From Candidatus Poribacteria bacterium (GTDB taxonomy: Bacteria > Poribacteria > WGA-4E > WGA-3G): a stretch of DNA of 64,000 nt. The notes under the pieces are model-generated. The model saw nothing but the letters and a program-made list of their open reading frames with translations. It was not told where the DNA came from and did no database searches. Numbering within the stretch: position 1 is the stretch's first letter; each line of letters starts with the position of its first letter. Position numbers and translations under genes: made by a program. This document shows positions 1-64,000 of the stretch, one piece after another. The stretch is taken from the NCBI GenBank assembly GCA_963665235.2, contig CAXXLX010000002.1, positions 192,001 to 256,000 of the forward strand. Reading direction: 5' to 3'.

Positions 1-939
1 TAGGTGTGCCTTAGTCGCAATATTAAAAGAGAGTCCGAAATTCTTGACTGTCACGTTAGGTAAATTCGCCCGGCACTCCACGATATGAAGCGGTGTAAAG
101 TCACCGTGGACATCAACCCTGAAATGTGTTGCCTTTTTTGAGGGATAGAGGTCAAGCCACCAGTGGCCGCCTATGGTCATTCGGAGTTTTGCGATGCGTG
201 GACGAAGCGTCGCACCACACATATCAACGTACGCAATAAATTCGTGGGCGACTTTTAGAAGCTCCTCGTTAGCTTGGAGTGGCTCAATAAACAGCTCAAG
301 CGTCATAAACTGCTGTGCGGTTTCACGATAACTCCTATTTTCCTCCTTGACGAAGGGGCCGCCTAAAACGGTTTCGGTTGCAACCAAGATTTCATCAGGG
401 GCGTGGTAGGAGAAGTAAGAGATATATGTCAAATCGAGCCCTAGACTCCGCAGGTATTCAGCAACCTCTAGGACTTGGGTGTCTACGCCCTCGGAGATAA
501 GGACTAACCGCTGCCGCCGATTGAATGCGGATTGCGGAATATCGCCCGCTTCATAATCAAAGAATTCACTGTGGTGTGCCGAAAGTGACGCAAAATATGT
601 GCCCTTCTGTTGTGCCCAGCGATACGCCAGCCGTTCCAATTCTATGTAAGAAAGTTTTGCAACCCCCGCCGCGTATTCTAAAATCTGTGTGATAGCTGTC
701 CGAGACGGTTTACCCCGTTTTAGCTCTATAATCACACTATTTCCCTGCCGATCCAGGGCAAGAAGGTCAATCTTCCGTTTTGACGTGCTCAAAGGCGGTT
801 GTCTGCTAATCACACACACCGGTTCACCCAGAACGAGGGTTGCATCCTGTTCAAGCAAATCCTCGAAGTCACGTTCTGTGCCAAAACGTAAGGGCTGTAA
901 TTTTCCAAATTTCTGATCTTCCCACCGGTAAACTTCCAT
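1..939 (-). CDS. NucS/DUF91-like PD-(D/E)xK endonuclease domain protein, 3' end outside window
   Basis: Not in the ORF track. Manual translation from ATG 939: MEVYRWEDQKFGKL...ERDFEDLLEQD...RKIDLLALDRQGNSVIIELKRG...AITQILEYA (D...ELK motif, Q..Y). The same frame is open over 1-180. Confidence 0.75.
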   Translation of the reverse strand, partial: MEVYRWEDQKFGKLQPLRFGTERDFEDLLEQDATLVLGEPVCVISRQPPLSTSKRKIDLLALDRQGNSVIIELKRGKPSRTAITQILEYAAGVAKLSYIELERLAYRWAQQKGTYFASLSAHHSEFFDYEAGDIPQSAFNRRQRLVLISEGVDTQVLEVAEYLRSLGLDLTYISYFSYHAPDEILVATETVLGGPFVKEENRSYRETAQQFMTLELFIEPLQANEELLKVAHEFIAYVDMCGATLRPRIAKLRMTIGGHWWLDLYPSKKATHFRVDVHGDFTPLHIVECRANLPNVTVKNFGLSFNIATKAHL

Positions 940-950
940 AATAGTTATCA

Positions 951-1083
951 TTGGCAATTGGCAATTAGCAATTAGCAATTAGCAAGATGTTGTGATTCTA
1001 AGAAGAACTCTGAAGCGCGTCAGAGGCTTCGCCTCTTTGTTTCTTTCTCTTGCTAACAACCATAAGCCAATTGCCAATCGCTG
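951..1083. repeat. Dispersed heptamer-armed element: (TTGGCAA/TTAGCAA)n arm, GCAAGA..TCTTGC core, inverted arm
   Basis: Related copies at ~8797-8890, 20020-20165, 38966-39060, 60102-60235 and 61200-62150. Confidence 0.7.
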
Positions 1084-2874
1084 CTAAATATTAACATTGA
1101 GCCACTGAATGCGTTCGCGATATGCCTCAACCTCCGCTGCGATTCTGTCTCGGTTCCAATTGTTTCGTTCTCCGATAAATTGCGCGATTTGCGGGGCTAT
1201 ATCTAACCCTTGGCCTCGTGTCCATCCGATTCGGGTGCGTCGCCAGAGCAGGTCCTCCAACGTCATTGCCATTTCACCCCATAAGGCGTACAGCAGCTCC
1301 GCTTTCACAAAGGGTAACAAAGGGGTTATAGGCTCAGCAAGTGCCGCTTCCTGTGCAATAAACTTTTGAATCACCTGATACCCGTTGTTTCCGTAGCGTT
1401 GAATCAGCCGGTCTCTATGATAAGTCAACGTTGGGTTTTCGGGAGTTTTCGGACATAACGGTTCCACAGACAGGGCTCCGCAATCGCTAGGTTCATCGGC
1501 TGTTGCATGTGGCAGCGGATGGCTAGCAGTTTTACAGTGGCGTGGAAGGTTTAGCGACTCGGTGAGGTAGTCTACTGTTTCCTCCGCCATCTGTCGGTGT
1601 GTAGTGAGTTTTCCGCCATAGATATACATGATACCGCTCGGGCTCTCCGTGACGCGATGTTCCCTTGAAGCCAAATCGCTTCGTTCCGCTCCATGCCAGT
1701 GTCGCTCAGGGGCGATGAGGGGACGAATTCCGGCATAAGTCGCAATAATATCGTTGCGGTGTAACGCGCGTCCCGGAAAAATTCGATGCGTTTCTGAAAG
1801 CAGATAGGCAACCTCTTTTGCGGAGGGACGCACCGCCTCCGGTTCACCCTCCGGAGTCGTCTCTGTTGTGCCAACGATAGAGGTCTCATGCTCACCGGGC
1901 AAGACAAAAACCGGGCGCGACCTCCGATTATGCAACCGCTCCGATTGTGCGAAGGTTACCAAACCGTATAGCACCGAGGTATTGCCCGTAGCACAACGCG
2001 GCAAAAGCAGATGAATCCCTTTCGCATTTTCCGTCAACAATCGGGGAGTCCCATCGTAACTCGGGTCTTTGCACCATATCCGGTCGGTCCACGGCCCCGT
2101 TGTTGAAACAATTTTCCGTGCTGTAATTGGAAAACGTTGTCCAGAAATAGTATCTTCAACCGTGACACTATATATCGGGTCGGATTTTACCGGCTGCCGC
2201 ACAAAATCGAGGAACCGAACGTAGTTTGCAATGACCGCCCCATGCCGATGTGCATCCTTGAGGGTTGCCAACGTCAACCTAGCATCATCAACAGTACTAT
2301 CCCATAAGATAACGCAGCCTTTTAGTTTATCGGTTGCAATAGGTCCAACTAGCGTTTGTATTTTTTCCGTGTTCCGAAGCACAACTGAGCGTTCAGCTTT
2401 AGCCGTTTTAGAGAGGCAGTTGTAATAACGTGCTGCGAGGTGAATCCCGGTAAGCGGATACGGGTCGCCTTTGTATCGAAGGATTGCAAGCGGTATCGGT
2501 TTCACAAGGGTAGGTGCAATATGACGCAGAATTTCGCGTTCCCTGCGCGCCTGTTTTACGAGGTTGAAGTCGCCTTTAACCAGATAGCGGAACCCGCCAT
2601 GGATAAGTTGTGAGGAGGCACTGCTAGTGCCGTTTGCGAAGTCGGCTTGGTCAATTAAACCGGCTTTGATGCCACCGTTTAGCGCGAGGTCCCGAATCAA
2701 ACCTGCCCCAACAATGCCCCCGCCGATAACCAAAACGTCCAACCGGGTGGTCTTGAGCGTTCTAATATTCTGGGTGCGGGTTCGTGCCGAAAATTCCATT
2801 GACATTTTTGAATCTTCCTTGCGGTTTGGTAAGGATAAACTAGGCTCTAGGACATCTCCGCTGTCCGTGTACAC
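1084..2874 (-). CDS. glpD: FAD-dependent glycerol-3-phosphate dehydrogenase/oxidase
   Basis: DVLVIGGGIVG FAD motif, GTSS.SS.LIHGG.RYL, VDDARL, AGIRPL, GGKLTTHRQMAE, DLLWRRTR; true start probably MSMEF ~2805. Confidence 0.9.
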   Translation of the reverse strand: MYTDSGDVLEPSLSLPNRKEDSKMSMEFSARTRTQNIRTLKTTRLDVLVIGGGIVGAGLIRDLALNGGIKAGLIDQADFANGTSSASSQLIHGGFRYLVKGDFNLVKQARREREILRHIAPTLVKPIPLAILRYKGDPYPLTGIHLAARYYNCLSKTAKAERSVVLRNTEKIQTLVGPIATDKLKGCVILWDSTVDDARLTLATLKDAHRHGAVIANYVRFLDFVRQPVKSDPIYSVTVEDTISGQRFPITARKIVSTTGPWTDRIWCKDPSYDGTPRLLTENAKGIHLLLPRCATGNTSVLYGLVTFAQSERLHNRRSRPVFVLPGEHETSIVGTTETTPEGEPEAVRPSAKEVAYLLSETHRIFPGRALHRNDIIATYAGIRPLIAPERHWHGAERSDLASREHRVTESPSGIMYIYGGKLTTHRQMAEETVDYLTESLNLPRHCKTASHPLPHATADEPSDCGALSVEPLCPKTPENPTLTYHRDRLIQRYGNNGYQVIQKFIAQEAALAEPITPLLPFVKAELLYALWGEMAMTLEDLLWRRTRIGWTRGQGLDIAPQIAQFIGERNNWNRDRIAAEVEAYRERIQWLNVNI

Positions 2875-2896
2875 CTCCGATTTAGCTCACAAGGCA

Positions 2897-4390
2897 CTAG
2901 CTCGTTTCATCCGCCATATTTTTAACTAACAGTGCCGCGTGCTGCGATACTTTACGAATGGCGGTCAAGATTCGGGCTGCTGCCCCGGGCACCGGCTCCG
3001 TCAACAGGGGTAGAAATATCAATCGCGAACAGGTCCGCTCAGTGACAGGCAAATCCCCCGGGGCATATCCGACATAATCGCCGCCCTTATCAGCGGTACA
3101 GAGCGGACCGCGGCCATCCATGTAAATATCTAGGCCGTGTGTAAACAGCGGTAGGGTGTGGAGAAGCGGGTACGGATTACTATTCGTTGGAAGACTCCCG
3201 GAGAAAACAGGCACGTTGTCTCCGACTAGGAGCGGATACGGGTTGTTATTCGCCAGAACGCCCTCTTGGCGGAGGGCATCCGCAAACACTGGCGCAGGCA
3301 AACCGTGAAGCTCCTCCTCATGGTAATGGATAGGAAATCCGAAGAATCCCGCGGGCATCGCCCCTGGATACGTTTCAACAGCCTGCACCCCCGCAATATC
3401 TTCTAACCCGTTCCTAATCTCTTGGATATAGGCGCGGCGGCCTGCATTCAGCGCATCCAATTTCTTCATCTGCACAGAAGCGATGCCTATAGCTAACGGA
3501 TGTGCCCGAAATTTGACACCGAGCCCCATCGGCGGAAGATGTTTATACCGCAGCGCTGCACCCTCCAAGGCTGCATCCCCTATACTCCCAGGCACGCGAT
3601 TGACCTGCCCAAGTAAACATGCACGTTCAAAAACCGTCACATCGTTCGTTGCAAGCATACCCCCCTCGCCTGCACTCACCGATTTACTGCCTTGCAAACT
3701 CCAAGCCCCAACATGGCCGATGCTACCACACGGCACCCCTTTATAAGATGCACCATGTGCATGAGAGCAATCCTCTATCACCGGGACACCTGTTTCCTCG
3801 CTCAGTGCCATGAGGGCATCCATATCGCACACGTTACCCCACAGATGGACCGCGACGATTGCCTTCGTCCGTGATGTAATGCGTCGGCGAACGTCCGCTA
3901 CATCCAGCAGCAACGTCTTCGAATCAACCTCACAGAAAACCGGGCGTGCCATCAACGCAAGCGCAGGTGTAATAGACCCCATCCACGTGTATGTCGGGCA
4001 GATAACCTCATCCCCCGGGCCAACACCGAGCCCGAACATTGCACTATGAATCGCCGCGGTACCGTTGATAAGACTCATCGCAAATTGCGTTTGATGCCGT
4101 TCACGCCACATGCGTTCAAATTCCTGAACGACGGGGGATGTTCCTGATAACTCGTTCCGCAATGTCATCTCAAATGCGAGCTGCGCCTCCTCTTCAGTTA
4201 TTTGGGACCACTGCTCCAGTCTCGGATACGGTGCCTCCGGTGTTTTTTCAAAAACCGGTGTTCCTCCCAAGGCTGCAGGAAGATTCTTCGCCTCAAACCC
4301 AGGGCTAGAAGATGTCGCTTTGTTGTTATGATTTACTGTCATGTTTTTCCACTTCCAATTTGAAAACTGAATGTCTCTACCATAATGCAT
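2897..4390 (-). CDS. DegT/DnrJ/EryC1/StrS family PLP aminotransferase
   Basis: NGTAAIH, GPGDEVI, VHLWG, IEDCSHAHGA, SLQGSK..SAGEGG. Confidence 0.9.
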   Translation of the reverse strand: MHYGRDIQFSNWKWKNMTVNHNNKATSSSPGFEAKNLPAALGGTPVFEKTPEAPYPRLEQWSQITEEEAQLAFEMTLRNELSGTSPVVQEFERMWRERHQTQFAMSLINGTAAIHSAMFGLGVGPGDEVICPTYTWMGSITPALALMARPVFCEVDSKTLLLDVADVRRRITSRTKAIVAVHLWGNVCDMDALMALSEETGVPVIEDCSHAHGASYKGVPCGSIGHVGAWSLQGSKSVSAGEGGMLATNDVTVFERACLLGQVNRVPGSIGDAALEGAALRYKHLPPMGLGVKFRAHPLAIGIASVQMKKLDALNAGRRAYIQEIRNGLEDIAGVQAVETYPGAMPAGFFGFPIHYHEEELHGLPAPVFADALRQEGVLANNNPYPLLVGDNVPVFSGSLPTNSNPYPLLHTLPLFTHGLDIYMDGRGPLCTADKGGDYVGYAPGDLPVTERTCSRLIFLPLLTEPVPGAAARILTAIRKVSQHAALLVKNMADETS

Positions 4391-4441
4391 AATAGCACGT
4401 TTTCGTTTTTTCGGTCAAACATAATTTGCGGAATTGCGGAA

Positions 4442-5371
4442 TTACAGCTTGAAAAGGGGTTCTTGGCCTTCGTCATTTTTCGGGCGATATTTACCCCTAT
4501 TCTTACCCTTTAATTTCCGTTCCTCGGCAGTTGTTTGCACGTTATGCAACGCGAGCTCCTCTTCGATTTTAGGCATTTCACTCTCCGTATTCTCTAATCT
4601 GTTGCACGTCATTTTCAGGTATGTCTCGCTGCTGTCAATACCGATATATTTATGCCCTAAAAGTTTTGCAGCAACAGCAGTCGTACCGCTGCCGATGTAA
4701 GGGTCCAGCACGATGCCTTGTGTCTCTTTTCCCAAGATGGATATAATCACACGGGCAGGCAGCCAGAGCGGAAACGGGGCAGGATGCGGATTTTTTTTAC
4801 CATTTTCGGGGACTCCACGCCAAATAGAGGTCAACTTTGCATCACAAGATTTCAATTCCTTACCAATTAAATAATCCCCTATCGGTTTATACAGCCAATA
4901 AATGCGTTCCTCTACCTGCCAAAACCGCCAGCCTCGTATATTTGCCGCAATTACCCTATCCCAAATGATTTCCTGTTTTACCGTCCACGCCGTTTTACGT
5001 AACCAATCCATAGGATGGTACATGTTGCCTCTATGCCATCGTATTTTGTGATTGTAAAAAAACGAACCGCCCGGTGCGGTTACACGGTAAATCTCATTGA
5101 GTACATCGACCTGATTCTGCTGATATTCGGGTTCAGGCAAGGCATCTCTGTAAGTATCATACACCACATTTTTAACAAGCCAACCCTTCTGCTTTTCCTG
5201 CTTATTATATGGCGGTGAAGTGACACCGACATTGATAACATCATCATCTATTTTACTCAGAACGTTGAGGGTGTCCCCTTGAATGAGTTTGCCCTCCTCA
5301 AGCGTGTCCGCCTTAATTTGCTTATGCTCTAACAGGTCGTCCTTAAGGAGGTGTTGGTTCGTGATACTCAT
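4442..5371 (-). CDS. Site-specific DNA methyltransferase (N4/N6, beta arrangement), no adjacent restriction gene
   Basis: TSPPY catalytic motif precedes HPAPFP and VLDPYIGSGTT SAM motif. Confidence 0.9.
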   Translation of the reverse strand: MSITNQHLLKDDLLEHKQIKADTLEEGKLIQGDTLNVLSKIDDDVINVGVTSPPYNKQEKQKGWLVKNVVYDTYRDALPEPEYQQNQVDVLNEIYRVTAPGGSFFYNHKIRWHRGNMYHPMDWLRKTAWTVKQEIIWDRVIAANIRGWRFWQVEERIYWLYKPIGDYLIGKELKSCDAKLTSIWRGVPENGKKNPHPAPFPLWLPARVIISILGKETQGIVLDPYIGSGTTAVAAKLLGHKYIGIDSSETYLKMTCNRLENTESEMPKIEEELALHNVQTTAEERKLKGKNRGKYRPKNDEGQEPLFKL

Positions 5372-5417
5372 CGTGCTATTTTCTCCAAATGTTCAAACAC
5401 GTCCCTTTTATGCCATA

Positions 5418-5445
5418 ATTATACCACAAAACTATAGTTTGTCAA
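5418..5445 (-). promoter_or_regulatory. Sigma70-type promoter of the methyltransferase
   Basis: Minus strand TTGACA-16 bp-TATAAT. Confidence 0.6.
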
Positions 5446-5523
5446 GGGGTGTGTAAAGTTTTTGTCTAAGGGAATTCTGTCTCTGATGGAACGCTAGACA
5501 TCGCTATAAAAAACGACAAAACA

Positions 5524-5646
5524 TCGCGTGCACAGCACGCTCCTACATAGGAGGTCGCGTGCACAGCACGCTCCTACATAGGAGGTCGCGTGCACAGCAC
5601 GCTCCTACATAGGAGGTCGCGTGTTCATGTCACAGCACGCTCCTAC
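5524..5646. repeat. Tandem 31-bp units of a GTAG-REP hairpin (GTAGGAGCGTGCTGTGCACGCGA on minus strand), 4 copies
   Basis: Copies at 5524, 5555, 5586 and 5617; the last has a small insertion. Confidence 0.9.
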
Positions 5647-5830
5647 TGAAGGAAAGGATTGTTCGCACCGGACAATCCACGTCCCCTGTGTCCTTCGCGC
5701 GTAATCCGTGATTCTGACAACACACGCCAAATCCACTCTTCCACCCTTCCACTCTTCCCCCTTCCACTCTTCCACCCTTCCATCTATCCGCGTGACAAAA
5801 ACTTTACGTACCAAGTTTCCGTTCCTATTC

Positions 5831-6343
5831 TTAAAAATAGGCGTGTATGCCGGCACTCATGTAAACGCCTGCAAGTTTTTGAGAGTGCGATTCAGCTTTT
5901 TCCGTGCCAAATCCTTGACCGATACTCACGTTCAAACCGAACGGAATGCCGCCAATTGAAAAGACAAGTTCACTGCCAAAAGCGAGCCCCCCTGCAAGCG
6001 TCGTCGTCAGCTGCTCCTTTTCCATCTTATATCGCCAACCCCCCTCTAAGGTGAAATAGAGGCGAGCTATGCTCAACTTACTTTGATGCTCAAATATAGC
6101 GTAAGAAATACCTGCCCCTAACATGTGGTCGCTATCCCGCTCGTTCAGAACGAGCCGTCCCACCGTTTGAAGATAGACCGGGGCTAATCCGTTATAGCGA
6201 AAACTCAACCCACCAAAGGCAGGCGTAGCCCCCTGAAGTCCAATACCGAAATTTTTAGTGAGGTCAGCCTGTTGCGCATGCGTTGAGAGACTGAAGACTG
6301 CCACAAAAAAGATACAAGTTAAGCAAAAAATTAAGTGTTTCAC
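5831..6343 (-). CDS. Secreted protein, possible small outer-membrane beta-barrel
   Basis: Signal peptide, Gly/aromatic alternating strands, C-terminal Phe. Confidence 0.6.
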   Translation of the reverse strand: MKHLIFCLTCIFFVAVFSLSTHAQQADLTKNFGIGLQGATPAFGGLSFRYNGLAPVYLQTVGRLVLNERDSDHMLGAGISYAIFEHQSKLSIARLYFTLEGGWRYKMEKEQLTTTLAGGLAFGSELVFSIGGIPFGLNVSIGQGFGTEKAESHSQKLAGVYMSAGIHAYF

Positions 6344-6394
6344 TGTTTTTCTCCTTCGCTACGGCACACCGTAGCGGATTTTCCACTACTTCGC

Positions 6395-8008
6395 TTATCG
6401 AGCAATCAGCAGCGTCACCCGATGCGGTTCAGTAGTAGATGTGTGGGACATAAGAATATCCTGTTTTTTGTCTGCGTTGAGAGCCACCAGCCAAGTCCAT
6501 TCATCGTAAGTAGGCATGGTGACTGCCACCTTTTGAGATTTTCTCGTAAATATAGATGCCTCTGGCACCCCAACAAAGACGTTGAGGTTTTTGCCACTCC
6601 TTCCCACCAGAAGGTCCAAACGTTCATCCGCATTGACATTTCCGAGCAGGACAGGCGGGAACGCCGTTCGACCGCCCGTTGCGTCAGACGTGTGAGATTT
6701 AACCTTGCGCCTCTCGGTAGGTTTGTCGGGATAGGCATCGTCTTTCATGCAGTAGAATTCAAGGTCCATAGATACGGAATGCGTCAGAAGCGAGTCGATG
6801 AGCATGCCGATAGCCTTGAAAATACGCGGTTTGATAGTGAGAAAAGCGATGTCGAGCTGGCTGTCTCCATTGAAGTCGTGTTGCATGAGGCCGAACGGGA
6901 TGCCCTCCGATGCAATCCGGGTGCTGACTTCGGGTGAAAAGGTGATACCCCCCGCTGGTGTCGGTATACCGAAATGCACCTCATAGCTGGCGTGCATACG
7001 CCACAAGCTTCCGCCTTTCAGCGAAAAGATGCCGATGTCAGCAATTCCATCACCGTTCATGTCGGTAAATGCATGGAGCACCCGTCCTGTCATGTTCCCG
7101 GCGGGCTGATGGTCCTTAGGCCTGCGGCGCACACCGTAAGGTGCAACAAGCACGGCGAGCGTGTCGGAGTCAAACGGTACATCAATTGTGAAGGTCGCAG
7201 CCTCCGGGGTAAATAACCTCTGCTCGTTCTGGTAATGAACAGCGAAGTGTTCTCCGTTCCAAAATAATAGGTCGCTGCGTCCATCTCGGTTGTAATCCAC
7301 CGTGTGGATACCGCTTTGGGCCCAAGGGGTGTATCGATATCCCTCCGCGTTGTAGAGTCTATATGTTTCGATGGCACGTCCGATTTTTACCGGGTTCGCG
7401 AACGTCCCATCGCGCTTCTGAACAAGTACCCAAAAACCGTCAATATCTGGGACTACCAGCTCGTCGAGCCCATCGCCGTTCAGGTCGTCCGTGATGTCAA
7501 CATGTGGTGTCTCTTCCATGATGTCGTAATTAGCAATAACCGCCACCAACCGATGTTCGGTTGCTGATTCAGGGTCGAACCAATTCAGGCGACCCCGTTC
7601 ATAAGTGAGCAACCGGTCGTGTCCCCCGATATGTGCAACATCGACGAAGAGGACTTCGGGCCGCAACGGCACATTGAGTTTCGGTACCCAGGTATCACCG
7701 TTGAACGTATAGATACATAAATGCCGGTCGCTGTTTTCATCAACGTTCAGGACAACGAGTTCGGCGCGCGGGTTTCCGAGTAAAAATCCTGTCAAAACGG
7801 TCTGGTGTTTCGCGACACCGGTGATGACCTCGTATGCGTCGAAAGTAAACGGAGGCGGAATAGGCTCTATAGCATTGACCGCTTCGTTTGACACCCCCGA
7901 GCAGCTCAATAGGCATACACTAAAAACGAATATGAAGCACAAGCCTCGTTGATGCGCGGACATCGAAAGAAAACGTTTAAGGGATGGATTCCGTTTTTTC
8001 ACTGTCAT
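6395..8008 (-). CDS. FG-GAP/VCBS repeat lipoprotein
   Basis: Repeated D.NGDG..D motifs (DLNGDGLDE, DYNRDGRSD, DMNGDGIAD, DFNGDSQLD), LLSC lipobox-like; start at ATG 8008 after AAGGAG. Confidence 0.8.
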   Translation of the reverse strand: MTVKKRNPSLKRFLSMSAHQRGLCFIFVFSVCLLSCSGVSNEAVNAIEPIPPPFTFDAYEVITGVAKHQTVLTGFLLGNPRAELVVLNVDENSDRHLCIYTFNGDTWVPKLNVPLRPEVLFVDVAHIGGHDRLLTYERGRLNWFDPESATEHRLVAVIANYDIMEETPHVDITDDLNGDGLDELVVPDIDGFWVLVQKRDGTFANPVKIGRAIETYRLYNAEGYRYTPWAQSGIHTVDYNRDGRSDLLFWNGEHFAVHYQNEQRLFTPEAATFTIDVPFDSDTLAVLVAPYGVRRRPKDHQPAGNMTGRVLHAFTDMNGDGIADIGIFSLKGGSLWRMHASYEVHFGIPTPAGGITFSPEVSTRIASEGIPFGLMQHDFNGDSQLDIAFLTIKPRIFKAIGMLIDSLLTHSVSMDLEFYCMKDDAYPDKPTERRKVKSHTSDATGGRTAFPPVLLGNVNADERLDLLVGRSGKNLNVFVGVPEASIFTRKSQKVAVTMPTYDEWTWLVALNADKKQDILMSHTSTTEPHRVTLLIAR

Positions 8009-8094
8009 TCTCCTTTTACGTGTTTTATAAGTTAACATAGATAAGTAAATGAACAGTGTTAACTTATAAACCAAAAAAATATAGGCGACCTAAC

Positions 8095-8700
8095 CTACGC
8101 CTTCAACCCCTCAATAGTTGTCTGAATTACCGTATCAATCAGTTTGTCTTTTTCAGCCCAAGGGAAATCGGGAAAATCTATCAGGAGCAGCGTGACACCG
8201 TGAACGGCTGCCCACAACACCTGCCCGGTAGTTTCGACATCCATTTGGCGGAATATCTTCTGTTGCATGCATTCAGAGACCGTGGTTCGCAAATAGTCAA
8301 ACACCTTTTCGCCGACGGAGCCCTCTTGCAGTCCTAATCCTTTCTGGAATTGCGGTCGGATAACAAAAGTGAGCTTGTAATCCTGCGGATATTTTAGTCC
8401 GAACTCAATATAGGCGCGTCCGCTTTTTCGTAGGGTCTCGACGGGGTCGCCTTTATCCTCCTTTAGTTGCTCAAGCGTGTTCAACAGATGCAGGAGTGTT
8501 TCCTTGCAAACAGAATCTAACAGGTCTGCCTTATCTTTGAAATAAAGGTAGATTGTTGTCGGTGAGTATTCGATTTTGTCGGCAATCTTTCGCATGGAGA
8601 CGTTCTCATACCCTTCATTGACAAACAATTCTCGTGCTGCTAAAAGAATTTTCTGCCGCAACTCCTCTTTCTGCCTCGCTCTGCGCTCTTTAACACCCAT
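8095..8700 (-). CDS. TetR/AcrR family transcriptional regulator
   Basis: HTH GYENVSMRKIADKIEYSPTTIYLYFKDK; C-terminal W..VHG; start MGVKERR at 8700, since the longer ORF begins inside the promoter. Confidence 0.92.
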   Translation of the reverse strand: MGVKERRARQKEELRQKILLAARELFVNEGYENVSMRKIADKIEYSPTTIYLYFKDKADLLDSVCKETLLHLLNTLEQLKEDKGDPVETLRKSGRAYIEFGLKYPQDYKLTFVIRPQFQKGLGLQEGSVGEKVFDYLRTTVSECMQQKIFRQMDVETTGQVLWAAVHGVTLLLIDFPDFPWAEKDKLIDTVIQTTIEGLKA

Positions 8701-8731
8701 TGCGTCACCTTGATTTACATAGTTATTTATC

Positions 8732-8772
8732 TTAACACTGTTAATTATACTACATATTTTCCTGTTTGTCAA
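8732..8772 (-). promoter_or_regulatory. Consensus promoter plus palindromic operator for tetR
   Basis: TTGACA-17-TATAAT followed by TTAACAGTGTTAA; a near-identical site lies at 8050-8062 before the FG-GAP gene. Confidence 0.75.
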
Positions 8773-9002
8773 GAAAAAATTGCATTCGTAGAATGTTGGC
8801 GATTAGCAATTTTGGCAATTGGCACTTAGCAAGATGTTGTGCTTCTAAGCAGGTTTGTGACGTGCTTCAAAGTTCTCTTCTTCTTGCTATAGGTTTCCAT
8901 AATGCTATAAACACGCGAGCTTGATAATAAATATCCGTTTTCTCTAAACATTTTTGAGGTTCTCCGAAAAAAGCGGAATGAGTGGAGCAGAAACCGCTGC
9001 TT

Positions 9003-9254
9003 CTATAAATATATCGTCCTTGAGGAGCGGGAAACCGTTTGCCCGAATACTGGGGCTAAGATTTGGGCGTTAGCGGTTTTCTATAAATATATCGTCCTTG
9101 ACTGTTTGCCCGAATACTGGGGCTAAGATTTGGGCGTTAGCGGTTTTCTATAAATATATCGTCCTTGAGGAGCGGGAAACCGTTTGCCCGAATACTGGGG
9201 CTAAGATTTGGGCGTTAGCGGTTTTCTATAAATATATCGTCCCTACGGGACTAA
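9003..9254. repeat. Tandem 78/67/78-bp repeat of the CTATAAA.ATATCGTCC..GGG.CTAAG family
   Basis: Unit starts at 9003, 9081, 9148, 9226; the same family occurs at 13681/13760 and 16151-16427. Confidence 0.85.
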
Positions 9255-9303
9255 GACCCGTACATTAACCAAACCGAGGCAGATAACCGCCTGCGTATTC
9301 TGA

Positions 9304-11673
9304 CTATCCTAAGGTGTCCTCCTCCGCTAGCTCATAATAACTGGTGTGGCGGCTGTAGTAACCGTAAGATTTGGCATGCTTCGGGTTTATCATGTTACAA
9401 AGTACGCCAATTCCTTTCTTGGGCAAGCCTTGAGTGAGATGCCGGACACCTGCTAAGACATCAGTCCGCCGGGTTTTCGTGATGTCAAACACATAGACGA
9501 TAGCATCGACGTTAGGTGCCAAAATCATCGGGTCAGCGACAGCTCGGACAGGGGGGGAGTCAATGACGATTACATCATATTCAGATTTCGCCAGTTCCAG
9601 CCACTGTGTCATCATCTCCGAGTTGAGCAGCTGAATCGGGTTTGGCGGTACGGCCCCGCCCGATATGAGCTGCAAATTCGGAATATCGGTCGGTTTGACG
9701 GTTGCGTGCAAAACGTCTTCTGCGTTTTCGGTGTTTATATGGATGAGGGCTTCGCTCAATCCCGGTTTGCGAGCTGCACCGCTTGCTACTACCAAGGCTT
9801 CAGAGGCAGTCTCATCTTCTGTAGGAACATCCTGAATCGGTTGTGCTGTTGCAAAAATTTTGTGTTGCGAAGGTCTCCGCATATCCGCATCTATGAGCAG
9901 CACGTTATCCCCGTTTTGGGCGAGTGCTGCCGCTAGGTTGGCAGAGATAGTGCTTTTTCCCTCTCCGCGGGTTGCACTCGTGACAAGAATAGTTCTCACT
10001 TCGCCGCTGGGGTTAAGGAACGGTAATTTCGCTTGGAGAGCCCGAAATGCCTCGGCGGTTTTTGAACGCGGGGCATCGTGAACGATAAGCGGAAGCCGAT
10101 ACGCACGTCTCTTCTTCATTGATGGAATTACGCCTAAAAAACTGGGGGGCTCCGGTAGCGCGTCCAATTGCTCAACAGCCTCCTCTAATCGTAAATAGGT
10201 GTCTTTAAAGTAATTTTTGGCGACAGCGTACGTAAATCCGAGGAGCGCGCCGAGCATCGCTCCTAGAAGGAGATTTAGCTTTTTCTGCGGTTTAACCGGT
10301 TCTTCAGGGAGTCGGGCTTTATCTAAAAAGCTGACACTTTCTGTAAGGGACTGGGCGGTGACCTCCGATTCCATCATCCTTGTTTTCAGGGTGACCACTT
10401 GTGTGCCGAAAATTTCAACGTCGCGTTTGAGTCGAAATAACTCTATTTGCGTCGCTGACCAGCTGCCTAATTTTTCAAGATTCGCTGCAATTTGAGCGGC
10501 GACCTCCGCTTTCTGCTCCTCAAGCCCAATAATGATTGCTTGCCCCTCATTAATTTTTTCTGTAATGACTTGATGTAAAGGGTTGTAAGCGGAGGTTGTG
10601 CTTTTTAGGTCCGGTTCTTCCTCATCGAGACGGGCCCGTGTCTCCTTAATTTTTTCATCGAGGGCGGTAATTTCAGGATGGGCTGTGTCGCCATATTTAC
10701 CGATAAGTGCTTTCCGCTCAATTTCATACTCATTCAGGTTATCTTTGAGTTTGGAATAGGATGGATTTTTTGTGACCGTTTCTGAAATGAGATTTTCCTC
10801 GATATTCTCCAGCTCTTTTTTATAGACATCAATCTTCAATTTAGCCCCTACCAATTGACTTACCAATTCGTTTTCGCTCAATTGGAGTGCCAAAATGCGT
10901 TGTGCTTGTATACTTCCGTCAGCATTTATGGTAATTTCTGGGTTGCGCTTCTGAAATTGTGCGAGCTTCTCTTCAGCAGTTTTCAAGTTGTTTTCGGTTT
11001 CATTCAACATCTGCTGGGGGGCTTCCTTTTCCCACCATCGCATATTTCGGGCTGTTTCGGTTTCGATAGTATCAATAAACACATTCGCAATTCTGTTAGC
11101 TAACTGCTGGGCGCGTTCGGGGGTCCGTTGAAGCAGTGTAATCGTAATGACATTTCCATCTGGGGATTCTTCAACCTTAAGTTGTTCATCAATAAGGGTT
11201 TTAATGAAAAAGTCTTCCCACTCCTGTGGGGTCAGTTCTCCCTGTTCCGTAGTGTCTGTGAGTTTAACATTCAGTCGATTTGCTAGCCACGGGAGCAGCT
11301 GTCCACGGTGAATAGGTTCCGGTTCCAAAATTCCCTCTGCTCGCAGCTGCTGAACAGCGGGGGTAATAATGGTGTCTCGGGATTGTAGCAGCGCGGCGTA
11401 GACCCCGCCAGATTTGCCGCCGAGGAACCCGGATAGCGGTAGCTGCGATAGGAGCGAAGTTGCTTGTTGGTTATCGAGGAGGCGAAGGGTTGTTTCTGAT
11501 TTGTAAACTGGCGCGGTGAGGTCTGTTACGACAAACGCCGCGAAAACGGTGAACAAAAAAATAAAAAGAACACTCCACTTATTCCGAAAGAGAATCCAAA
11601 AATAGTTTGATAATCGAATTTCTGTAATTTCTTCAAGTTGCTTGTCTGTTGTTTCTGACATAATTAACCTCAT
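9304..11673 (-). CDS. wzc: Polysaccharide co-polymerase/tyrosine autokinase
   Basis: Two TM segments flanking a coiled coil, GEGKST Walker A, LLIDADMRRP, VIVIDSPP, C-terminal Tyr cluster SYGYYSRHTSYYE. Confidence 0.9.
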   Translation of the reverse strand: MRLIMSETTDKQLEEITEIRLSNYFWILFRNKWSVLFIFLFTVFAAFVVTDLTAPVYKSETTLRLLDNQQATSLLSQLPLSGFLGGKSGGVYAALLQSRDTIITPAVQQLRAEGILEPEPIHRGQLLPWLANRLNVKLTDTTEQGELTPQEWEDFFIKTLIDEQLKVEESPDGNVITITLLQRTPERAQQLANRIANVFIDTIETETARNMRWWEKEAPQQMLNETENNLKTAEEKLAQFQKRNPEITINADGSIQAQRILALQLSENELVSQLVGAKLKIDVYKKELENIEENLISETVTKNPSYSKLKDNLNEYEIERKALIGKYGDTAHPEITALDEKIKETRARLDEEEPDLKSTTSAYNPLHQVITEKINEGQAIIIGLEEQKAEVAAQIAANLEKLGSWSATQIELFRLKRDVEIFGTQVVTLKTRMMESEVTAQSLTESVSFLDKARLPEEPVKPQKKLNLLLGAMLGALLGFTYAVAKNYFKDTYLRLEEAVEQLDALPEPPSFLGVIPSMKKRRAYRLPLIVHDAPRSKTAEAFRALQAKLPFLNPSGEVRTILVTSATRGEGKSTISANLAAALAQNGDNVLLIDADMRRPSQHKIFATAQPIQDVPTEDETASEALVVASGAARKPGLSEALIHINTENAEDVLHATVKPTDIPNLQLISGGAVPPNPIQLLNSEMMTQWLELAKSEYDVIVIDSPPVRAVADPMILAPNVDAIVYVFDITKTRRTDVLAGVRHLTQGLPKKGIGVLCNMINPKHAKSYGYYSRHTSYYELAEEDTLG

Positions 11674-11734
11674 GTTCTCGATGAACGCACCAGTGTGTAC
11701 GTAAAAAATGGAAGAAAGAAGAGATGTCTTTCCG

Positions 11735-12958
11735 CTATCTATATCTCAGCCAAACACTCACAACAAGGTTTGTCAACGAGGCAGCGAAAGATAGCACACG
11801 CCAGTCGATACGTGTCCGTTCCAAGATTCGGAGCTGATCATTTGGATTCAGGTAAATCTCGGATTGTACTATGTTGTAGTTAAGCTCCTCTTGGGTCCCA
11901 TCAGCACGTGTAAGGATACATTTTTTAGGGTTGGCTTTCTCTTCGTTCAATCCACCCGCCATTGCGACAGCATCTCTTAAAAGCGTTGGTTCTGTGATGA
12001 CATATTGCCCGGGCCTATCCACGGCACCAACAACGCCTATTTTTGCTTCCGCCAACGGAACATATAAGGTATCCCCTGGTCCCAACTTAGCTTCCGAGTC
12101 TGTTCCTGTCAAATCGACCGGTTTATGTCCAGTGTTAGTGACAATTTCTGCCTTCTTCAAATCGGCGAAGTCTGCTCTGGACCCGCCTGCAAGTTTTAAG
12201 GCGCGCGTTGCGGTAATCTGCTGCGTTGCTAACGGAATCGGGTAGAGGCCAGGGGCGGTTACTGCGCCTATCACACGAATTCGTCTTTGGGCGTAAACAG
12301 ATGGGACGATGACAATATCGTAATCTTTTAGGGGAATATCGCCTTTGCCGGTCTCAAGCAGCTCCAAAAAATTTACCTCTTTGTGCCGTTCTCCGTCACG
12401 CCAGACAGTAATTTTCGTCAGGTCGGCGATTTCATAGTTGATACCCGCGGATGCTAAGGCGTGCATCAGATACACCTGCCCCGCACTAAAAACATGCAAA
12501 TTGCCCCGTGGTCGCAATTCAACTGCGCCGAACACCAAAATGTTCCGCCTGGGTTGCATAAGCGTTACAAAGACACGGACACTCGGCAGTTTTGCGGAGA
12601 AGGCACGTTGCATTTCTGCTTCCAGCTCAGAAACCGTTAAACCGATTGCCTTGATAAGTCCAATTAGCGGATAGGAAATATAACCATCCGGTTGAACCGG
12701 AACAGCCGTTCGCTCTTTGCTATATTCGGGATACCCTTCCACTGTAACGACGATGCTGTCCCCAACCTGCAATTTATAAGTGGATACCCCCGGTACTTCT
12801 CCGCTGCTAATGACAATGTTCTCGGCATCGGCATCTATCTCGGAAACCTCTGTGCTGTTAGCAGCAACGTCCTTGACATCGGCATCCACCGCCGTAAAGT
12901 TCGGCAGTGCCAAAATTAGCAGGATAAGTCCTAAGCGTAAGTATAAAAACGTATTCAT
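11735..12958 (-). CDS. wza: Polysaccharide export protein with SLBB repeats
   Basis: YKLQVGD, VQPDGYISYPLIG, repeated V.GAV..PG.Y SLBB domains; upstream of wzc. Confidence 0.85.
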   Translation of the reverse strand: MNTFLYLRLGLILLILALPNFTAVDADVKDVAANSTEVSEIDADAENIVISSGEVPGVSTYKLQVGDSIVVTVEGYPEYSKERTAVPVQPDGYISYPLIGLIKAIGLTVSELEAEMQRAFSAKLPSVRVFVTLMQPRRNILVFGAVELRPRGNLHVFSAGQVYLMHALASAGINYEIADLTKITVWRDGERHKEVNFLELLETGKGDIPLKDYDIVIVPSVYAQRRIRVIGAVTAPGLYPIPLATQQITATRALKLAGGSRADFADLKKAEIVTNTGHKPVDLTGTDSEAKLGPGDTLYVPLAEAKIGVVGAVDRPGQYVITEPTLLRDAVAMAGGLNEEKANPKKCILTRADGTQEELNYNIVQSEIYLNPNDQLRILERTRIDWRVLSFAASLTNLVVSVWLRYR

Positions 12959-14288
12959 TAAATTTAAATCAACCTTTTTCGGTTGCGCGTCTCGCGCGCG
13001 GTTCTATACGTAAAATTTATCTGTTTGTTACTTTGTTGCTGTTTGGATGCAAATTCTTCAAATTATTTTAGCAAATCTCTATCAAAAATGCAAGTGAAAA
13101 GCATTTGCAGAGGTGTGTAAAGTTTTTGGACAAAACCGGTGGAAATGTTACACTTTTGACACAAAGTGTAACATTTGGTTCTCGGTTCTGAATGTGTCTG
13201 AACGCACGCCACGTCTATGTTTATAGGCGATTTACCCCTATATTTTTCGCAACACAAAAAAAACGCGTTGTGCCATTTTGGCTGCCGGTTTTCGGTTATC
13301 ACTCCTGCCTACTTTTGTGTGCTGTTCTGGTGTAAATGTTACACTTTTGACACAAAGTGTGACATTCGGTTCTCGGTGGTGGATGTTCCTGAACGCCTGC
13401 CCCGTCTATGTTCGTAAGCGGTTTTGACCCACCTTGGACGATTTCAAAAAAATGAAATGTCACACTTTCGCTATCGGTGGCTAATCAGGTGAGTTGCAAA
13501 CCGTGCCGCTTTCCTCCGAAAAATGTTTTGGTTCTCTGTTATGTTAGTTGCGAACTGTTTGATTTTTCTTCATAAAAAATATCGCAGCCGTACAAAAACT
13601 TTACACACCCGTCTGATTGGGTGCGTAAAATTTTTGTACTTAACGCGAGCTTGATAATAAATGTCCGTTTGTGCTAACCTCTATAAAGATATCGTCCTTG
13701 AGGAGCGGGAAACCGTTTGCCCGAATACTGGGACTAAGAAGCGTTGGGAAAACGGTTATCTATAAAGATATCGTCCTTGAGGAGCGGGAAACCGTTTGCC
13801 CGAATACTGGGACTAAAGAAACTTTTTTTCAAACTCACGTTGTACTTAACGTGTTATGTAGGAGCGTGCTGGGCACGCGATACCTTTCTAGATAGGCGGA
13901 CATCTCTTAAACTCCGCGTCTTCCGCGTTCTCCGCGATAATCCGCGATTTGTGGCGTACTCGCCCAAATGCGACGTGCATTCAGACAAAAAAACCCTAAA
14001 ACTATAATCACAAAACTTGGATTGTTACGCATCGGACACTCCGCGAAATCCGTGTTCTCCGTGTCATCTGCGATTCAGACAGCACAAGCGAAATCCACTC
14101 TTCCACTCTTCCTCTTCCACTCTTCCATCCTTCCATCTTTCCACCCTTCCATCTTTCCATCCTTCCACTCTTCCATCCTTCCACTCTTCCACCCTTCCAC
14201 CCTTCCCACTATCATAGTACAAAAACTTTACACACTCCTGTTAAAAATGATTGTTGCTTTAAGATGTGAATTATGCTAATATAATTTT

Positions 14289-15350
14289 GTGAACTTAAAA
14301 GCTGTTTTTGCACAACTTCAAGGTAAACAGGTGATGGTTATCGGTGATATTATCCTGGACGAGTATATTTGGGGAGATGTGAACCGAATTTCGCCTGAAG
14401 CCCCCGTACCCGTGTTTGACATGACCGCGAAGGAGACTGGCTGTGGAGGCGCAGCGAACGTCGCTCAGAATATTGCCAAGTTGGGAGGCAAGGCAGAACT
14501 GGTCGGTGTTATCGGGAAAGACAGGGAGGGCGAAAAGCTGCACCAGATGGTTACCGCTATGGATATAGGTACCACCGGTATCTGTATGGATATCCAGCGT
14601 CCGACGAGTACGAAAACGCGTGTGATTGCTTACGCGGATACTCCGAGTCGTTCGCGGTCGCGCGGGAATTCATCGTTGCCTCCGGGGCATCATCTGCTCC
14701 GTATTGACAGAGAGTCGAAGCAGGAGGCTTCTGCTGTCCTGCGGGAGCGGCTGTTAGCGGCTGTTCTTGCAAAATTACCGGAGAGCGATGCGGTTATTTT
14801 TTCGGACTACGATAAGGGTGTTGTGAGTCCGGCACTTATTGGGGCAGTTGTAGCGCGGGCGCAGCCTGAAGATATACCGATAATCGTAGACCCGAAGCGG
14901 AATAACTTCTGGGACTATGAAGGCGTAACTGCGCTTACGCCAAATCATAAGGAGGCAGGCGCGGCGGTTGGGGAAGAAATCGCGGATGTGTCGCACCTCG
15001 TTGCTGTTGGTGAGAAAATTTTAGCCCGGTTATCCCTCAAAACGTTGTTAATTACGCGTGATGCGGAGGGAATGTCCCTATTTCAGCGTGATGCAGCGGG
15101 GGCATTACAGGTGGAACATCTGCCGCCACACGTTCTCAGAGTGACAGACGTGACAGGGGCGGGGGATACCGTTGCTGCTGTCTTCACGCTTGCGCTTGCA
15201 GCTCACGTTGATTTCCGCAGTGCGGCCCTGTTGTCAAACCTTGCGGCGGGTATTGTCGTTGGAAAAATGGGATGCGCCGCTGTTACGCCTGAAGAGCTGC
15301 TGCATGCAATTGAAACGTTGAAAAGCAGCGATATGGAGACCGCACTATGA
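14289..15350 (+). CDS. rfaE1: D-glycero-beta-D-manno-heptose-7-phosphate kinase (PfkB family)
   Basis: GDIILDEY.WGDVNRISPEAPVPV, GGAANVA, SDYDKG, DVTGAGDT. Confidence 0.92.
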   Translation: MNLKAVFAQLQGKQVMVIGDIILDEYIWGDVNRISPEAPVPVFDMTAKETGCGGAANVAQNIAKLGGKAELVGVIGKDREGEKLHQMVTAMDIGTTGICMDIQRPTSTKTRVIAYADTPSRSRSRGNSSLPPGHHLLRIDRESKQEASAVLRERLLAAVLAKLPESDAVIFSDYDKGVVSPALIGAVVARAQPEDIPIIVDPKRNNFWDYEGVTALTPNHKEAGAAVGEEIADVSHLVAVGEKILARLSLKTLLITRDAEGMSLFQRDAAGALQVEHLPPHVLRVTDVTGAGDTVAAVFTLALAAHVDFRSAALLSNLAAGIVVGKMGCAAVTPEELLHAIETLKSSDMETAL

Positions 15351-15907
15351 GAACGGTTTTTCTTGACCGGGATGGCGTTATCAATGTGAGTCTACCCAAT
15401 AAAGGCTATGTCCGGAGCTGGGCAGACTTTACGTTTATCCGGAATGCCAAGGAAGCAATCCGCACCTTGACCGAAAGCGGTTTTCGGATTATTGTGATAA
15501 CCAATCAATCCGGCATCGGGAGAGGGTTTTTCACCGAGCCTCAGCTAATAGACATTCATCAGCAGATGTCTGCCGAAATCACAACGGCAGGGGGTCAGCT
15601 TCATGCTATCTATTACTGTCCACACACCCCTGAAGTCGGATGCCCCTGTAGAAAACCGAAGCCGGGTATGCTAATACGCGCAGCACAGGAACATGATATA
15701 GACCTGTCAAAAGCATACTTCATTGGCGACTTTATTACTGATATTGAGGCGGGGAGAAGTGCTGGCGTATCGCCTCTATTGGTTTTAACAGGACACGGCC
15801 GGAATACGTACCGGCGTTATATATCTAACACACAACCCCCTAAAACGCGGACACCCGACAAAATTTTCCAGGACCTTTACGCAGCAGCACACTGGTTAAC
15901 GCAATAG
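15347..15907 (+). CDS. gmhB: Heptose 1,7-bisphosphate phosphatase
   Basis: FLDRDGVIN, TNQSGIGRG, CPH...C.CRKPKPGM, GD..TD; overlaps the rfaE1 stop. Confidence 0.92.
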   Translation: MRTVFLDRDGVINVSLPNKGYVRSWADFTFIRNAKEAIRTLTESGFRIIVITNQSGIGRGFFTEPQLIDIHQQMSAEITTAGGQLHAIYYCPHTPEVGCPCRKPKPGMLIRAAQEHDIDLSKAYFIGDFITDIEAGRSAGVSPLLVLTGHGRNTYRRYISNTQPPKTRTPDKIFQDLYAAAHWLTQ

Positions 15908-16150
15908 CTAGCGGGTTGTTTTCGGGACGTTATTATTCGAAAACAACGTTTTCGTGAACTGCTGTCAATTAATTAATTCTAAACTTTGGACAATTTTAGG
16001 GGGCGTAACTTTATTGTCAAAGGGATAGGTGGAAGAATGGAAGGGTGGAAGGGTGGAAGGGTGGAAGGGTGGAGTTTGCTTTTTTTGTCTGAATCACGGA
16101 AGGCACAGAGGCCGCAGAGGACGCGGAAAGAAGAGGGGTTTGGCTAAAAT

Positions 16151-16427
16151 CTATAAAGATACCGCCCCGCTGGGGCTAGTTTGTGGTGTGGTTGTGTTTT
16201 CTATAAAGATACCGCCCCGCTGGGGCTAGTTTGTGGTGTGGTTGTGTTTTCTATAAAGATACCGCCCCGCTGGGGCTAGTTTGTGGTGTGGTTGTGTTTT
16301 CTATAAAGATACCGCCCCGCTGGGGCTAGTTTGTGGTGTGGTTGTGTTTTCTATAAAGATACCGCCCCGCTGGGGCTAGTTTGTGGTGTGGTTGTGTTTT
16401 CTATAAAGATACCGCCCCGCTGGGGCT
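16151..16427. repeat. Tandem 50-bp repeat, 5 full copies plus a partial one, containing hairpin GCCCCGCTGGGGC
   Basis: Identical units at 16151, 16201, 16251, 16301, 16351, 16401. Confidence 0.95.
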
Positions 16428-16969
16428 GCGCTTCCGAGCATTCGAGTCTATTTTCTACAAGTTGCCCGTGTGTGAGCAACTTTGAGAAAAATCAGAAATG
16501 CTTTGAAAATCGGGGATCCACCGGACAGATATTGTCCAAACTATAGTAATTAATTGTTGACACAAGTTTGTGTATGTTATATCATTATTACCTATAGGGC
16601 TTGCATGCAGTGCAATCAGCGCGCGGCGACAAGAATGGTAACGTTACTGAACTTTGGACAATTTTAGGGAGGCACAACGTTTTTGTCAAACGGATAGGTG
16701 GAAGAATGGAAGGGTGGAAGAGGGGAAGAGGGGAAGCGGGTTTTGACGCGCAGCAGAGATAGGCTTAGCATCACAACCCTCTTACTAACGGTTTCCAACG
16801 GTTTCCAACATTCTATAAACATTCCGCTTTCTACGAGTTGGACTTGTGTGAGGAACTTAGAGAAAAATCAGAAATGCTTTGTGCATCGGGTATCAACCGG
16901 ACAGATATTGTCCAAAATAGAGTAACGTTAGAGAACAATTAGAAATTTTCAAAAATTTGGAGGGCACTT

Positions 16970-18553
16970 ATGGCAAAACCTGAGCTAAAATCGCAGATAC
17001 GCCGGGAACAGCTTATCTGGTTTCTTGCCACTCTTTTAAATGAACGCGAAATTTGTGAGTTGTTAATGCACACCGATTTAATCACCGATCCGGACCGGTT
17101 GTATTCCTGTTCGAAACAACAACTGCTGGGCAGTTTAACCAACGCGTTTTTCAGGCAATCGCGTATTGACGAGGTAGTGACAGAGCACTTATCGCAAAAG
17201 GCGGAGGCAGCAATTGAGCGAGTCGGCTATATGGTTGTCGAAGAGATACATAAATTTTTCAGGTCTCCGGATGTCCTGATTGAGGCGGGTGAGTTCGGTG
17301 AAGTGGTATGGGCCCTTATAGCCGATCCACGCGAGGCTGTGTATGCACACGGGTATCACCTCCTGACGACTGCCTACGGGGCACACAACGCATCATCGGT
17401 TGCTGTGTCTCCACCGCCAGAAGCCGTATCTATAGAAACGCACGCCGTGCAGCCTATAGAAGCGGCGGTTGAAAAAATACGGACAAAATATGAGCAGGAT
17501 TTGGAAACCCACCGAGGTGAAATAGATGAACGTGATGGCGAGATTGAACGTCTTGAACGTACACTTACACACCTAAAAGGGCAGTCTACCGTTGTTGAAA
17601 AAAGAAACAAGCGGCTTGAACAGCACTGCCAATTCCTCGTTGAAGAAAACGAGGCGTTGAAGGCAAAAGAAAACGCGTATCAAGAAAGCGAAAAACGCAT
17701 CAATACTTTACAACAAGAAAATCTGCAACTTCAGGAAAAAGCGGCACAGGATGCTAAGGCGAATGAAAGACTCGGGCAATTGGAGTCTGAACATCAGGAA
17801 TTGTTGGCTGAAAAAGAGCGTCTCACAGCACAGTTCCAGGAAGTTGAACAAATCAAAGCAGTGAAAGAGACCTTCACCGTCGAGCTGAAACTCGTTGAGG
17901 AAGCCGTTTACAAAGAATACCAAGCCTTAGACCAACTCAAAACCGATTTACTGGGGCACTTCGACATCGTTGAAAAATCGTACGAAGCCTCTCGAACTGC
18001 CCTCAATCAGATTCGTCAAACCGTGAACACTTTGGATGAGCCGCAATTTACTCAGGTAGAGGACAATGTGGATACGCCAACGCAACCGCGCGTTGGTGTT
18101 TTCGTCGATGTGCAAAACATGTTCTATGCTGCGAAAGATAGGTTTGAACGTCGCGTTGATTACATCAAACTGCTAGATCTGATAGTCGGTCCCCGCCAAC
18201 TTATAGCCGCTTACGCTTACATCGTCCAGATTCCAGAAATTGACCAATCCAATTTCTTCTCGCTGCTAGAGCATAACGGTTACACAATTCGTAGCAAAGA
18301 TTTACGGCTACGAGGCGATGGCTCAGCAAAAGGAGATTGGGATGTCGGAATTGCTGTGGATGTGGTTTCTATGCTCGGAACTTTAGATGTTGTAATTTTA
18401 GCGAGCGGTGATGGGGATTTCTGTCCACTCGCTGAACTGATTAAACAGCAACATAAACGGATAGAGGTAGTTGCGTTTGAGCACAACACCTCCATGGATT
18501 TGCAAGCAGTTGCCGACCAATTTTTCCCAATCGGCGAGGAATTGCTGATGTAG
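16970..18553 (+). CDS. Coiled-coil protein with C-terminal NYN (LabA/DUF88) domain
   Basis: VFVDVQN, KGDWDVGIAVD, LASGDGDF.PL motifs after a long heptad region. Confidence 0.88.
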   Translation: MAKPELKSQIRREQLIWFLATLLNEREICELLMHTDLITDPDRLYSCSKQQLLGSLTNAFFRQSRIDEVVTEHLSQKAEAAIERVGYMVVEEIHKFFRSPDVLIEAGEFGEVVWALIADPREAVYAHGYHLLTTAYGAHNASSVAVSPPPEAVSIETHAVQPIEAAVEKIRTKYEQDLETHRGEIDERDGEIERLERTLTHLKGQSTVVEKRNKRLEQHCQFLVEENEALKAKENAYQESEKRINTLQQENLQLQEKAAQDAKANERLGQLESEHQELLAEKERLTAQFQEVEQIKAVKETFTVELKLVEEAVYKEYQALDQLKTDLLGHFDIVEKSYEASRTALNQIRQTVNTLDEPQFTQVEDNVDTPTQPRVGVFVDVQNMFYAAKDRFERRVDYIKLLDLIVGPRQLIAAYAYIVQIPEIDQSNFFSLLEHNGYTIRSKDLRLRGDGSAKGDWDVGIAVDVVSMLGTLDVVILASGDGDFCPLAELIKQQHKRIEVVAFEHNTSMDLQAVADQFFPIGEELLM

Positions 18554-18589
18554 CTGTCTTAATTTAACTATTGCGGAGGAAAATTTGTA

Positions 18590-20035
18590 ATGTTGAGACA
18601 TCGTACCCGTGCATTACGGAACGGTTTTGGGGAGAAGTGCTGGTCTGTTTTTCGCGGCGGTCTTTTTTTTACGTTCTGCTTCTTCATCAGTTTTACCTCT
18701 GCTCAACCTGAGTGGGTGCCGGAGGTAAATCTGCCAATATGTACCGCTGAAAATGCACAACATTTTCCGCAGCTAACCTCTGATGGTGCGGATGGCGTTA
18801 TTGTTACGTGGCGCGACGCACGCAACGGAAATCAGGATATTTATGCCCAACGTGTTAATAGTAAAGGCGAGATAGTCTGGACACCTGACGGTATCGCTAT
18901 TTGTAAACACCCGGCTTTTCAAAGCGACCCTACGATTGTCGAGGACAGGAGGGGTGGGGCAATCGTTGTCTGGGGAGATATGCGTAACGGTAAGCACGAC
19001 AGTTTTGCACAACGTATCAATGCGGATGGTGAGAAATTGTGGGCTCCTGAAGGCGCGCCGGTCTGTACAGAGCCGGCCTTACAAAACGATTTTACAGCTA
19101 TCGCAGATGGAAACGGCGGGGTGATTGTTGTCTGGGAAGATTGGCGCGCTGGTAATCAAGATATCTATGCCCAAAAAATATCGGCTGATGGACAAGCGGT
19201 CTGGAAACAGGACGGTATTGCTGTCCATCGCGGAGAAGGTCACCAATATGACCCCGCTTTAATCAGTGATGGCGCAGGTGGGGCAATTTTCGTCTGGTGG
19301 GACATCAGCCCCCCGGATTGGAACGTCTTTGCACAGCGGATTGATAGTAGTGGCAATGTTGTGTGGAATTTACCGACACCTGTCTGCACAGCCCCCGGTA
19401 ACCAGGGCGCACCTACTATTGTTTCCAATGGAAATGGGGGTGCATTCTGTGTGTGGTTAGACTATAGAAACGATCCGAATTCTTACACGATTGCCAAACT
19501 CTATGTACAACACATAGCAGCGGATGGGTCTACCTTATGGCAGAAGGATGGTATCCCGATTTGCGACCCCGGTTCCAATCAACAGCAACCTAGCTGCATC
19601 AGCGATGGCGAAGGGGGATTTATCGTCGCGTGGTGGGACGACCGAGATGTCTTCTCCGACATTTATGCCCAACGTGTCAACCCATCAGGTAAGATGCTGT
19701 GGAAGGCTACAGGCGTGCCGGTTTGCACTGCCGGGGGCGTTCAACAGGTTCCGCAGCTTGTTTCTGATGGTGCAGGCGGGGCAATCGCTTACTGGCTTGA
19801 CTATCGGGAAGATTTCGGAAATACCACGGAGGATGCTATCTATGCACAACGGATTAATGCTGCCGGTAAACCGCTTTGGAAAAAGGACGGTGTGCCTGTC
19901 TGCACCGCAAAGGGAGAGCAGATTTCCCCGAAGGCTGTTTCAATCGGGATTGGTGGTGCAATTGTCGTTTGGAGCGATGCCCGCGGAGGTAATGGCAAGA
20001 ACGATATCTATATGCAGCTGGCGATTGGCAATTAG
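18590..20035 (+). CDS. Secreted repeat protein (about 7 repeats, beta-propeller-like)
   Basis: Repeats of Q..P.L.SDG.GGAIV.W.D.R....DIYAQRI...G..LW..DG.PVC. Confidence 0.8.
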   Translation: MLRHRTRALRNGFGEKCWSVFRGGLFFTFCFFISFTSAQPEWVPEVNLPICTAENAQHFPQLTSDGADGVIVTWRDARNGNQDIYAQRVNSKGEIVWTPDGIAICKHPAFQSDPTIVEDRRGGAIVVWGDMRNGKHDSFAQRINADGEKLWAPEGAPVCTEPALQNDFTAIADGNGGVIVVWEDWRAGNQDIYAQKISADGQAVWKQDGIAVHRGEGHQYDPALISDGAGGAIFVWWDISPPDWNVFAQRIDSSGNVVWNLPTPVCTAPGNQGAPTIVSNGNGGAFCVWLDYRNDPNSYTIAKLYVQHIAADGSTLWQKDGIPICDPGSNQQQPSCISDGEGGFIVAWWDDRDVFSDIYAQRVNPSGKMLWKATGVPVCTAGGVQQVPQLVSDGAGGAIAYWLDYREDFGNTTEDAIYAQRINAAGKPLWKKDGVPVCTAKGEQISPKAVSIGIGGAIVVWSDARGGNGKNDIYMQLAIGN

Positions 20036-20172
20036 CGATTGGCAGAAAGGAGAAATAGATGAAAATCTGCGATTTTCATTATTTTCTCTCCTGGCAAGAG
20101 GTTTGTGATTCTAATAACATATCTGAAGCGCGTCAGAGACCTCTTTCTCTTGCTAACAGCCATAAGTAGTTG

Positions 20173-20661
20173 CAGGGCCATTTAGTTTTAAAGATTCACT
20201 TCACGCCTGTGTATATTTCTTATGTGGGAGCGTGCTTCGCACGCGATACATTACATCACATACGCCCACATACAAAACAGATGGTGCACAATATAGGAAA
20301 CCCATTACCACCAATATTTGGGAAACCATCGGACCGCTACGTAATACCATTTTTATTAATTATTCTATCATTACCGGTTGTTAGAAATGAAACGGAGAAC
20401 GGAAGACCCAAACTAAAAGTTTATGCTACTACAAAGCACAAACTGGAAGTTTATGCTACTACAAAGCACAAACTGGAAGTTTATGCTACTACAAAGCACA
20501 AACTGGAAGTTTATGCTACTACAAAGCACAAACTGGAAGTTTATGCTACTACAAAGAGACATTTTCAATTAGGAATGGTATAATATCGCGTGCACAGCAC
20601 GCTCCTACAGAAGAGGTTTTTTGAACAACCGGCGAAAAATATCGAGAACTAAATGGCCCTG
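20173..20661. mobile_element. MITE with 15-bp TIR and 10-bp target-site duplication
   Basis: CAGGGCCATTTAGTT...AACTAAATGGCCCTG flanked on both sides by TAAGTAGTTG (20163-20172, 20662-20671). Confidence 0.85.
20344..20580 (+). mobile_element. Nested TA-flanked MITE carrying 30-bp tandem GTAG hairpins
   Basis: TA|ATACCATT...AATGGTA|TA; other copies at 22690-~22917 (partial) and 30156-30422 (inverted). Confidence 0.8.
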
Positions 20662-20745
20662 TAAGTAGTTGAGATTTTTCTTGACTTTTTCACCAAAATG
20701 TTATATACTTTATTTTCTATAGAATGCCTTAAAGGAGGTTTCGTT

Positions 20746-22653
20746 GTGCAGGCTCAAGTTAAAACCGGTTTTCTGTTTTACACATTTATACTGTTGATGT
20801 GTGTCAGTTACTTTTTTGTAAGGGATACTGCGGCACAAGGCACACCTCAACCCGTTGCCGCAACTGACACCCCCACCTTTACTTTTGAGACGATTGATGT
20901 GCCAGCTGTGGATTTTTTAGCGGTGACTTCAAGTAGCGATTTCGAGGATTATGGGGGCTACACGAAACGCGCGGATGATGGAAAAATAGTCGCTTTTACC
21001 ATCATTGATGGCGTGTTTATGACCTACGATTTCCCTGGCGCATCGGAAACACGTTTCTATGCACTTGGGAATAATGGGCAAGCGGCCGGCTACTATGTGG
21101 ATAGTGAAGGTAAGCACCAGGGTGTCGTCTTGACAACAGCGGGTGAGCTGCAACAGTACGATTTTCCGGGGTCTGTCGAAACAGAAATCTTCGGGATTAG
21201 CGATTCAACGGGTAACCTTACAGGTAATTTTATAGATGCTGAAGATGGTAAGCGACGCGGATTTACAGGCACAGTCACAGGGATAGAAATCATTGAATTC
21301 CCCGGAGCATTGGAAACTTATGCCGATTTTATTAACTCACATGGGGGTATGGTCGGCAGCTACGTAGATGCTGAAGGTGTATACTATCCTTATGTGCGTA
21401 CCCCGGATGGCCGGTTTGTATCTCTCGCCCTTCCACAAATAGCAAAACTGGAATACTTTTTTGTGCACGGTATCAACGATGCACAGACCATCGTTGCCCG
21501 AACCAAAGCGGCGGGGGGTGTTCCGCTCACATACGTCGGGACATTCCGAGGCGGGCTCAAACCATTTAAGGTGCCGGATAGTGTTAGCACAGAGGGTTAT
21601 AATATTAATCAGGACGGCTCTATCGTCGGACACTATGACACAACGGATGGACGCAGGCACGGTTTTATCGCTAGACCCGTTTCCGAGGCAGTGAGCGAGC
21701 GGTTTGGCAACGCCTACAACGTTACACTCTCTAAGGGTTTGAACATGCTTTCTGTGCCGTTAGCATCCCCCACACCGATGACTGCCAAGAGCCTTGTCGC
21801 TACCACAGGTGCAACGACTGTCATCACGCTTGATGCAGCAACCCAGCGTTTCGTCGCGTGGACTCCAAGTGCCCCCGATGACGGGTTTGCAATAGAGGGT
21901 GGCAAAGGGTATATCGTCAATGTCCGAGAGGCTCGGCAGTTTGCCTTTGTCGGCGCACGATGGACAAATCAAGCGGACAGTGCTGCTGCCCCTGCCGTAT
22001 CCACGGAGATGCCCCAGGACGTATGGGCGTTCGTTATCAGTGGTAGGATTGGGAAACCTGAAGAAACACCCAAGCAAAAACTCCCCTACGAAGGGAAATC
22101 CGCCTTTGATGGATACACGGTCAGCGTTCGCAATCTGCGGACAAACAAGACGATAACCACATCGGTGGTAGGCGACTATTTTGCAGCGGCAAGTGCTGAC
22201 CTGTCACAGCGCAGCGTTGTTAAAGTCGGAGACGTGGTCGAAGTACGCGTCATCGGACCCGATGGAAACATTGAATCGCAAACCCGTAGTTTTAAAGTGA
22301 CACCTGAACATCTCGCAAATGCTGTTTTGTCGGTTAACCTTGATAATATCGGGCAGCCGATGCAGAGTCAGTTGCTGCAGAATTATCCGAACCCGTTTAA
22401 CCCGGAGACATGGATTCCGTATCAACTCTCGGAAGACAGTACGGTCTCTATATCAATTTATGATACCACCGGTCAGTTGGTGCGGACGCTGTTGGTAGGG
22501 CATCAATCCGCAGGCTTCTATAATAGTCAAGCACGCGCGGCTTATTGGGATGGACGCAATGCCCTCGGCGAAAGCGTGGCGAGTGGTGTCTATTTTTACC
22601 AGTTGATAACACCCGAGTTCCAGCAAACAAAGCGGATGCTCATTCTAAAGTAG
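20746..22653 (+). CDS. Secreted repeat protein paralog 1 (one repeat module, FlgD-Ig/T9SS-like tail)
   Basis: GTG after AAGGAGG; signal peptide; YDFPG/GYNINQDG/HGFIA repeats; QNYPNPFNPETWIPYQL tail. Confidence 0.85.
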   Translation: MQAQVKTGFLFYTFILLMCVSYFFVRDTAAQGTPQPVAATDTPTFTFETIDVPAVDFLAVTSSSDFEDYGGYTKRADDGKIVAFTIIDGVFMTYDFPGASETRFYALGNNGQAAGYYVDSEGKHQGVVLTTAGELQQYDFPGSVETEIFGISDSTGNLTGNFIDAEDGKRRGFTGTVTGIEIIEFPGALETYADFINSHGGMVGSYVDAEGVYYPYVRTPDGRFVSLALPQIAKLEYFFVHGINDAQTIVARTKAAGGVPLTYVGTFRGGLKPFKVPDSVSTEGYNINQDGSIVGHYDTTDGRRHGFIARPVSEAVSERFGNAYNVTLSKGLNMLSVPLASPTPMTAKSLVATTGATTVITLDAATQRFVAWTPSAPDDGFAIEGGKGYIVNVREARQFAFVGARWTNQADSAAAPAVSTEMPQDVWAFVISGRIGKPEETPKQKLPYEGKSAFDGYTVSVRNLRTNKTITTSVVGDYFAAASADLSQRSVVKVGDVVEVRVIGPDGNIESQTRSFKVTPEHLANAVLSVNLDNIGQPMQSQLLQNYPNPFNPETWIPYQLSEDSTVSISIYDTTGQLVRTLLVGHQSAGFYNSQARAAYWDGRNALGESVASGVYFYQLITPEFQQTKRMLILK

Positions 22654-23039
22654 CGATTGGCAATTGGAAACCAGAGGGTTGTGATTCTAATACCATTTTT
22701 ATTAATTATTCTATCATTACCGGTTGTTAGAAATGAAACGGAGAACGGAAGACCCAAACTGGAAGTTTATGCTACAAGCACGGCACAAACTGGAAGTTTA
22801 GGCTACAATAAAGAGCACAAACTGGAAGTTTATGCTACTGGAAGTTTATGCTACAAGCACGGCACAAACTGGAAGTTTATGCTACAAGCACGGCACAAAC
22901 TGGAAGTTTATGCTACAGCCAGCGAAACCATAAACCAACAGGCTACAGGATGGACGCAGCAAGTTGATAAACACTTAACTTAGGAATAAACAACATAGCA
23001 CAGCTTGAAAACGCAAGCATCAACTTTAAGGAAATAATT

Positions 23040-25738
23040 ATGAATACTCGGATTAAAACAGGTTTTTTGTTTTACACGTTTACACTATTGATGTGTGTCA
23101 GTTCCTTTTTTGTAGGGGATACTGCTGCACAAGGCACGCCTCAATTCGTTGCCGCAACTGACACCCCCACCTATACTTTTGAGACGATTGATGTGCCGGG
23201 TGTGGATTATTTAGCGGTGACAGCGAGTAGCGACTTCGAGGATTATGCCGGCAACACCCGCAGTCCCGATGGTGAAAAGATAATCGGTTGGACGCTGATT
23301 GATGGCATTTTTACGACCTACGATTTCCCGGATTCGAAGAACACTTATTTCTATGCTCTTGATAATAACGGGAAAGCCGCTGGGTACTACGAGGATAGCG
23401 AGGGGTTACACCATGGGGTCATCTTAGAAGATGGCGAACTGCGCCAATACAATTTCCAAGGGGGTGTCCAAACCGAGATATACGGTATTAGTGATGCAAC
23501 AGGGGCGATGACAGGCAATTATATCGATGCTTCTGGCGTTCGCCGTGGGTTTTCAGGAGAGTTAATCCTTGAGCCGCCCGGTGCAACGGAAACTTATGCG
23601 GATTTCGCAAGCCCGACTGGCGTTGTCGGGGGTAGTTACATAGATGCTGACGGTATATATCATCCTTATGTACGTATCCCGACTGGTGATTTTATCATTA
23701 CTGAGATTCCGGGAATAGCAAATCGGGAATACTTTTTTGTACATGGTCTCACTGCGACAGCGGTTATCGTTGCCCGCTCCAAAGCTGTGGGGGATGTCCC
23801 GCGTACTTATGTCGGGGCATTCGGTGCACTCCATGAAGTACAGTTTCCGGGTGCTGTGAGTACGGAGGGATGGAATATCAATCAGGACGGCTCCGTCGTT
23901 GGATACTACGACACAGCGGATGGTCGCCGACACGGATTTGTCGCTAAACCAGTAACGGACGGTGCTCCCCCCGAGGACAGCCCTGAGCTATTGTTCGCCT
24001 TTCATACCTTTGAGAGTATTGATGTGCCGGGTGTGGATTATTTAGCGGTGACAGCGAGTAGCGATTTTGACGATTACGCAGGTAATACGAAAAGTCCCGA
24101 TGGTGAAAAAATGGTCGGTTTTACGCTGATTGATGGCGTGTTTACGACCTACGATTTCCCGGGTTCGAAGAATACCTATTTCTATGCCCTTGATAATAAC
24201 GGGAAAGCCGCAGGACACTATGAGGATAGCGAGGGGCTTTACCATGGGGTCATATTAGAAAATGGCGAGCTGCGCCAATACGATTATCCGGGGGCCGTCC
24301 AAACGTTCTTACGGGGGATTAGCGACGCGACAGGAAAACTAACCGGGGATTTCATAGATGAATCTGGGGTTCGTCGTGGGTTCTCAGGGGATTTAATAAT
24401 TGAGGTCCCCGGGGCCCCGGAAACTTATGCCGATTTTGTGCACGCCCAAGGCGTAATCGCGGGCAGCTACGTAGATGCTGATGGTGTATACCATGCTTAT
24501 GTGCGTCTCCCAAACGGCAATTTTGCAGCTCTGGACCTTCCAGGTGCCCCAGATTTGGAGTACTTTCATTACCACGGTATCAACGATGCGGGTTTCTGGT
24601 TGGCAGAGCCAAAGCGGTAGGGGATGTGCCACGCACCTATTCCGGTCCATTCGGTTCCCTAGATGAAGTGTCCTTTCCAGGGAGCGTTAGCACAGAGGGG
24701 TGGAATATCAATCAGGACGGCTCTATCGTTGGACACTATGAATCAGCAGATGGCCGCGTACACGGATTCATCGCAAGACCTGCTGGCAAGGCAATGAGCG
24801 ATTATTTTGCTAACGCTTACACTGTTAAGCTGTCTAAAGGTTTGAACATGCTGTCCGTGCCTTTGGCACAACCAGTGCCAATGAATGCAAGAGCACTTGC
24901 GGGAATCGCTGGGGCGACGACCGTGATAACACTTGATGCCGAAAAACAGCGGTTTGTGGCGTGGACTCCAGATGCACCCGATGCCGGTTTCTCAATTGAA
25001 GGCGGAAAAGGGTATATCGTCAATGTTCCACAACCTCGAAACTTTGCCTTTGCGGGAGCCCCCTGGACAGATTCAACTGAGGCTGCCACGGCACCCGCTA
25101 TATCCACATCGTCGCGACCCCAAGAAGCCTGGGCGTTTGTCGTCAGTGGTAGGATTGGGAAACCCAATCCCTACGAAGGAAAATCCGCGTTTGATGGCTA
25201 TCAGGTAAGCGTCCGTAATATGAGAACGAACAGCACGATAACCGCCTCCGTGATAGGCGATTACTTCGCTGCTGCTACCGCAGACTTAGCGGAGCGGAGC
25301 GTCGTCCAAGTTGGCGATGTTGTTGAGGTGCACGTCCTCGGCCCCGATGGAAATGTTGAATCACAGACCCGCAGTTTTAAAGTGACACCTGAACACTTAG
25401 CAAACGCGGTTTTGTCGGTTAACCTTGATAACGTCGGGCAACCGATGCAGAATCAGTTGTTGCAAAACTATCCCAACCCGTTTAACCCGGAGACATGGAT
25501 ACCGTATCAACTCTCGGAAGACAGTACGGTCTCCATATCAATTTACGATACAACGGGTCAGTTGATACGCACGCTTTCACTCGGTTTCCAATCTGCGGGT
25601 TTCTATAATAGTCGTGTGCAGGCAGCGTATTGGGATGGACGGAACGTCCTCGGCGAACGCGTGGCGAGTGGTGTCTATTTTTACCAATTGACAACACCCG
25701 AGTTCCAGCAAACACGGCGGATGCTCATTGTGAAGTAG
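23040..25738 (+). pseudogene. Paralog 2 (two modules), frameshifted near 24590 (ORFs 23040-24620 and 24626-25738)
   Basis: GATGCGGGTTT versus GATGCGGGGTTT in paralog 4: one G is missing, and restoring it gives a continuous protein. Confidence 0.8.
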
Positions 25739-25745
25739 GGTTTAT

Positions 25746-27154
25746 CAAATCTTCCGCTACAAAACCCCCATGCTTTAGCTGGGGGATGTAGTAGCGGTGC
25801 ATGAGTTGAAATTTTAATTTGACTTTTCCTCAAAAATGGGGTATACTCTATTTAATGCCTTAGCGGAGAATCTATAGACTTCTCCGCCCCTTTTTAGAGG
25901 TAGGTAGCAACTTTTCAAGGCAGGATACCCTTAGATGTATACCACAAAATACAAACTTTTTCGTGCCCCGCGTAATCGTAATCTCAAGCGTTTAACGTGG
26001 GTGGCCCATGATGTTTGGAACTATTTTTTAGGTTGGCAGCGGACGCGCTATTCTCTTGGTCTTGCGTATATGTCGCTTCCTGAGATGTCGCGTGCCTTTA
26101 CCGTCCTTAGGAACTCACATCCTGAAGTGTTTTCGCATTGGCGTGAGTTAGACTCTTGGGCGGCGCGTGATATACTGCGGCGTTTAGACACCGGGTATCA
26201 GCGTTTTTTTAAGTGTATTGCGAAGCGTCCGCCTAAGTTTCGTTCATGGCGCAAACCGTATTCATTCACAATGTCCCCCTCTGGCTATAGTTTCTATGGT
26301 GATAGGGTCCGTATAATGGAAAAACAATATCGGTTTAATCTAAGCCGCGAGATAGTAGGTAATATTAAGACAGTCACTATCAAAGCAGATAGTGTTGGTG
26401 ACTTCTATATGTGTGTTGTAACAGATGACACCGTATCTGAAATCCTACCTAAGACGGGTAGTGCTGCAGGGTATGATTTCGGTATCAAAACGATGTTCAC
26501 TTGTTCCGATGGCACAGAATATGAGTCTCCTGAGTTCTATAAAACCTCTATGGCGGAACTGTCTGTAGCCCAACGTGTGCATGCTAAGAAAGTAAAGGGT
26601 AGCAACAACTGTGAGCGTTCCCGCTTAGATGTGGCGCGCAAACACCGTAAAATCAAAAGACAACGTGAGGATCATCATTGGAAACTCGCGAAGCGTTTTG
26701 TGCATGAACAGGATCACCTCTGTTTTGAGACGTTGACTTTTGAGGGTATGAAACGGTTGTGGGGGCGTCCAGTTTCTGATATTGCGCCCTACGCCTTCCA
26801 TGAAAAGTTGCGCCATCAAGCGGTCAAACACGGTAAAGAGGTTCACTATATTGACCGTTTTGAACCGACTTCTAAGACTTGTAGCAACTGTGGACAGCGA
26901 AAACAGCAGCTGGATTTGTCAGTTCGTCAATGGTGTTGTTCTACTTGCGCGCAGAAACATCATCGTGACGTTAACGCTGCGATAAATATTTTAAAGGTTG
27001 GGGCATCAACCTTTGGATTAGAGGATGTCAGCCTTGCTATTGCGAGCAGCCCTCGCAGACTTCACCCGAAGTCTATACCCCACAATCCGCACCAGAGAGC
27101 ATGGGATTCACTTTCAAAAGAATCCCCCTTGCTTTAGCTGGGGGAGTATGTCAA
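25746..27154 (+). mobile_element. IS200/IS605-family TnpB-only element
   Basis: Inserted 3' of TTTAT; subterminal hairpins CCCC..GCTTTAGCTGGGGG at both ends; right end TCAA; no tnpA. Confidence 0.88.
25935..27137 (+). CDS. tnpB: RNA-guided endonuclease TnpB
   Basis: RuvC GYDFGIK, FETL, RDVNAAINI; zinc finger CSNC..CSTC. Confidence 0.92.
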   Translation: MYTTKYKLFRAPRNRNLKRLTWVAHDVWNYFLGWQRTRYSLGLAYMSLPEMSRAFTVLRNSHPEVFSHWRELDSWAARDILRRLDTGYQRFFKCIAKRPPKFRSWRKPYSFTMSPSGYSFYGDRVRIMEKQYRFNLSREIVGNIKTVTIKADSVGDFYMCVVTDDTVSEILPKTGSAAGYDFGIKTMFTCSDGTEYESPEFYKTSMAELSVAQRVHAKKVKGSNNCERSRLDVARKHRKIKRQREDHHWKLAKRFVHEQDHLCFETLTFEGMKRLWGRPVSDIAPYAFHEKLRHQAVKHGKEVHYIDRFEPTSKTCSNCGQRKQQLDLSVRQWCCSTCAQKHHRDVNAAINILKVGASTFGLEDVSLAIASSPRRLHPKSIPHNPHQRAWDSLSKESPLL

Positions 27155-27283
27155 TGTTCACACTACGCAATCTATTAAGTTGCACCGTGATACACACAAT
27201 TAGCAGATTCTGCTACAAATTAACAATATAACACGGCTTGAAAACTCAAGCATTAACTTTAAATTTTAGATAAGGAGATAATT

Positions 27284-29986
27284 ATGAATACTCAGATTAA
27301 AACCGGTTTTTTGTTTTACACGTTTACGCTGTTTATGTGTCTCAGTTCCTTTTTTGTAAGGGATACTGCTGCACAAGGCATCCCTCAACTCATTTCCGAA
27401 ACTGACACCCCCAGCTTTACTTTTGAGACAATTGATGTTCCAGGGGTAGACTTTTTAGCGGTGACTTCAAGCAGCGATTTCGAGGATTATGGGGGCTACA
27501 CGAAACGCGCGGATGATAACAAAATAGTCGCCTTTACTATCATTGATGGCGTGTTTATGACCTACGATTTCCCGGACGCATCGGAAACGCGTTTCTATGC
27601 ACTCGGGAATAACGGACAAGCGGCGGGTTACTACGTAGATAGCGAGGGTCGCCACCGGGGTGTCGTTTTGACAACAGAGGGTGAGCTGCAAGCGTACGAT
27701 TTTCCAGGCTCTGTCGAAACCGAGATATGGGGCATTAGTGATTCAACGGGTAACCTTACAGGTAATTTTATAGATGCTGAAGATGGTAAGCGACGCGGAT
27801 TTACAGGCACAGTCACAGGGATAGAAATCATTGAATTCCCCGGAGCATTGGAAACTTATGCCGATTTTATTAACTCACAAGGAGGCATGGTCGGCAGCTT
27901 CATAGCCGCTGACGGTCTATACTATCCTTATGTGCGCAGCCCGAGTGGCCGGTTTGTATCTCTCGACTTGCCACGAGCAGCATTTCTGGAATACTTTTTT
28001 GTGCACGGTATCAACGATGCCCAGACTATCGTTGCACGAACCAAGGCGGTGGATGGTGTTCCGGTCACATACACCGGCACATTCCAGAGAGGGCTCGAGC
28101 CGTTTAAGGTGCCGAATAGCGTTAGCACGGAGGGGTATAATATTAATCAGGACGGCTCTATCGTCGGACACTATGACACAGCGGATGGAAGTAGACACGG
28201 ATTTATCGCTAGACCCGCAACGGACACAGGTGAACCTCTTGAACCCGTTGTCCCCGCCACTTATGGCACCTATACGTTTGAGACGATTGATGTGCCGGGG
28301 GCGGAAATTTTAGTGTTGACAGCGAGTAGCGACTTTGAGGATTACGCAGGAAACGCGCGGAGTGCTGATGGCAAAGAAATCGCCTTTACGCTCATTGATG
28401 GGGTGTTCACGACTTACGATTTCCCCGGCTCACAGAAAACGAATTTCTACGCGCTGGGTAATAACGGGAACGCTGCCGGATACTACGAGGATAGCGAGGG
28501 GCTGCACCACGGTGTTGTCTTAGAAAATGGCGAATTGCGGCAGTACGATTTTCCGAATTCTATTGAAACGGAGATATACGGCATTAGCGATGCAACCGGG
28601 GTAATGACAGGGAATTTTATAGGGACTGATGGCATTCGCCGGGGATTCTCAGGCGAAACAACTGTTGAGTTCTCCGGGGCACTGGAAACTTTTGCCGATT
28701 TTGTGAACGCGGAAGGCACTATCGTAGGCAGCTACATAGATGCTGATGGCATATATCGTCCATACTACAAACGTCCTGATGGCAGGTTTACAACTGCTGA
28801 CTTTGGAGCAGGAGCCGAGCGGGAATATATGTTTGTGCACGGCATCAACGACGCGGGAATTTCGATTGCCCGACTTAAAAAGCAGGGTGATGTCCCACGC
28901 ACCTACGTGGGTAGAATCCGGGAGGGGACTGTAGAGGTGCGGTTCCCGGGCGCTGTTAGCACGGAGGGCTGGAATATCAATCAGGACGGTTCCATCGTTG
29001 GGAACTATAAATCAGCAGATGGGCGGGTGCACGGTTTTATCGCCAGACCCGTTGACCAAGCAGTGAGCGATCTTTTTGGCAACGTCTATGAGGTCACACT
29101 CTCTAAAGGGTTGAATATGCTCTCGGTGCCCTTGGTATCGCCAACACCGATGAGTGCCAAGAGCCTTGTCGCTATCACAGGTGCGACAACTGTCATCAGG
29201 CTTGATACAGCAAACCAACGGTTCGTGGCGTGGACCCCAAGTGCCCCCGACGACGGGTTTGCAATAGAGGGTGGCAAAGGGTATATCGTCAATGTACCAG
29301 CGGCGCGTCAGTTTGCCTTCGTTGGAGCACAATGGACAAATCAAACGGACGGTGCTGCTGCACCTTCCATATCCACGGAGATGCCCCAGGAGGCATGGGC
29401 GTTCGTTGTCGCCGGACACTTGAAAGGGAAATCCGCCTTTGATGGATACCAAGTAGACGTTCGGAACTTGAGAACGAACAGCACGATAACCGCCTCAGTG
29501 GTAGACGATTACTTCGCAGCGGCAACCGCAGACTTAGCGGAGCGCAGCGTCGTCAAACTCGGAGACGTGATTGAAGTGCGCGTCATCGGCTCGGATGGAA
29601 ACGTTGAATCGCAAACCCATAGTTTCAAAGTGACACCTGAGCACTTAGCAAACGCGGTGCTGTCGGTCAACCTTGATAACGTCGGTCAACCGATGCAGAA
29701 TCAGTTGCTGCAGAACTACCCGAACCCGTTTAACCCGGAGACGTGGATACCGTATCAACTCTCCGAAGACAGTACGGTCTCTATATCAATTTATGATACC
29801 ACCGGTAAGTTGGTTCGGACGCTGTTGCTGGGGCATCAAGCCGCTGGTTTCTATAATAGTCCGGAACGCGCGGCGTATTGGGATGGACGGAACGCCCTCG
29901 GCGAACGCGTGGCGAGTGGTGTCTATTTTTACCAGTTGACGACACCTGAGTTCCGGCAGACAAATCGGCTCGTCATTGTGAAATAG
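27284..29986 (+). CDS. Secreted repeat protein paralog 3 (two modules, FlgD-Ig/T9SS-like tail)
   Basis: Same architecture as paralogs 1-7. Confidence 0.88.
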   Translation: MNTQIKTGFLFYTFTLFMCLSSFFVRDTAAQGIPQLISETDTPSFTFETIDVPGVDFLAVTSSSDFEDYGGYTKRADDNKIVAFTIIDGVFMTYDFPDASETRFYALGNNGQAAGYYVDSEGRHRGVVLTTEGELQAYDFPGSVETEIWGISDSTGNLTGNFIDAEDGKRRGFTGTVTGIEIIEFPGALETYADFINSQGGMVGSFIAADGLYYPYVRSPSGRFVSLDLPRAAFLEYFFVHGINDAQTIVARTKAVDGVPVTYTGTFQRGLEPFKVPNSVSTEGYNINQDGSIVGHYDTADGSRHGFIARPATDTGEPLEPVVPATYGTYTFETIDVPGAEILVLTASSDFEDYAGNARSADGKEIAFTLIDGVFTTYDFPGSQKTNFYALGNNGNAAGYYEDSEGLHHGVVLENGELRQYDFPNSIETEIYGISDATGVMTGNFIGTDGIRRGFSGETTVEFSGALETFADFVNAEGTIVGSYIDADGIYRPYYKRPDGRFTTADFGAGAEREYMFVHGINDAGISIARLKKQGDVPRTYVGRIREGTVEVRFPGAVSTEGWNINQDGSIVGNYKSADGRVHGFIARPVDQAVSDLFGNVYEVTLSKGLNMLSVPLVSPTPMSAKSLVAITGATTVIRLDTANQRFVAWTPSAPDDGFAIEGGKGYIVNVPAARQFAFVGAQWTNQTDGAAAPSISTEMPQEAWAFVVAGHLKGKSAFDGYQVDVRNLRTNSTITASVVDDYFAAATADLAERSVVKLGDVIEVRVIGSDGNVESQTHSFKVTPEHLANAVLSVNLDNVGQPMQNQLLQNYPNPFNPETWIPYQLSEDSTVSISIYDTTGKLVRTLLLGHQAAGFYNSPERAAYWDGRNALGERVASGVYFYQLTTPEFRQTNRLVIVK

Positions 29987-30155
29987 CGATTGGCGATTGG
30001 CGATTGGCAAGAGAAGAAAGAGAGGGCCCTTCTATTTCTTGCCATAAGCCAACAGCCAAATAAAAGGGAGACATAGCGGGCGAGGAGACCTCGCCCCTAC
30101 GAGACTATTGGTTTGTGATAGGGTTGCCTCGCCCTATTGGCGGTAATGCTTATTA

Positions 30156-30422
30156 TACCATTTCTAATTGAAAATGTCTCTTTCTTGTAGCATAAACTTC
30201 CAGTTTGTGCCTCCTTGTAGCATAAACTTCCAGTTTGTGCCTCCTTGTAGCATAAACTTCCAGTTTGTGCCTCCTTGTAGCATAAACTTCCAGTTTGTGC
30301 CTCCTTGTAGCATAAACTTCCAGTTTGTGCCTCCTTGTAGCATAAACTTTTAGTTTGGGTCTTCCGTTCTCCGTTTCATTTCTAACAACCGGTAATGATA
30401 GAATAATTAATAAAAATGGTAT
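30156..30422 (-). mobile_element. TA-flanked MITE with 30-bp tandem GTAGCATAAACTTCCAGTTTGTGC units
   Basis: Inverted copy of 20344-20580; a matching empty site GCCCTATTGGCGGTATTGCTTAC-TA-CATCC lies at ~41265-41294. Confidence 0.8.
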
Positions 30423-30520
30423 TACATCCCCGTGTGCTCAATTTGCGTAAGTCCTGATTTAAACATAGCACGGCTTGAAAACTCAAGCATCAACTTTAAA
30501 TCTTAAATGAGGTTTTTATT

Positions 30521-33239
30521 ATGAATACTCGTATTAGAACTAGTTTTTTGTTTTTCATGTTTACGTTTTTGATGTGCGTCAGTTCGTTTTTCCTAACAGA
30601 CACCGAGGCACAAGTCGGCATTGCACCGGTTGCCGCCACACAGGTCAACATTACCCCGGTTGATGCACCCGATGACTCCACCTATACTTTTGAAAGCATT
30701 GAAGTTGAGGGTGTGGATTTTTTAGCGGTGACAGCGAGTAGCGATTTTGGCGATTACGCCGGCTACACGAAAAATGCTGATGGTAAAGAGATTGCCTTTA
30801 CTATCATTGATGGCGTGTTTACGACTTACGATTTCCCCGACGCACAGAAAACCCGTTTCTATGCACTTGGGAATAACGGACAAGCGGCCGGCTACTACGT
30901 GGATAGCGAGGGTCGCCACCGGGGGGTCGTTTTGACGACAGCCGGTGAGTTGCAAGAGTATGATTTTCCAGGCTCTGTCGAAACCGAGATATGGGGCATT
31001 AGTGATTCAACGGGGAACCTGACAGGTAATTTCAAAGATGCATCTGGGGTGCGCCGTGGGTTCTCGGGTAACCAAATAATCGAGCCCCCCGGGGCAACGG
31101 AAACTTATGCAGATTTCGCAAACTTGCTAGGCGTTGTCGCGGGCAGCTACGTGGATGCTGAAGGGGTATACCGTCCCTATGGACTTCTCCCGACCGGCGA
31201 TTTTGTAAGTCCTGAGCCTCTTATAAGTCCTGAGCCTCCAGCCCCAATAAATTGGGAGTATTTTTTTGTGCACGGCCTCACCGATGCGATTGTTATTGTG
31301 GCTCGAGGGAAGGCCGTGGGGGATGTTCCGCGCACTTATGTCGGCACATTAGGAGTACTCCATGAAGTCCAGTTCCCGGGTGCCGTTAGCACGGAGGGCT
31401 GGAATATCAATCAGGACAACTCCATCGTGGGATACTATGATTTAGCAGATGGCCGCAGACACGGATTCATCGCAAAACCTGTCCGGGATGATGGTGTTCC
31501 CGATGACGCGCCTACTGAATTAAACTATACCTTTGAGAGTATTGATGTGCCGGGTGTAGACTTTTTAGAGTTGACAGCGAGTTCCGATTTTGAGGATTAC
31601 GCCGGTAACACGAAAAGTGCGGATGGTCAAAAAACAGTCGGTTTTACGCTCATCAATGGTGTCTTTAAAACCTACGATTTCCCGGGTGCAAAGAATACTT
31701 ATTTCTATGCCCTTGGGAATAATGGGAATGCTGCCGGACACTACGAGGATAGCGAAGGTAAGCACCACGGTATCGTCTTAGAAAATGGCGAATTGCGGCA
31801 ATACGATTTTCCAGAATCTGTTGAAACGGAGATATACGGGATTAGCGATGCGACCGGTGCACTGACAGGGAATTTTATAGGGACTGATGGCATTCGCCGC
31901 GGATTCTCAGGGGAAATAGTCGTTGAGGTCCCCGGGGTACCAGAAACTTTTGCGGATTTCATAAACGCGGAAGGCGTTATGGTCGGCAGTTACGTAGATG
32001 CGGATGGGATATATCATGCTTATGTGCGTATTCCTAACGGCGATTTTGTGCCCCTTCCAGGTGCACCACATCTGGAATACTTCTTTATACACGGTATCAA
32101 CGATGCGGGGTTTCTCATTTTCCGATATAAAGCGGTGGGTGCCGCTCCGCTAACAGCTGTGGGCACATTCACAGAACAAACGGAAGTTCAGTTTCCGGGT
32201 AGCGTTAGCACGGAGGGTTGGAATATCAATCAGGACAACTCTATCGTTGGGAACTATAAATCAGCAGATGGACGCGTCCATGGGTTTATCGCAAGACCCG
32301 CTGACAAGGCAGAGAGCGATCATTTTGGCAACGCCTACACCGTCACGCTGTCTAAAGGGTTGAATATGCTGTCTGTGCCGTTGGCACAGCCAACACCGAT
32401 GAATGCACAAGCACTTGCAGGGATAGCAGGTGCGACAACTGTGATAACACTTGATGCGGAAAACCAACGATTCGTGGCATGGACACCAGATGCACCCTGG
32501 TGCCGGTTTCTCAATAGAAGGTGGCAAAGGGTATATCGTCAATGTCAGAGAGGGTCGGAATTTTGCCTTTGTCGGTGCACCTTGGATGTCTCAAACGGAG
32601 GCGGCTGGCGCGCCATCTGCCGTAGCCACGCAGATGTCCAAGGAAGCGTGGGCGTTCGTTGTCGCCGGACACCTACAAGGGAAATCTGCCTTTGATGGAT
32701 ACCAAGTAAACGTCCGCAACTTGAGAACAAACAACACAATGACTGCCTCGGTAGTAGAGGATTATTTCGCCGCTGCAACCGCGGACTTAGCGGAGCGGAG
32801 CGTCGTTAAAGTCGGAGATGTGATTGAAGTGCGCGTGCTCGGACCTGATGGAAATGTTGAATCGCAGACCCGCAGTTTCAAAGTGACACCTGAACACATC
32901 GCAAACGCGGTTTTGGCTGTCAACCTTGATAACGTCGGGCAACCGATGCAGAGCCAGTTGCTGCAGAACTACCCGAACCCGTTTAACCCGGAGACGTGGA
33001 TTCCGTATCAACTCTCGGAAGATAGTCCGGTATCTATATCAATTTATGATACCACCGGTCAGTTGGTGCGGACGCTTTCACTCGGTCACCAATCCGCGGG
33101 GTTCTATAATAGTCCAGAACGCGCGGCGTATTGGGATGGACGCAATGCCCTCGGCGAACGCGTGGCGAGTGGTGTCTATTTCTATCAGTTGACAACGCCT
33201 GAGTTCCAGCAAACAAAGCGGATGCTCATTGTGAAATAG
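30521..33239 (+). pseudogene. Paralog 4 (two modules), frameshifted near 32498 (ORFs 30521-32695 and 32451-33239)
   Basis: GATGCACCCTGGTGCCGG versus GATGCACCCGATGCCGG in siblings: one extra base. Confidence 0.8.
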
Positions 33240-33520
33240 CGATTGGCTCATTGGCAATTAGCGATTGGCGATTGGCGATTGGCAAGAGAAGAAAGAGAGG
33301 GCTCTCTGTTTTCTTCCTCTTGCTATAGGTTTCCAACGGTCTCCATAAACCAACATGCTACAGGATGGACGCAGCGCGTTGATAAGTCGATATGATAATG
33401 CGATTTAGAGGGAGGCCTAGCGGGCGAGGCGACCTCGCCTAGAGGAGCGGGCTGTTTGCCCGAATACTGAGGTTTAGTGCTAAATTTGCGTCCATCCTGA
33501 TCTTAAGAGAGGTTTTTATT

Positions 33521-36199
33521 ATGCCGAATCGTATTAGAACTAGTTTTCTGTTTTTCATGTTTACGTTTTTGATGTGCGTCAGCTCCTTATTCCTAAGGAA
33601 CGCCGATGCACAAGTGGACGATGGACCCGCTGACGGTTTTGCCAGTGAGAACTATACATTTGAAACGATTGACGTTCCGGGTGTCCAGTTTTTAGCACTG
33701 ACAGCGAGTTCTGACTTTGAGGATTATGCCGGCTACACGAAAAGTGAGGATGGTGAAAAGGATGTCGGCTTTACGCTGATTGATGGCGTGTTTATGACCT
33801 ACGATTTCCCTGGTGCCCAAAACACGTATTTCTATGCACTTGGTAATGATGGGCGCGCTGCGGGCTACTACGAAGATAGCGAGGGTTTGCACCACGGTGT
33901 TATCTTGGAAGATGGTGAGATGCGGCAATACGATTTCCCCAATGCTGTGCAAACAGAGATATACGGTATTAGTGACGCGACGGGAGTATTGACGGGGACT
34001 TGGATAGATGCTGCTGGTGTTCGGCGTGGATTTACAGGAGACACAATCCTTGAGTTCCCCGGGGCAACAGCAACATTCGCTGATTTTGTCAACTCGGCAG
34101 GCAATATGTTCGGCAGCTACATAGATGCTGATGGGATATTTCAAGAATTCGCATATTCCTCGGATGGCAGGTATATAGCTTTCGATCTTGCAAACGCAGA
34201 AAATCTCGAATTCTTTTATGTGCATGGTTATAACGATGCAAAGACAAGGGTTGCCCGAGGTAAAGCGTTCGGTGATGTCACACGGACTTATCTGGGGACA
34301 TTTGTTGATGGTCTGCGTGAATTGAAGGTTCCGGGTAGCGTCAGCACAGAGGGTTATAATATCAATCAGGACGGCTCTGTTGTCGGCTTCTATGAGGCAC
34401 CCGATGGACGTAGACACGGCTTTATCGCCAAACCCGTTGAAGTCGTTGATAAACCCGTTTTCCAAATCAGTGGCTTCACCTATACTTATGAGAATATTGA
34501 TGTGCCGGGCGTAGATTTTCTGTCGTTGACAGCAAGTTCTGACTATGAAGATTACGCGGGCTACACGAAAAGTGCGGATGGCGAAAAAATGGTCGCCTTT
34601 ACCCTCATCGATGGTGTTTTTATGACCTACGATTTCCCCGGTTCACAGAACACGTATTTCTTTGCCCTCGGTAATAATGGCGATGCTGCTGGTTACTACG
34701 AAGATAGCGAGGGGCACCACCGCGGTATCGTCCTACAAAATGGCGAGTTACGCCAATACGATTTTCCGGGCTCCGTTGAAACAGAAATATACGGTATTTC
34801 TGATGCAACGGGGAAGCTGACAGGGAATTGGACAGATGCTTCCGGCGTGCGTCGCGGATTCACAGGGGACATCATCGTTGAGTATCCGGGGGCAGCGGAA
34901 ACTTTTGCCGATTTTATTAACTCACAAGGGGGGATGGTCGGCAGCTACGTAGATGACGAGGGGACCTATACGCCATACCTACGCGCTGCGGATGGCAGGT
35001 TTGTATCTTTCACCCTTCCAACCGAAGAAACTTATGAATTCTTTTATGTGCACGGTCAAACCGATACAAAGATTTGCATTGCTCGAGGCAAAGTGGTAGG
35101 TGAGGTCCCCCGAACCTATGTCGGTTCATTCCTTGGGGGGCTCCATGAATTGAAAGTTCCAGGCAGCGTTTCAACGGAAGGGTACAATATCAATCAGGAC
35201 GCTTCTGTCGTTGGGCACTATGACTCACCCGATGGACGCAGACACGGATTTATTGCCAGACTCGGGACCGAGGAAGTCAGCACTGCTTTCAGCAATGCCT
35301 ACACCGTTAAGCTGTCTAAAGGGTTGAACATGCTCTCTGTGCCATTGGCCCCCTGGGCACCCATGACAGCTAAGAGTCTTGTCGGGCTGACAGGTGCAAC
35401 AACTATCATCACACTTGATACCGCAAACCAACGTTTCATCGCTTGGACACCAAGTGCACCCGATGCCGGTTTCCCAATAGGGGGCGGAAAAGGGTATATT
35501 GTCAATGTCCCACAGGCTCGCAATTTTGCCTTCGTCGGCGCACCTTGGACAGATCTAACCGAGGCTCCTGCCGCACCTGCCATATCCACGCAGCTGCCGA
35601 AGGAGGCATGGGCGTTCGTTGTCGCCGGACACCTACAAGGGAAATCCGCCTTTGATGGCTATACGGTAAATGTCCGTAATCTGAGAACAGATAGCACGCT
35701 AACCGCCTCGGTGCAAAACGATTACTTCGCTGCGGCGACCGCAGACTTAGCGGAGCGGAGCGTCGTCAAACTTGGAGACGTGATTGAAGTACGCGTACTC
35801 GGGCCCGATGGAAACGTTGAATCGCAAACCCATAGTTTCAAAGTGACACCTGAACACATAGCAAACGCGGTACTGTCGGTCAACCTTGATAACATCGGGC
35901 AACCGATGCAGAGCCAGTTGCTGCAGAACTACCCGAACCCGTTTAACCCGGAGACATGGATTCCGTATCAACTCTCGGAAGATAGTCGCGTCTCTATAAA
36001 AATTTATGATACCACCGGTCAGTTGGTTCGGACGCTGTTGGTAGGTCATCAAGCCGCAGGTTTCTATAATAGTCCAGAACGCGCGGCGTATTGGGATGGA
36101 CGCAATGCCCTCGGTGAACGCGTGGCGAGTGGTGTCTATTTTTATCAGTTGACAACGCCTGAGTTCCAGCAAACACGGCGGCTCGTTATTTTGAAGTAG
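33521..36199 (+). CDS. Secreted repeat protein paralog 5
   Basis: Signal peptide, two modules, same C-terminal tail. Confidence 0.88.
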   Translation: MPNRIRTSFLFFMFTFLMCVSSLFLRNADAQVDDGPADGFASENYTFETIDVPGVQFLALTASSDFEDYAGYTKSEDGEKDVGFTLIDGVFMTYDFPGAQNTYFYALGNDGRAAGYYEDSEGLHHGVILEDGEMRQYDFPNAVQTEIYGISDATGVLTGTWIDAAGVRRGFTGDTILEFPGATATFADFVNSAGNMFGSYIDADGIFQEFAYSSDGRYIAFDLANAENLEFFYVHGYNDAKTRVARGKAFGDVTRTYLGTFVDGLRELKVPGSVSTEGYNINQDGSVVGFYEAPDGRRHGFIAKPVEVVDKPVFQISGFTYTYENIDVPGVDFLSLTASSDYEDYAGYTKSADGEKMVAFTLIDGVFMTYDFPGSQNTYFFALGNNGDAAGYYEDSEGHHRGIVLQNGELRQYDFPGSVETEIYGISDATGKLTGNWTDASGVRRGFTGDIIVEYPGAAETFADFINSQGGMVGSYVDDEGTYTPYLRAADGRFVSFTLPTEETYEFFYVHGQTDTKICIARGKVVGEVPRTYVGSFLGGLHELKVPGSVSTEGYNINQDASVVGHYDSPDGRRHGFIARLGTEEVSTAFSNAYTVKLSKGLNMLSVPLAPWAPMTAKSLVGLTGATTIITLDTANQRFIAWTPSAPDAGFPIGGGKGYIVNVPQARNFAFVGAPWTDLTEAPAAPAISTQLPKEAWAFVVAGHLQGKSAFDGYTVNVRNLRTDSTLTASVQNDYFAAATADLAERSVVKLGDVIEVRVLGPDGNVESQTHSFKVTPEHIANAVLSVNLDNIGQPMQSQLLQNYPNPFNPETWIPYQLSEDSRVSIKIYDTTGQLVRTLLVGHQAAGFYNSPERAAYWDGRNALGERVASGVYFYQLTTPEFQQTRRLVILK

Positions 36200-36271
36200 G
36201 GTTTATTATTTAAACATAGCACTGCTTGAAAACTCAAGCATCAACTTTAAATCTGAAGAGAGGTTTTTATT

Positions 36272-38968
36272 ATGCCGACTCGTATTAGAACCGGTTTTTT
36301 ATTTTTCATGTTTACGTTTTTGATGTGTCTCAATTCCTTTTTCTTAACGGACATCGAGGCACAAGTGAACATTGCACCGGTTGCCGCCACACAAGTCAAC
36401 ATTACACCCGTTGCTGCACCCGAAGACTCCAAGTATACTTTCGAGCGTATTGAAGTTGAGGGTGTCAATTATTTAGCGGTGACAGCGAGTAGTGACTTTG
36501 ACGATTACGCAGGATACACAAAAAGTGCTGATGGCGGAAAATATGTCGCCTTTACTATCATTGATGGCGTGTTTACGACATACCACTTCCCGGATTCACA
36601 GGAAACGCGTTTCTATGCGCTCGGGAATAATGGACAAGCGGCCGGATACTACGTGGATAGCGAGAGTAAGCGCCATGGGGTCATCTTGGAAGATGGCGTG
36701 TTGCGTCAATACGATTTCCCGGATGCTGTCGAAACGGAGATATACGGTATTTCTGATGCAACCGGGGCACTGACAGGTAATTGGACAGATGCCTCTGGCG
36801 TACGCCGTGGTTTCTCAGGGGACTTAATAATTGAGCCGCCCGGGGCAACGGCAACTTTTGCCGATTTTGTGAACGCGGAAGGCGTTATCGTAGGCAGCTA
36901 TATAGATGCTGATGGAAGATATCAGGCTTATGTGCGTACCCCGGACGAAAGGTTTGCCCTTCTCCCCCTTCCAAAAACACTAAATATTGAGTATCTTTTT
37001 CTGCACGGTATCAACGATGCCGGTGTTTTGGTTATCCGATTGGACTGGGGGCGTGGTTCGCGCACCATGGTTGGCCCATTCGATGCCATGCAGCAATTGG
37101 AGTTCCCGGGGGCCGTTAGCACACAAGGCTATAATATTAATCAGGATGGCTCTGTCGTCGGACACTATGAAACAGCAGATGGGCACAAATATGGGTTTAT
37201 CGCCAAACCCATAAGCGGCGAGCGTCCTGTTGTTGCCCCTGCTAGTACCACCTATACTTATGAGAGTATCAATTCGCCGGGTGTCGATCATTTAGCGGTG
37301 ACAGCGAGTTCCGACTTTGAGGATTACGCCGGCTACACACGGAGCCCTGGTGGTGAAAAAACAGTCGGTTTTACGCTCATTGATGGTGTTTTTACAACAT
37401 ACAATTTCCCTGGTGCACAAGAAACGCGTTTCTACGCGCTCGGGAATAATGGACAAGCGGCCGGTCACTACAAGGATAGCGACGGTAATTACCACGGTGT
37501 CATTTTGGAAAATGGGGAGATGCGGCGATACGATTATCCGGATGCCGTCCAGACATTCCTCTACGGTTATAGTGATGCCACCGGAGCACTGACAGGGGAT
37601 TTCATAGATGCGGCTGGCGTTCAGCGTGGTTTCTCAGGGGACCTAATCATTGATATACCTGGGGCAACAGCGACACACACCGATTTCGTAAACGCGGAAG
37701 GCAGTATCGTGGGCAGCTACGTGGATGCTGAAGGGACATATCATGCTTATGTGCGTCTCCGAAATGGCAGCCTTGCAACTATCGACCTTCCAACAAAAGG
37801 ACTAACTCTGGAGTACTTTTTTGTGCACGGTATCAGCGATGCAAGAAGTATTGTTGCCCGAGCCAAAGCGGTGGGGGATGTCCCGCGCACTTATGCCGGT
37901 CAATACGTGCTACATGAATTGGAGTTTCCGGGTGCCGTTAGCACACAAGGCTATAATATCAATCAGGATGGCTCTATCGTCGGACACTATGAGTCAGCAG
38001 ATGGCCGCGTACACGGTTTTATCGCCAGACCTGTTGACCAAGCAGTGAGCGAGCATTTTAGCAACGCCTACACTGTCACGCTGTCTAAAGGGTTGAACAT
38101 GCTTTCGGTGCCACTGGCACCCTGGACACCCCTGACTGCTAAGAGTCTTGTCGGGATATCAGGCGCGACGACCGTAATCACGCTTGATGCGGAAACCCAA
38201 CGGTTCGTCGCTTGGACTCCAAGTGCACCCGATGCCGGTTTCTCAATAGAAGGTGGCAAAGGGTATATCGTCAATGTCCCAGAGGCTCGCAATTTTGCCT
38301 TCGTGGGAGCTGCTTGGACAAATCAAACAGAGGCTCCGGCTGCACCTGCCATATCCACAGAGATGCCGAAGGAGGCATGGGCGTTCGTTGTTGCCGGACA
38401 CTTGGCAGGGAAATCCGCCTTTGATGGATACACGGTCACTGTCCGGAACTTGAGAACAAACACCAAGATGACCGCTTCGGTGCAAGACGATTACTTCGCC
38501 GCTGCTACCGCTGACTTAGCGGAGCGGAGCGTCGTCAAACTCGGAGACGTGATTGAAGTGCACGTACTCGGGCCCGATGGAAACGTTGAATCGCAGACCC
38601 GCAGTTTTAAAGTGACACCTGAACACATAGCCAACGCGGTACTGTCGGTCAACCTTGATAACATCGGGCAACCGATGCAGAGCCAGTTGCTGCAGAACTA
38701 CCCGAACCCGTTTAACCCAGAGACATGGATTCCGTATCAGCTTTCAGAAGATAGTCCGGTCTCTATAGGAATTTATGATACCACCGGTCAGTTGGTTCGG
38801 ACGCTGCTGGTAGGTCATCAAGCCGCAGGTTTCTATAATAGTCCGGAACGCGCGGCGTATTGGGATGGACGCAATGCCCTCGGCGAACGTGTTGCAAGTG
38901 GTGTCTATTTCTATCAGTTGACAACGCCTGAGTTCCAGCAAACACGGCGGCTCGTCATTGTGAAATAG
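36272..38968 (+). CDS. Secreted repeat protein paralog 6
   Basis: Signal peptide, two modules, same C-terminal tail. Confidence 0.88.
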   Translation: MPTRIRTGFLFFMFTFLMCLNSFFLTDIEAQVNIAPVAATQVNITPVAAPEDSKYTFERIEVEGVNYLAVTASSDFDDYAGYTKSADGGKYVAFTIIDGVFTTYHFPDSQETRFYALGNNGQAAGYYVDSESKRHGVILEDGVLRQYDFPDAVETEIYGISDATGALTGNWTDASGVRRGFSGDLIIEPPGATATFADFVNAEGVIVGSYIDADGRYQAYVRTPDERFALLPLPKTLNIEYLFLHGINDAGVLVIRLDWGRGSRTMVGPFDAMQQLEFPGAVSTQGYNINQDGSVVGHYETADGHKYGFIAKPISGERPVVAPASTTYTYESINSPGVDHLAVTASSDFEDYAGYTRSPGGEKTVGFTLIDGVFTTYNFPGAQETRFYALGNNGQAAGHYKDSDGNYHGVILENGEMRRYDYPDAVQTFLYGYSDATGALTGDFIDAAGVQRGFSGDLIIDIPGATATHTDFVNAEGSIVGSYVDAEGTYHAYVRLRNGSLATIDLPTKGLTLEYFFVHGISDARSIVARAKAVGDVPRTYAGQYVLHELEFPGAVSTQGYNINQDGSIVGHYESADGRVHGFIARPVDQAVSEHFSNAYTVTLSKGLNMLSVPLAPWTPLTAKSLVGISGATTVITLDAETQRFVAWTPSAPDAGFSIEGGKGYIVNVPEARNFAFVGAAWTNQTEAPAAPAISTEMPKEAWAFVVAGHLAGKSAFDGYTVTVRNLRTNTKMTASVQDDYFAAATADLAERSVVKLGDVIEVHVLGPDGNVESQTRSFKVTPEHIANAVLSVNLDNIGQPMQSQLLQNYPNPFNPETWIPYQLSEDSPVSIGIYDTTGQLVRTLLVGHQAAGFYNSPERAAYWDGRNALGERVASGVYFYQLTTPEFQQTRRLVIVK

Positions 38969-39260
38969 CAATTAGCAATTAGCATTTGGCATTTGGCAAG
39001 AGGTTGGGATGCTAAGCAGGTTTTTGACACGCGTTAGAGACTTCTGGTTTCCATAAGCCAACATGCTACAAGACGGACGCAGCACGTTGATAAGTCGATA
39101 TGATAATGCGATTTAGAGGGAGGCCTAGCGGGCGAGGCGACCTCGCCCCTACGAGCGTCCTGTGTGACCGGGCGGGGGGACCCCGCCCCTACGACTCTGC
39201 CAAGTCACAGCTGTGCTATAGGTGCAACTGTGACACTTTGCAAAACCTAAAAGGAGAACT

Positions 39261-41135
39261 ATGGTTCACAATATAAAAACGAAACTTCCGTTGTTAATAT
39301 GTTTAATTATCTGTTCCACAGGATATGCTGTTGCACAAGTTGGTGCCGAGATACAAATTGCAGATTACATCTTTGAACCGATTGAGGTCCCTGGTGTCGA
39401 TTTTTTGGAGGTGGCTGCAAGTAACGATTTTGGGGATTATGCTGGGAACACGCGGAGCCCTGATGGTAAGAAAAAAATCGGTTTCACATTAATCGATGGC
39501 GTTTTTACAACCTACGACTTTCCAGGGTCCGTGAATACCTATTTCTACGCGCTCGACAATACCGGAAAGGCTGCAGGACATTACAAAGGGACAGATAACC
39601 GTTATCACGGTGTCATCCTGGAGGATGGGGAACTCATGCAATACGATTTTCCGGGGGCTGTCGAGACGTTCATCTTCGGGCTTAGTGATGAAACAGGGGC
39701 ATTGAGCGGTAACATCGTTGATGAAGCGGGGGTCACGCGCGCCTTCTCAGGCAATCTGGTAATTACGTTCCCCGGAGCGGTAGCAACTTATGGGGATTTT
39801 GTCAACGCCGCGGGTGCTGTCGTCGGCAGCTATAGGGATGCCGATGATATGTTTCACGGATTTATGCGTAACCCCGATGGCAGTTTTATCACTATAGACA
39901 TTCCAGGAATGCCGAATCTTGACTACCTATTTGTGAACACCATCACTGATGTTGGGGTTATCGGTTTCAGAGCCAAAGCTGCAAACGATATTTTGCGGTC
40001 CTATATTCTCCTACCAGATAGCATCCTCTATGAAGTGCGGTTCCCAGGCAGTACTAGCACCGTCGTTAGAAATGTTAATCAGGATGGAAGTATTATCGGT
40101 TATTATGACGCAACAGACGGACGCAGAGTGGGATTCGTCGGGAGACCTGCGACAGATTCCAACGGCGGAGATTTCGGTAGGACTTTCTCGATGCATCTCT
40201 CTAAAGGTTTGAACATGCTATCCGTTCCGTTGAAGCCGACTGTCCACATGACAGCACGGTCGCTTGCCCTAAAGACAGGGGCGACAACGGTGATAGCACT
40301 CGATGCCGAAAATCAACGTTTTATAGGCTGGACCCCAAACGCGCCTGACGACGGATTTGCTATTGAAGGTGCAAAAGGGTACATCGTCAATCTCCCAAAG
40401 GAGCGCGCCGTTGTCTTCACCGGAACAGGATGGACAAATCAAACGGAGGCGGCTGGAGCCCCCACTTCTGTAGGAACGAGCTCCGGCTCGCGTCCCGAAG
40501 GAGCCTGGGCGTTCGTTGTCAGTGGTAGGATTGGGAAACCTGAAGAAACACCCAAGCAAAAACACCCCTACGAAGGTAAAACCGCGTATGATGGATACAA
40601 GGTAAGCGTCCGGAACTTGAGAACGAACAGCACGCTAACCGCCACAGTAGAATCGGATTACTTCGCTGCTGCAACTGCCGATTTGGCGCAGCGGAGCGTT
40701 GTCCAAGTGGGAGACACTGTGGAATTACACGTCGTCAGTCCAGCGGGAAATGTTGAATCGCAAACCTTCAGTTTTAAAGTGACCCCCGAGCACATAGCCA
40801 ACGCGGTTTTGTCTATCAACCTTGATAGCATCGGTCAACCGGTGCAGAATCGGTTGTTGCAGAACTACCCGAATCCGTTTAATCCAGAGACATGGATTCC
40901 GTATCAACTCTCCGAAGACAGTCCGGTATCTATAACGATTTATGATACAACGGGTAGGTTGATTCGGACGCTTTTGGTCGGTTATCAAGCCGCGGGTTTC
41001 TATAATAGTCGGGAGCATGCTGCGTATTGGGATGGACGAAATGCCCTCGGTGAACAGGTGGCGAGTGGTGTCTATTTTTACCAGTTAGCAACCCCCTCGT
41101 TCCAGCAAACGCGGCGGCTTGTTATTGTGAAGTAG
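39261..41135 (+). CDS. Secreted repeat protein paralog 7 (one module, most divergent)
   Basis: Distinct signal peptide, one module, same tail. Confidence 0.88.
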   Translation: MVHNIKTKLPLLICLIICSTGYAVAQVGAEIQIADYIFEPIEVPGVDFLEVAASNDFGDYAGNTRSPDGKKKIGFTLIDGVFTTYDFPGSVNTYFYALDNTGKAAGHYKGTDNRYHGVILEDGELMQYDFPGAVETFIFGLSDETGALSGNIVDEAGVTRAFSGNLVITFPGAVATYGDFVNAAGAVVGSYRDADDMFHGFMRNPDGSFITIDIPGMPNLDYLFVNTITDVGVIGFRAKAANDILRSYILLPDSILYEVRFPGSTSTVVRNVNQDGSIIGYYDATDGRRVGFVGRPATDSNGGDFGRTFSMHLSKGLNMLSVPLKPTVHMTARSLALKTGATTVIALDAENQRFIGWTPNAPDDGFAIEGAKGYIVNLPKERAVVFTGTGWTNQTEAAGAPTSVGTSSGSRPEGAWAFVVSGRIGKPEETPKQKHPYEGKTAYDGYKVSVRNLRTNSTLTATVESDYFAAATADLAQRSVVQVGDTVELHVVSPAGNVESQTFSFKVTPEHIANAVLSINLDSIGQPVQNRLLQNYPNPFNPETWIPYQLSEDSPVSITIYDTTGRLIRTLLVGYQAAGFYNSREHAAYWDGRNALGEQVASGVYFYQLATPSFQQTRRLVIVK

Positions 41136-41305
41136 CGATTGGCGATTGGCGTGGCAATTGGCAAAGAAAGGGCGTATCGGGCGAGGGGCACTCGCCCAGA
41201 GGAGCGGGAAACCGTTGGTTTCCCGAATCCTGATGCGGTTTCTGCGTAGGGGTGGGGTTTCCCCGCCCTATTGGCGGTATTGCTTACTACATCCGTCACC
41301 TATTG

Positions 41306-43255
41306 CTAAATTTGCGTAAGTCCTGTTTCTATTTCGGATAGCCGTGTGAGATGCCAATTTGGGTCGTTTAGTGCTTCGTAAAGGACACCGCCTTCAACAT
41401 TTGCGGGCATTGGTAGTCCTAGCAAATAGCACAACGTTGGGGCAACATCCACTACGCGGACCTGTCGTTCTAGTGCAACGCCTTGCCGGACTCCCGCGCC
41501 GGAGAGGATAAATGTGGAATGCTGCCCCCCAATGCCGAAACTAACGGATGGTAGCTGTTTGCCGTGTGCTCCATCGAACTCCGGGCGTAGGGCATAGACA
41601 ACATCGCCGACGAGGTCGCCGTGTAGGTTTAACATTTCTGCGTCTTCGCGCGTCACTGCCAATGAGAAGGGGTGTCTTCCTGTTTCAGGGTCGCGGTAGG
41701 CGTGCAGTGCGGCGATAATCTCGCGTTGCGTTGTTTCGTAATCTGCTGGGACAACAATACCGTTCGGTTCACGTCCTGTGAGGTTGATAAAGATATGGAC
41801 TAAGCCGATGTTAACCGCCCGCGTCTGTGTCCAATCTATTGCCCCACTTGTGTCTTTGACAATGAAACCGGTCTCTTCCAGAACCGTTTCAATGTCCACA
41901 GCGCGAAATTGATTGGGGGTGCCGCCGTGGTCGGCACAGATAAGGACGACCGTTTCCTCATCGGCTATTTCGGTTATCTGTCCAATCATGCGGTCTACAG
42001 ATTCGTAAGTGCGCCGCAGTCCTTCCCGGCATCGATGGATTGTTTCTGCTGCTGCGCCACTGATTTCATCCGCTTGGCTAAGGAAGAAATGGCTCGCGTA
42101 GTCTGGGGCATGTGTCTCTACCATAAGGACATCCCAATCGTTTTGGGAGGCGAGATGCGTTGCCACATCTGCGAGACGCTGATGATGATAGTCCAATAGC
42201 TCAAAATAGGTGTCATCATCCACCTGTCCGAGTGCGTCTCGTGCGGGGTTTTGGAGGAACGGCCCGATGTTTTCGTCAATCGTGGTAGCAGTAGCCGCTG
42301 GCACAGTGTAGCCGGTTCGGGGCCAAATCTGTGGTACAAAAAGTTCAAAGGCATCGGCTGTTGCGGTAAGCGTAATGAGTTTCATGCGGACATAGCCCTC
42401 AATAGGACTTGCATCAATTTCGAACGTATCCAACCACCAGTCACTCCAGTCCCCGACTCCCATGTCTGCTACGATATCCGCTGTGTCTCGGCTGCGGCAC
42501 ACGCGTATACGGTCGTATCCGTTTTGCCCGGTGGCGTAAATCAATCCATAGAAGGGTTTGGGGGCACCGGTTCTGCCGCGGTTCATATTTTCTCTACCGC
42601 GTGCCAAGGGGTGGATAGTGAGTTCTACGGCTTGGACAGGTTTGTTGGAATCAGGCAATGCGCCTTGCCATCTATTTGTGTCAACCGGTTGAATTGTCAC
42701 CGGGTCAATATGTCGGATTTTCTGTAATGCGCTAGGGTCTAGGGTTTCCGGGTCTCGTTGCCCGCCGATGGGTCGTGGTGCCCATTTTCCCGCGACAAAG
42801 AGATGATACCCCGCAATTTGGTGATGATTTGAGACACCGGGGCCTGTTCCCTCTACCTGAATGCCTGTTTTGACGGTAGGTGGCCAGGACATTTCCCATT
42901 TTACTAAAATTGGTTTTCCGCCGGCACGTTCTACGAGATTCCAGAGGTATTCGGATTGACACAATCCTGTGTTAATGCCCCACACTGTTTTATGAAGCGG
43001 TTCGCCGATAGCGCGAATGTTGAAATCCATGACGCGATGTGTGCCGGGCCACGAACCGGTAGAGAGTGCGGTCCAGCCAGGGGGCGTTAGTGTGGGGAAT
43101 ACGCCTATCATTGCGCGATGTACGCCTGTGTCGCGGAGTTTCGCCATATTTGGGGTGTGCCCCCACACAATCATGTTATTTACGAGTTCCATACTTGCAC
43201 CATCCATACCAATAATGATGGCGCGTTTTGCAGGGGAAAGTTGTGTGCGTTTCAT
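41306..43255 (-). CDS. Alkaline phosphatase superfamily / nucleotide pyrophosphatase-phosphodiesterase
   Basis: IIIGMDGA, PTLTPPGWTALSTG, ADHG, VDVAPT. Confidence 0.85.
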   Translation of the reverse strand: MKRTQLSPAKRAIIIGMDGASMELVNNMIVWGHTPNMAKLRDTGVHRAMIGVFPTLTPPGWTALSTGSWPGTHRVMDFNIRAIGEPLHKTVWGINTGLCQSEYLWNLVERAGGKPILVKWEMSWPPTVKTGIQVEGTGPGVSNHHQIAGYHLFVAGKWAPRPIGGQRDPETLDPSALQKIRHIDPVTIQPVDTNRWQGALPDSNKPVQAVELTIHPLARGRENMNRGRTGAPKPFYGLIYATGQNGYDRIRVCRSRDTADIVADMGVGDWSDWWLDTFEIDASPIEGYVRMKLITLTATADAFELFVPQIWPRTGYTVPAATATTIDENIGPFLQNPARDALGQVDDDTYFELLDYHHQRLADVATHLASQNDWDVLMVETHAPDYASHFFLSQADEISGAAAETIHRCREGLRRTYESVDRMIGQITEIADEETVVLICADHGGTPNQFRAVDIETVLEETGFIVKDTSGAIDWTQTRAVNIGLVHIFINLTGREPNGIVVPADYETTQREIIAALHAYRDPETGRHPFSLAVTREDAEMLNLHGDLVGDVVYALRPEFDGAHGKQLPSVSFGIGGQHSTFILSGAGVRQGVALERQVRVVDVAPTLCYLLGLPMPANVEGGVLYEALNDPNWHLTRLSEIETGLTQI

Positions 43256-43359
43256 GAAAGAATTCCTTAAATTGTAAGCAAGATGGTTGAACGGGCAATG
43301 AATTACCCCTACTACAAACCGCTCAAGAACGGGTAATGAATTACCCTACTACAAACCGA

Positions 43360-45078
43360 TTAAGAATGGGCAATCGTCTCCTTTAATTTCTGTAGCGGAT
43401 ATGTGTTGATGACATCCGCTTTTGTTAGCCATCCACGGCGCGCGACATTTATGCCGAATTGGCGGTTTTCAAATCGGATGGCGGCATGTGCATCTGTGTT
43501 GACTGCGAATAGGACACCGGCAGTTTTTGCTTTTCGCACATATTCGGGCCCTAAATCCAATCGGGTAGGTGAACTGTTAATCTCTAATGCTGTGCGGTTC
43601 GCTGCTGCGGCATTAATAATTTCATCAAAATTAACTGGGTACATTGCACGTTTGCCGAGTAAACGTCCTGTCGGGTGTCCGATGATTTTGACAAACCGAT
43701 TCTCAATTGCCCGAACAATGCGACGGGTCATCTCTGTCTCTGATAGCGAGAAATGACTGTGGACACTTGCAACAACGATATCAAGCTGTGCGAGAATTTC
43801 ATCAGGGAAATCGAGAGTGCCATCCTTACGGATATCCACTTCAGAGCCGGTGAGCACTGTGATACCGTCGGTTACAACGTCTAATTCGCGTATCTGTGCT
43901 ATCTGTGATAACAACCGATTTTGGTCTAAACCGTTGGCGACAGTGGAGGAAACGGAATGGTCGGTGATGGCGATGTATTCCAATCCGTGCGTTTTGGCTG
44001 CTGCAACCATCTCGGCGAGGGTATTCGCGCCATCGCTGTGGTTGGTGTGCACGTGTAGGTCACCTTTTAAATCGGCGGTTTGGATAAGCGTTGGCAGCTT
44101 GTCTTGTAGGGCAGCGATGATAGCGTCGCCATCCTGGCGGAGTTCAGGTTCAATATAGAGTCCTTGCACCCCGATTTTTTCATAGATGGCGGTTTCAGTT
44201 GGTGTGTCAATGTCGTAACGTGAATCAGGGCTCTGTTTTTCAAATTCGGATAGATGTGCCTCAGTTGCGGTTGTGATAAAGCAGGTCGGGATGTATCCGG
44301 CGGTATCAGCTATGTAGATATCTACAGGAAAATCGCCATCAACACGGCACTGAATTGTAGGTTGCGGGTGTTGCAGCGGTGTTTCAGTGGGCTGTTCGTG
44401 TGCGTCAATGCCGTGTTTTGATAGGTGTTCGATGAGGGTACGTTGCGTTGTGTGTATATCTTCGGCGCATTCAACAACGACTGATAGACTACGATAGACC
44501 TCTTCCCGTCGGCGTAAATCCCCTGTGAATTGGTGTTGTTTAACAGCACCACAGTTTTTGAAAATTTCGGAGAGGTTTTCTGCAAGGTTTAAGGTTTTAT
44601 GAATGAGTCGCGTGCCGCGGTAGGTGTTAAGAAATCGGAGGCTTTCAGTAATATTTGCGATAGTCTTTTTGCCCAATCCCTTCATGTGCTGGAGTTTTCC
44701 ATCTCCAAGGGCTTCGTTGAGGTGCGTAAGACTTTTAATGCCAAGTTCAGAATAGAGTCGACTTGCGGTTTTGCTGCCGACTCCTCGGAGTTCTAGGAGG
44801 TCCAGGACCTCTGTTCCCATTTCAGCGACGAGCCCATCGTAAAATTTGCAGCTGCCCGTTTCCAGTATTTCTTCAGTTTTCTCTAATAGGGTTTTGCCAA
44901 TTCCGGGCAGGTCTTGGAGGGTACCCGCTGCTACAAGTTGCTGAATGTCAACGGTTAACGTGTCGATTGTATCGGCAGCTTTGTCGTAGCTCCGTGAACG
45001 GAATGTAGCGTCTCCACGGATTTGTAGGAGTTTGCTGATGTTCCTAAAGATGGCACTAATTTCACTGTTTTGAATCAT
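43360..45078 (-). CDS. polX: PolX-PHP protein with altered polymerase active site
   Basis: N-terminal HhH motifs; GDLRR..EVYRSLSVVV in place of the DxD motif; intact PHP motifs HVHT..SDG, TDHS, GHP, TDAH. Confidence 0.9.
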   Translation of the reverse strand: MIQNSEISAIFRNISKLLQIRGDATFRSRSYDKAADTIDTLTVDIQQLVAAGTLQDLPGIGKTLLEKTEEILETGSCKFYDGLVAEMGTEVLDLLELRGVGSKTASRLYSELGIKSLTHLNEALGDGKLQHMKGLGKKTIANITESLRFLNTYRGTRLIHKTLNLAENLSEIFKNCGAVKQHQFTGDLRRREEVYRSLSVVVECAEDIHTTQRTLIEHLSKHGIDAHEQPTETPLQHPQPTIQCRVDGDFPVDIYIADTAGYIPTCFITTATEAHLSEFEKQSPDSRYDIDTPTETAIYEKIGVQGLYIEPELRQDGDAIIAALQDKLPTLIQTADLKGDLHVHTNHSDGANTLAEMVAAAKTHGLEYIAITDHSVSSTVANGLDQNRLLSQIAQIRELDVVTDGITVLTGSEVDIRKDGTLDFPDEILAQLDIVVASVHSHFSLSETEMTRRIVRAIENRFVKIIGHPTGRLLGKRAMYPVNFDEIINAAAANRTALEINSSPTRLDLGPEYVRKAKTAGVLFAVNTDAHAAIRFENRQFGINVARRGWLTKADVINTYPLQKLKETIAHS

Positions 45079-45922
45079 AGTTTCTGGTGATAAAATCTGA
45101 AAGGAGGCTTGCCAAAAATCCGATGAAGCTCCCGCTGATGACGATTAAGATGAGTTGATAAACTGGTAAGAAGTCCATTGCACCTATTTGGTCATTGAAG
45201 ATATAGAAGAGTATATAGAAACAACCTATTCCGATAAGGGTTCCGATGCAGCCAAGGAAAACGCCTTGGATAAGAAAAGGGGTGCTGATATATCCGCGTT
45301 CTGCCCCGATGAGGTGCATGAGTTGAATTTCTTCCCGCTGGGTTCGGACAGTTCTTAGCACTACGACATAAATGGTAAAAAAGAGTAGGAGTATTGCGAT
45401 GGTACCGCTGGCAATTGTTATGCGGTTTGTCTGTCGCATGAGTGCGGTGAGTTTACCGTGTTCTGTTAAGCTAACATCTTCGATTTGGTTGTAAGCTTCA
45501 AGGTTAATGGCGATTTCCTCTAAGGTTTTGAGTTCATCTGAGTCAACATAAATTTCTAGGGATGCTGGGAACGGATTGCCGCGTGAGAATTCATCTTGAA
45601 TCAAGCGGCTCAGCTCCCCGAATTGTGTTTGCGCGCGGGTAAAGCTTTCTGCCTTGGAGACATAATCAACGGTAAGGATTCGGTTTTCTTTCTGGATCTG
45701 GTTAGCAAAAACAACCCCCTTTGATTCCGTGACTGTGTCGCTAAGAAAAGCGACGAGCGGTGGTACAGTGTGATGGAATTCAAGCTCCTGATAGACGAAG
45801 CTGTGGTTTAGCAGGAACGCGTTGAATATGACAGTAAAAAAGGCAACCCCTACCAGACTTAACAGATTGATGGAGCTGGCGTTGTGTATGTGGTGGAGTG
45901 CGTTTTGAAGTTGATAGCGCAT
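45062..45922 (-). CDS. ftsX: FtsX-like permease
   Basis: TM1, YVSK.E, NPFPASLEI, EEIQLMHLIGA...I..PF..QG. Confidence 0.85.
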   Translation of the reverse strand: MRYQLQNALHHIHNASSINLLSLVGVAFFTVIFNAFLLNHSFVYQELEFHHTVPPLVAFLSDTVTESKGVVFANQIQKENRILTVDYVSKAESFTRAQTQFGELSRLIQDEFSRGNPFPASLEIYVDSDELKTLEEIAINLEAYNQIEDVSLTEHGKLTALMRQTNRITIASGTIAILLLFFTIYVVVLRTVRTQREEIQLMHLIGAERGYISTPFLIQGVFLGCIGTLIGIGCFYILFYIFNDQIGAMDFLPVYQLILIVISGSFIGFLASLLSDFITRNYDSKQ

Positions 45923-45978
45923 CGTTTTTGCCTTCTTAATTGTCGTTTAAGTAGTGCGTTTATAGGTGCAGCAGGTAT

Positions 45979-47414
45979 TTGACATACTCACCCTGCTAAA
46001 GCATGGGTGATTCTTAGCTCTTATACTGGAAACAAACTGAGTTGTTCCCAAGTGGCTTTTCCTGCTTCCGTCTCTCGTGCCCCCCTCTCATGAGTCTCAT
46101 GAGAGTTAGAGGGTCTTATTTGGACTCCACAGGCGTTTTGGCTCTCGGCATGCCCTGCCGCGAGGTTTTTTAAGTTTATAGCAGCGTTCAGGTCTCTATC
46201 TAGTGACACCCCACATTCGCTGCAAGGGTATGTTCTTTCTGACAGTGTTAAGTCTGCTTTCTTATGCCCACAACCGCTGCAAGTCTTGCTACTCGCAAAG
46301 AACTGGGAGGCTTCGGTTACAAGGATACCGCGCGCCTCGGCTTTCGTCTTTAGCAACGATAGAAAACCGCCTAACGCACTATCACTTAACGCTTTAGCAA
46401 GGGTTCTATTCTTTAGCAGGTTAGACACTTTTAGCGTCTCAATGACAATGCCTGACGCACGATTGACAATAGCCGTGCTGGCTTTCTGGTGCGCATCGCA
46501 GCGGATAGAGGCAACTTTATAGTGGATACGCTCAACGAGCCGCTTCTGCTTGAACCAGTTTTTAGACTGCGGCACTTGACGGCTCAACTTCCGTTGGGCA
46601 CGGGCTAACTTGCGCTCATACCGTTTCAAAGGCCTCGGGTTCTCATATTTTGTGCCATCACTGCACGTCGCTAACGTGTTGATACCGACATCTATACCGA
46701 TTATGGGGTGTGTTGATACATCAACAACTTCGGTGTTCTCCACTTCAACGGTGATAGAGACGAACCAACGATGCGCCGTGCGACTTATGGTCACTTTTAT
46801 GATTTTGCCTGCCAAACGTAACGCTTGATGCATTCGCACCCAACCAATCTTGGGTAACTTGATATATTTGCCCCGAACTTCAACGAATTGATTGTTTGTT
46901 GTGAAACTCTCTTTTTGGCCGCGCCGCTTAAACCTCGGAAACTTGGCTTGTTGGTCCACCCAGTTCTTGATGGCAGCAGCCAAGTTAACAAAAATGCTTT
47001 TGTTCGCAACAACCTGATCCATGCCGGAGGTCCACTCATACCCTTTTTTCCTTTGATTAAATCGCTCATTCAACGTGGCGGCAGACAGGAAGTTATCCAC
47101 ATCTAAGCCTGCCTTGAAGTCTGCTAAGGCAGAATTATAGGCAAAACGGGAATAGCCGCTTTGTTGGGCAAACCAACTACGTTGCACATTGTTCGGCGCT
47201 AATGCGATTTTGTGTGTTTTGTATGGCATATTCTGACTCCTGAAAGGTTGCTGACTCCCGCGTTAAGGGGGTGATGGAGTTAACGCCTCCATCACTGAGT
47301 CAGTTCTAATAGTATACCACATTATCGGTAAAAGGTAAATATGTTCCTTTTCAACTCATGCGCCGCTACTACATCCCCCAGCTAAAGCACGGGGCTTTTG
47401 TAGCGGAAGAATAG
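45979..47414 (-). mobile_element. IS200/IS605-family TnpB-only element between ftsE and ftsX
   Basis: Same ends as 25746-27154: TTTAT target (47415-47419, minus strand), GCTTTAGC hairpins, GAGTATGTCAA right end. Confidence 0.88.
46021..47229 (-). CDS. tnpB: RNA-guided endonuclease TnpB
   Basis: IGIDVGI, IETL, SSKTCSGCG..CSECG, DRDLNAAINL. Confidence 0.93.
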   Translation of the reverse strand: MPYKTHKIALAPNNVQRSWFAQQSGYSRFAYNSALADFKAGLDVDNFLSAATLNERFNQRKKGYEWTSGMDQVVANKSIFVNLAAAIKNWVDQQAKFPRFKRRGQKESFTTNNQFVEVRGKYIKLPKIGWVRMHQALRLAGKIIKVTISRTAHRWFVSITVEVENTEVVDVSTHPIIGIDVGINTLATCSDGTKYENPRPLKRYERKLARAQRKLSRQVPQSKNWFKQKRLVERIHYKVASIRCDAHQKASTAIVNRASGIVIETLKVSNLLKNRTLAKALSDSALGGFLSLLKTKAEARGILVTEASQFFASSKTCSGCGHKKADLTLSERTYPCSECGVSLDRDLNAAINLKNLAAGHAESQNACGVQIRPSNSHETHERGARETEAGKATWEQLSLFPV

Positions 47415-47430
47415 ATAAACGGTGGGCTCC

Positions 47431-48102
47431 TTAGTAAATATGTCCATCCTTGAGGTGAATAATTCGCTTCGGCGTGCTATTTCTGTAGCGTGCATACTTT
47501 TGGGGCAGCTCTGGGTCTGCGGTTGCGATTAAGACGGTGAGATGTACTTGTGTATTGAGCGCGTCAAAGAGTGCCAGCATCTCAAGAGCTAATTTCGGGT
47601 CTAGGGTATCTGTTGGCTGGTCGGCTAGGAGCAGCAGGGGTTTGTTGATAAGTGCTCGTGCAATAGCGAGTCGGTGTTTTTCATTTTCAGATATGTGTGT
47701 AGGGTGCGCGTCGCGACGGTGTGTTAGTCCCATCTGGTAGAGCAGCTTGCTGACGTTCTCACGGGCAACGGCTGGGTGTGCGCCGATGATTTTTTGCGGC
47801 AGTTCCAGATTTTTCTCAACCGTTTTGGTGTTGAGCAGCTTGCAATCTTGAAAAACTATTCCAATTTTCTGTCGAAAATTGGGTAACGTTGCAGGGGTGA
47901 GTTCGGAGAGTGCCTGTCCAAGCACGTTGAGGTGTCCTGTAACAGGCACTAATTCGCGGTACAACAGCTTAAGCAGGGTTGTTTTCCCTGCCCCACTCTC
48001 GCCTACTATGAAGGCAAATTCTCCGCGTTCTATACGAAAGCTAGCTCGCTCTAAGACACTGAGATTTTCATAACTGAAGTTAACTTGATGGCATTGAATC
48101 AT
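47431..48102 (-). CDS. ftsE: FtsE-like ABC ATPase with degenerate hydrolysis motifs
   Basis: GESGAGKTT and IGIVFQD.KLL as in FtsE; signature ISENE, Walker B LADQPT, switch ATAD. Confidence 0.8.
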   Translation of the reverse strand: MIQCHQVNFSYENLSVLERASFRIERGEFAFIVGESGAGKTTLLKLLYRELVPVTGHLNVLGQALSELTPATLPNFRQKIGIVFQDCKLLNTKTVEKNLELPQKIIGAHPAVARENVSKLLYQMGLTHRRDAHPTHISENEKHRLAIARALINKPLLLLADQPTDTLDPKLALEMLALFDALNTQVHLTVLIATADPELPQKYARYRNSTPKRIIHLKDGHIY

Positions 48103-48222
48103 TTGATGCGTGGTCTCCGCCCGCCTGCTCCCGGTGTTGGCAGGCGTTTCGTTATAATGTAGTACAGTTCGGTCGGGGAAACCCCGCCCCTACAACTGAT
48201 TTCGGTCGGGGAAACCCCCCCC

Positions 48223-50523
48223 TTACGATTGATTGTCCTCTGTCAGCGGTGTGGTATAGTCACACGTTTTTGAAGCGCATGCCCGTAGGATTTCTCCTGT
48301 TTTTTTCGTTTTCTCAACGATGAAAGGTGCCTTACATTTTGGGCACGGTTCCGCAATAGGCTTATCCCAGCTTGCGAATTTGCATGTGGGGTAGTTGCTA
48401 CATCCGTAAAAGATTTTTCCGCTTCTGCTGCGGCGTTCGCCGAGGTATCCGTCACATTCCTGTTCTGGGCAGTCAACGCCCATCGGAATAGGTTTTGCGT
48501 TTTTACACTTTGGGTATCCGCTGCATGATAGGAATCGTGCGCCGGCTCGGCTGTGTTTGATGACCATCGGTTTGCCACACTTATCGCAGGCGGTATCTGT
48601 CTGTTCTGGTGGCGCGATTGGGGTATCATCGGCGTTCAGATTTTTGATATTTCGGCATTCTGGATAATTTGCGCATCCAATAAAGCGTCCATATTTTCCC
48701 CATTTGATAAGCATTTTCCCGCCGCACTTGTCGCAGGTTTCATCGGCTTCTACTTCCATCGCCTTTCGGGCTTCATACATTTTATCCGGTGCTGCTTCCA
48801 AAGCAGCTTGAAAAGGCGGATAGAACTCCCTGAGTGTGTCAATCCATCCAACTTTTCCTTCGGCGATAGTATCTAATTTCTGTTCCATCTCCTTGGTAAA
48901 TTCAACATCGACAATATCGGGAAATCCTGCTATTAGGAGTGCGTTGACGAGCTGTCCGACATCTGTGGGTAGGAGGCGCGCCTGCTCTTTTGTCACATAC
49001 CCCCGGTCCTGAATCGTGGAGAGAATAGTAGCATAAGTGCTCGGTCTGCCAATCTCCTCCGCTTCTAATGCTTTAATAAGTGTTGCCTCGTTATAGCGAG
49101 GGGGTGGTTGCGTCCAGTGTTGTTTCGGCATCAACTTTTGCAACGTGAGCTCCTCTCCCTCCTTTACTATTGGCAGCGTGACGTTTTCTGAGGGTGTGTT
49201 ATCCTGAGCGTTAGTGGCATCATCTACCCCCTCCATATAGATACGTCTGAAGCCATCAAACTTGATGACGGAGCCGGTTGCGCGGAAGAGATAGGTGCCG
49301 GCTTTGATGTCAATCGTTGTTGCGTCAAAGATAGCCGGTTTCATTTGACTGGCGATGAACCGTTTCCAAATTAAGTCATAGAGGCGATATTGCTGCGCAT
49401 CGAGGTAAGGTTTCAAGGATTCAGGTGTTCTTAGGGGTACCGTCGGGCGAATAGCTTCATGTGCGTCTTGTGCTCCCTGTTTGCGTCTATACTGTACAGC
49501 GCGGGTTGGGAGATATGCTTCTCCGTAGGTGTCGCCGATGTATTCTCTAACGGCACTAAGAGCTTCTGCTGCTACGCGCGTAGAATCGGTACGCATGTAG
49601 GTAATGAGTCCAAGCGTTCCCTCTTCTCCAATTTCTAGACCTTCATAAAGTTGTTGGGCAATGCTCATCGTTCTTTTTGCAGTAAATCGGAGTTTTCGAG
49701 AGGCTTCTTGTTGTAGTGTGCTCGTGATAAAAGGTGCGACCGGATGCTGTTTTCGTTCCCGTTTTTGTACCTTCTCAACGGTATATGTTTGTGTCTTTGC
49801 GTCTTCGGCTAATTCGTTGGCGCGGGCTTCATCGATGCGAAAGCCGTAGTTGTTAATTTCGCCTTTCTTGCTTCCAATTTTATGTAATTTTGCAAGGAAG
49901 GGATGCTCCTTCGGTTTCGGTGTTAGTGTAGCGGTGAGTGTCCAATATTCCTCTGGTTTAAACGCCTCAATTTCCGCTTCCCGTTCACAGATAAGCCGTA
50001 CTGCGACCGATTGCACCCTACCGGCACTGAGCCCCGGTTTCACGTTGCGCCACAAAATAGGGCTAATCTTGTATCCGACGAGTCTATCTAAAACGCGCCG
50101 TGCTTGTTGTGCATCCACAAGTGCCTGGTCAATCTGCTCCGGTTTTTGAACGGCCTCCAGGATGGCACTTTTAGTGACCTCGTTGTAGATGATACGATAG
50201 ATGGGTTTTTTCGCTTTCTTCAATTCAGCAGCGAGGTGCCAACAGATAGCTTCGCCTTCTCTATCTGGGTCTGCGGCGAGATAGATGTTGTCGACCTTCT
50301 TGGCTTTCTCCTGAAGGGCTTTCACAACTGCCCCTTTTCCGCGAATTAACACATATTTCGGGGTGAATCCGTTTTCTACATCAACGCCCAATTCCTTTTT
50401 CGGAAGGTCGCGGATATGACCAACAGAGGAGTCGACAATGTAGCCGCTCCCCAGAATTTTTTTGATAGTTTTCGCTTTTGCAGGCGATTCAACAACAACC
50501 AACGATTTAGATTTTCGACTCAT
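48223..50523 (-). CDS. topA: DNA topoisomerase I
   Basis: VVVESPAKAKTI, DPDREGEAI, SAGRVQS, ITYMRTDS, C-terminal zinc ribbons. Confidence 0.97.
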   Translation of the reverse strand: MSRKSKSLVVVESPAKAKTIKKILGSGYIVDSSVGHIRDLPKKELGVDVENGFTPKYVLIRGKGAVVKALQEKAKKVDNIYLAADPDREGEAICWHLAAELKKAKKPIYRIIYNEVTKSAILEAVQKPEQIDQALVDAQQARRVLDRLVGYKISPILWRNVKPGLSAGRVQSVAVRLICEREAEIEAFKPEEYWTLTATLTPKPKEHPFLAKLHKIGSKKGEINNYGFRIDEARANELAEDAKTQTYTVEKVQKRERKQHPVAPFITSTLQQEASRKLRFTAKRTMSIAQQLYEGLEIGEEGTLGLITYMRTDSTRVAAEALSAVREYIGDTYGEAYLPTRAVQYRRKQGAQDAHEAIRPTVPLRTPESLKPYLDAQQYRLYDLIWKRFIASQMKPAIFDATTIDIKAGTYLFRATGSVIKFDGFRRIYMEGVDDATNAQDNTPSENVTLPIVKEGEELTLQKLMPKQHWTQPPPRYNEATLIKALEAEEIGRPSTYATILSTIQDRGYVTKEQARLLPTDVGQLVNALLIAGFPDIVDVEFTKEMEQKLDTIAEGKVGWIDTLREFYPPFQAALEAAPDKMYEARKAMEVEADETCDKCGGKMLIKWGKYGRFIGCANYPECRNIKNLNADDTPIAPPEQTDTACDKCGKPMVIKHSRAGARFLSCSGYPKCKNAKPIPMGVDCPEQECDGYLGERRSRSGKIFYGCSNYPTCKFASWDKPIAEPCPKCKAPFIVEKTKKTGEILRACASKTCDYTTPLTEDNQS

Positions 50524-50799
50524 GGGGCCTCCACTCGCCTGCCGCCGTTGTTAGCAGGCGGTTCGTGATTTTTTTCTGATTCATGGGGCCTCTGCTCCCT
50601 TGCTGCCGTTGTTAGTAGGTGGGGCGTGATAAAGTTAGAAACCCGCCAAGTCCCACACGCGCTTATGGCGTTGAGCTGGCTATCAACAACGGCGATAACG
50701 GTCCAGAGGTCCATGATTCAAACGTTGTGTACTATAAATTAACGTCTAAAATGAAATAAGGTGACAGAATTCAGTATATAGCGTTTGCGAATTACTCGT

Positions 50800-51573
50800 C
50801 TATTGCGCAAACGCGAGGAGCTCGGTGAGCAATTGCCGCATGTCCGCGCGGTGAACGATATTGTCAATAAACCCGTGTGATAGTAAAGATTCAGCTTTCT
50901 GAAAATTTTCGGGCAGCTCTTCTTGTAGACTGGCAACAGCTAAGGGCCCAGCAAAACCGACACGTGCGCCGGGCTCAGCTATAATCACGTCGCCAAGGGA
51001 GGTATAGCTTGCGGTTGCACCTCCGAACGTTGGGTCTGTAATAACAGAGATGTAGAACCCGCCTTTTTGGGCGTATTCGGTACAAGCGGATGCTGTTTTT
51101 GCCATCTGCATCAACGCCAATGTTCCCTCCTGCATCCGCATGCCGCCACTGACAGATACAATAATGAGAGGTAATTGATTTTGTCCGGCGTGTTCTATAC
51201 ATCGGGTGACTTTTTCGCCGATGACTGCCCCGCAGGTCCCCCCGATAAATCCGACATCCCCGATTGCAATAGCAACCGGATAGCCGCCGATTGTAGCAGT
51301 ACCGGAGAGCATCTCACTGCGGAGCCCGGTCTTATTAATGTCGCGTGTGAGTTTCTCCGGATAGTCCGGAAATTCTAAAGCATCAATAGAGTAGAGATGT
51401 GCATCGGCTTCTTGGAAACTCCCTGTATCGACTATAAGGTCGAGTCGCTCGTTTGCGCTCATATAGTGATGTGCATCGCAGTGTGGGCAAACCTTGAGAT
51501 TCTCCATGAATGCCGCGATGTTGATATCTGTGTTGCAATTTCTGCAGGTAATAGTATCTGAAGTCTTGTCCAT
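50800..51573 (-). CDS. accD: Acetyl-CoA carboxylase carboxyltransferase beta subunit
   Basis: CRNC..CPHC zinc finger, SGGMRMQEG..ALMQMAK, DPTFGG, AEPGA.VGFAGP, FQKAE. Confidence 0.92.
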   Translation of the reverse strand: MDKTSDTITCRNCNTDINIAAFMENLKVCPHCDAHHYMSANERLDLIVDTGSFQEADAHLYSIDALEFPDYPEKLTRDINKTGLRSEMLSGTATIGGYPVAIAIGDVGFIGGTCGAVIGEKVTRCIEHAGQNQLPLIIVSVSGGMRMQEGTLALMQMAKTASACTEYAQKGGFYISVITDPTFGGATASYTSLGDVIIAEPGARVGFAGPLAVASLQEELPENFQKAESLLSHGFIDNIVHRADMRQLLTELLAFAQ

Positions 51574-51696
51574 TTTATTCTCTACTTCCGTAGGCGCAAT
51601 CTGCCGATTGCGATTTTAAGTGTAGGTTTACAAAACACATGTTATAAATAATAGCACGTTTATTTGGGAATGTCAAATTTTTTGATTCACGCTGAT

Positions 51697-53739
51697 TCAA
51701 TTTTTCTCTAAGATAAGGTTTTTATACACATCAACGACAGCAGAGAACTGCGGAGGGACAACAGTTGTTGCGCTAAATTCTGTAACAATTGCTGGGCCTT
51801 CAATTCGATTGCCGGGGTGCAATGCTTCGCGCTGGTAGAAATTGGTTGGGAGTGCTTCTCGCTCAAAAATAACCGGATGTTGTGCCATTCGTGCTGCGGA
51901 AGGGTTTGCCTGGGTGAGGGGTTCAGCATGGAATGCCGGTTTTTCGGTTTCGCCGATGGCAGTGAGTCGGAGTGTCACAATTTCCACTGTTGCTGTGGGG
52001 CGCGCCGTGCTGAATCGCTGTTGGTGTGCTTCGTGAAATTTATTAACAAAATCCGTGTCAGTGGTGGGATAGGAGATAGTTAGTTCATAAGATTGTCCTT
52101 CATACCGCATATCAAGTGAGCGTTCAATTGTGAGGTGTGTGGGTGCAAACCCCTCTGTCTTCATGTCGTTTTCAGCACGAGCCAGCAGTGTATCAAAACC
52201 GGTTTGTAGTTGCCTACTTATATTGATACTGCTGTCTTCGGTTTTCCACAGTACTGTCTGTGAATAATCTTTGACGACATCTGCAAAGAGCATTCCATAG
52301 GCGGAGAGCAAACCGCCGTTTGGTGGAATAAGGACTGTCTGTATGCCGAGGTTCGCTGCAAGAAAAGCGGCGTGTAATCCGCCTGCCCCACCGAATGAGA
52401 CGAGCGTGAAATCGCGCGTATCAAAACCGCGTTGGACAGAGATAACTTTGATAGCTCGTTCCATTGTTGCGTTGGCAACCTTCAGAATTCCATCAGCGAC
52501 CTCAAGGGACGGCAGCCCTATGTGCGTAGCGAATTTTTCAATGTGCTGATGAGTTGCTTCGACAGCAAGTGACATAGCTCCGCCTAAAAACTGCGTTGGG
52601 GCGATACGTCCCAAAAAGAGGTTTGCATCGGTCACCGTAATCTGTTTGCCTTGGTTACCGTAGCAGATGGGGCCTGGGACGGCTCCTGCGCTTTCAGGGC
52701 CGACATGCAGTGCGCCGCCTGCGTCTACTGTTGCAATGGAGCCGCCTCCTGCGCCAACCGTGTGGATGTCAATCAAGGGGACCTTAATGGGTAATCCACT
52801 GATTGTGCTTTCGGTCGTCATTGAGATACCGTGATTACATAGACTTACATCTGTGGAGGTGCCCCCCATATCAAATGTAATGAGTTTTTCGTAACCAGCG
52901 GCTTTGGCGATGTGATACGCTCCGATGACTCCGCCTGCAGGTCCGGAAAGCACTGTGCGAATTCCCTCCGATTTAAAACTTCCTGCCGAAATACTCCCGC
53001 CGTTAGATAGCATCAAACGGAATCGCTTCGGAAACCGCTCCGATTCTGTAAGGGTTGAAAGGTGTCGTTCCAGGGTAGGGAGGATATAGGCGTTTGCAAC
53101 GGTGGTGCTAAAACGCGCATATTCACGGTATTCGGGCAGTATTTGGTGTGAACACGAAATCGGGACGTTGAGCGTAGCGAGGTGTTCGGCGGCAATCTGT
53201 TCGTTTTGCGGATTGACGTACGAGAAGAGGAAACAGATTGCGATAGCATCTAGTGCCAACGTCTTAAGTTGCTTTGCAAGGGTGTCAAGGTCATCAGAAT
53301 GAATAGCGGTTTGGATATGTCCTGTGTGCAATGTGCGTTCTCGGACACCGAACCGTCTTTCAGCGGGCACAAGGGGTGCGGGACGTTCAATAAAAATGTC
53401 GTAAAGACTTTGGCGCGTCTGCCTTCCGATTTCTAGAATGTCTTCAAAACCTGCTGTCGTGACGAGTGCAATACGTGCTCCCCTGCGTTCAAGCAGCGCA
53501 TTTGTGGCAACTGTGGAGCCGTGAACAATTTCTGTATCGTTGGAGGCATCACCGTTGTGCCTATTCAAAATGTCGCTGACCCCTTTTATGACTGCGTGTG
53601 CGGGATTGCTCGGTGTGGAAAGGACCTTGTGTGTAAAGAGGTTACCCTTTGCAAACATGACGATATCTGTGAAGGTGCCGCCGGTATCAACGCCTATCTT
53701 TTGTATAATGTTCTGTTTATGTATCATATTTAGGTGCAT
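51697..53739 (-). CDS. Hydantoinase/oxoprolinase subunit A
   Basis: GVDTGGTFTD, HGSTVATNALLER, SGPAGG, DMGGTSTD, GAGGGS. Confidence 0.92.
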   Translation of the reverse strand: MHLNMIHKQNIIQKIGVDTGGTFTDIVMFAKGNLFTHKVLSTPSNPAHAVIKGVSDILNRHNGDASNDTEIVHGSTVATNALLERRGARIALVTTAGFEDILEIGRQTRQSLYDIFIERPAPLVPAERRFGVRERTLHTGHIQTAIHSDDLDTLAKQLKTLALDAIAICFLFSYVNPQNEQIAAEHLATLNVPISCSHQILPEYREYARFSTTVANAYILPTLERHLSTLTESERFPKRFRLMLSNGGSISAGSFKSEGIRTVLSGPAGGVIGAYHIAKAAGYEKLITFDMGGTSTDVSLCNHGISMTTESTISGLPIKVPLIDIHTVGAGGGSIATVDAGGALHVGPESAGAVPGPICYGNQGKQITVTDANLFLGRIAPTQFLGGAMSLAVEATHQHIEKFATHIGLPSLEVADGILKVANATMERAIKVISVQRGFDTRDFTLVSFGGAGGLHAAFLAANLGIQTVLIPPNGGLLSAYGMLFADVVKDYSQTVLWKTEDSSINISRQLQTGFDTLLARAENDMKTEGFAPTHLTIERSLDMRYEGQSYELTISYPTTDTDFVNKFHEAHQQRFSTARPTATVEIVTLRLTAIGETEKPAFHAEPLTQANPSAARMAQHPVIFEREALPTNFYQREALHPGNRIEGPAIVTEFSATTVVPPQFSAVVDVYKNLILEKN

Positions 53740-54701
53740 CAGGACACAACCACATTTTTCGGTGTGCCTTCCAAAAACGCGATGATATTGTCAACTGCGC
53801 CTTCATTGAGCAGGTCAACGCCTTCGGGGGTCATATCTGCACAATGCGGTGTCAGAATGACGTGTTCACAGGCCAAAAGTGGATGGTCTGATGGCAGCGG
53901 CTCTTGTTCATAGACATCAACAGCTGCGCCGCCAATGTGTCCGCTGTTTAGGGCGCGAACGAGTGCATCTGTATCCAGCACTTGGCCGCGTGCGACGTTA
54001 ATTAAAAGGGCGTTCGGTTTCATCAATGCCAATTCATCCGTGCCGATGAGGTGGTAGCTGTCCGGTGTCAGTTTAACATGCAGACTGACAACATCGGCGG
54101 TGCGGAGCAGTGTTTCAAGAGGAACAAATTGTACTCCTAATTGTGCTGCGCGCTCGTCAGATGGGTGATATGTCCACGCAATAACGTTCATCCCGATTGC
54201 TTTTGCAAGACGTGCCATCTCCGCGCCTATGTGCCCTGTTCCAACAATTCCTAAGGTTTTGCCTTGAAGGTAGACGTTATCCATACGCGTCCATTTCCCT
54301 GCTTTCATGGCGGCTGTTAGAAATGCGGTGCGTTTGGCAAGTGCAAACATCAGTCCAAAACTGTGTTCTGCGACGACAGGGGCGGTCCGTCCGGGTTGGT
54401 TGCAAACGACAATTCCCCGCTTTTTCGCTTCGTCAAGGGCTATCATATCTGTTCCGATTGAACAGAGGGCAATTAACTTGAGTTTGGGTAGACGCTGTAA
54501 GGCCTCGGCGGGCCACTTAACGAGCCCACGCGAATTGATGAGAATATCCGCATCTTCGGCACGTCGCAGTTTTTCTTCGGTTGTCTCCGGGCGGTCTGTA
54601 TAGAGGACGACATCCCCGTAAGGTTTCAGACGTTCTAGATGTGGGGAGCCTTGAATTTGTGGTGGTGCGTCGCCAGGGACAACAATTTTAAGGCGGTTCA
54701 T
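53739..54701 (-). CDS. D-isomer-specific 2-hydroxyacid dehydrogenase
   Basis: GKTLGIVGTGHIG, LINVARG, DVYEQEP, TPH. Confidence 0.92.
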   Translation of the reverse strand: MNRLKIVVPGDAPPQIQGSPHLERLKPYGDVVLYTDRPETTEEKLRRAEDADILINSRGLVKWPAEALQRLPKLKLIALCSIGTDMIALDEAKKRGIVVCNQPGRTAPVVAEHSFGLMFALAKRTAFLTAAMKAGKWTRMDNVYLQGKTLGIVGTGHIGAEMARLAKAIGMNVIAWTYHPSDERAAQLGVQFVPLETLLRTADVVSLHVKLTPDSYHLIGTDELALMKPNALLINVARGQVLDTDALVRALNSGHIGGAAVDVYEQEPLPSDHPLLACEHVILTPHCADMTPEGVDLLNEGAVDNIIAFLEGTPKNVVVS

Positions 54702-54786
54702 ATATTTTTTTCCTTATCGGTAATTTTCTCATAATATAGGATAACGCATATTGGGAACAAATACAACTATTTTTCTATTTTTTCGT

Positions 54787-55200
54787 TAGTCGCGTGCACA
54801 GCACGCTCCTACAGAAGAATTCGGAATAATAGATAATGAGTCTCAATAGTCGCGTGCACAGCACGCTCCTACAGAAGAATTCGGAATAATAGATAATGAG
54901 TCTCAATAGTCGCGTGCACAGCACGCTCCTACAGAAGAATTCGGAACAGATAATGAGTCTCAATAGTCGCGTGCACAGCACGCTCCTACAGAAGAATTCG
55001 GAACAGATAATGAGTCTCAATAGTCGCGTGCACAGCACGCTCCTACAGAAGAATTCGGAATAATAGATAATGAGTCTCAATAGTCGCGTGCACAGCACGC
55101 TCCTACAGAAGAATTCGGAATAATAGATAATGAGTCTCAATAGTCGCGTGCACAGCACGCTCCTACAGAAGAATTCGGAATAATAGATAATGAGTCTCAA
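54787..55200. repeat. Seven tandem 60/57-bp units (REP hairpin plus TTCGGAA..AGATAATGAGTCTCAA)
   Basis: Starts at 54787, 54847, 54907, 54964, 55021, 55081, 55141; an extra GATAATGAGTCTCAATATC lies at ~55218. Confidence 0.95.
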
Positions 55201-55355
55201 TATCATATTTTATAATGGATAATGAGTCTCAATATCAATTATGAAAAAGTTGCAACATAAATTGGCATTTATTCGTCTATATATACAAGGGGAAATATTA
55301 TTTTCTATCTATGCTAGATTTTTACAAATTATTTTTGCTACAAAGGAGAAACGAA

Positions 55356-56120
55356 ATGCAGGGGGCACGTCCTTTAGTTAATTCGGAGATACAACAGGTT
55401 GCGGAATGTTTTGAGGGCATATTTAGTGTTCGCAATCGTGGTTTGTTTATGCTAGGCGTTAGTACGGGTGGACGGATATCGGAGTTGCTATCGCTTAAAA
55501 TCGGTGATGTGTATCAAAATAGCAAACCGGTGTCGGACCTATTATTTGACCGTTCCATTGTTAAAGGTGGTGAAGTGTCACGAGTTGTGCCGGTGAATTC
55601 GGATGGTAGGGAAGCGGTTGAGGCCCTTATAATGTGGCACGGTAAACATTATGATAGTATTGATGCTGCTCATCCGCTGTTTCCATCTCGGAATGGCAGA
55701 AAAGGTTTGAAACCGATGAATCGTCAAACTGCGCATGATGTGTTAAAACGGGCTTATGAGAAGGCGGGTTTGAACGGTAAGCTAGCGACGCATTCGCTGC
55801 GTAAATCGTTTGCGCAACGTCTTTATGAGCAGACGAGCGACATCTATATGGTGCAAGAGATGTTAGGGCATCGTAGTGTTTCGACGACGCAACGGTATCT
55901 GGGTGTGAACTACACGACGGCGCGTGAGGCATGTGAGGCGATGTCGGTTTTCGTCGAACATGACATAAGTATGAAAACGTCACGTTCGCTCGACGAGGCT
56001 TCTGATGAAGCTCTCCTCCTCGCACTGGTGACGCGGGGTTACGATGTTACGAAGATTTTGAAACCGGAGGCGGATACACGCGGTGAAGTTATACCGGTGG
56101 ATACAGCGGTATCGGCTTAA
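55356..56120 (+). CDS. Tyrosine recombinase, catalytic domain only with C-terminal extension
   Basis: TGGRISELL, KGG, HSLRKSFA, LGHRS...TQRY; ATG 55356 after AAGGAG. Confidence 0.92.
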   Translation: MQGARPLVNSEIQQVAECFEGIFSVRNRGLFMLGVSTGGRISELLSLKIGDVYQNSKPVSDLLFDRSIVKGGEVSRVVPVNSDGREAVEALIMWHGKHYDSIDAAHPLFPSRNGRKGLKPMNRQTAHDVLKRAYEKAGLNGKLATHSLRKSFAQRLYEQTSDIYMVQEMLGHRSVSTTQRYLGVNYTTAREACEAMSVFVEHDISMKTSRSLDEASDEALLLALVTRGYDVTKILKPEADTRGEVIPVDTAVSA

Positions 56121-56294
56121 CGTTCGTTATATCATTATCTGTAAACTGCTGGGGACACGTCTCCAGCAGTTTTTTGTTTCCGAGAATGTCGGTTTTCAGT
56201 TTTATACGGTCGCGAGCACAGCTCGCTCCTACAGAAGAGGGGTGTTGAAAAAACGGCGAAAAATATTGAGAACTAAATGACCCCGCATGACCCT

Positions 56295-57065
56295 CTAGTT
56301 AATCATACCCTCTTGCGGACTTGAGGCGGTTGCGTAGAGTTTACGCGGGATACGTCCGGCTAAAAACGCTGCCCGTCCCGCTTCAACGGCTTTTTTCATC
56401 GCTTCTGCCATTAGCACAGGACGATGTGCTTTTGCTACTGCTGTGTTGAGCAGCACTCCATCACATCCTAACTCCATGGCGATTGCTGCATCAGAGGCGG
56501 TGCCGACACCTGCATCTACGATAAGCGGCACCTGGACTAAAGCACGGATAATCTGAATGTTATACGGGTTGCGTATTCCCATCCCTGAACCGATTGGGGC
56601 ACCTAACGGCATGACAGCAGCGCAGCCGATGTCTTCTAATTTCTTACAGGTAATCGGGTCGTCGTTGCAATAGGGCAACACGGTGAATCCATCTTTGATG
56701 AGTGTATCCGCTGCGCTGAGCAGCTGCTCTACATCGGGAAATAGCGTCTGCTCATCTCCGATGACCTCTAGTTTGATAAGCGATGTCTCTAAAGCCTCAC
56801 GTGCAAGGTGTGCTGTGAGAATGGCATCCTTCGCGGTGAAACAGCCTGCGGTATTCGGCAGGATTGTCAATCCACGTTCACGTAGTAGGGCAAAGAGGTT
56901 TTCACCGGATGTGTCGGTGAATTTGACACGCCGCATTGATACGGTGGCGATTTCTGCCCCGCTTGCCGCGATGGACTCCATCATGACATTGAAATTGGGA
57001 TACCCCGCTGTTCCGATAAGTAGTCTTGAGCTATATGTTGCATCTGCAATTTTGAGTTCTGGCAT
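56295..57065 (-). CDS. thiG: Thiazole synthase
   Basis: [42 protein letters not shown]. Confidence 0.97.
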
Positions 57066-57194
57066 GTTTTATCTTAGGGTTGATGTTTATTTGTGTCTTT
57101 TTAATGGAACGTTTAGCGTTTTCTACAGTAACGATAATTAGACCACATTTTTTGAGTAATGTCAAATGTTTTTTGATATCCCTGCCCGAACGAA

Positions 57195-57701
57195 TCATAT
57201 CTCCATCATAGCAAGTATAACGAGTTTCATTGGCGGATAAAAAAAAGCATTCACTATGTGTAGAGCCCATAACTGGCTTGGAAAATGGTCGTTAGGCTTA
57301 AACAGAGCGGCTAATTTTACGCAAATTAATGTAATAACAGCTGAACCTATAACTCCTTCTATTGGATGAAAAAAGAGCTTTCCATCATCTTCATCAGAGA
57401 ACATGAATTCCCATCCAAATGCTATTAATAATGTAAAAGGTAAAGAGATGAAAAATCCCTTAACGAAACCTTTCATCAGTTTCTTTTTATAGGCATAACG
57501 CCGTTGTTTGCGTTCTTCTGGTGTTTCCTGTGGTTGTGAAAGTTCTTCTTCCACTACAGTCTCTGTCCGATTTTTGTCCAGACTGTCGAGCATCAAACCT
57601 AAACCGACTCCAATTAATGCCTCATCAAATCCATCTCCACCATTATCGTTGAACCCATCGTCACTATTATCGTTGAATTCATCGTCGCCATTATAGCTCA
57701 T
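57195..57701 (-). CDS. Hypothetical membrane protein with Asp/Asn-rich N-terminus
   Basis: ORF after GGGAG; repeated (F)ND..DG; 2-3 hydrophobic segments. Confidence 0.6.
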   Translation of the reverse strand: MSYNGDDEFNDNSDDGFNDNGGDGFDEALIGVGLGLMLDSLDKNRTETVVEEELSQPQETPEERKQRRYAYKKKLMKGFVKGFFISLPFTLLIAFGWEFMFSDEDDGKLFFHPIEGVIGSAVITLICVKLAALFKPNDHFPSQLWALHIVNAFFYPPMKLVILAMMEI

Positions 57702-57889
57702 AAAAAACTCCCTTTTTAATTGGCTATTGGCAAGAGGAAGTGTTGGAAAAATTTACACACCCCTAGCATCAGAGGCTAAAATAGCGGGAACTTTTAAACA
57801 CCTCACTATTTGCCAAATAGATCAGGAAATACCACATTTCCAGATAAACCGGGATTAGCGATTCCGGCTGTTGTCCATTTTGTCCGAAG

Positions 57890-58390
57890 CTAGCGAGTTT
57901 TCGCCTTATAGGCATCGGCGTAGATTTCAACATACTCAGGTGATTTTCCGAGGAGCCGCTCAGGCGGCGGATGGGACTGAGAACGATAAATCCCACTGAG
58001 TGGCACTAAGACACCTGCTGCAAAACCAATGCAACCTCCCACGACTGCTCCTTGACTGATGTCGTCAAATGGCATCAATCCTGATGGGGCTGAGGGATCT
58101 CTAGGCGCGATAAAGTTCCCGATAACGCATCCAGCAAGACCACCAATTGCTCCTCCAATACATAAAGTACCCACATCAGCACCAAGCCGCAAACGTTCAT
58201 TGATATAGCGATTCACGTCTTGTCCAGCAGCAAATTTAGCCTCAAATCTCATAGCACTTGTATCTTGTGCCGCAACAGTTTTGGCTGCAACCCGCCCGGA
58301 ATTCTGCTGAGCGTAGGTGGCAAATAGCAGGCTGAAAGTTAACACTGCTATACAAAAAACCAAAACAGGAAATGTCATATCTCTTTTCAT
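57890..58390 (-). CDS. Hypothetical exported protein with glycine-zipper-like segments
   Basis: MKRDMT start after AAGGAG; signal peptide; GGAIGGLAGC and GAVVGGCIG. Confidence 0.6.
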   Translation of the reverse strand: MKRDMTFPVLVFCIAVLTFSLLFATYAQQNSGRVAAKTVAAQDTSAMRFEAKFAAGQDVNRYINERLRLGADVGTLCIGGAIGGLAGCVIGNFIAPRDPSAPSGLMPFDDISQGAVVGGCIGFAAGVLVPLSGIYRSQSHPPPERLLGKSPEYVEIYADAYKAKTR

Positions 58391-58414
58391 CGAATTTCTC
58401 CTTCTTATGTTTGG

Positions 58415-58442
58415 CAATTCCGTTCAAACGGGAAAGCACATG
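58415..58442 (-). repeat. Solitary degenerate CRISPR repeat
   Basis: CAATTCCGTTCAAACGGGAAAGCACATG matches 27 of 28 positions of the array repeat. Confidence 0.85.
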
Positions 58443-58889
58443 GATATGTAATCAAATCCATACTTCGCTTTTCGCCTCGAGAAAAAGATCTTCAGAATGC
58501 CCTACAACGCATTTTAAAAGATGTCCCTGTGTATGAGGTCAAGGATAAATTTCTAATGGGTTATTGACAATTAGCAATTAGCATTTGGCAAGAGGGGTGT
58601 TGGAACAATATAACCGTTCCTATCCTTCCAAGCGAAAGTATCGCGAACTTGGACAGCACTGCTCTATTTTTCATTTTTTAAAGTATACTCGATTTCACAA
58701 AAAAAATCAACCTATCGTGAACTTTTGAGTGTGTTGTCTGAATGCACGTCGCATTTGGGCGAGTACGCCGCAAATCGCTGATTTTCGCGGAGGACGCGGA
58801 TTACGCGGATTTTAAGAGGTTTGGGCATCACGGTTTTGTGATTAAGGGTGTTGCGTCTTTTTTGTCTGAAGACATCAAGGACTTTGAAA

Positions 58890-60044
58890 TCATTTTGGCG
58901 GAGGAAGCTTTCCTATTTTGACTAAGCCTGTAAAAAAGAATTCAAAGTTTTTGAAAAGCTTCTTAATTGCTGCAATAGCTGTATTGCTGCTCCGCGCGTC
59001 GGGACGCATCCCACAGTGGGCAAGGTCATTTCGAGTCCCATTACAAGCACTCCAAAGTTTGTCCAAAGGGAGTTTGGATTTTGCAGCAAATCGCGTGTTT
59101 AGCGCATGCTCAGCCTCCGCTCGCTGCGGAAGATCCAATAAATTGGGGGATGTTCGATGTATTTGAAGAAGCTCCCAAGACACTAACCATTCGCGAATCA
59201 AGGTTATAGCATGGAGATAGTGTAGGTTATCAATATACCACTTGATTTGCACATACTGCCCTGTGAGGCTTTCTCGTGGACTTAATGCCGGATCCCCCAC
59301 ACTGATTCCTGCATAGGTGTCCTTTACTTGATCTACCAAAATGTGAAATGGGGCCTCGAGTCTGTCCAAAGTTTCTGGACGTTCTAGCCTTCTAATAAGT
59401 CTTGGCACTGCTTCTTGTGCTTCAAGGGTTCGATTTGTAAGAAGTGCATCCGACAAAGTCGTGAGCTCCCGACGAATAGTGCTTACACCCCCCAACCCGG
59501 CGAGTTGCCGCGCATCTCCCGAGTGCTGGAAGACATTAACAGCATTCGTCCAATTCAACAGATCTACAAAAGGCGTTAAGTCGAAAATCGGGGTCTCATT
59601 TTTAGAGGTATCCCGTGCTTCATACGCACCATAAATAATATGCTTAAGTTCGACATCTTTAACTTGGCGCAAGTAAGCCGAAACGATGAAAACGAGTAAG
59701 GGGATAGAACGGAACGCATGCGTAATATCAAGGATAATTTCGTCCTTGAGTTCGACAGTCTTTGCACATACATCAAAAATTTCCCACAGTTCCTCTGGTG
59801 AGTTACCATTTTGAATCTCCTGTGTACAAAAGTTGCTGATGTCTTCTTCGAGACCCTCTATAACTTTGGCCTTAGCTGATTTCACTTTTGGGGTAACAAA
59901 CGCTATGATTTTATCTGGTTCATAAAGTTCCGCTACGGCTTTAGGAAATAGATCTGTCTTACAAGTCTTACAAGGATCATCATGCTTGACATAGGTCGTT
60001 TCATCATAGTTTCCAAGACCTATAAAAGTAAGTGCCTTTAACAT
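58890..60044 (-). CDS. csx1: CRISPR-associated CARF-HEPN ribonuclease (Csx1/TM1812-like)
   Basis: LTFIG.G.Y....Y, LDITHAFRSIP (DxTHG-type), YGAYE...PIFDLTPF..L..W, HEPN RNDLAH. Confidence 0.88.
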   Translation of the reverse strand: MLKALTFIGLGNYDETTYVKHDDPCKTCKTDLFPKAVAELYEPDKIIAFVTPKVKSAKAKVIEGLEEDISNFCTQEIQNGNSPEELWEIFDVCAKTVELKDEIILDITHAFRSIPLLVFIVSAYLRQVKDVELKHIIYGAYEARDTSKNETPIFDLTPFVDLLNWTNAVNVFQHSGDARQLAGLGGVSTIRRELTTLSDALLTNRTLEAQEAVPRLIRRLERPETLDRLEAPFHILVDQVKDTYAGISVGDPALSPRESLTGQYVQIKWYIDNLHYLHAITLIREWLVSWELLQIHRTSPNLLDLPQRAEAEHALNTRFAAKSKLPLDKLWSACNGTRNDLAHCGMRPDARSSNTAIAAIKKLFKNFEFFFTGLVKIGKLPPPK

Positions 60045-60233
60045 TCTGTGTCTCCTTCAGTTAAGGGTTGTGATTCACATCGATAAAACTCAAAATCGTC
60101 TATTGGTATTGGCAATTAGCATTTAGCATTTTTGGCAATTGGCAAGAAGTCTCTGACGCGGGTCAAAAACCTGCTTAGAAGCACAACCTCTTGCTATTCG
60201 CCTCTTTGCTATTTGCCATTCGCCAATTAGCAA

Positions 60234-60596
60234 TTAGTCATTAGCCCCTTTGAGCCTTTTCAGTAAAGCATTTAGCATCTTCTTTAGACTGATGATTGTA
60301 GCGTCCAAATCGGCATATTGTGCCGCATCTAGGTATTCGAGGTCGTGTGCAAGCAGGATAAGATAGTCCGTTTCACTTGTAGAACCCATTGCTATCTGAA
60401 GAAAACGCTTGAATTCAGCTTCGCTGCCTCTTCCACAACCTTCGGCGATGTTTGTTGGTATCGATGCGCTTGCACGGCGAAGTTGATGCGTCAAGCCATA
60501 TATTTCTGTTCGAGGAAATTGAGTTGTTAGCGCGTAGATTCTTAAAGTTAGCTCATGTGCTTTTTCCCAAACTTGTAGTTGCCTAAAATCCCGCAT
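60234..60596 (-). CDS. Four-helix-bundle protein (23S rRNA IVP / Avd-like fold family)
   Basis: F..L.VW.KAH.L...IY..T..FP..E.YGL..QLRRA..SIP.NIAEG.GR....F.RFL.IA.GS..E. Confidence 0.9.
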   Translation of the reverse strand: MRDFRQLQVWEKAHELTLRIYALTTQFPRTEIYGLTHQLRRASASIPTNIAEGCGRGSEAEFKRFLQIAMGSTSETDYLILLAHDLEYLDAAQYADLDATIISLKKMLNALLKRLKGAND

Positions 60597-60661
60597 ATTT
60601 CTTACCTATTTGATTATTGCAAATCTATTGGTAATTGACTATTTGAATCAGTTGTTTTCTT

Positions 60662-62218
60662 GCTAATTGCCATTCGCCATTTGCCATTCGCCATTTCGCA
60701 TTCCCTTCAAACGGGAAAGCACATGTGTCATTGGCTATTAGCTGTTAGCAATTAGCAGTTGGCAAGAGGTTTTGTTGTAACAATCTACCCGTTCCTATCA
60801 TTCCAAGCCAAAGTATCGCGAACTTGGACAGCACACGACTGTTTGCCAGGAGCTTCCTCTTGCTATTCGCCATTTGCCATTTGCCATTTCCCATTCCGTT
60901 CAAACGGGAAAGGACATGTGGTATTGGCAGTTGGCAGTTAGCAATTGGCTATTGGCAAGAGGGGGTGTTGTCACAATCTAACCGTTGTTAGCATTCCAAC
61001 TATAATCGAACCGATACGGAATGTTCGGGACGCAATGTCACAATCTAACCGTTGTTAGCATTCCAAGCCAAAGTAACGCGAACTTTTACAACACACGCCT
61101 GTTTGCTAGGCGCGTTCTCTTGCTATTTGCTAATCGCCATTTGCCATTCGCCATTTCGCATTCCGTTCAAACGGGAAAGGACATGTGGTATTGGCAGTTG
61201 GCAGTTTAGCAATTGGCAAGTTGGCAAGAGGACTCTGACACCTGTCAAAAACTTGCTTAGAAACACAACATCTTGCTATTCACATCTTGGCTATTTCCTA
61301 AAGTGGCTGTTGGAAACTGTTCGCTATTCGCAACCGTGGGCAAGAGGTCTCTGACGCACGTCAAAAACCTGCTTAGAAACACAACATCTTGCTAATCGCC
61401 ATTTGCCATTCGCCATTCGCCATTTCGCATTCCCTTCAAACGGGAAAGCACATGTGTCATTGGCTATTGGCTGTTGGCTATTGGCTGTTGGCAAGAAGGC
61501 TCTGGCGCAGGTCAAAAAATCGCTTAGCATCACAACATCTTGTTGTTGTTCGCCTCTTTGCTCTTTGCTAAAGTGACTGTTGGGAACCGTGGGCAAGAGG
61601 GCTCTGGCGCAGGTCAAAAACCTGCTTAGCATCACAACATCTTGCTAATCGCCATTTGCTAATCGCCATTCGCCATTTCGCATTCCCTTCAAACGGGAAA
61701 GCACATGTGTCATTGGCTATTGGCTGTTGGCTATTGGCTGTTGGCAAGAAGGCTCTGGCGCAGGTCAAAAAATCGCTTAGCATCACAACATCTTGTTGTT
61801 GTTCGCCTCTTTGCTCTTTGCTAAAGTGACTGTTGGGAACCGTGGGCAAGAGGGCTCTGGCGCAGGTCAAAAACCTGCTTAGCATCACAACATCTTGCTA
61901 ATCGCCATTTGCTAATCGCCATTCGCCATTTCGCATTCCCTTCAAACGGGAAAGCACATGTGTCATTGGCTATTGGCTGTTGGCTATTGGCTGTTGGCAA
62001 GAAGGCTCTGGCGCAGGTCAAAAAATCGCTTAGCATCACAACATCTTGTTGTTGTTCGCCTCTTTGCTCTTTGCTAAAGTGACTGTTGGGAACCGTGGGC
62101 AAGAGGGCTCTGGCGCAGGTCAAAAACCTGCTTAGCATCACAACATCTTGCTAATCGCCATTTGCTAATCGCCATTCGCCATTTCGCATTCCCTTCAAAC
62201 GGGAAAGCACATGTGCAC
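60662..62218. repeat. Long-period array of CRISPR-repeat cores embedded in heptamer elements
   Basis: Core ATTCC(C/G)TTCAAACGGGAAAG(C/G)ACATGTG at 60700, 60893, 61160, 61429, 61682, 61935, 62188; the last three intervals are exactly 253 bp. Confidence 0.9.
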
Positions 62219-64000
62219 GTATCATGGCCGGGGGCGAAAGAGGGGGGGAGAAATTTGTTTCAATTCCCTTCAAACGGGAAAGCACATGTGCACGCACTAC
62301 TCCTGGCACTGGTGGTTGCTGCTTCCTGTGTTTCAATTCCCTTCAAACGGGAAAGCACATGTGCACGAAAATGATTACTACTATTTTTTTCACGCTGTTA
62401 AGTTTCAATTCCCTTCAAACGGGAAAGCACATGTGCACGAAGTCATCATCCAGAACGATGTAATCGTCAGTGGTGAGTTTCAATTCCCTTCAAACGGGAA
62501 AGCACATGTGCACCTCAACTTGATTACAATGGTCGCACTGCTGGCAACGTTTCAATTCCCTTCAAACGGGAAAGCACATGTGCACCCTTCGTGAATCCGG
62601 ACTGAAGTTGATCAAGATGCTGGTTTCAATTCCCTTCAAACGGGAAAGCACATGTGCACGAATTACAGATACGGAAATTGCCAAGCGGATTTACAAGTTT
62701 CAATTCCCTTCAAACGGGAAAGCACATGTGCACGAAAGGATAAAGTAATGTTGAATTTAAAAGGAATAACAGTTTCAATTCCCTTCAAACGGGAAAGCAC
62801 ATGTGCACTTGAGATGGCAGAAAAAGGCCTAAAGGATGACATGAGTTTCAATTCCCTTCAAACGGGAAAGCACATGTGCACAAAGCTCAAAAGCAGCTTG
62901 AAAAAGAGCTTGAGGCCCTGGTTTCAATTCCCTTCAAACGGGAAAGCACATGTGCACGCTTGAAAAAGAGCTTGAGGCCCTGATGGCTGAAGAAGGTTTC
63001 AATTCCCTTCAAACGGGAAAGCACATGTGCACGAAGCAACCGTTCTGATCTCAAGAACCAGTACAAAGGTTTCAATTCCCTTCAAACGGGAAAGCACATG
63101 TGCACCGGGATGTGGATACATTTTACGATGTGTTATTAAATAGTGTTTCAATTCCCTTCAAACGGGAAAGCACATGTGCACTCGAGAAAAACGTCGTAAA
63201 GCTGCTTTAGAGGCCGAGTTTCAATTCCCTTCAAACGGGAAAGCACATGTGCACATTTCATAAACCAGGCATGGACCTTCACAGGCACAGCAGTTTCAAT
63301 TCCCTTCAAACGGGAAAGCACATGTGCACTGTTGAAAAAAGCTTTCACAATCGCAACATTAACTGGTTTCAATTCCCTTCAAACGGGAAAGCACATGTGC
63401 ACGAAAAATTGGGTTGTTTGTGTATTTTTGTTTTTTGGGCACGTTTCAATTCCCTTCAAACGGGAAAGCACATGTGCACAAATAGATAAAACAAGGAGGC
63501 GAATTCTGCTTGTTATAGTTTCAATTCCCTTCAAACGGGAAAGCACATGTGCACGAAATTTAAAAATTTGGCTACTTTGGTATTGATTTGTTTCAATTCC
63601 CTTCAAACGGGAAAGCACATGTGCACCGCTTTTGTTTTCGTTTTTGTTTTCGCTTTCGTCAGTTTCAATTCCCTTCAAACGGGAAAGCACATGTGCACTT
63701 GTTTAAGTAGTTTAGAGGTTGGCAAGTCTCAACGGTTTCAATTCCCTTCAAACGGGAAAGCACATGTGCACAACGATGGTTCCCTTGCAAGGAATTATAA
63801 CCGCGAGTTTCAATTCCCTTCAAACGGGAAAGCACATGTGCACAAATCGCGGCACGATGGAGAACAGGTACAAAGATTTAAGTTTCAATTCCCTTCAAAC
63901 GGGAAAGCACATGTGCACAGCTGCTAGATGCCACTGAGGAATTGGCGGAGGCGGGTTTCAATTCCCTTCAAACGGGAAAGCACATGTGCACACTTTCCAA
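62188..64000 (-). CRISPR. CRISPR array, 37-bp repeat, 24 full repeats plus 1 truncated, 24 complete spacers (35-40 bp); continues beyond window
   Basis: Repeat GTTTCAATTCCCTTCAAACGGGAAAGCACATGTGCAC; its reverse complement ends ATTGAAAC with a TTCCC/GGGAA hairpin, implying minus-strand transcription and a leader to the right. Confidence 0.98.

Follow-up and report, generated by a model that had tools for sequence, protein, structure and literature searches.

The 64,000-nucleotide stretch of DNA analysed here (the window) comes from a sponge-symbiont-type Candidatus Poribacteria genome. At its far end, a CRISPR array in it gives way to a mosaic that is curious and in part conserved, and that is no demonstrated new defence system. 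We propose, with moderate confidence, that decayed repeats and palindromic elements together form a REP/BIME-like mosaic at the 3' end of the array. It would have been built mainly by recombination, and its RNAs could be cut by Cas6 and would be unusable as guides. On this reading it is not a separate defence system, and no evidence was found for the undescribed system that a first, sequence-only reading of this DNA had put forward. The mosaic would be neutral, or else give the array transcript no more than a generic structured 3' end. Its anatomy, copy numbers, occurrence in relatives and fold potential were observed, and the coordinates are collected in Table 1.

Table 1. Features of the array end and the adjoining mosaic (window positions).
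Feature	Position	Strand	Remarks
Outlying degenerate repeat GTTTGGCAATTCCGTTCAAACGGGAAAGCACATGGA	58409..58444	-	no arm immediately adjoining; right arm ~58562-58596 and partial cargo B ~100 nt rightward
csx1-like gene, 384 aa	58890..60044	-	TIGR02221 cas_TM1812 family, DxTHG motif
Complete dispersed element	60102..60222		heptamer arm, GCAAGAAG, cargo A (GTCAAAAACCTGCTTAG...), CCTCTTGC, arm
Four-helix-bundle gene (PF05635 / TIGR02436), 120 aa	60234..60596	-	sole genome copy, between heptamer tracts
Repeat core	60700..60727	-	left arm 60660-60699, right arm 60728-60766; fold z -4.45
Cargo B filler	60758..60866		ends GGCAAGAGG ... CCTCTTGC; related copies ~61033-61126, partial 58598-58659
Repeat core, CCG...CGG variant hairpin as at 61160..61187	60893..60920	-	tag ATGGGAAAT
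Repeat core, variant CCG...CGG hairpin (ATTCCGTTCAAACGGGAAAGGACATGTG)	61160..61187	-	flanked by arms
3.5 tandem 253-bp units	61324..62215	-	unit order: core, right arm, cargo A', linker, cargo A, left arm
Repeat core, altered tag	61429..61456	-	heptamer arms both sides; a single long, interrupted stem predicted for arms plus core, z -2.45
Repeat core, altered tag	61682..61709	-	heptamer arms both sides
Repeat core, 28 nt, altered tag	61935..61962	-	heptamer arms both sides
Trailer-terminal repeat variant	62182..62218	-	hairpin kept, tag ATTGAAAC changed to ATGCGAAA, heptamer arm directly abutting
Canonical CRISPR array	62257..64000	-	24 of 44 regular 37-nt repeats inside window; repeat on minus strand GTGCACATGTGCTTTCCCGTTTGAAGGGAATTGAAAC

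The neighbouring array belongs to a type III-D, RT-associated CRISPR system. In this genome (G000) it comprises 45 repeats, 44 of them regular, with 44 spacers of 34-43 nt, and extends to G000:C2:~257490. Beyond it, on the right, lie the leader and then the cas1/RT/cas6/csx19/RAMP/cas10 genes. Profile scores (cut-offs in brackets) placed Cas10, Csx19, Csx7-type RAMPs, Cas6, Cas1 and an RT beside the array: Csx19 63.2 bits (35), Csx7 122.8 (108), Cas10 palm2 28.9 (27), Cas6 64.5 (25), Cas1 314 bits and RVT_1 122.6. The RT is group-II-intron-like, with a group II intron RT/maturase as its best model, and is found next to cas1, across the array from the mosaic. Self-targeting was not seen for any of the 44 spacers, whose best matches elsewhere in the genome are chance matches of 16-20 nt.

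Repeat copies were searched for with a 20-nt core, TTCAAACGGGAAAGSACATG, using 100 shuffles as background. The window contains 32 matches against 0 expected, namely 24 canonical ones (62269-63967), one in the terminal variant (62194), six already reported as extra copies (starting at 61941, 61688, 61435, 61166, 60899 and 60706) and one previously unreported (58423). The claim that a 28-nt core recurs six times past the trailer repeat holds, and the spacings of 193, 267, 269, 253, 253 and 253 bp are exact; a seventh extra copy lies at 58417, 2283 bp further left. Equally borne out were the heptamer arms flanking the reported cores, (GCCATTY)n on the left and (ATTGGCT/ATTAGCA)n on the right, and the retention of the hairpin with an altered tag: on the minus strand GGGAATGCGAAAT (GGGAATGGGAAAT at 60893) replaces GGGAATTGAAAC. 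None of the eight copies from 58417 to 62188 carries the 3' tag ATTGAAAC, the crRNA handle; they read ATGCGAAA, ATGGGAAA or a TGCCAAAC-like sequence. The ~250-bp-period part is also distinct from a CRISPR array with unique short spacers, since its intervals measure 193-269 bp versus 72-77 bp in the array and, unlike unique spacers, consist of dispersed repeats, two of them identical.

From its sequence, this filler is best read as REP/BIME- or MITE-like: intergenic palindromes with heptamer arms that form one family throughout the lineage. The genome holds 170 heptamer tracts, with 74 and 70 arm-type tracts on the two strands, and 53 BLAST matches to cargo A, ~45 of them outside the locus, giving the many dispersed intergenic copies of a REP/BIME- or MITE-like family. 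Such a family also consists of foldable imperfect palindromes, and three modules fold in this way, with z of -2.45 (1 of 200 shuffles as good), -4.45 (0 of 200) and -2.59. No target-site duplication, as expected of a MITE, was recognised in four element copies examined, and no repeat stands beside the dispersed copies inspected in the window. A RAYT/IS200-type mobiliser, as known for REPINs, was rejected: the genome has 13 Y1_Tnp matches, and none of the ten best has a heptamer tract within 600 nt.

The first reading had placed the element at five sites besides the unit array. In the unit array and at ~8797, ~38966 and ~60102 it was recovered, with GTCAAAAACCTGCTTAG (at most 3 mismatches) at 8845, 39012 and 60162, whereas ~951 and ~20020 lack GTCAAAAACCTGCTTAG and hold related elements with a different middle. 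Its statement that the GCAAGA element makes up most of the intervals fails after the cores at 60700 and 60893, where the filler is the different cargo B. The middle part of cargo B occurs in this genome solely beside repeat cores. As a conserved trailer RNA it was discarded, because the middle was not found in 111 family genomes, in which the arm and the first ~30 nt alone match. The sequence GCCATTYGCCATT has 12 genome matches, of which 11 lie immediately upstream of a core. An element of the same type is present in sister-genus genomes, consisting of a heptamer arm, AAGAGG, a hairpin, CTCTT and an arm with CTCACTGCGAGGCAAAC, and the right end of their dispersed element also abuts trailer repeats.

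The tandem part was delimited by TRF to 61332-62215, with a period of 253 bp, 3.5 copies and 98% matches. Units 61577-61829 and 61830-62082 show 0/253 differences and unit 61324-61576 differs at 10/253 positions, indicating a recent tandem duplication of that part.

Within this genome, core-like sequences with arms are confined to array-related loci. At a paralogous locus, C1:1565317-1565851, two modules are joined to a leader-like sequence fragment. The two module loci besides the main one are without nearby cas genes, both near leader-like fragments, and fit module mobility as well as they fit array relics. The third module locus, C1:~4289250, was rejected as a cas locus: around it lie a methyltransferase, IS fragments, an ATPase fragment and an EF-Tu-like GTPase, and cas genes are missing. 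Two other small arrays of this genome are without the module. Of the suggestion that the element captured and amplified a CRISPR repeat, this much stands: the cores are repeat-derived, embedded in the heptamer element and amplified, both in the 253-bp units and at a second locus that is 96% identical over 243 nt.

A search of relatives for trailers with heptamer-flanked cores, advised by the sequence-only reading, found the arrangement in the sister genus and in metagenome contigs. The heptamer tract abuts the trailer-most repeat in G018, G014, G009 (twice), G022 (one of three arrays), G074, G105, G120, G132, G030 and G016 (two of five). In a sample chosen independently of the junction (G016, G030 and G034), the module is present at three of seven sister-genus sites and missing at four; metagenome contigs picked by the junction pattern show it ending arrays of more than 20 repeats in 6/6 cases. 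Multiple extra degenerate cores between arms occur in G074 (3), G018 (2) and contig L083. The shared architecture consists of a tag-altered terminal repeat, a heptamer hairpin and a further repeat, and the heptamers differ. One and the same hairpin module adjoins arrays whose repeats differ in their 3' halves, and the junction ...GCCATT + CCNCA + ATTCCC is conserved across arrays despite differing hairpin loops. A metagenome scan for this genome's own junction (CCATTTCNCATTCCS...) returned 0 contigs. Inside the relatives' arrays tandemly duplicated spacer blocks were found. Judged by position, as for CreA or crlRNA, the trailer module recurs in the sister genus in about half of the arrays examined; since it is missing from the other half and from the arrays examined in genera g2 (5 sites) and g3 (1 site), it is no required part of an array. 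Some degenerate cores carry paired changes on both sides, TTTCT...AGAAA in G018 and CCG...CGG here and in G022, and the pairing preserved through such two-sided changes hints at a constraint on the hairpin.

We infer an order of events, a recombination mechanism, Cas6 cutting and non-loading of the products as follows. The site would be the old, trailer-distal end of the array, with repeats that keep the hairpin, an 8-nt crRNA tag that is ruined, and spacer slots between the decayed repeats that became filled by heptamer-armed palindromic elements. First, one element would have come directly against the terminal repeat. The resulting 'trailer module' may then have been inherited and exchanged between arrays via recombination in the conserved repeat core. 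Here, unequal recombination involving repeats and heptamer tracts would have raised its copy number, the 193-, 267- and 269-bp units being probably older and the 253-bp units recent, and finally nested cargo A copies and a ~2-kb block with the csx1-like and four-helix-bundle genes would have been added. Upon minus-strand read-through from the array, the RNA should fold as long interrupted stems capped by the CRISPR hairpin, and these hairpins are candidate sites of Cas6 cutting. The Cas6 products would start with AUGCGAAA, not AUUGAAAC, and should therefore escape loading as guides, so that self-targeting of roughly at least 45 matching genomic elements would be avoided. The self-matching guides suggested earlier are likewise unlikely, because every unit has lost the AUUGAAAC tag.

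In favour of recombination we count the shared module on differing repeat 3' halves, the spacer-block duplications, the identical units, the paralogous locus and an alternative join, which together would support it. This join was found in a related strain, where 61281 is connected to 60212 and the sides measure 63 and 57 nt. A contrary point is that the element fits the spacer slot exactly: the repeats to its left and right are almost complete and remnants of spacers are missing, so random insertion into a decaying array would be insufficient by itself. The conserved junction could reflect selection or a site-specific mechanism.

Selection is the core of one alternative, which we regard as unlikely, with a modest chance of being right. 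The heptamer hairpin and the tag-less repeat would serve as a structured 3' end for the pre-crRNA (terminator, insulator or exonuclease block) or as a Cas6-titrating sink, and multiplication would strengthen the effect ahead of co-oriented genes. Consistent with this, the architecture is held across two genera despite turnover of the heptamer sequence, the folds are strong, some degenerate cores show compensatory-looking hairpin changes, no ordinary terminator-like site was found on the minus strand within 58400-62300, and the four-helix-bundle and csx1-like genes downstream of the array share its orientation. However, the module is lacking at four of the seven sister-genus sites of the unselected sample, in the examined g2 and g3 arrays and in the two small arrays of this genome, while the same elements are dispersed genome-wide. 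In addition, no U-run follows the module stems here, and the identity of two units suggests that duplication was recent and neutral. An Rfam scan of 57000-64000 with E up to 1 gave no match.

The exact slot fit would also be accounted for by repeat-directed capture, a reading that we consider improbable. Here Cas1/Cas2, with the RT of the locus, would integrate the element as an oversized spacer, or a mobility function of the element itself would use the repeat as attachment site, and the core-plus-arms module would afterwards be movable. The element lies between nearly whole repeats, the RT gene adjoins cas1, core-bearing modules occur at two cas-less loci, and the element end (ATTACA / ATTTACA after the arm) resembles the repeat start GTTTCA. 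Nevertheless, the elements are found at the trailer end and not at the leader end where spacers enter, and the flanking repeats are often different subtypes, not mutual duplicates. Both cas-less loci are near leader-like fragments, as expected of array relics, the dispersed copies inspected in the window adjoin no repeat, and no Y1-transposase gene among the ten best lies within 600 nt of a heptamer tract. In a broader, rather doubtful form, Poribacteria heptamer elements might land on a CRISPR repeat or enter via Cas1/Cas2/RT to yield a portable trailer module swapped between arrays, whose tag-less repeats would turn read-through into Cas6-cut, unloaded RNAs.

It is highly improbable that misassembly of repeats produced the 253-bp copies or the irregular array as a whole. 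The second and third 253-bp units are identical and are not spanned by short-read contigs, but exact contig matches from two independent studies cover 61177-61439, 60739-60889, 61079-61206, 61177-61358 and 61500-61655, the last of which crosses the border between units 1 and 2. Moreover, the older units differ mutually in filler and core, and the design is repeated at the paralogous locus and in relatives. Four public runs were compared as contigs, from which transcript ends, strand and unit count are not readable, and the unit number rests on the assembly. RNA-library contigs from a related strain touch the region; uncovered stretches (e.g. the csx1-like gene) carry no weight. Separately, one run contains a joint from 58659 to 60649 (side 31 nt), which may stem from the paralogous locus and was left out of the evidence.

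The four-helix-bundle protein scores 135.9 bits against PF05635 (cut-off 33.8), its residues 5-110 matching profile positions 1-106 of 106, and 131.9 bits against TIGR02436 (cut-off 24), which makes it a full-length member. As the earlier reading had described, heptamer tracts flank the gene (60213-60245 and 60667-60699). PF05635 as a multi-copy cargo was rejected, a single copy being found in this genome. Across relatives the heptamer element is tightly linked to these genes, with a tract within ~110 nt in six of 11 homologue loci. CRISPR cores were not found at any of these loci (0/11 with a core within 1.5 kb), and the combination of four-helix gene and CRISPR trailer is seen in this genome only. 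The proposed link to Avd and DGRs also fell away, the protein being a general TIGR02436/PF05635 one. A DGR-like retroelement system, with this protein as Avd, the locus RT and the repeated units as template, is next to impossible and already contradicted by the membership tests: the fold family is shared with Avd and an RT is present in the locus, but the hit to the Avd model NF033474 is weak (23.7 bits, cut-off 80), the RT, for which group II intron RT/maturase is the best model, is a neighbour of cas1 ~8 kb off across the array, the repeated units are non-coding tandem copies with no template/variable pair in a target gene, and the relatives' homologues lie away from CRISPR or RT.

If the mosaic reflects only decay and the spread of repeat elements, it calls for caution: trailers of this kind will be mis-called by CRISPR finders and repeat annotators, and a regulatory role should not be taken for granted where these genomes show 'solitary repeats'. 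A further outcome is the record of a palindromic element family with heptamer arms in a sponge-associated phylum that is uncultured. If the slot fit reflects a mechanism, the mosaic bears on how arrays end and avoid guides from their own trailers, and on adaptation enzymes taking up long structured nucleic acids. Capture or a portable module, if true, would mean that a non-autonomous repeat element and the architecture of CRISPR arrays interact in a way not described before.

REP/BIME elements of enterobacteria and REPINs are short, dispersed intergenic palindromes, which form tandem clusters with conserved linkers and can serve as transcript 3' ends. The mosaic resembles them in its dispersed intergenic palindromes, clustered in tandem and alternating with conserved linkers. 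Unlike them, it has stems of tandem heptamers, a CRISPR repeat supplies one of the alternating palindromes, and no RAYT-type gene is linked. Elhai and co-workers reportedly described in 2008 a ~25-nt hairpin-forming unit within tandem heptameric repeats of Nostoc, whose genome is repeat-rich. Compared by description only, the present case differs in phylum, and the nested unit here is the host's CRISPR repeat, at array ends. IS or MITE insertions interrupt CRISPR arrays anywhere and split the flanking spacer, whereas the heptamer elements fill whole spacer slots and are seen at the trailer end only; the array of one relative does hold a 1.7-kb transposase-bearing insert. The PF05635 family is named '23S rRNA-intervening sequence protein', and its genes are carried in intervening-sequence elements. 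Similar to these, the four-helix-bundle ORF stands between inverted repeats that could pair into a long stem, but the gene here lies outside an rRNA gene and the stem is built of heptamer tracts.

Compared with CreA or crlRNA mini-arrays, the pseudo-spacers are 165-240 nt long and find their matches in dozens of dispersed elements instead of in one promoter. No description of the arrangement or the element family was found in searches of the literature on repeats in Poribacteria, on PF05635 elements and on CRISPR together with heptamer repeats; the supplementary files of PMC10120712 may list type III mini-arrays like these. Mutated native terminal repeats are shown to prevent extraneous crRNA in Cas12a arrays (Liao et al. 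2019, PMC6610086), and type III mini-arrays near arrays are judged degraded, non-functional repeats (Shmakov et al. 2023 preprint, PMC10120712). Such degenerate terminal repeats and mini-arrays share with our mosaic the repeat-like copies distal to the regular array and the mutated distal part of the repeat. Unlike those mini-arrays as described there, the present locus has seven further copies, intervals of 165-240 nt made of a dispersed palindromic element, and a design that recurs in another genus.

The window corresponds to C2:192001-256000 of the source genome (G000; 5.3 Mb in four contigs), and the CRISPR locus is of type III-D with an RT (see table). Its array comprises 45 repeats and 44 spacers of 34-43 nt each, and the 37-nt repeat on the plus strand is GTTTCAATTCCCTTCAAACGGGAAAGCACATGTGCAC. 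The reverse complement of this repeat has ATTGAAAC at its end, indicating that the array is read on the minus strand. An A+T-rich leader follows past the far end of the array and then the cas genes. Since leader and cas genes lie at the opposite end of the array, the extra repeat cores are at the trailer end, where the sequence-only reading had placed them.

The 20-nt stretch of the 28-nt repeat core used for searches had 32 matches in the window, where 0 were expected. The matches comprise 24 regular repeats, the terminal variant at 62194, the six copies reported earlier and one more at 58423, which that report lacked. The reported spacings of 193, 267, 269, 253, 253 and 253 bp are exact. As had also been claimed, the hairpin is kept and the tag, the 8-nt 3' part of the repeat serving as crRNA handle, is altered in every terminal and extra copy: TTCCC...GGGAA persists, or a shifted CCG...CGG form (58417, 60893 and 61160), and the minus strand carries GGGAATGCGAAAT or GGGAATGGGAAAT instead of the tag. 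The inverted heptamer arms around the six cores were likewise found as described, with (GCCATTY)n directly abutting the six copies and the terminal repeat on the left, and (ATTGGCT/ATTAGCA)n directly abutting the six copies on the right. The 253-bp units arose by recent tandem duplication: unit 2 matches unit 3 exactly, and unit 1, the leftmost, differs at 10 of 253 positions. The extra-core structure is real, statistically clear and partly conserved.

Features of the CRISPR locus, its trailer side and related sites in the source genome (positions without prefix are window coordinates)
Feature	Position	Description
cas1	leader side, minus strand	314 bits
RT	leader side, minus strand	RVT_1 122.6 bits; best NCBIfam model is a group II intron RT/maturase
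SWIM protein	leader side, minus strand	
cas6	leader side, minus strand	
csx19	leader side, minus strand	63.2 bits (cut-off 35)
Csx7-type RAMP	leader side, minus strand	122.8 bits (cut-off 108)
Further RAMPs	leader side, minus strand	
Cas10 palm-domain protein	leader side, minus strand	
CRISPR array	62182 to C2:~257490	
253-bp units 1-3	61324-62082	
Right half module	60649-60727	TTCTTGCTA, left arm and core
Four-helix-bundle gene	60234-60596	
csx1-like gene	58890-60044	
Short repeats	58662-58792	GCATTTGGGCGAGTACGCCGCAAATCGC and CGCGGATT types
Left half module	58562-58659	right arm and start of cargo B
60-bp tandem array	54787-55202	seven copies (97% matches), just upstream of phage-integrase-family gene 55311-56120
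Spacers sharing 25 nt	62896-62920 and 62958-62982	adjacent spacers
OLD-like TOPRIM/DUF4435 and AAA_15/AAA_21 ATPase genes	C2:~274560-275996 (L001 18558-19996)	
Purine-rich short repeats	C2:~257900-258200	GGAAG/GGATGGAAG type, leader side
Orphan module pair	C1:1565317-1565851	two modules, 96% and 88% like trailer modules
~33-nt tandem unit	C1:~1565950-1566250 (L002 10950-11250)	about eight copies, …CTGGAAGTTTATGCTACGAAGAAGTGCACAA…
Single module	C1:~4289250	adjoins a solitary repeat; surrounded by methyltransferase, IS and ATPase fragments
Mini-array	C1:459741-460249	four repeats
Single repeat	C1:656947-657171	small array site

Several neighbouring features were also observed. The identical 25-nt stretch in two adjacent spacers marks them as overlapping samples of one target. 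The OLD-like and ATPase genes come after the type III genes and form a second defence pair adjoining the CRISPR locus. The purine-rich repeats, also present in loci L052 and L014, recur near leaders (leader positions about 409-459) and at about 20 other sites of the genome.

Heptamer tracts are dispersed over the genome, with 170 at the threshold used and arm-type runs numbering 74 on one strand and 70 on the other. The usual dispersed element has the order arm, GCAAGAGG, 45-80-nt middle, CCTCTTGC, short arm. The interval filler cargo A, defined by its GTCAAAAACCTGCTTAG middle, has 53 matches, about 45 of them beyond the trailer locus. The GCCATTY arm and the second filler, cargo B, are peculiar to the surroundings of repeat cores within this genome: 11 of the 12 matches to GCCATTYGCCATT (GCCATTY arm) lie just upstream of a core, and all five cargo B matches adjoin cores, with a sixth related copy at C1:~4289360. 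Only three places hold core-like sequences with arms, namely the trailer, the orphan pair of modules (arm, core and arm) and the single module. The orphan pair is fused to sequence 83% like leader positions 205-292, no cas genes were found in its neighbourhood, and the ~33-nt tandem unit directly adjoins it. The mini-array and the single repeat carry 87-92% copies of the first 200-256 nt of the main leader and a related repeat (…CACTGGGGGCAC), and the heptamer module is absent from both. The cores thus derive from the CRISPR repeat, not the reverse.

The csx1-like gene was identified by its match to TIGR02221 (123.7 bits, cut-off 76) and its DxTHG motif. Its neighbour encodes a full-length PF05635/TIGR02436 four-helix-bundle protein, the sole one in the genome; the proposed link to Avd was rejected, as the protein fails the Avd model. 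Homologues in relatives share 66-72% identity with it. At 6 of 11 homologue loci the distance to a heptamer tract is at most about 110 nt, against about 2% of genes expected by chance (170 tracts per 5.3 Mb, similar density assumed in relatives), so the gene belongs with the heptamer elements. No CRISPR core was found within 1.5 kb of the homologue at any of the 11 loci, and the position beside the array looks incidental. Many homologues are bordered at one end by heptamer tracts, as if cargo of the heptamer elements, and the homologues are often pseudogenised (L022-L031), with in-frame stops in 6 of 17 matches at E ~1e-39 or better. The half modules on either side of the two genes form a single module elsewhere, which suggests that this ~2-kb block sits inside a former module. 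In three DNA-type runs the short repeats at 58662-58792 have contig depths that sum to 5,000-16,000 and must be very abundant in those communities; similar CGCGGATT runs occur near relatives' CRISPR trailers (L014, L016 and L083).

The repeat family was matched in 39 of 61 genomes of the family, and the search for a trailer with a heptamer-flanked core, suggested by the sequence-only reading, found it in genomes of the sister genus g6 and in metagenome contigs. In g6 the trailer-most repeat often has a heptamer tract directly against it (...GCCATT + CCNCA + ATTCCCTTCAAAC...), with changes at the last four tag positions; a 74-120-nt heptamer hairpin and another repeat follow. This arrangement occurs in G014, G018, G009 (one array and one solitary leader-adjacent repeat), G022 (one of three arrays), G074, G105, G120, G132, G030 and G016 (two of five sites), a biased sample because several cases were picked by the junction pattern itself. 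In a sample picked without it (G016, G030 and G034), a tract was found at 3 of 7 sites; a G036 match was left out as seemingly coding. The module closes arrays of >20 repeats in all six metagenome contigs, which were found by the junction pattern, and is absent from the examined arrays of genera g2 (G001, n=3; G010, n=2) and g3 (G033, n=1). Additional degenerate cores lie between arms in G074 (three), G018 (two) and contig L083 (two). The relatives' heptamers (CCGACAG, CTGACAA and GTTATCA) are unlike those of G000; common to both are the CCTCTT motif preceding the arm, and the GCCAT end. In G132 and G120 the module is directly beside the leader, consistent with a trailer that stays fixed while new spacers enter on its leader side. 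One and the same hairpin adjoins arrays that differ in the other half of their repeats, pointing to exchange of the module by recombination within the conserved core. Spacer blocks are tandemly duplicated inside relatives' arrays, indicating that unequal recombination is active there. L014 has a five-unit spacer duplication, and in L013 (G022:C2:~1154000-1155700) a 1.7-kb insertion with a transposase-like ORF interrupts the array near the trailer, as does a separate 392-bp insertion.

In the predicted module fold, 4-bp helices and 3-nt internal loops make up long stems capped by the CRISPR hairpin, with z-scores of -2.45 and -4.45 for two modules, -2.59 for a g6 mini-array and -1.87 for the complete 253-nt unit. 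Read-through from the array is plausible, because no terminator-like site was found on the minus strand at 58400-62300 and both the four-helix-bundle gene and the csx1-like gene point the same way as the array. RNA-library contigs of a related strain (about 94-98% alike), which may include DNA and show neither strand nor ends, cover 58412-58655, 60212-60605, 60676-60769, 61079-61136 and 61342-61396. As type III is transcription-dependent, a guide from an element with dozens of copies would be self-directed, and we infer that tag loss on every unit would be the outcome expected from selection.

Read most economically, the structure at the array 3' end is a REP/BIME-like mosaic that combines tag-less repeats with palindromic elements and was shaped by recombination. 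Less probable readings are a function of the trailer module or capture of the element into the array; in their favour are the exact fit of the element to spacer slots, the junction conserved across arrays with different hairpin loops, and hairpin-preserving changes in some of the relatives' degenerate cores. No published description of the core-plus-heptamer trailer arrangement was found in the literature searched. The nearest published statement, in PMC10120712, describes type III mini-arrays close to arrays as resembling degraded repeats. Similarly placed are the mutated terminal repeats of Cas12a arrays, which, according to PMC6610086, stop extraneous crRNA from trailer DNA.
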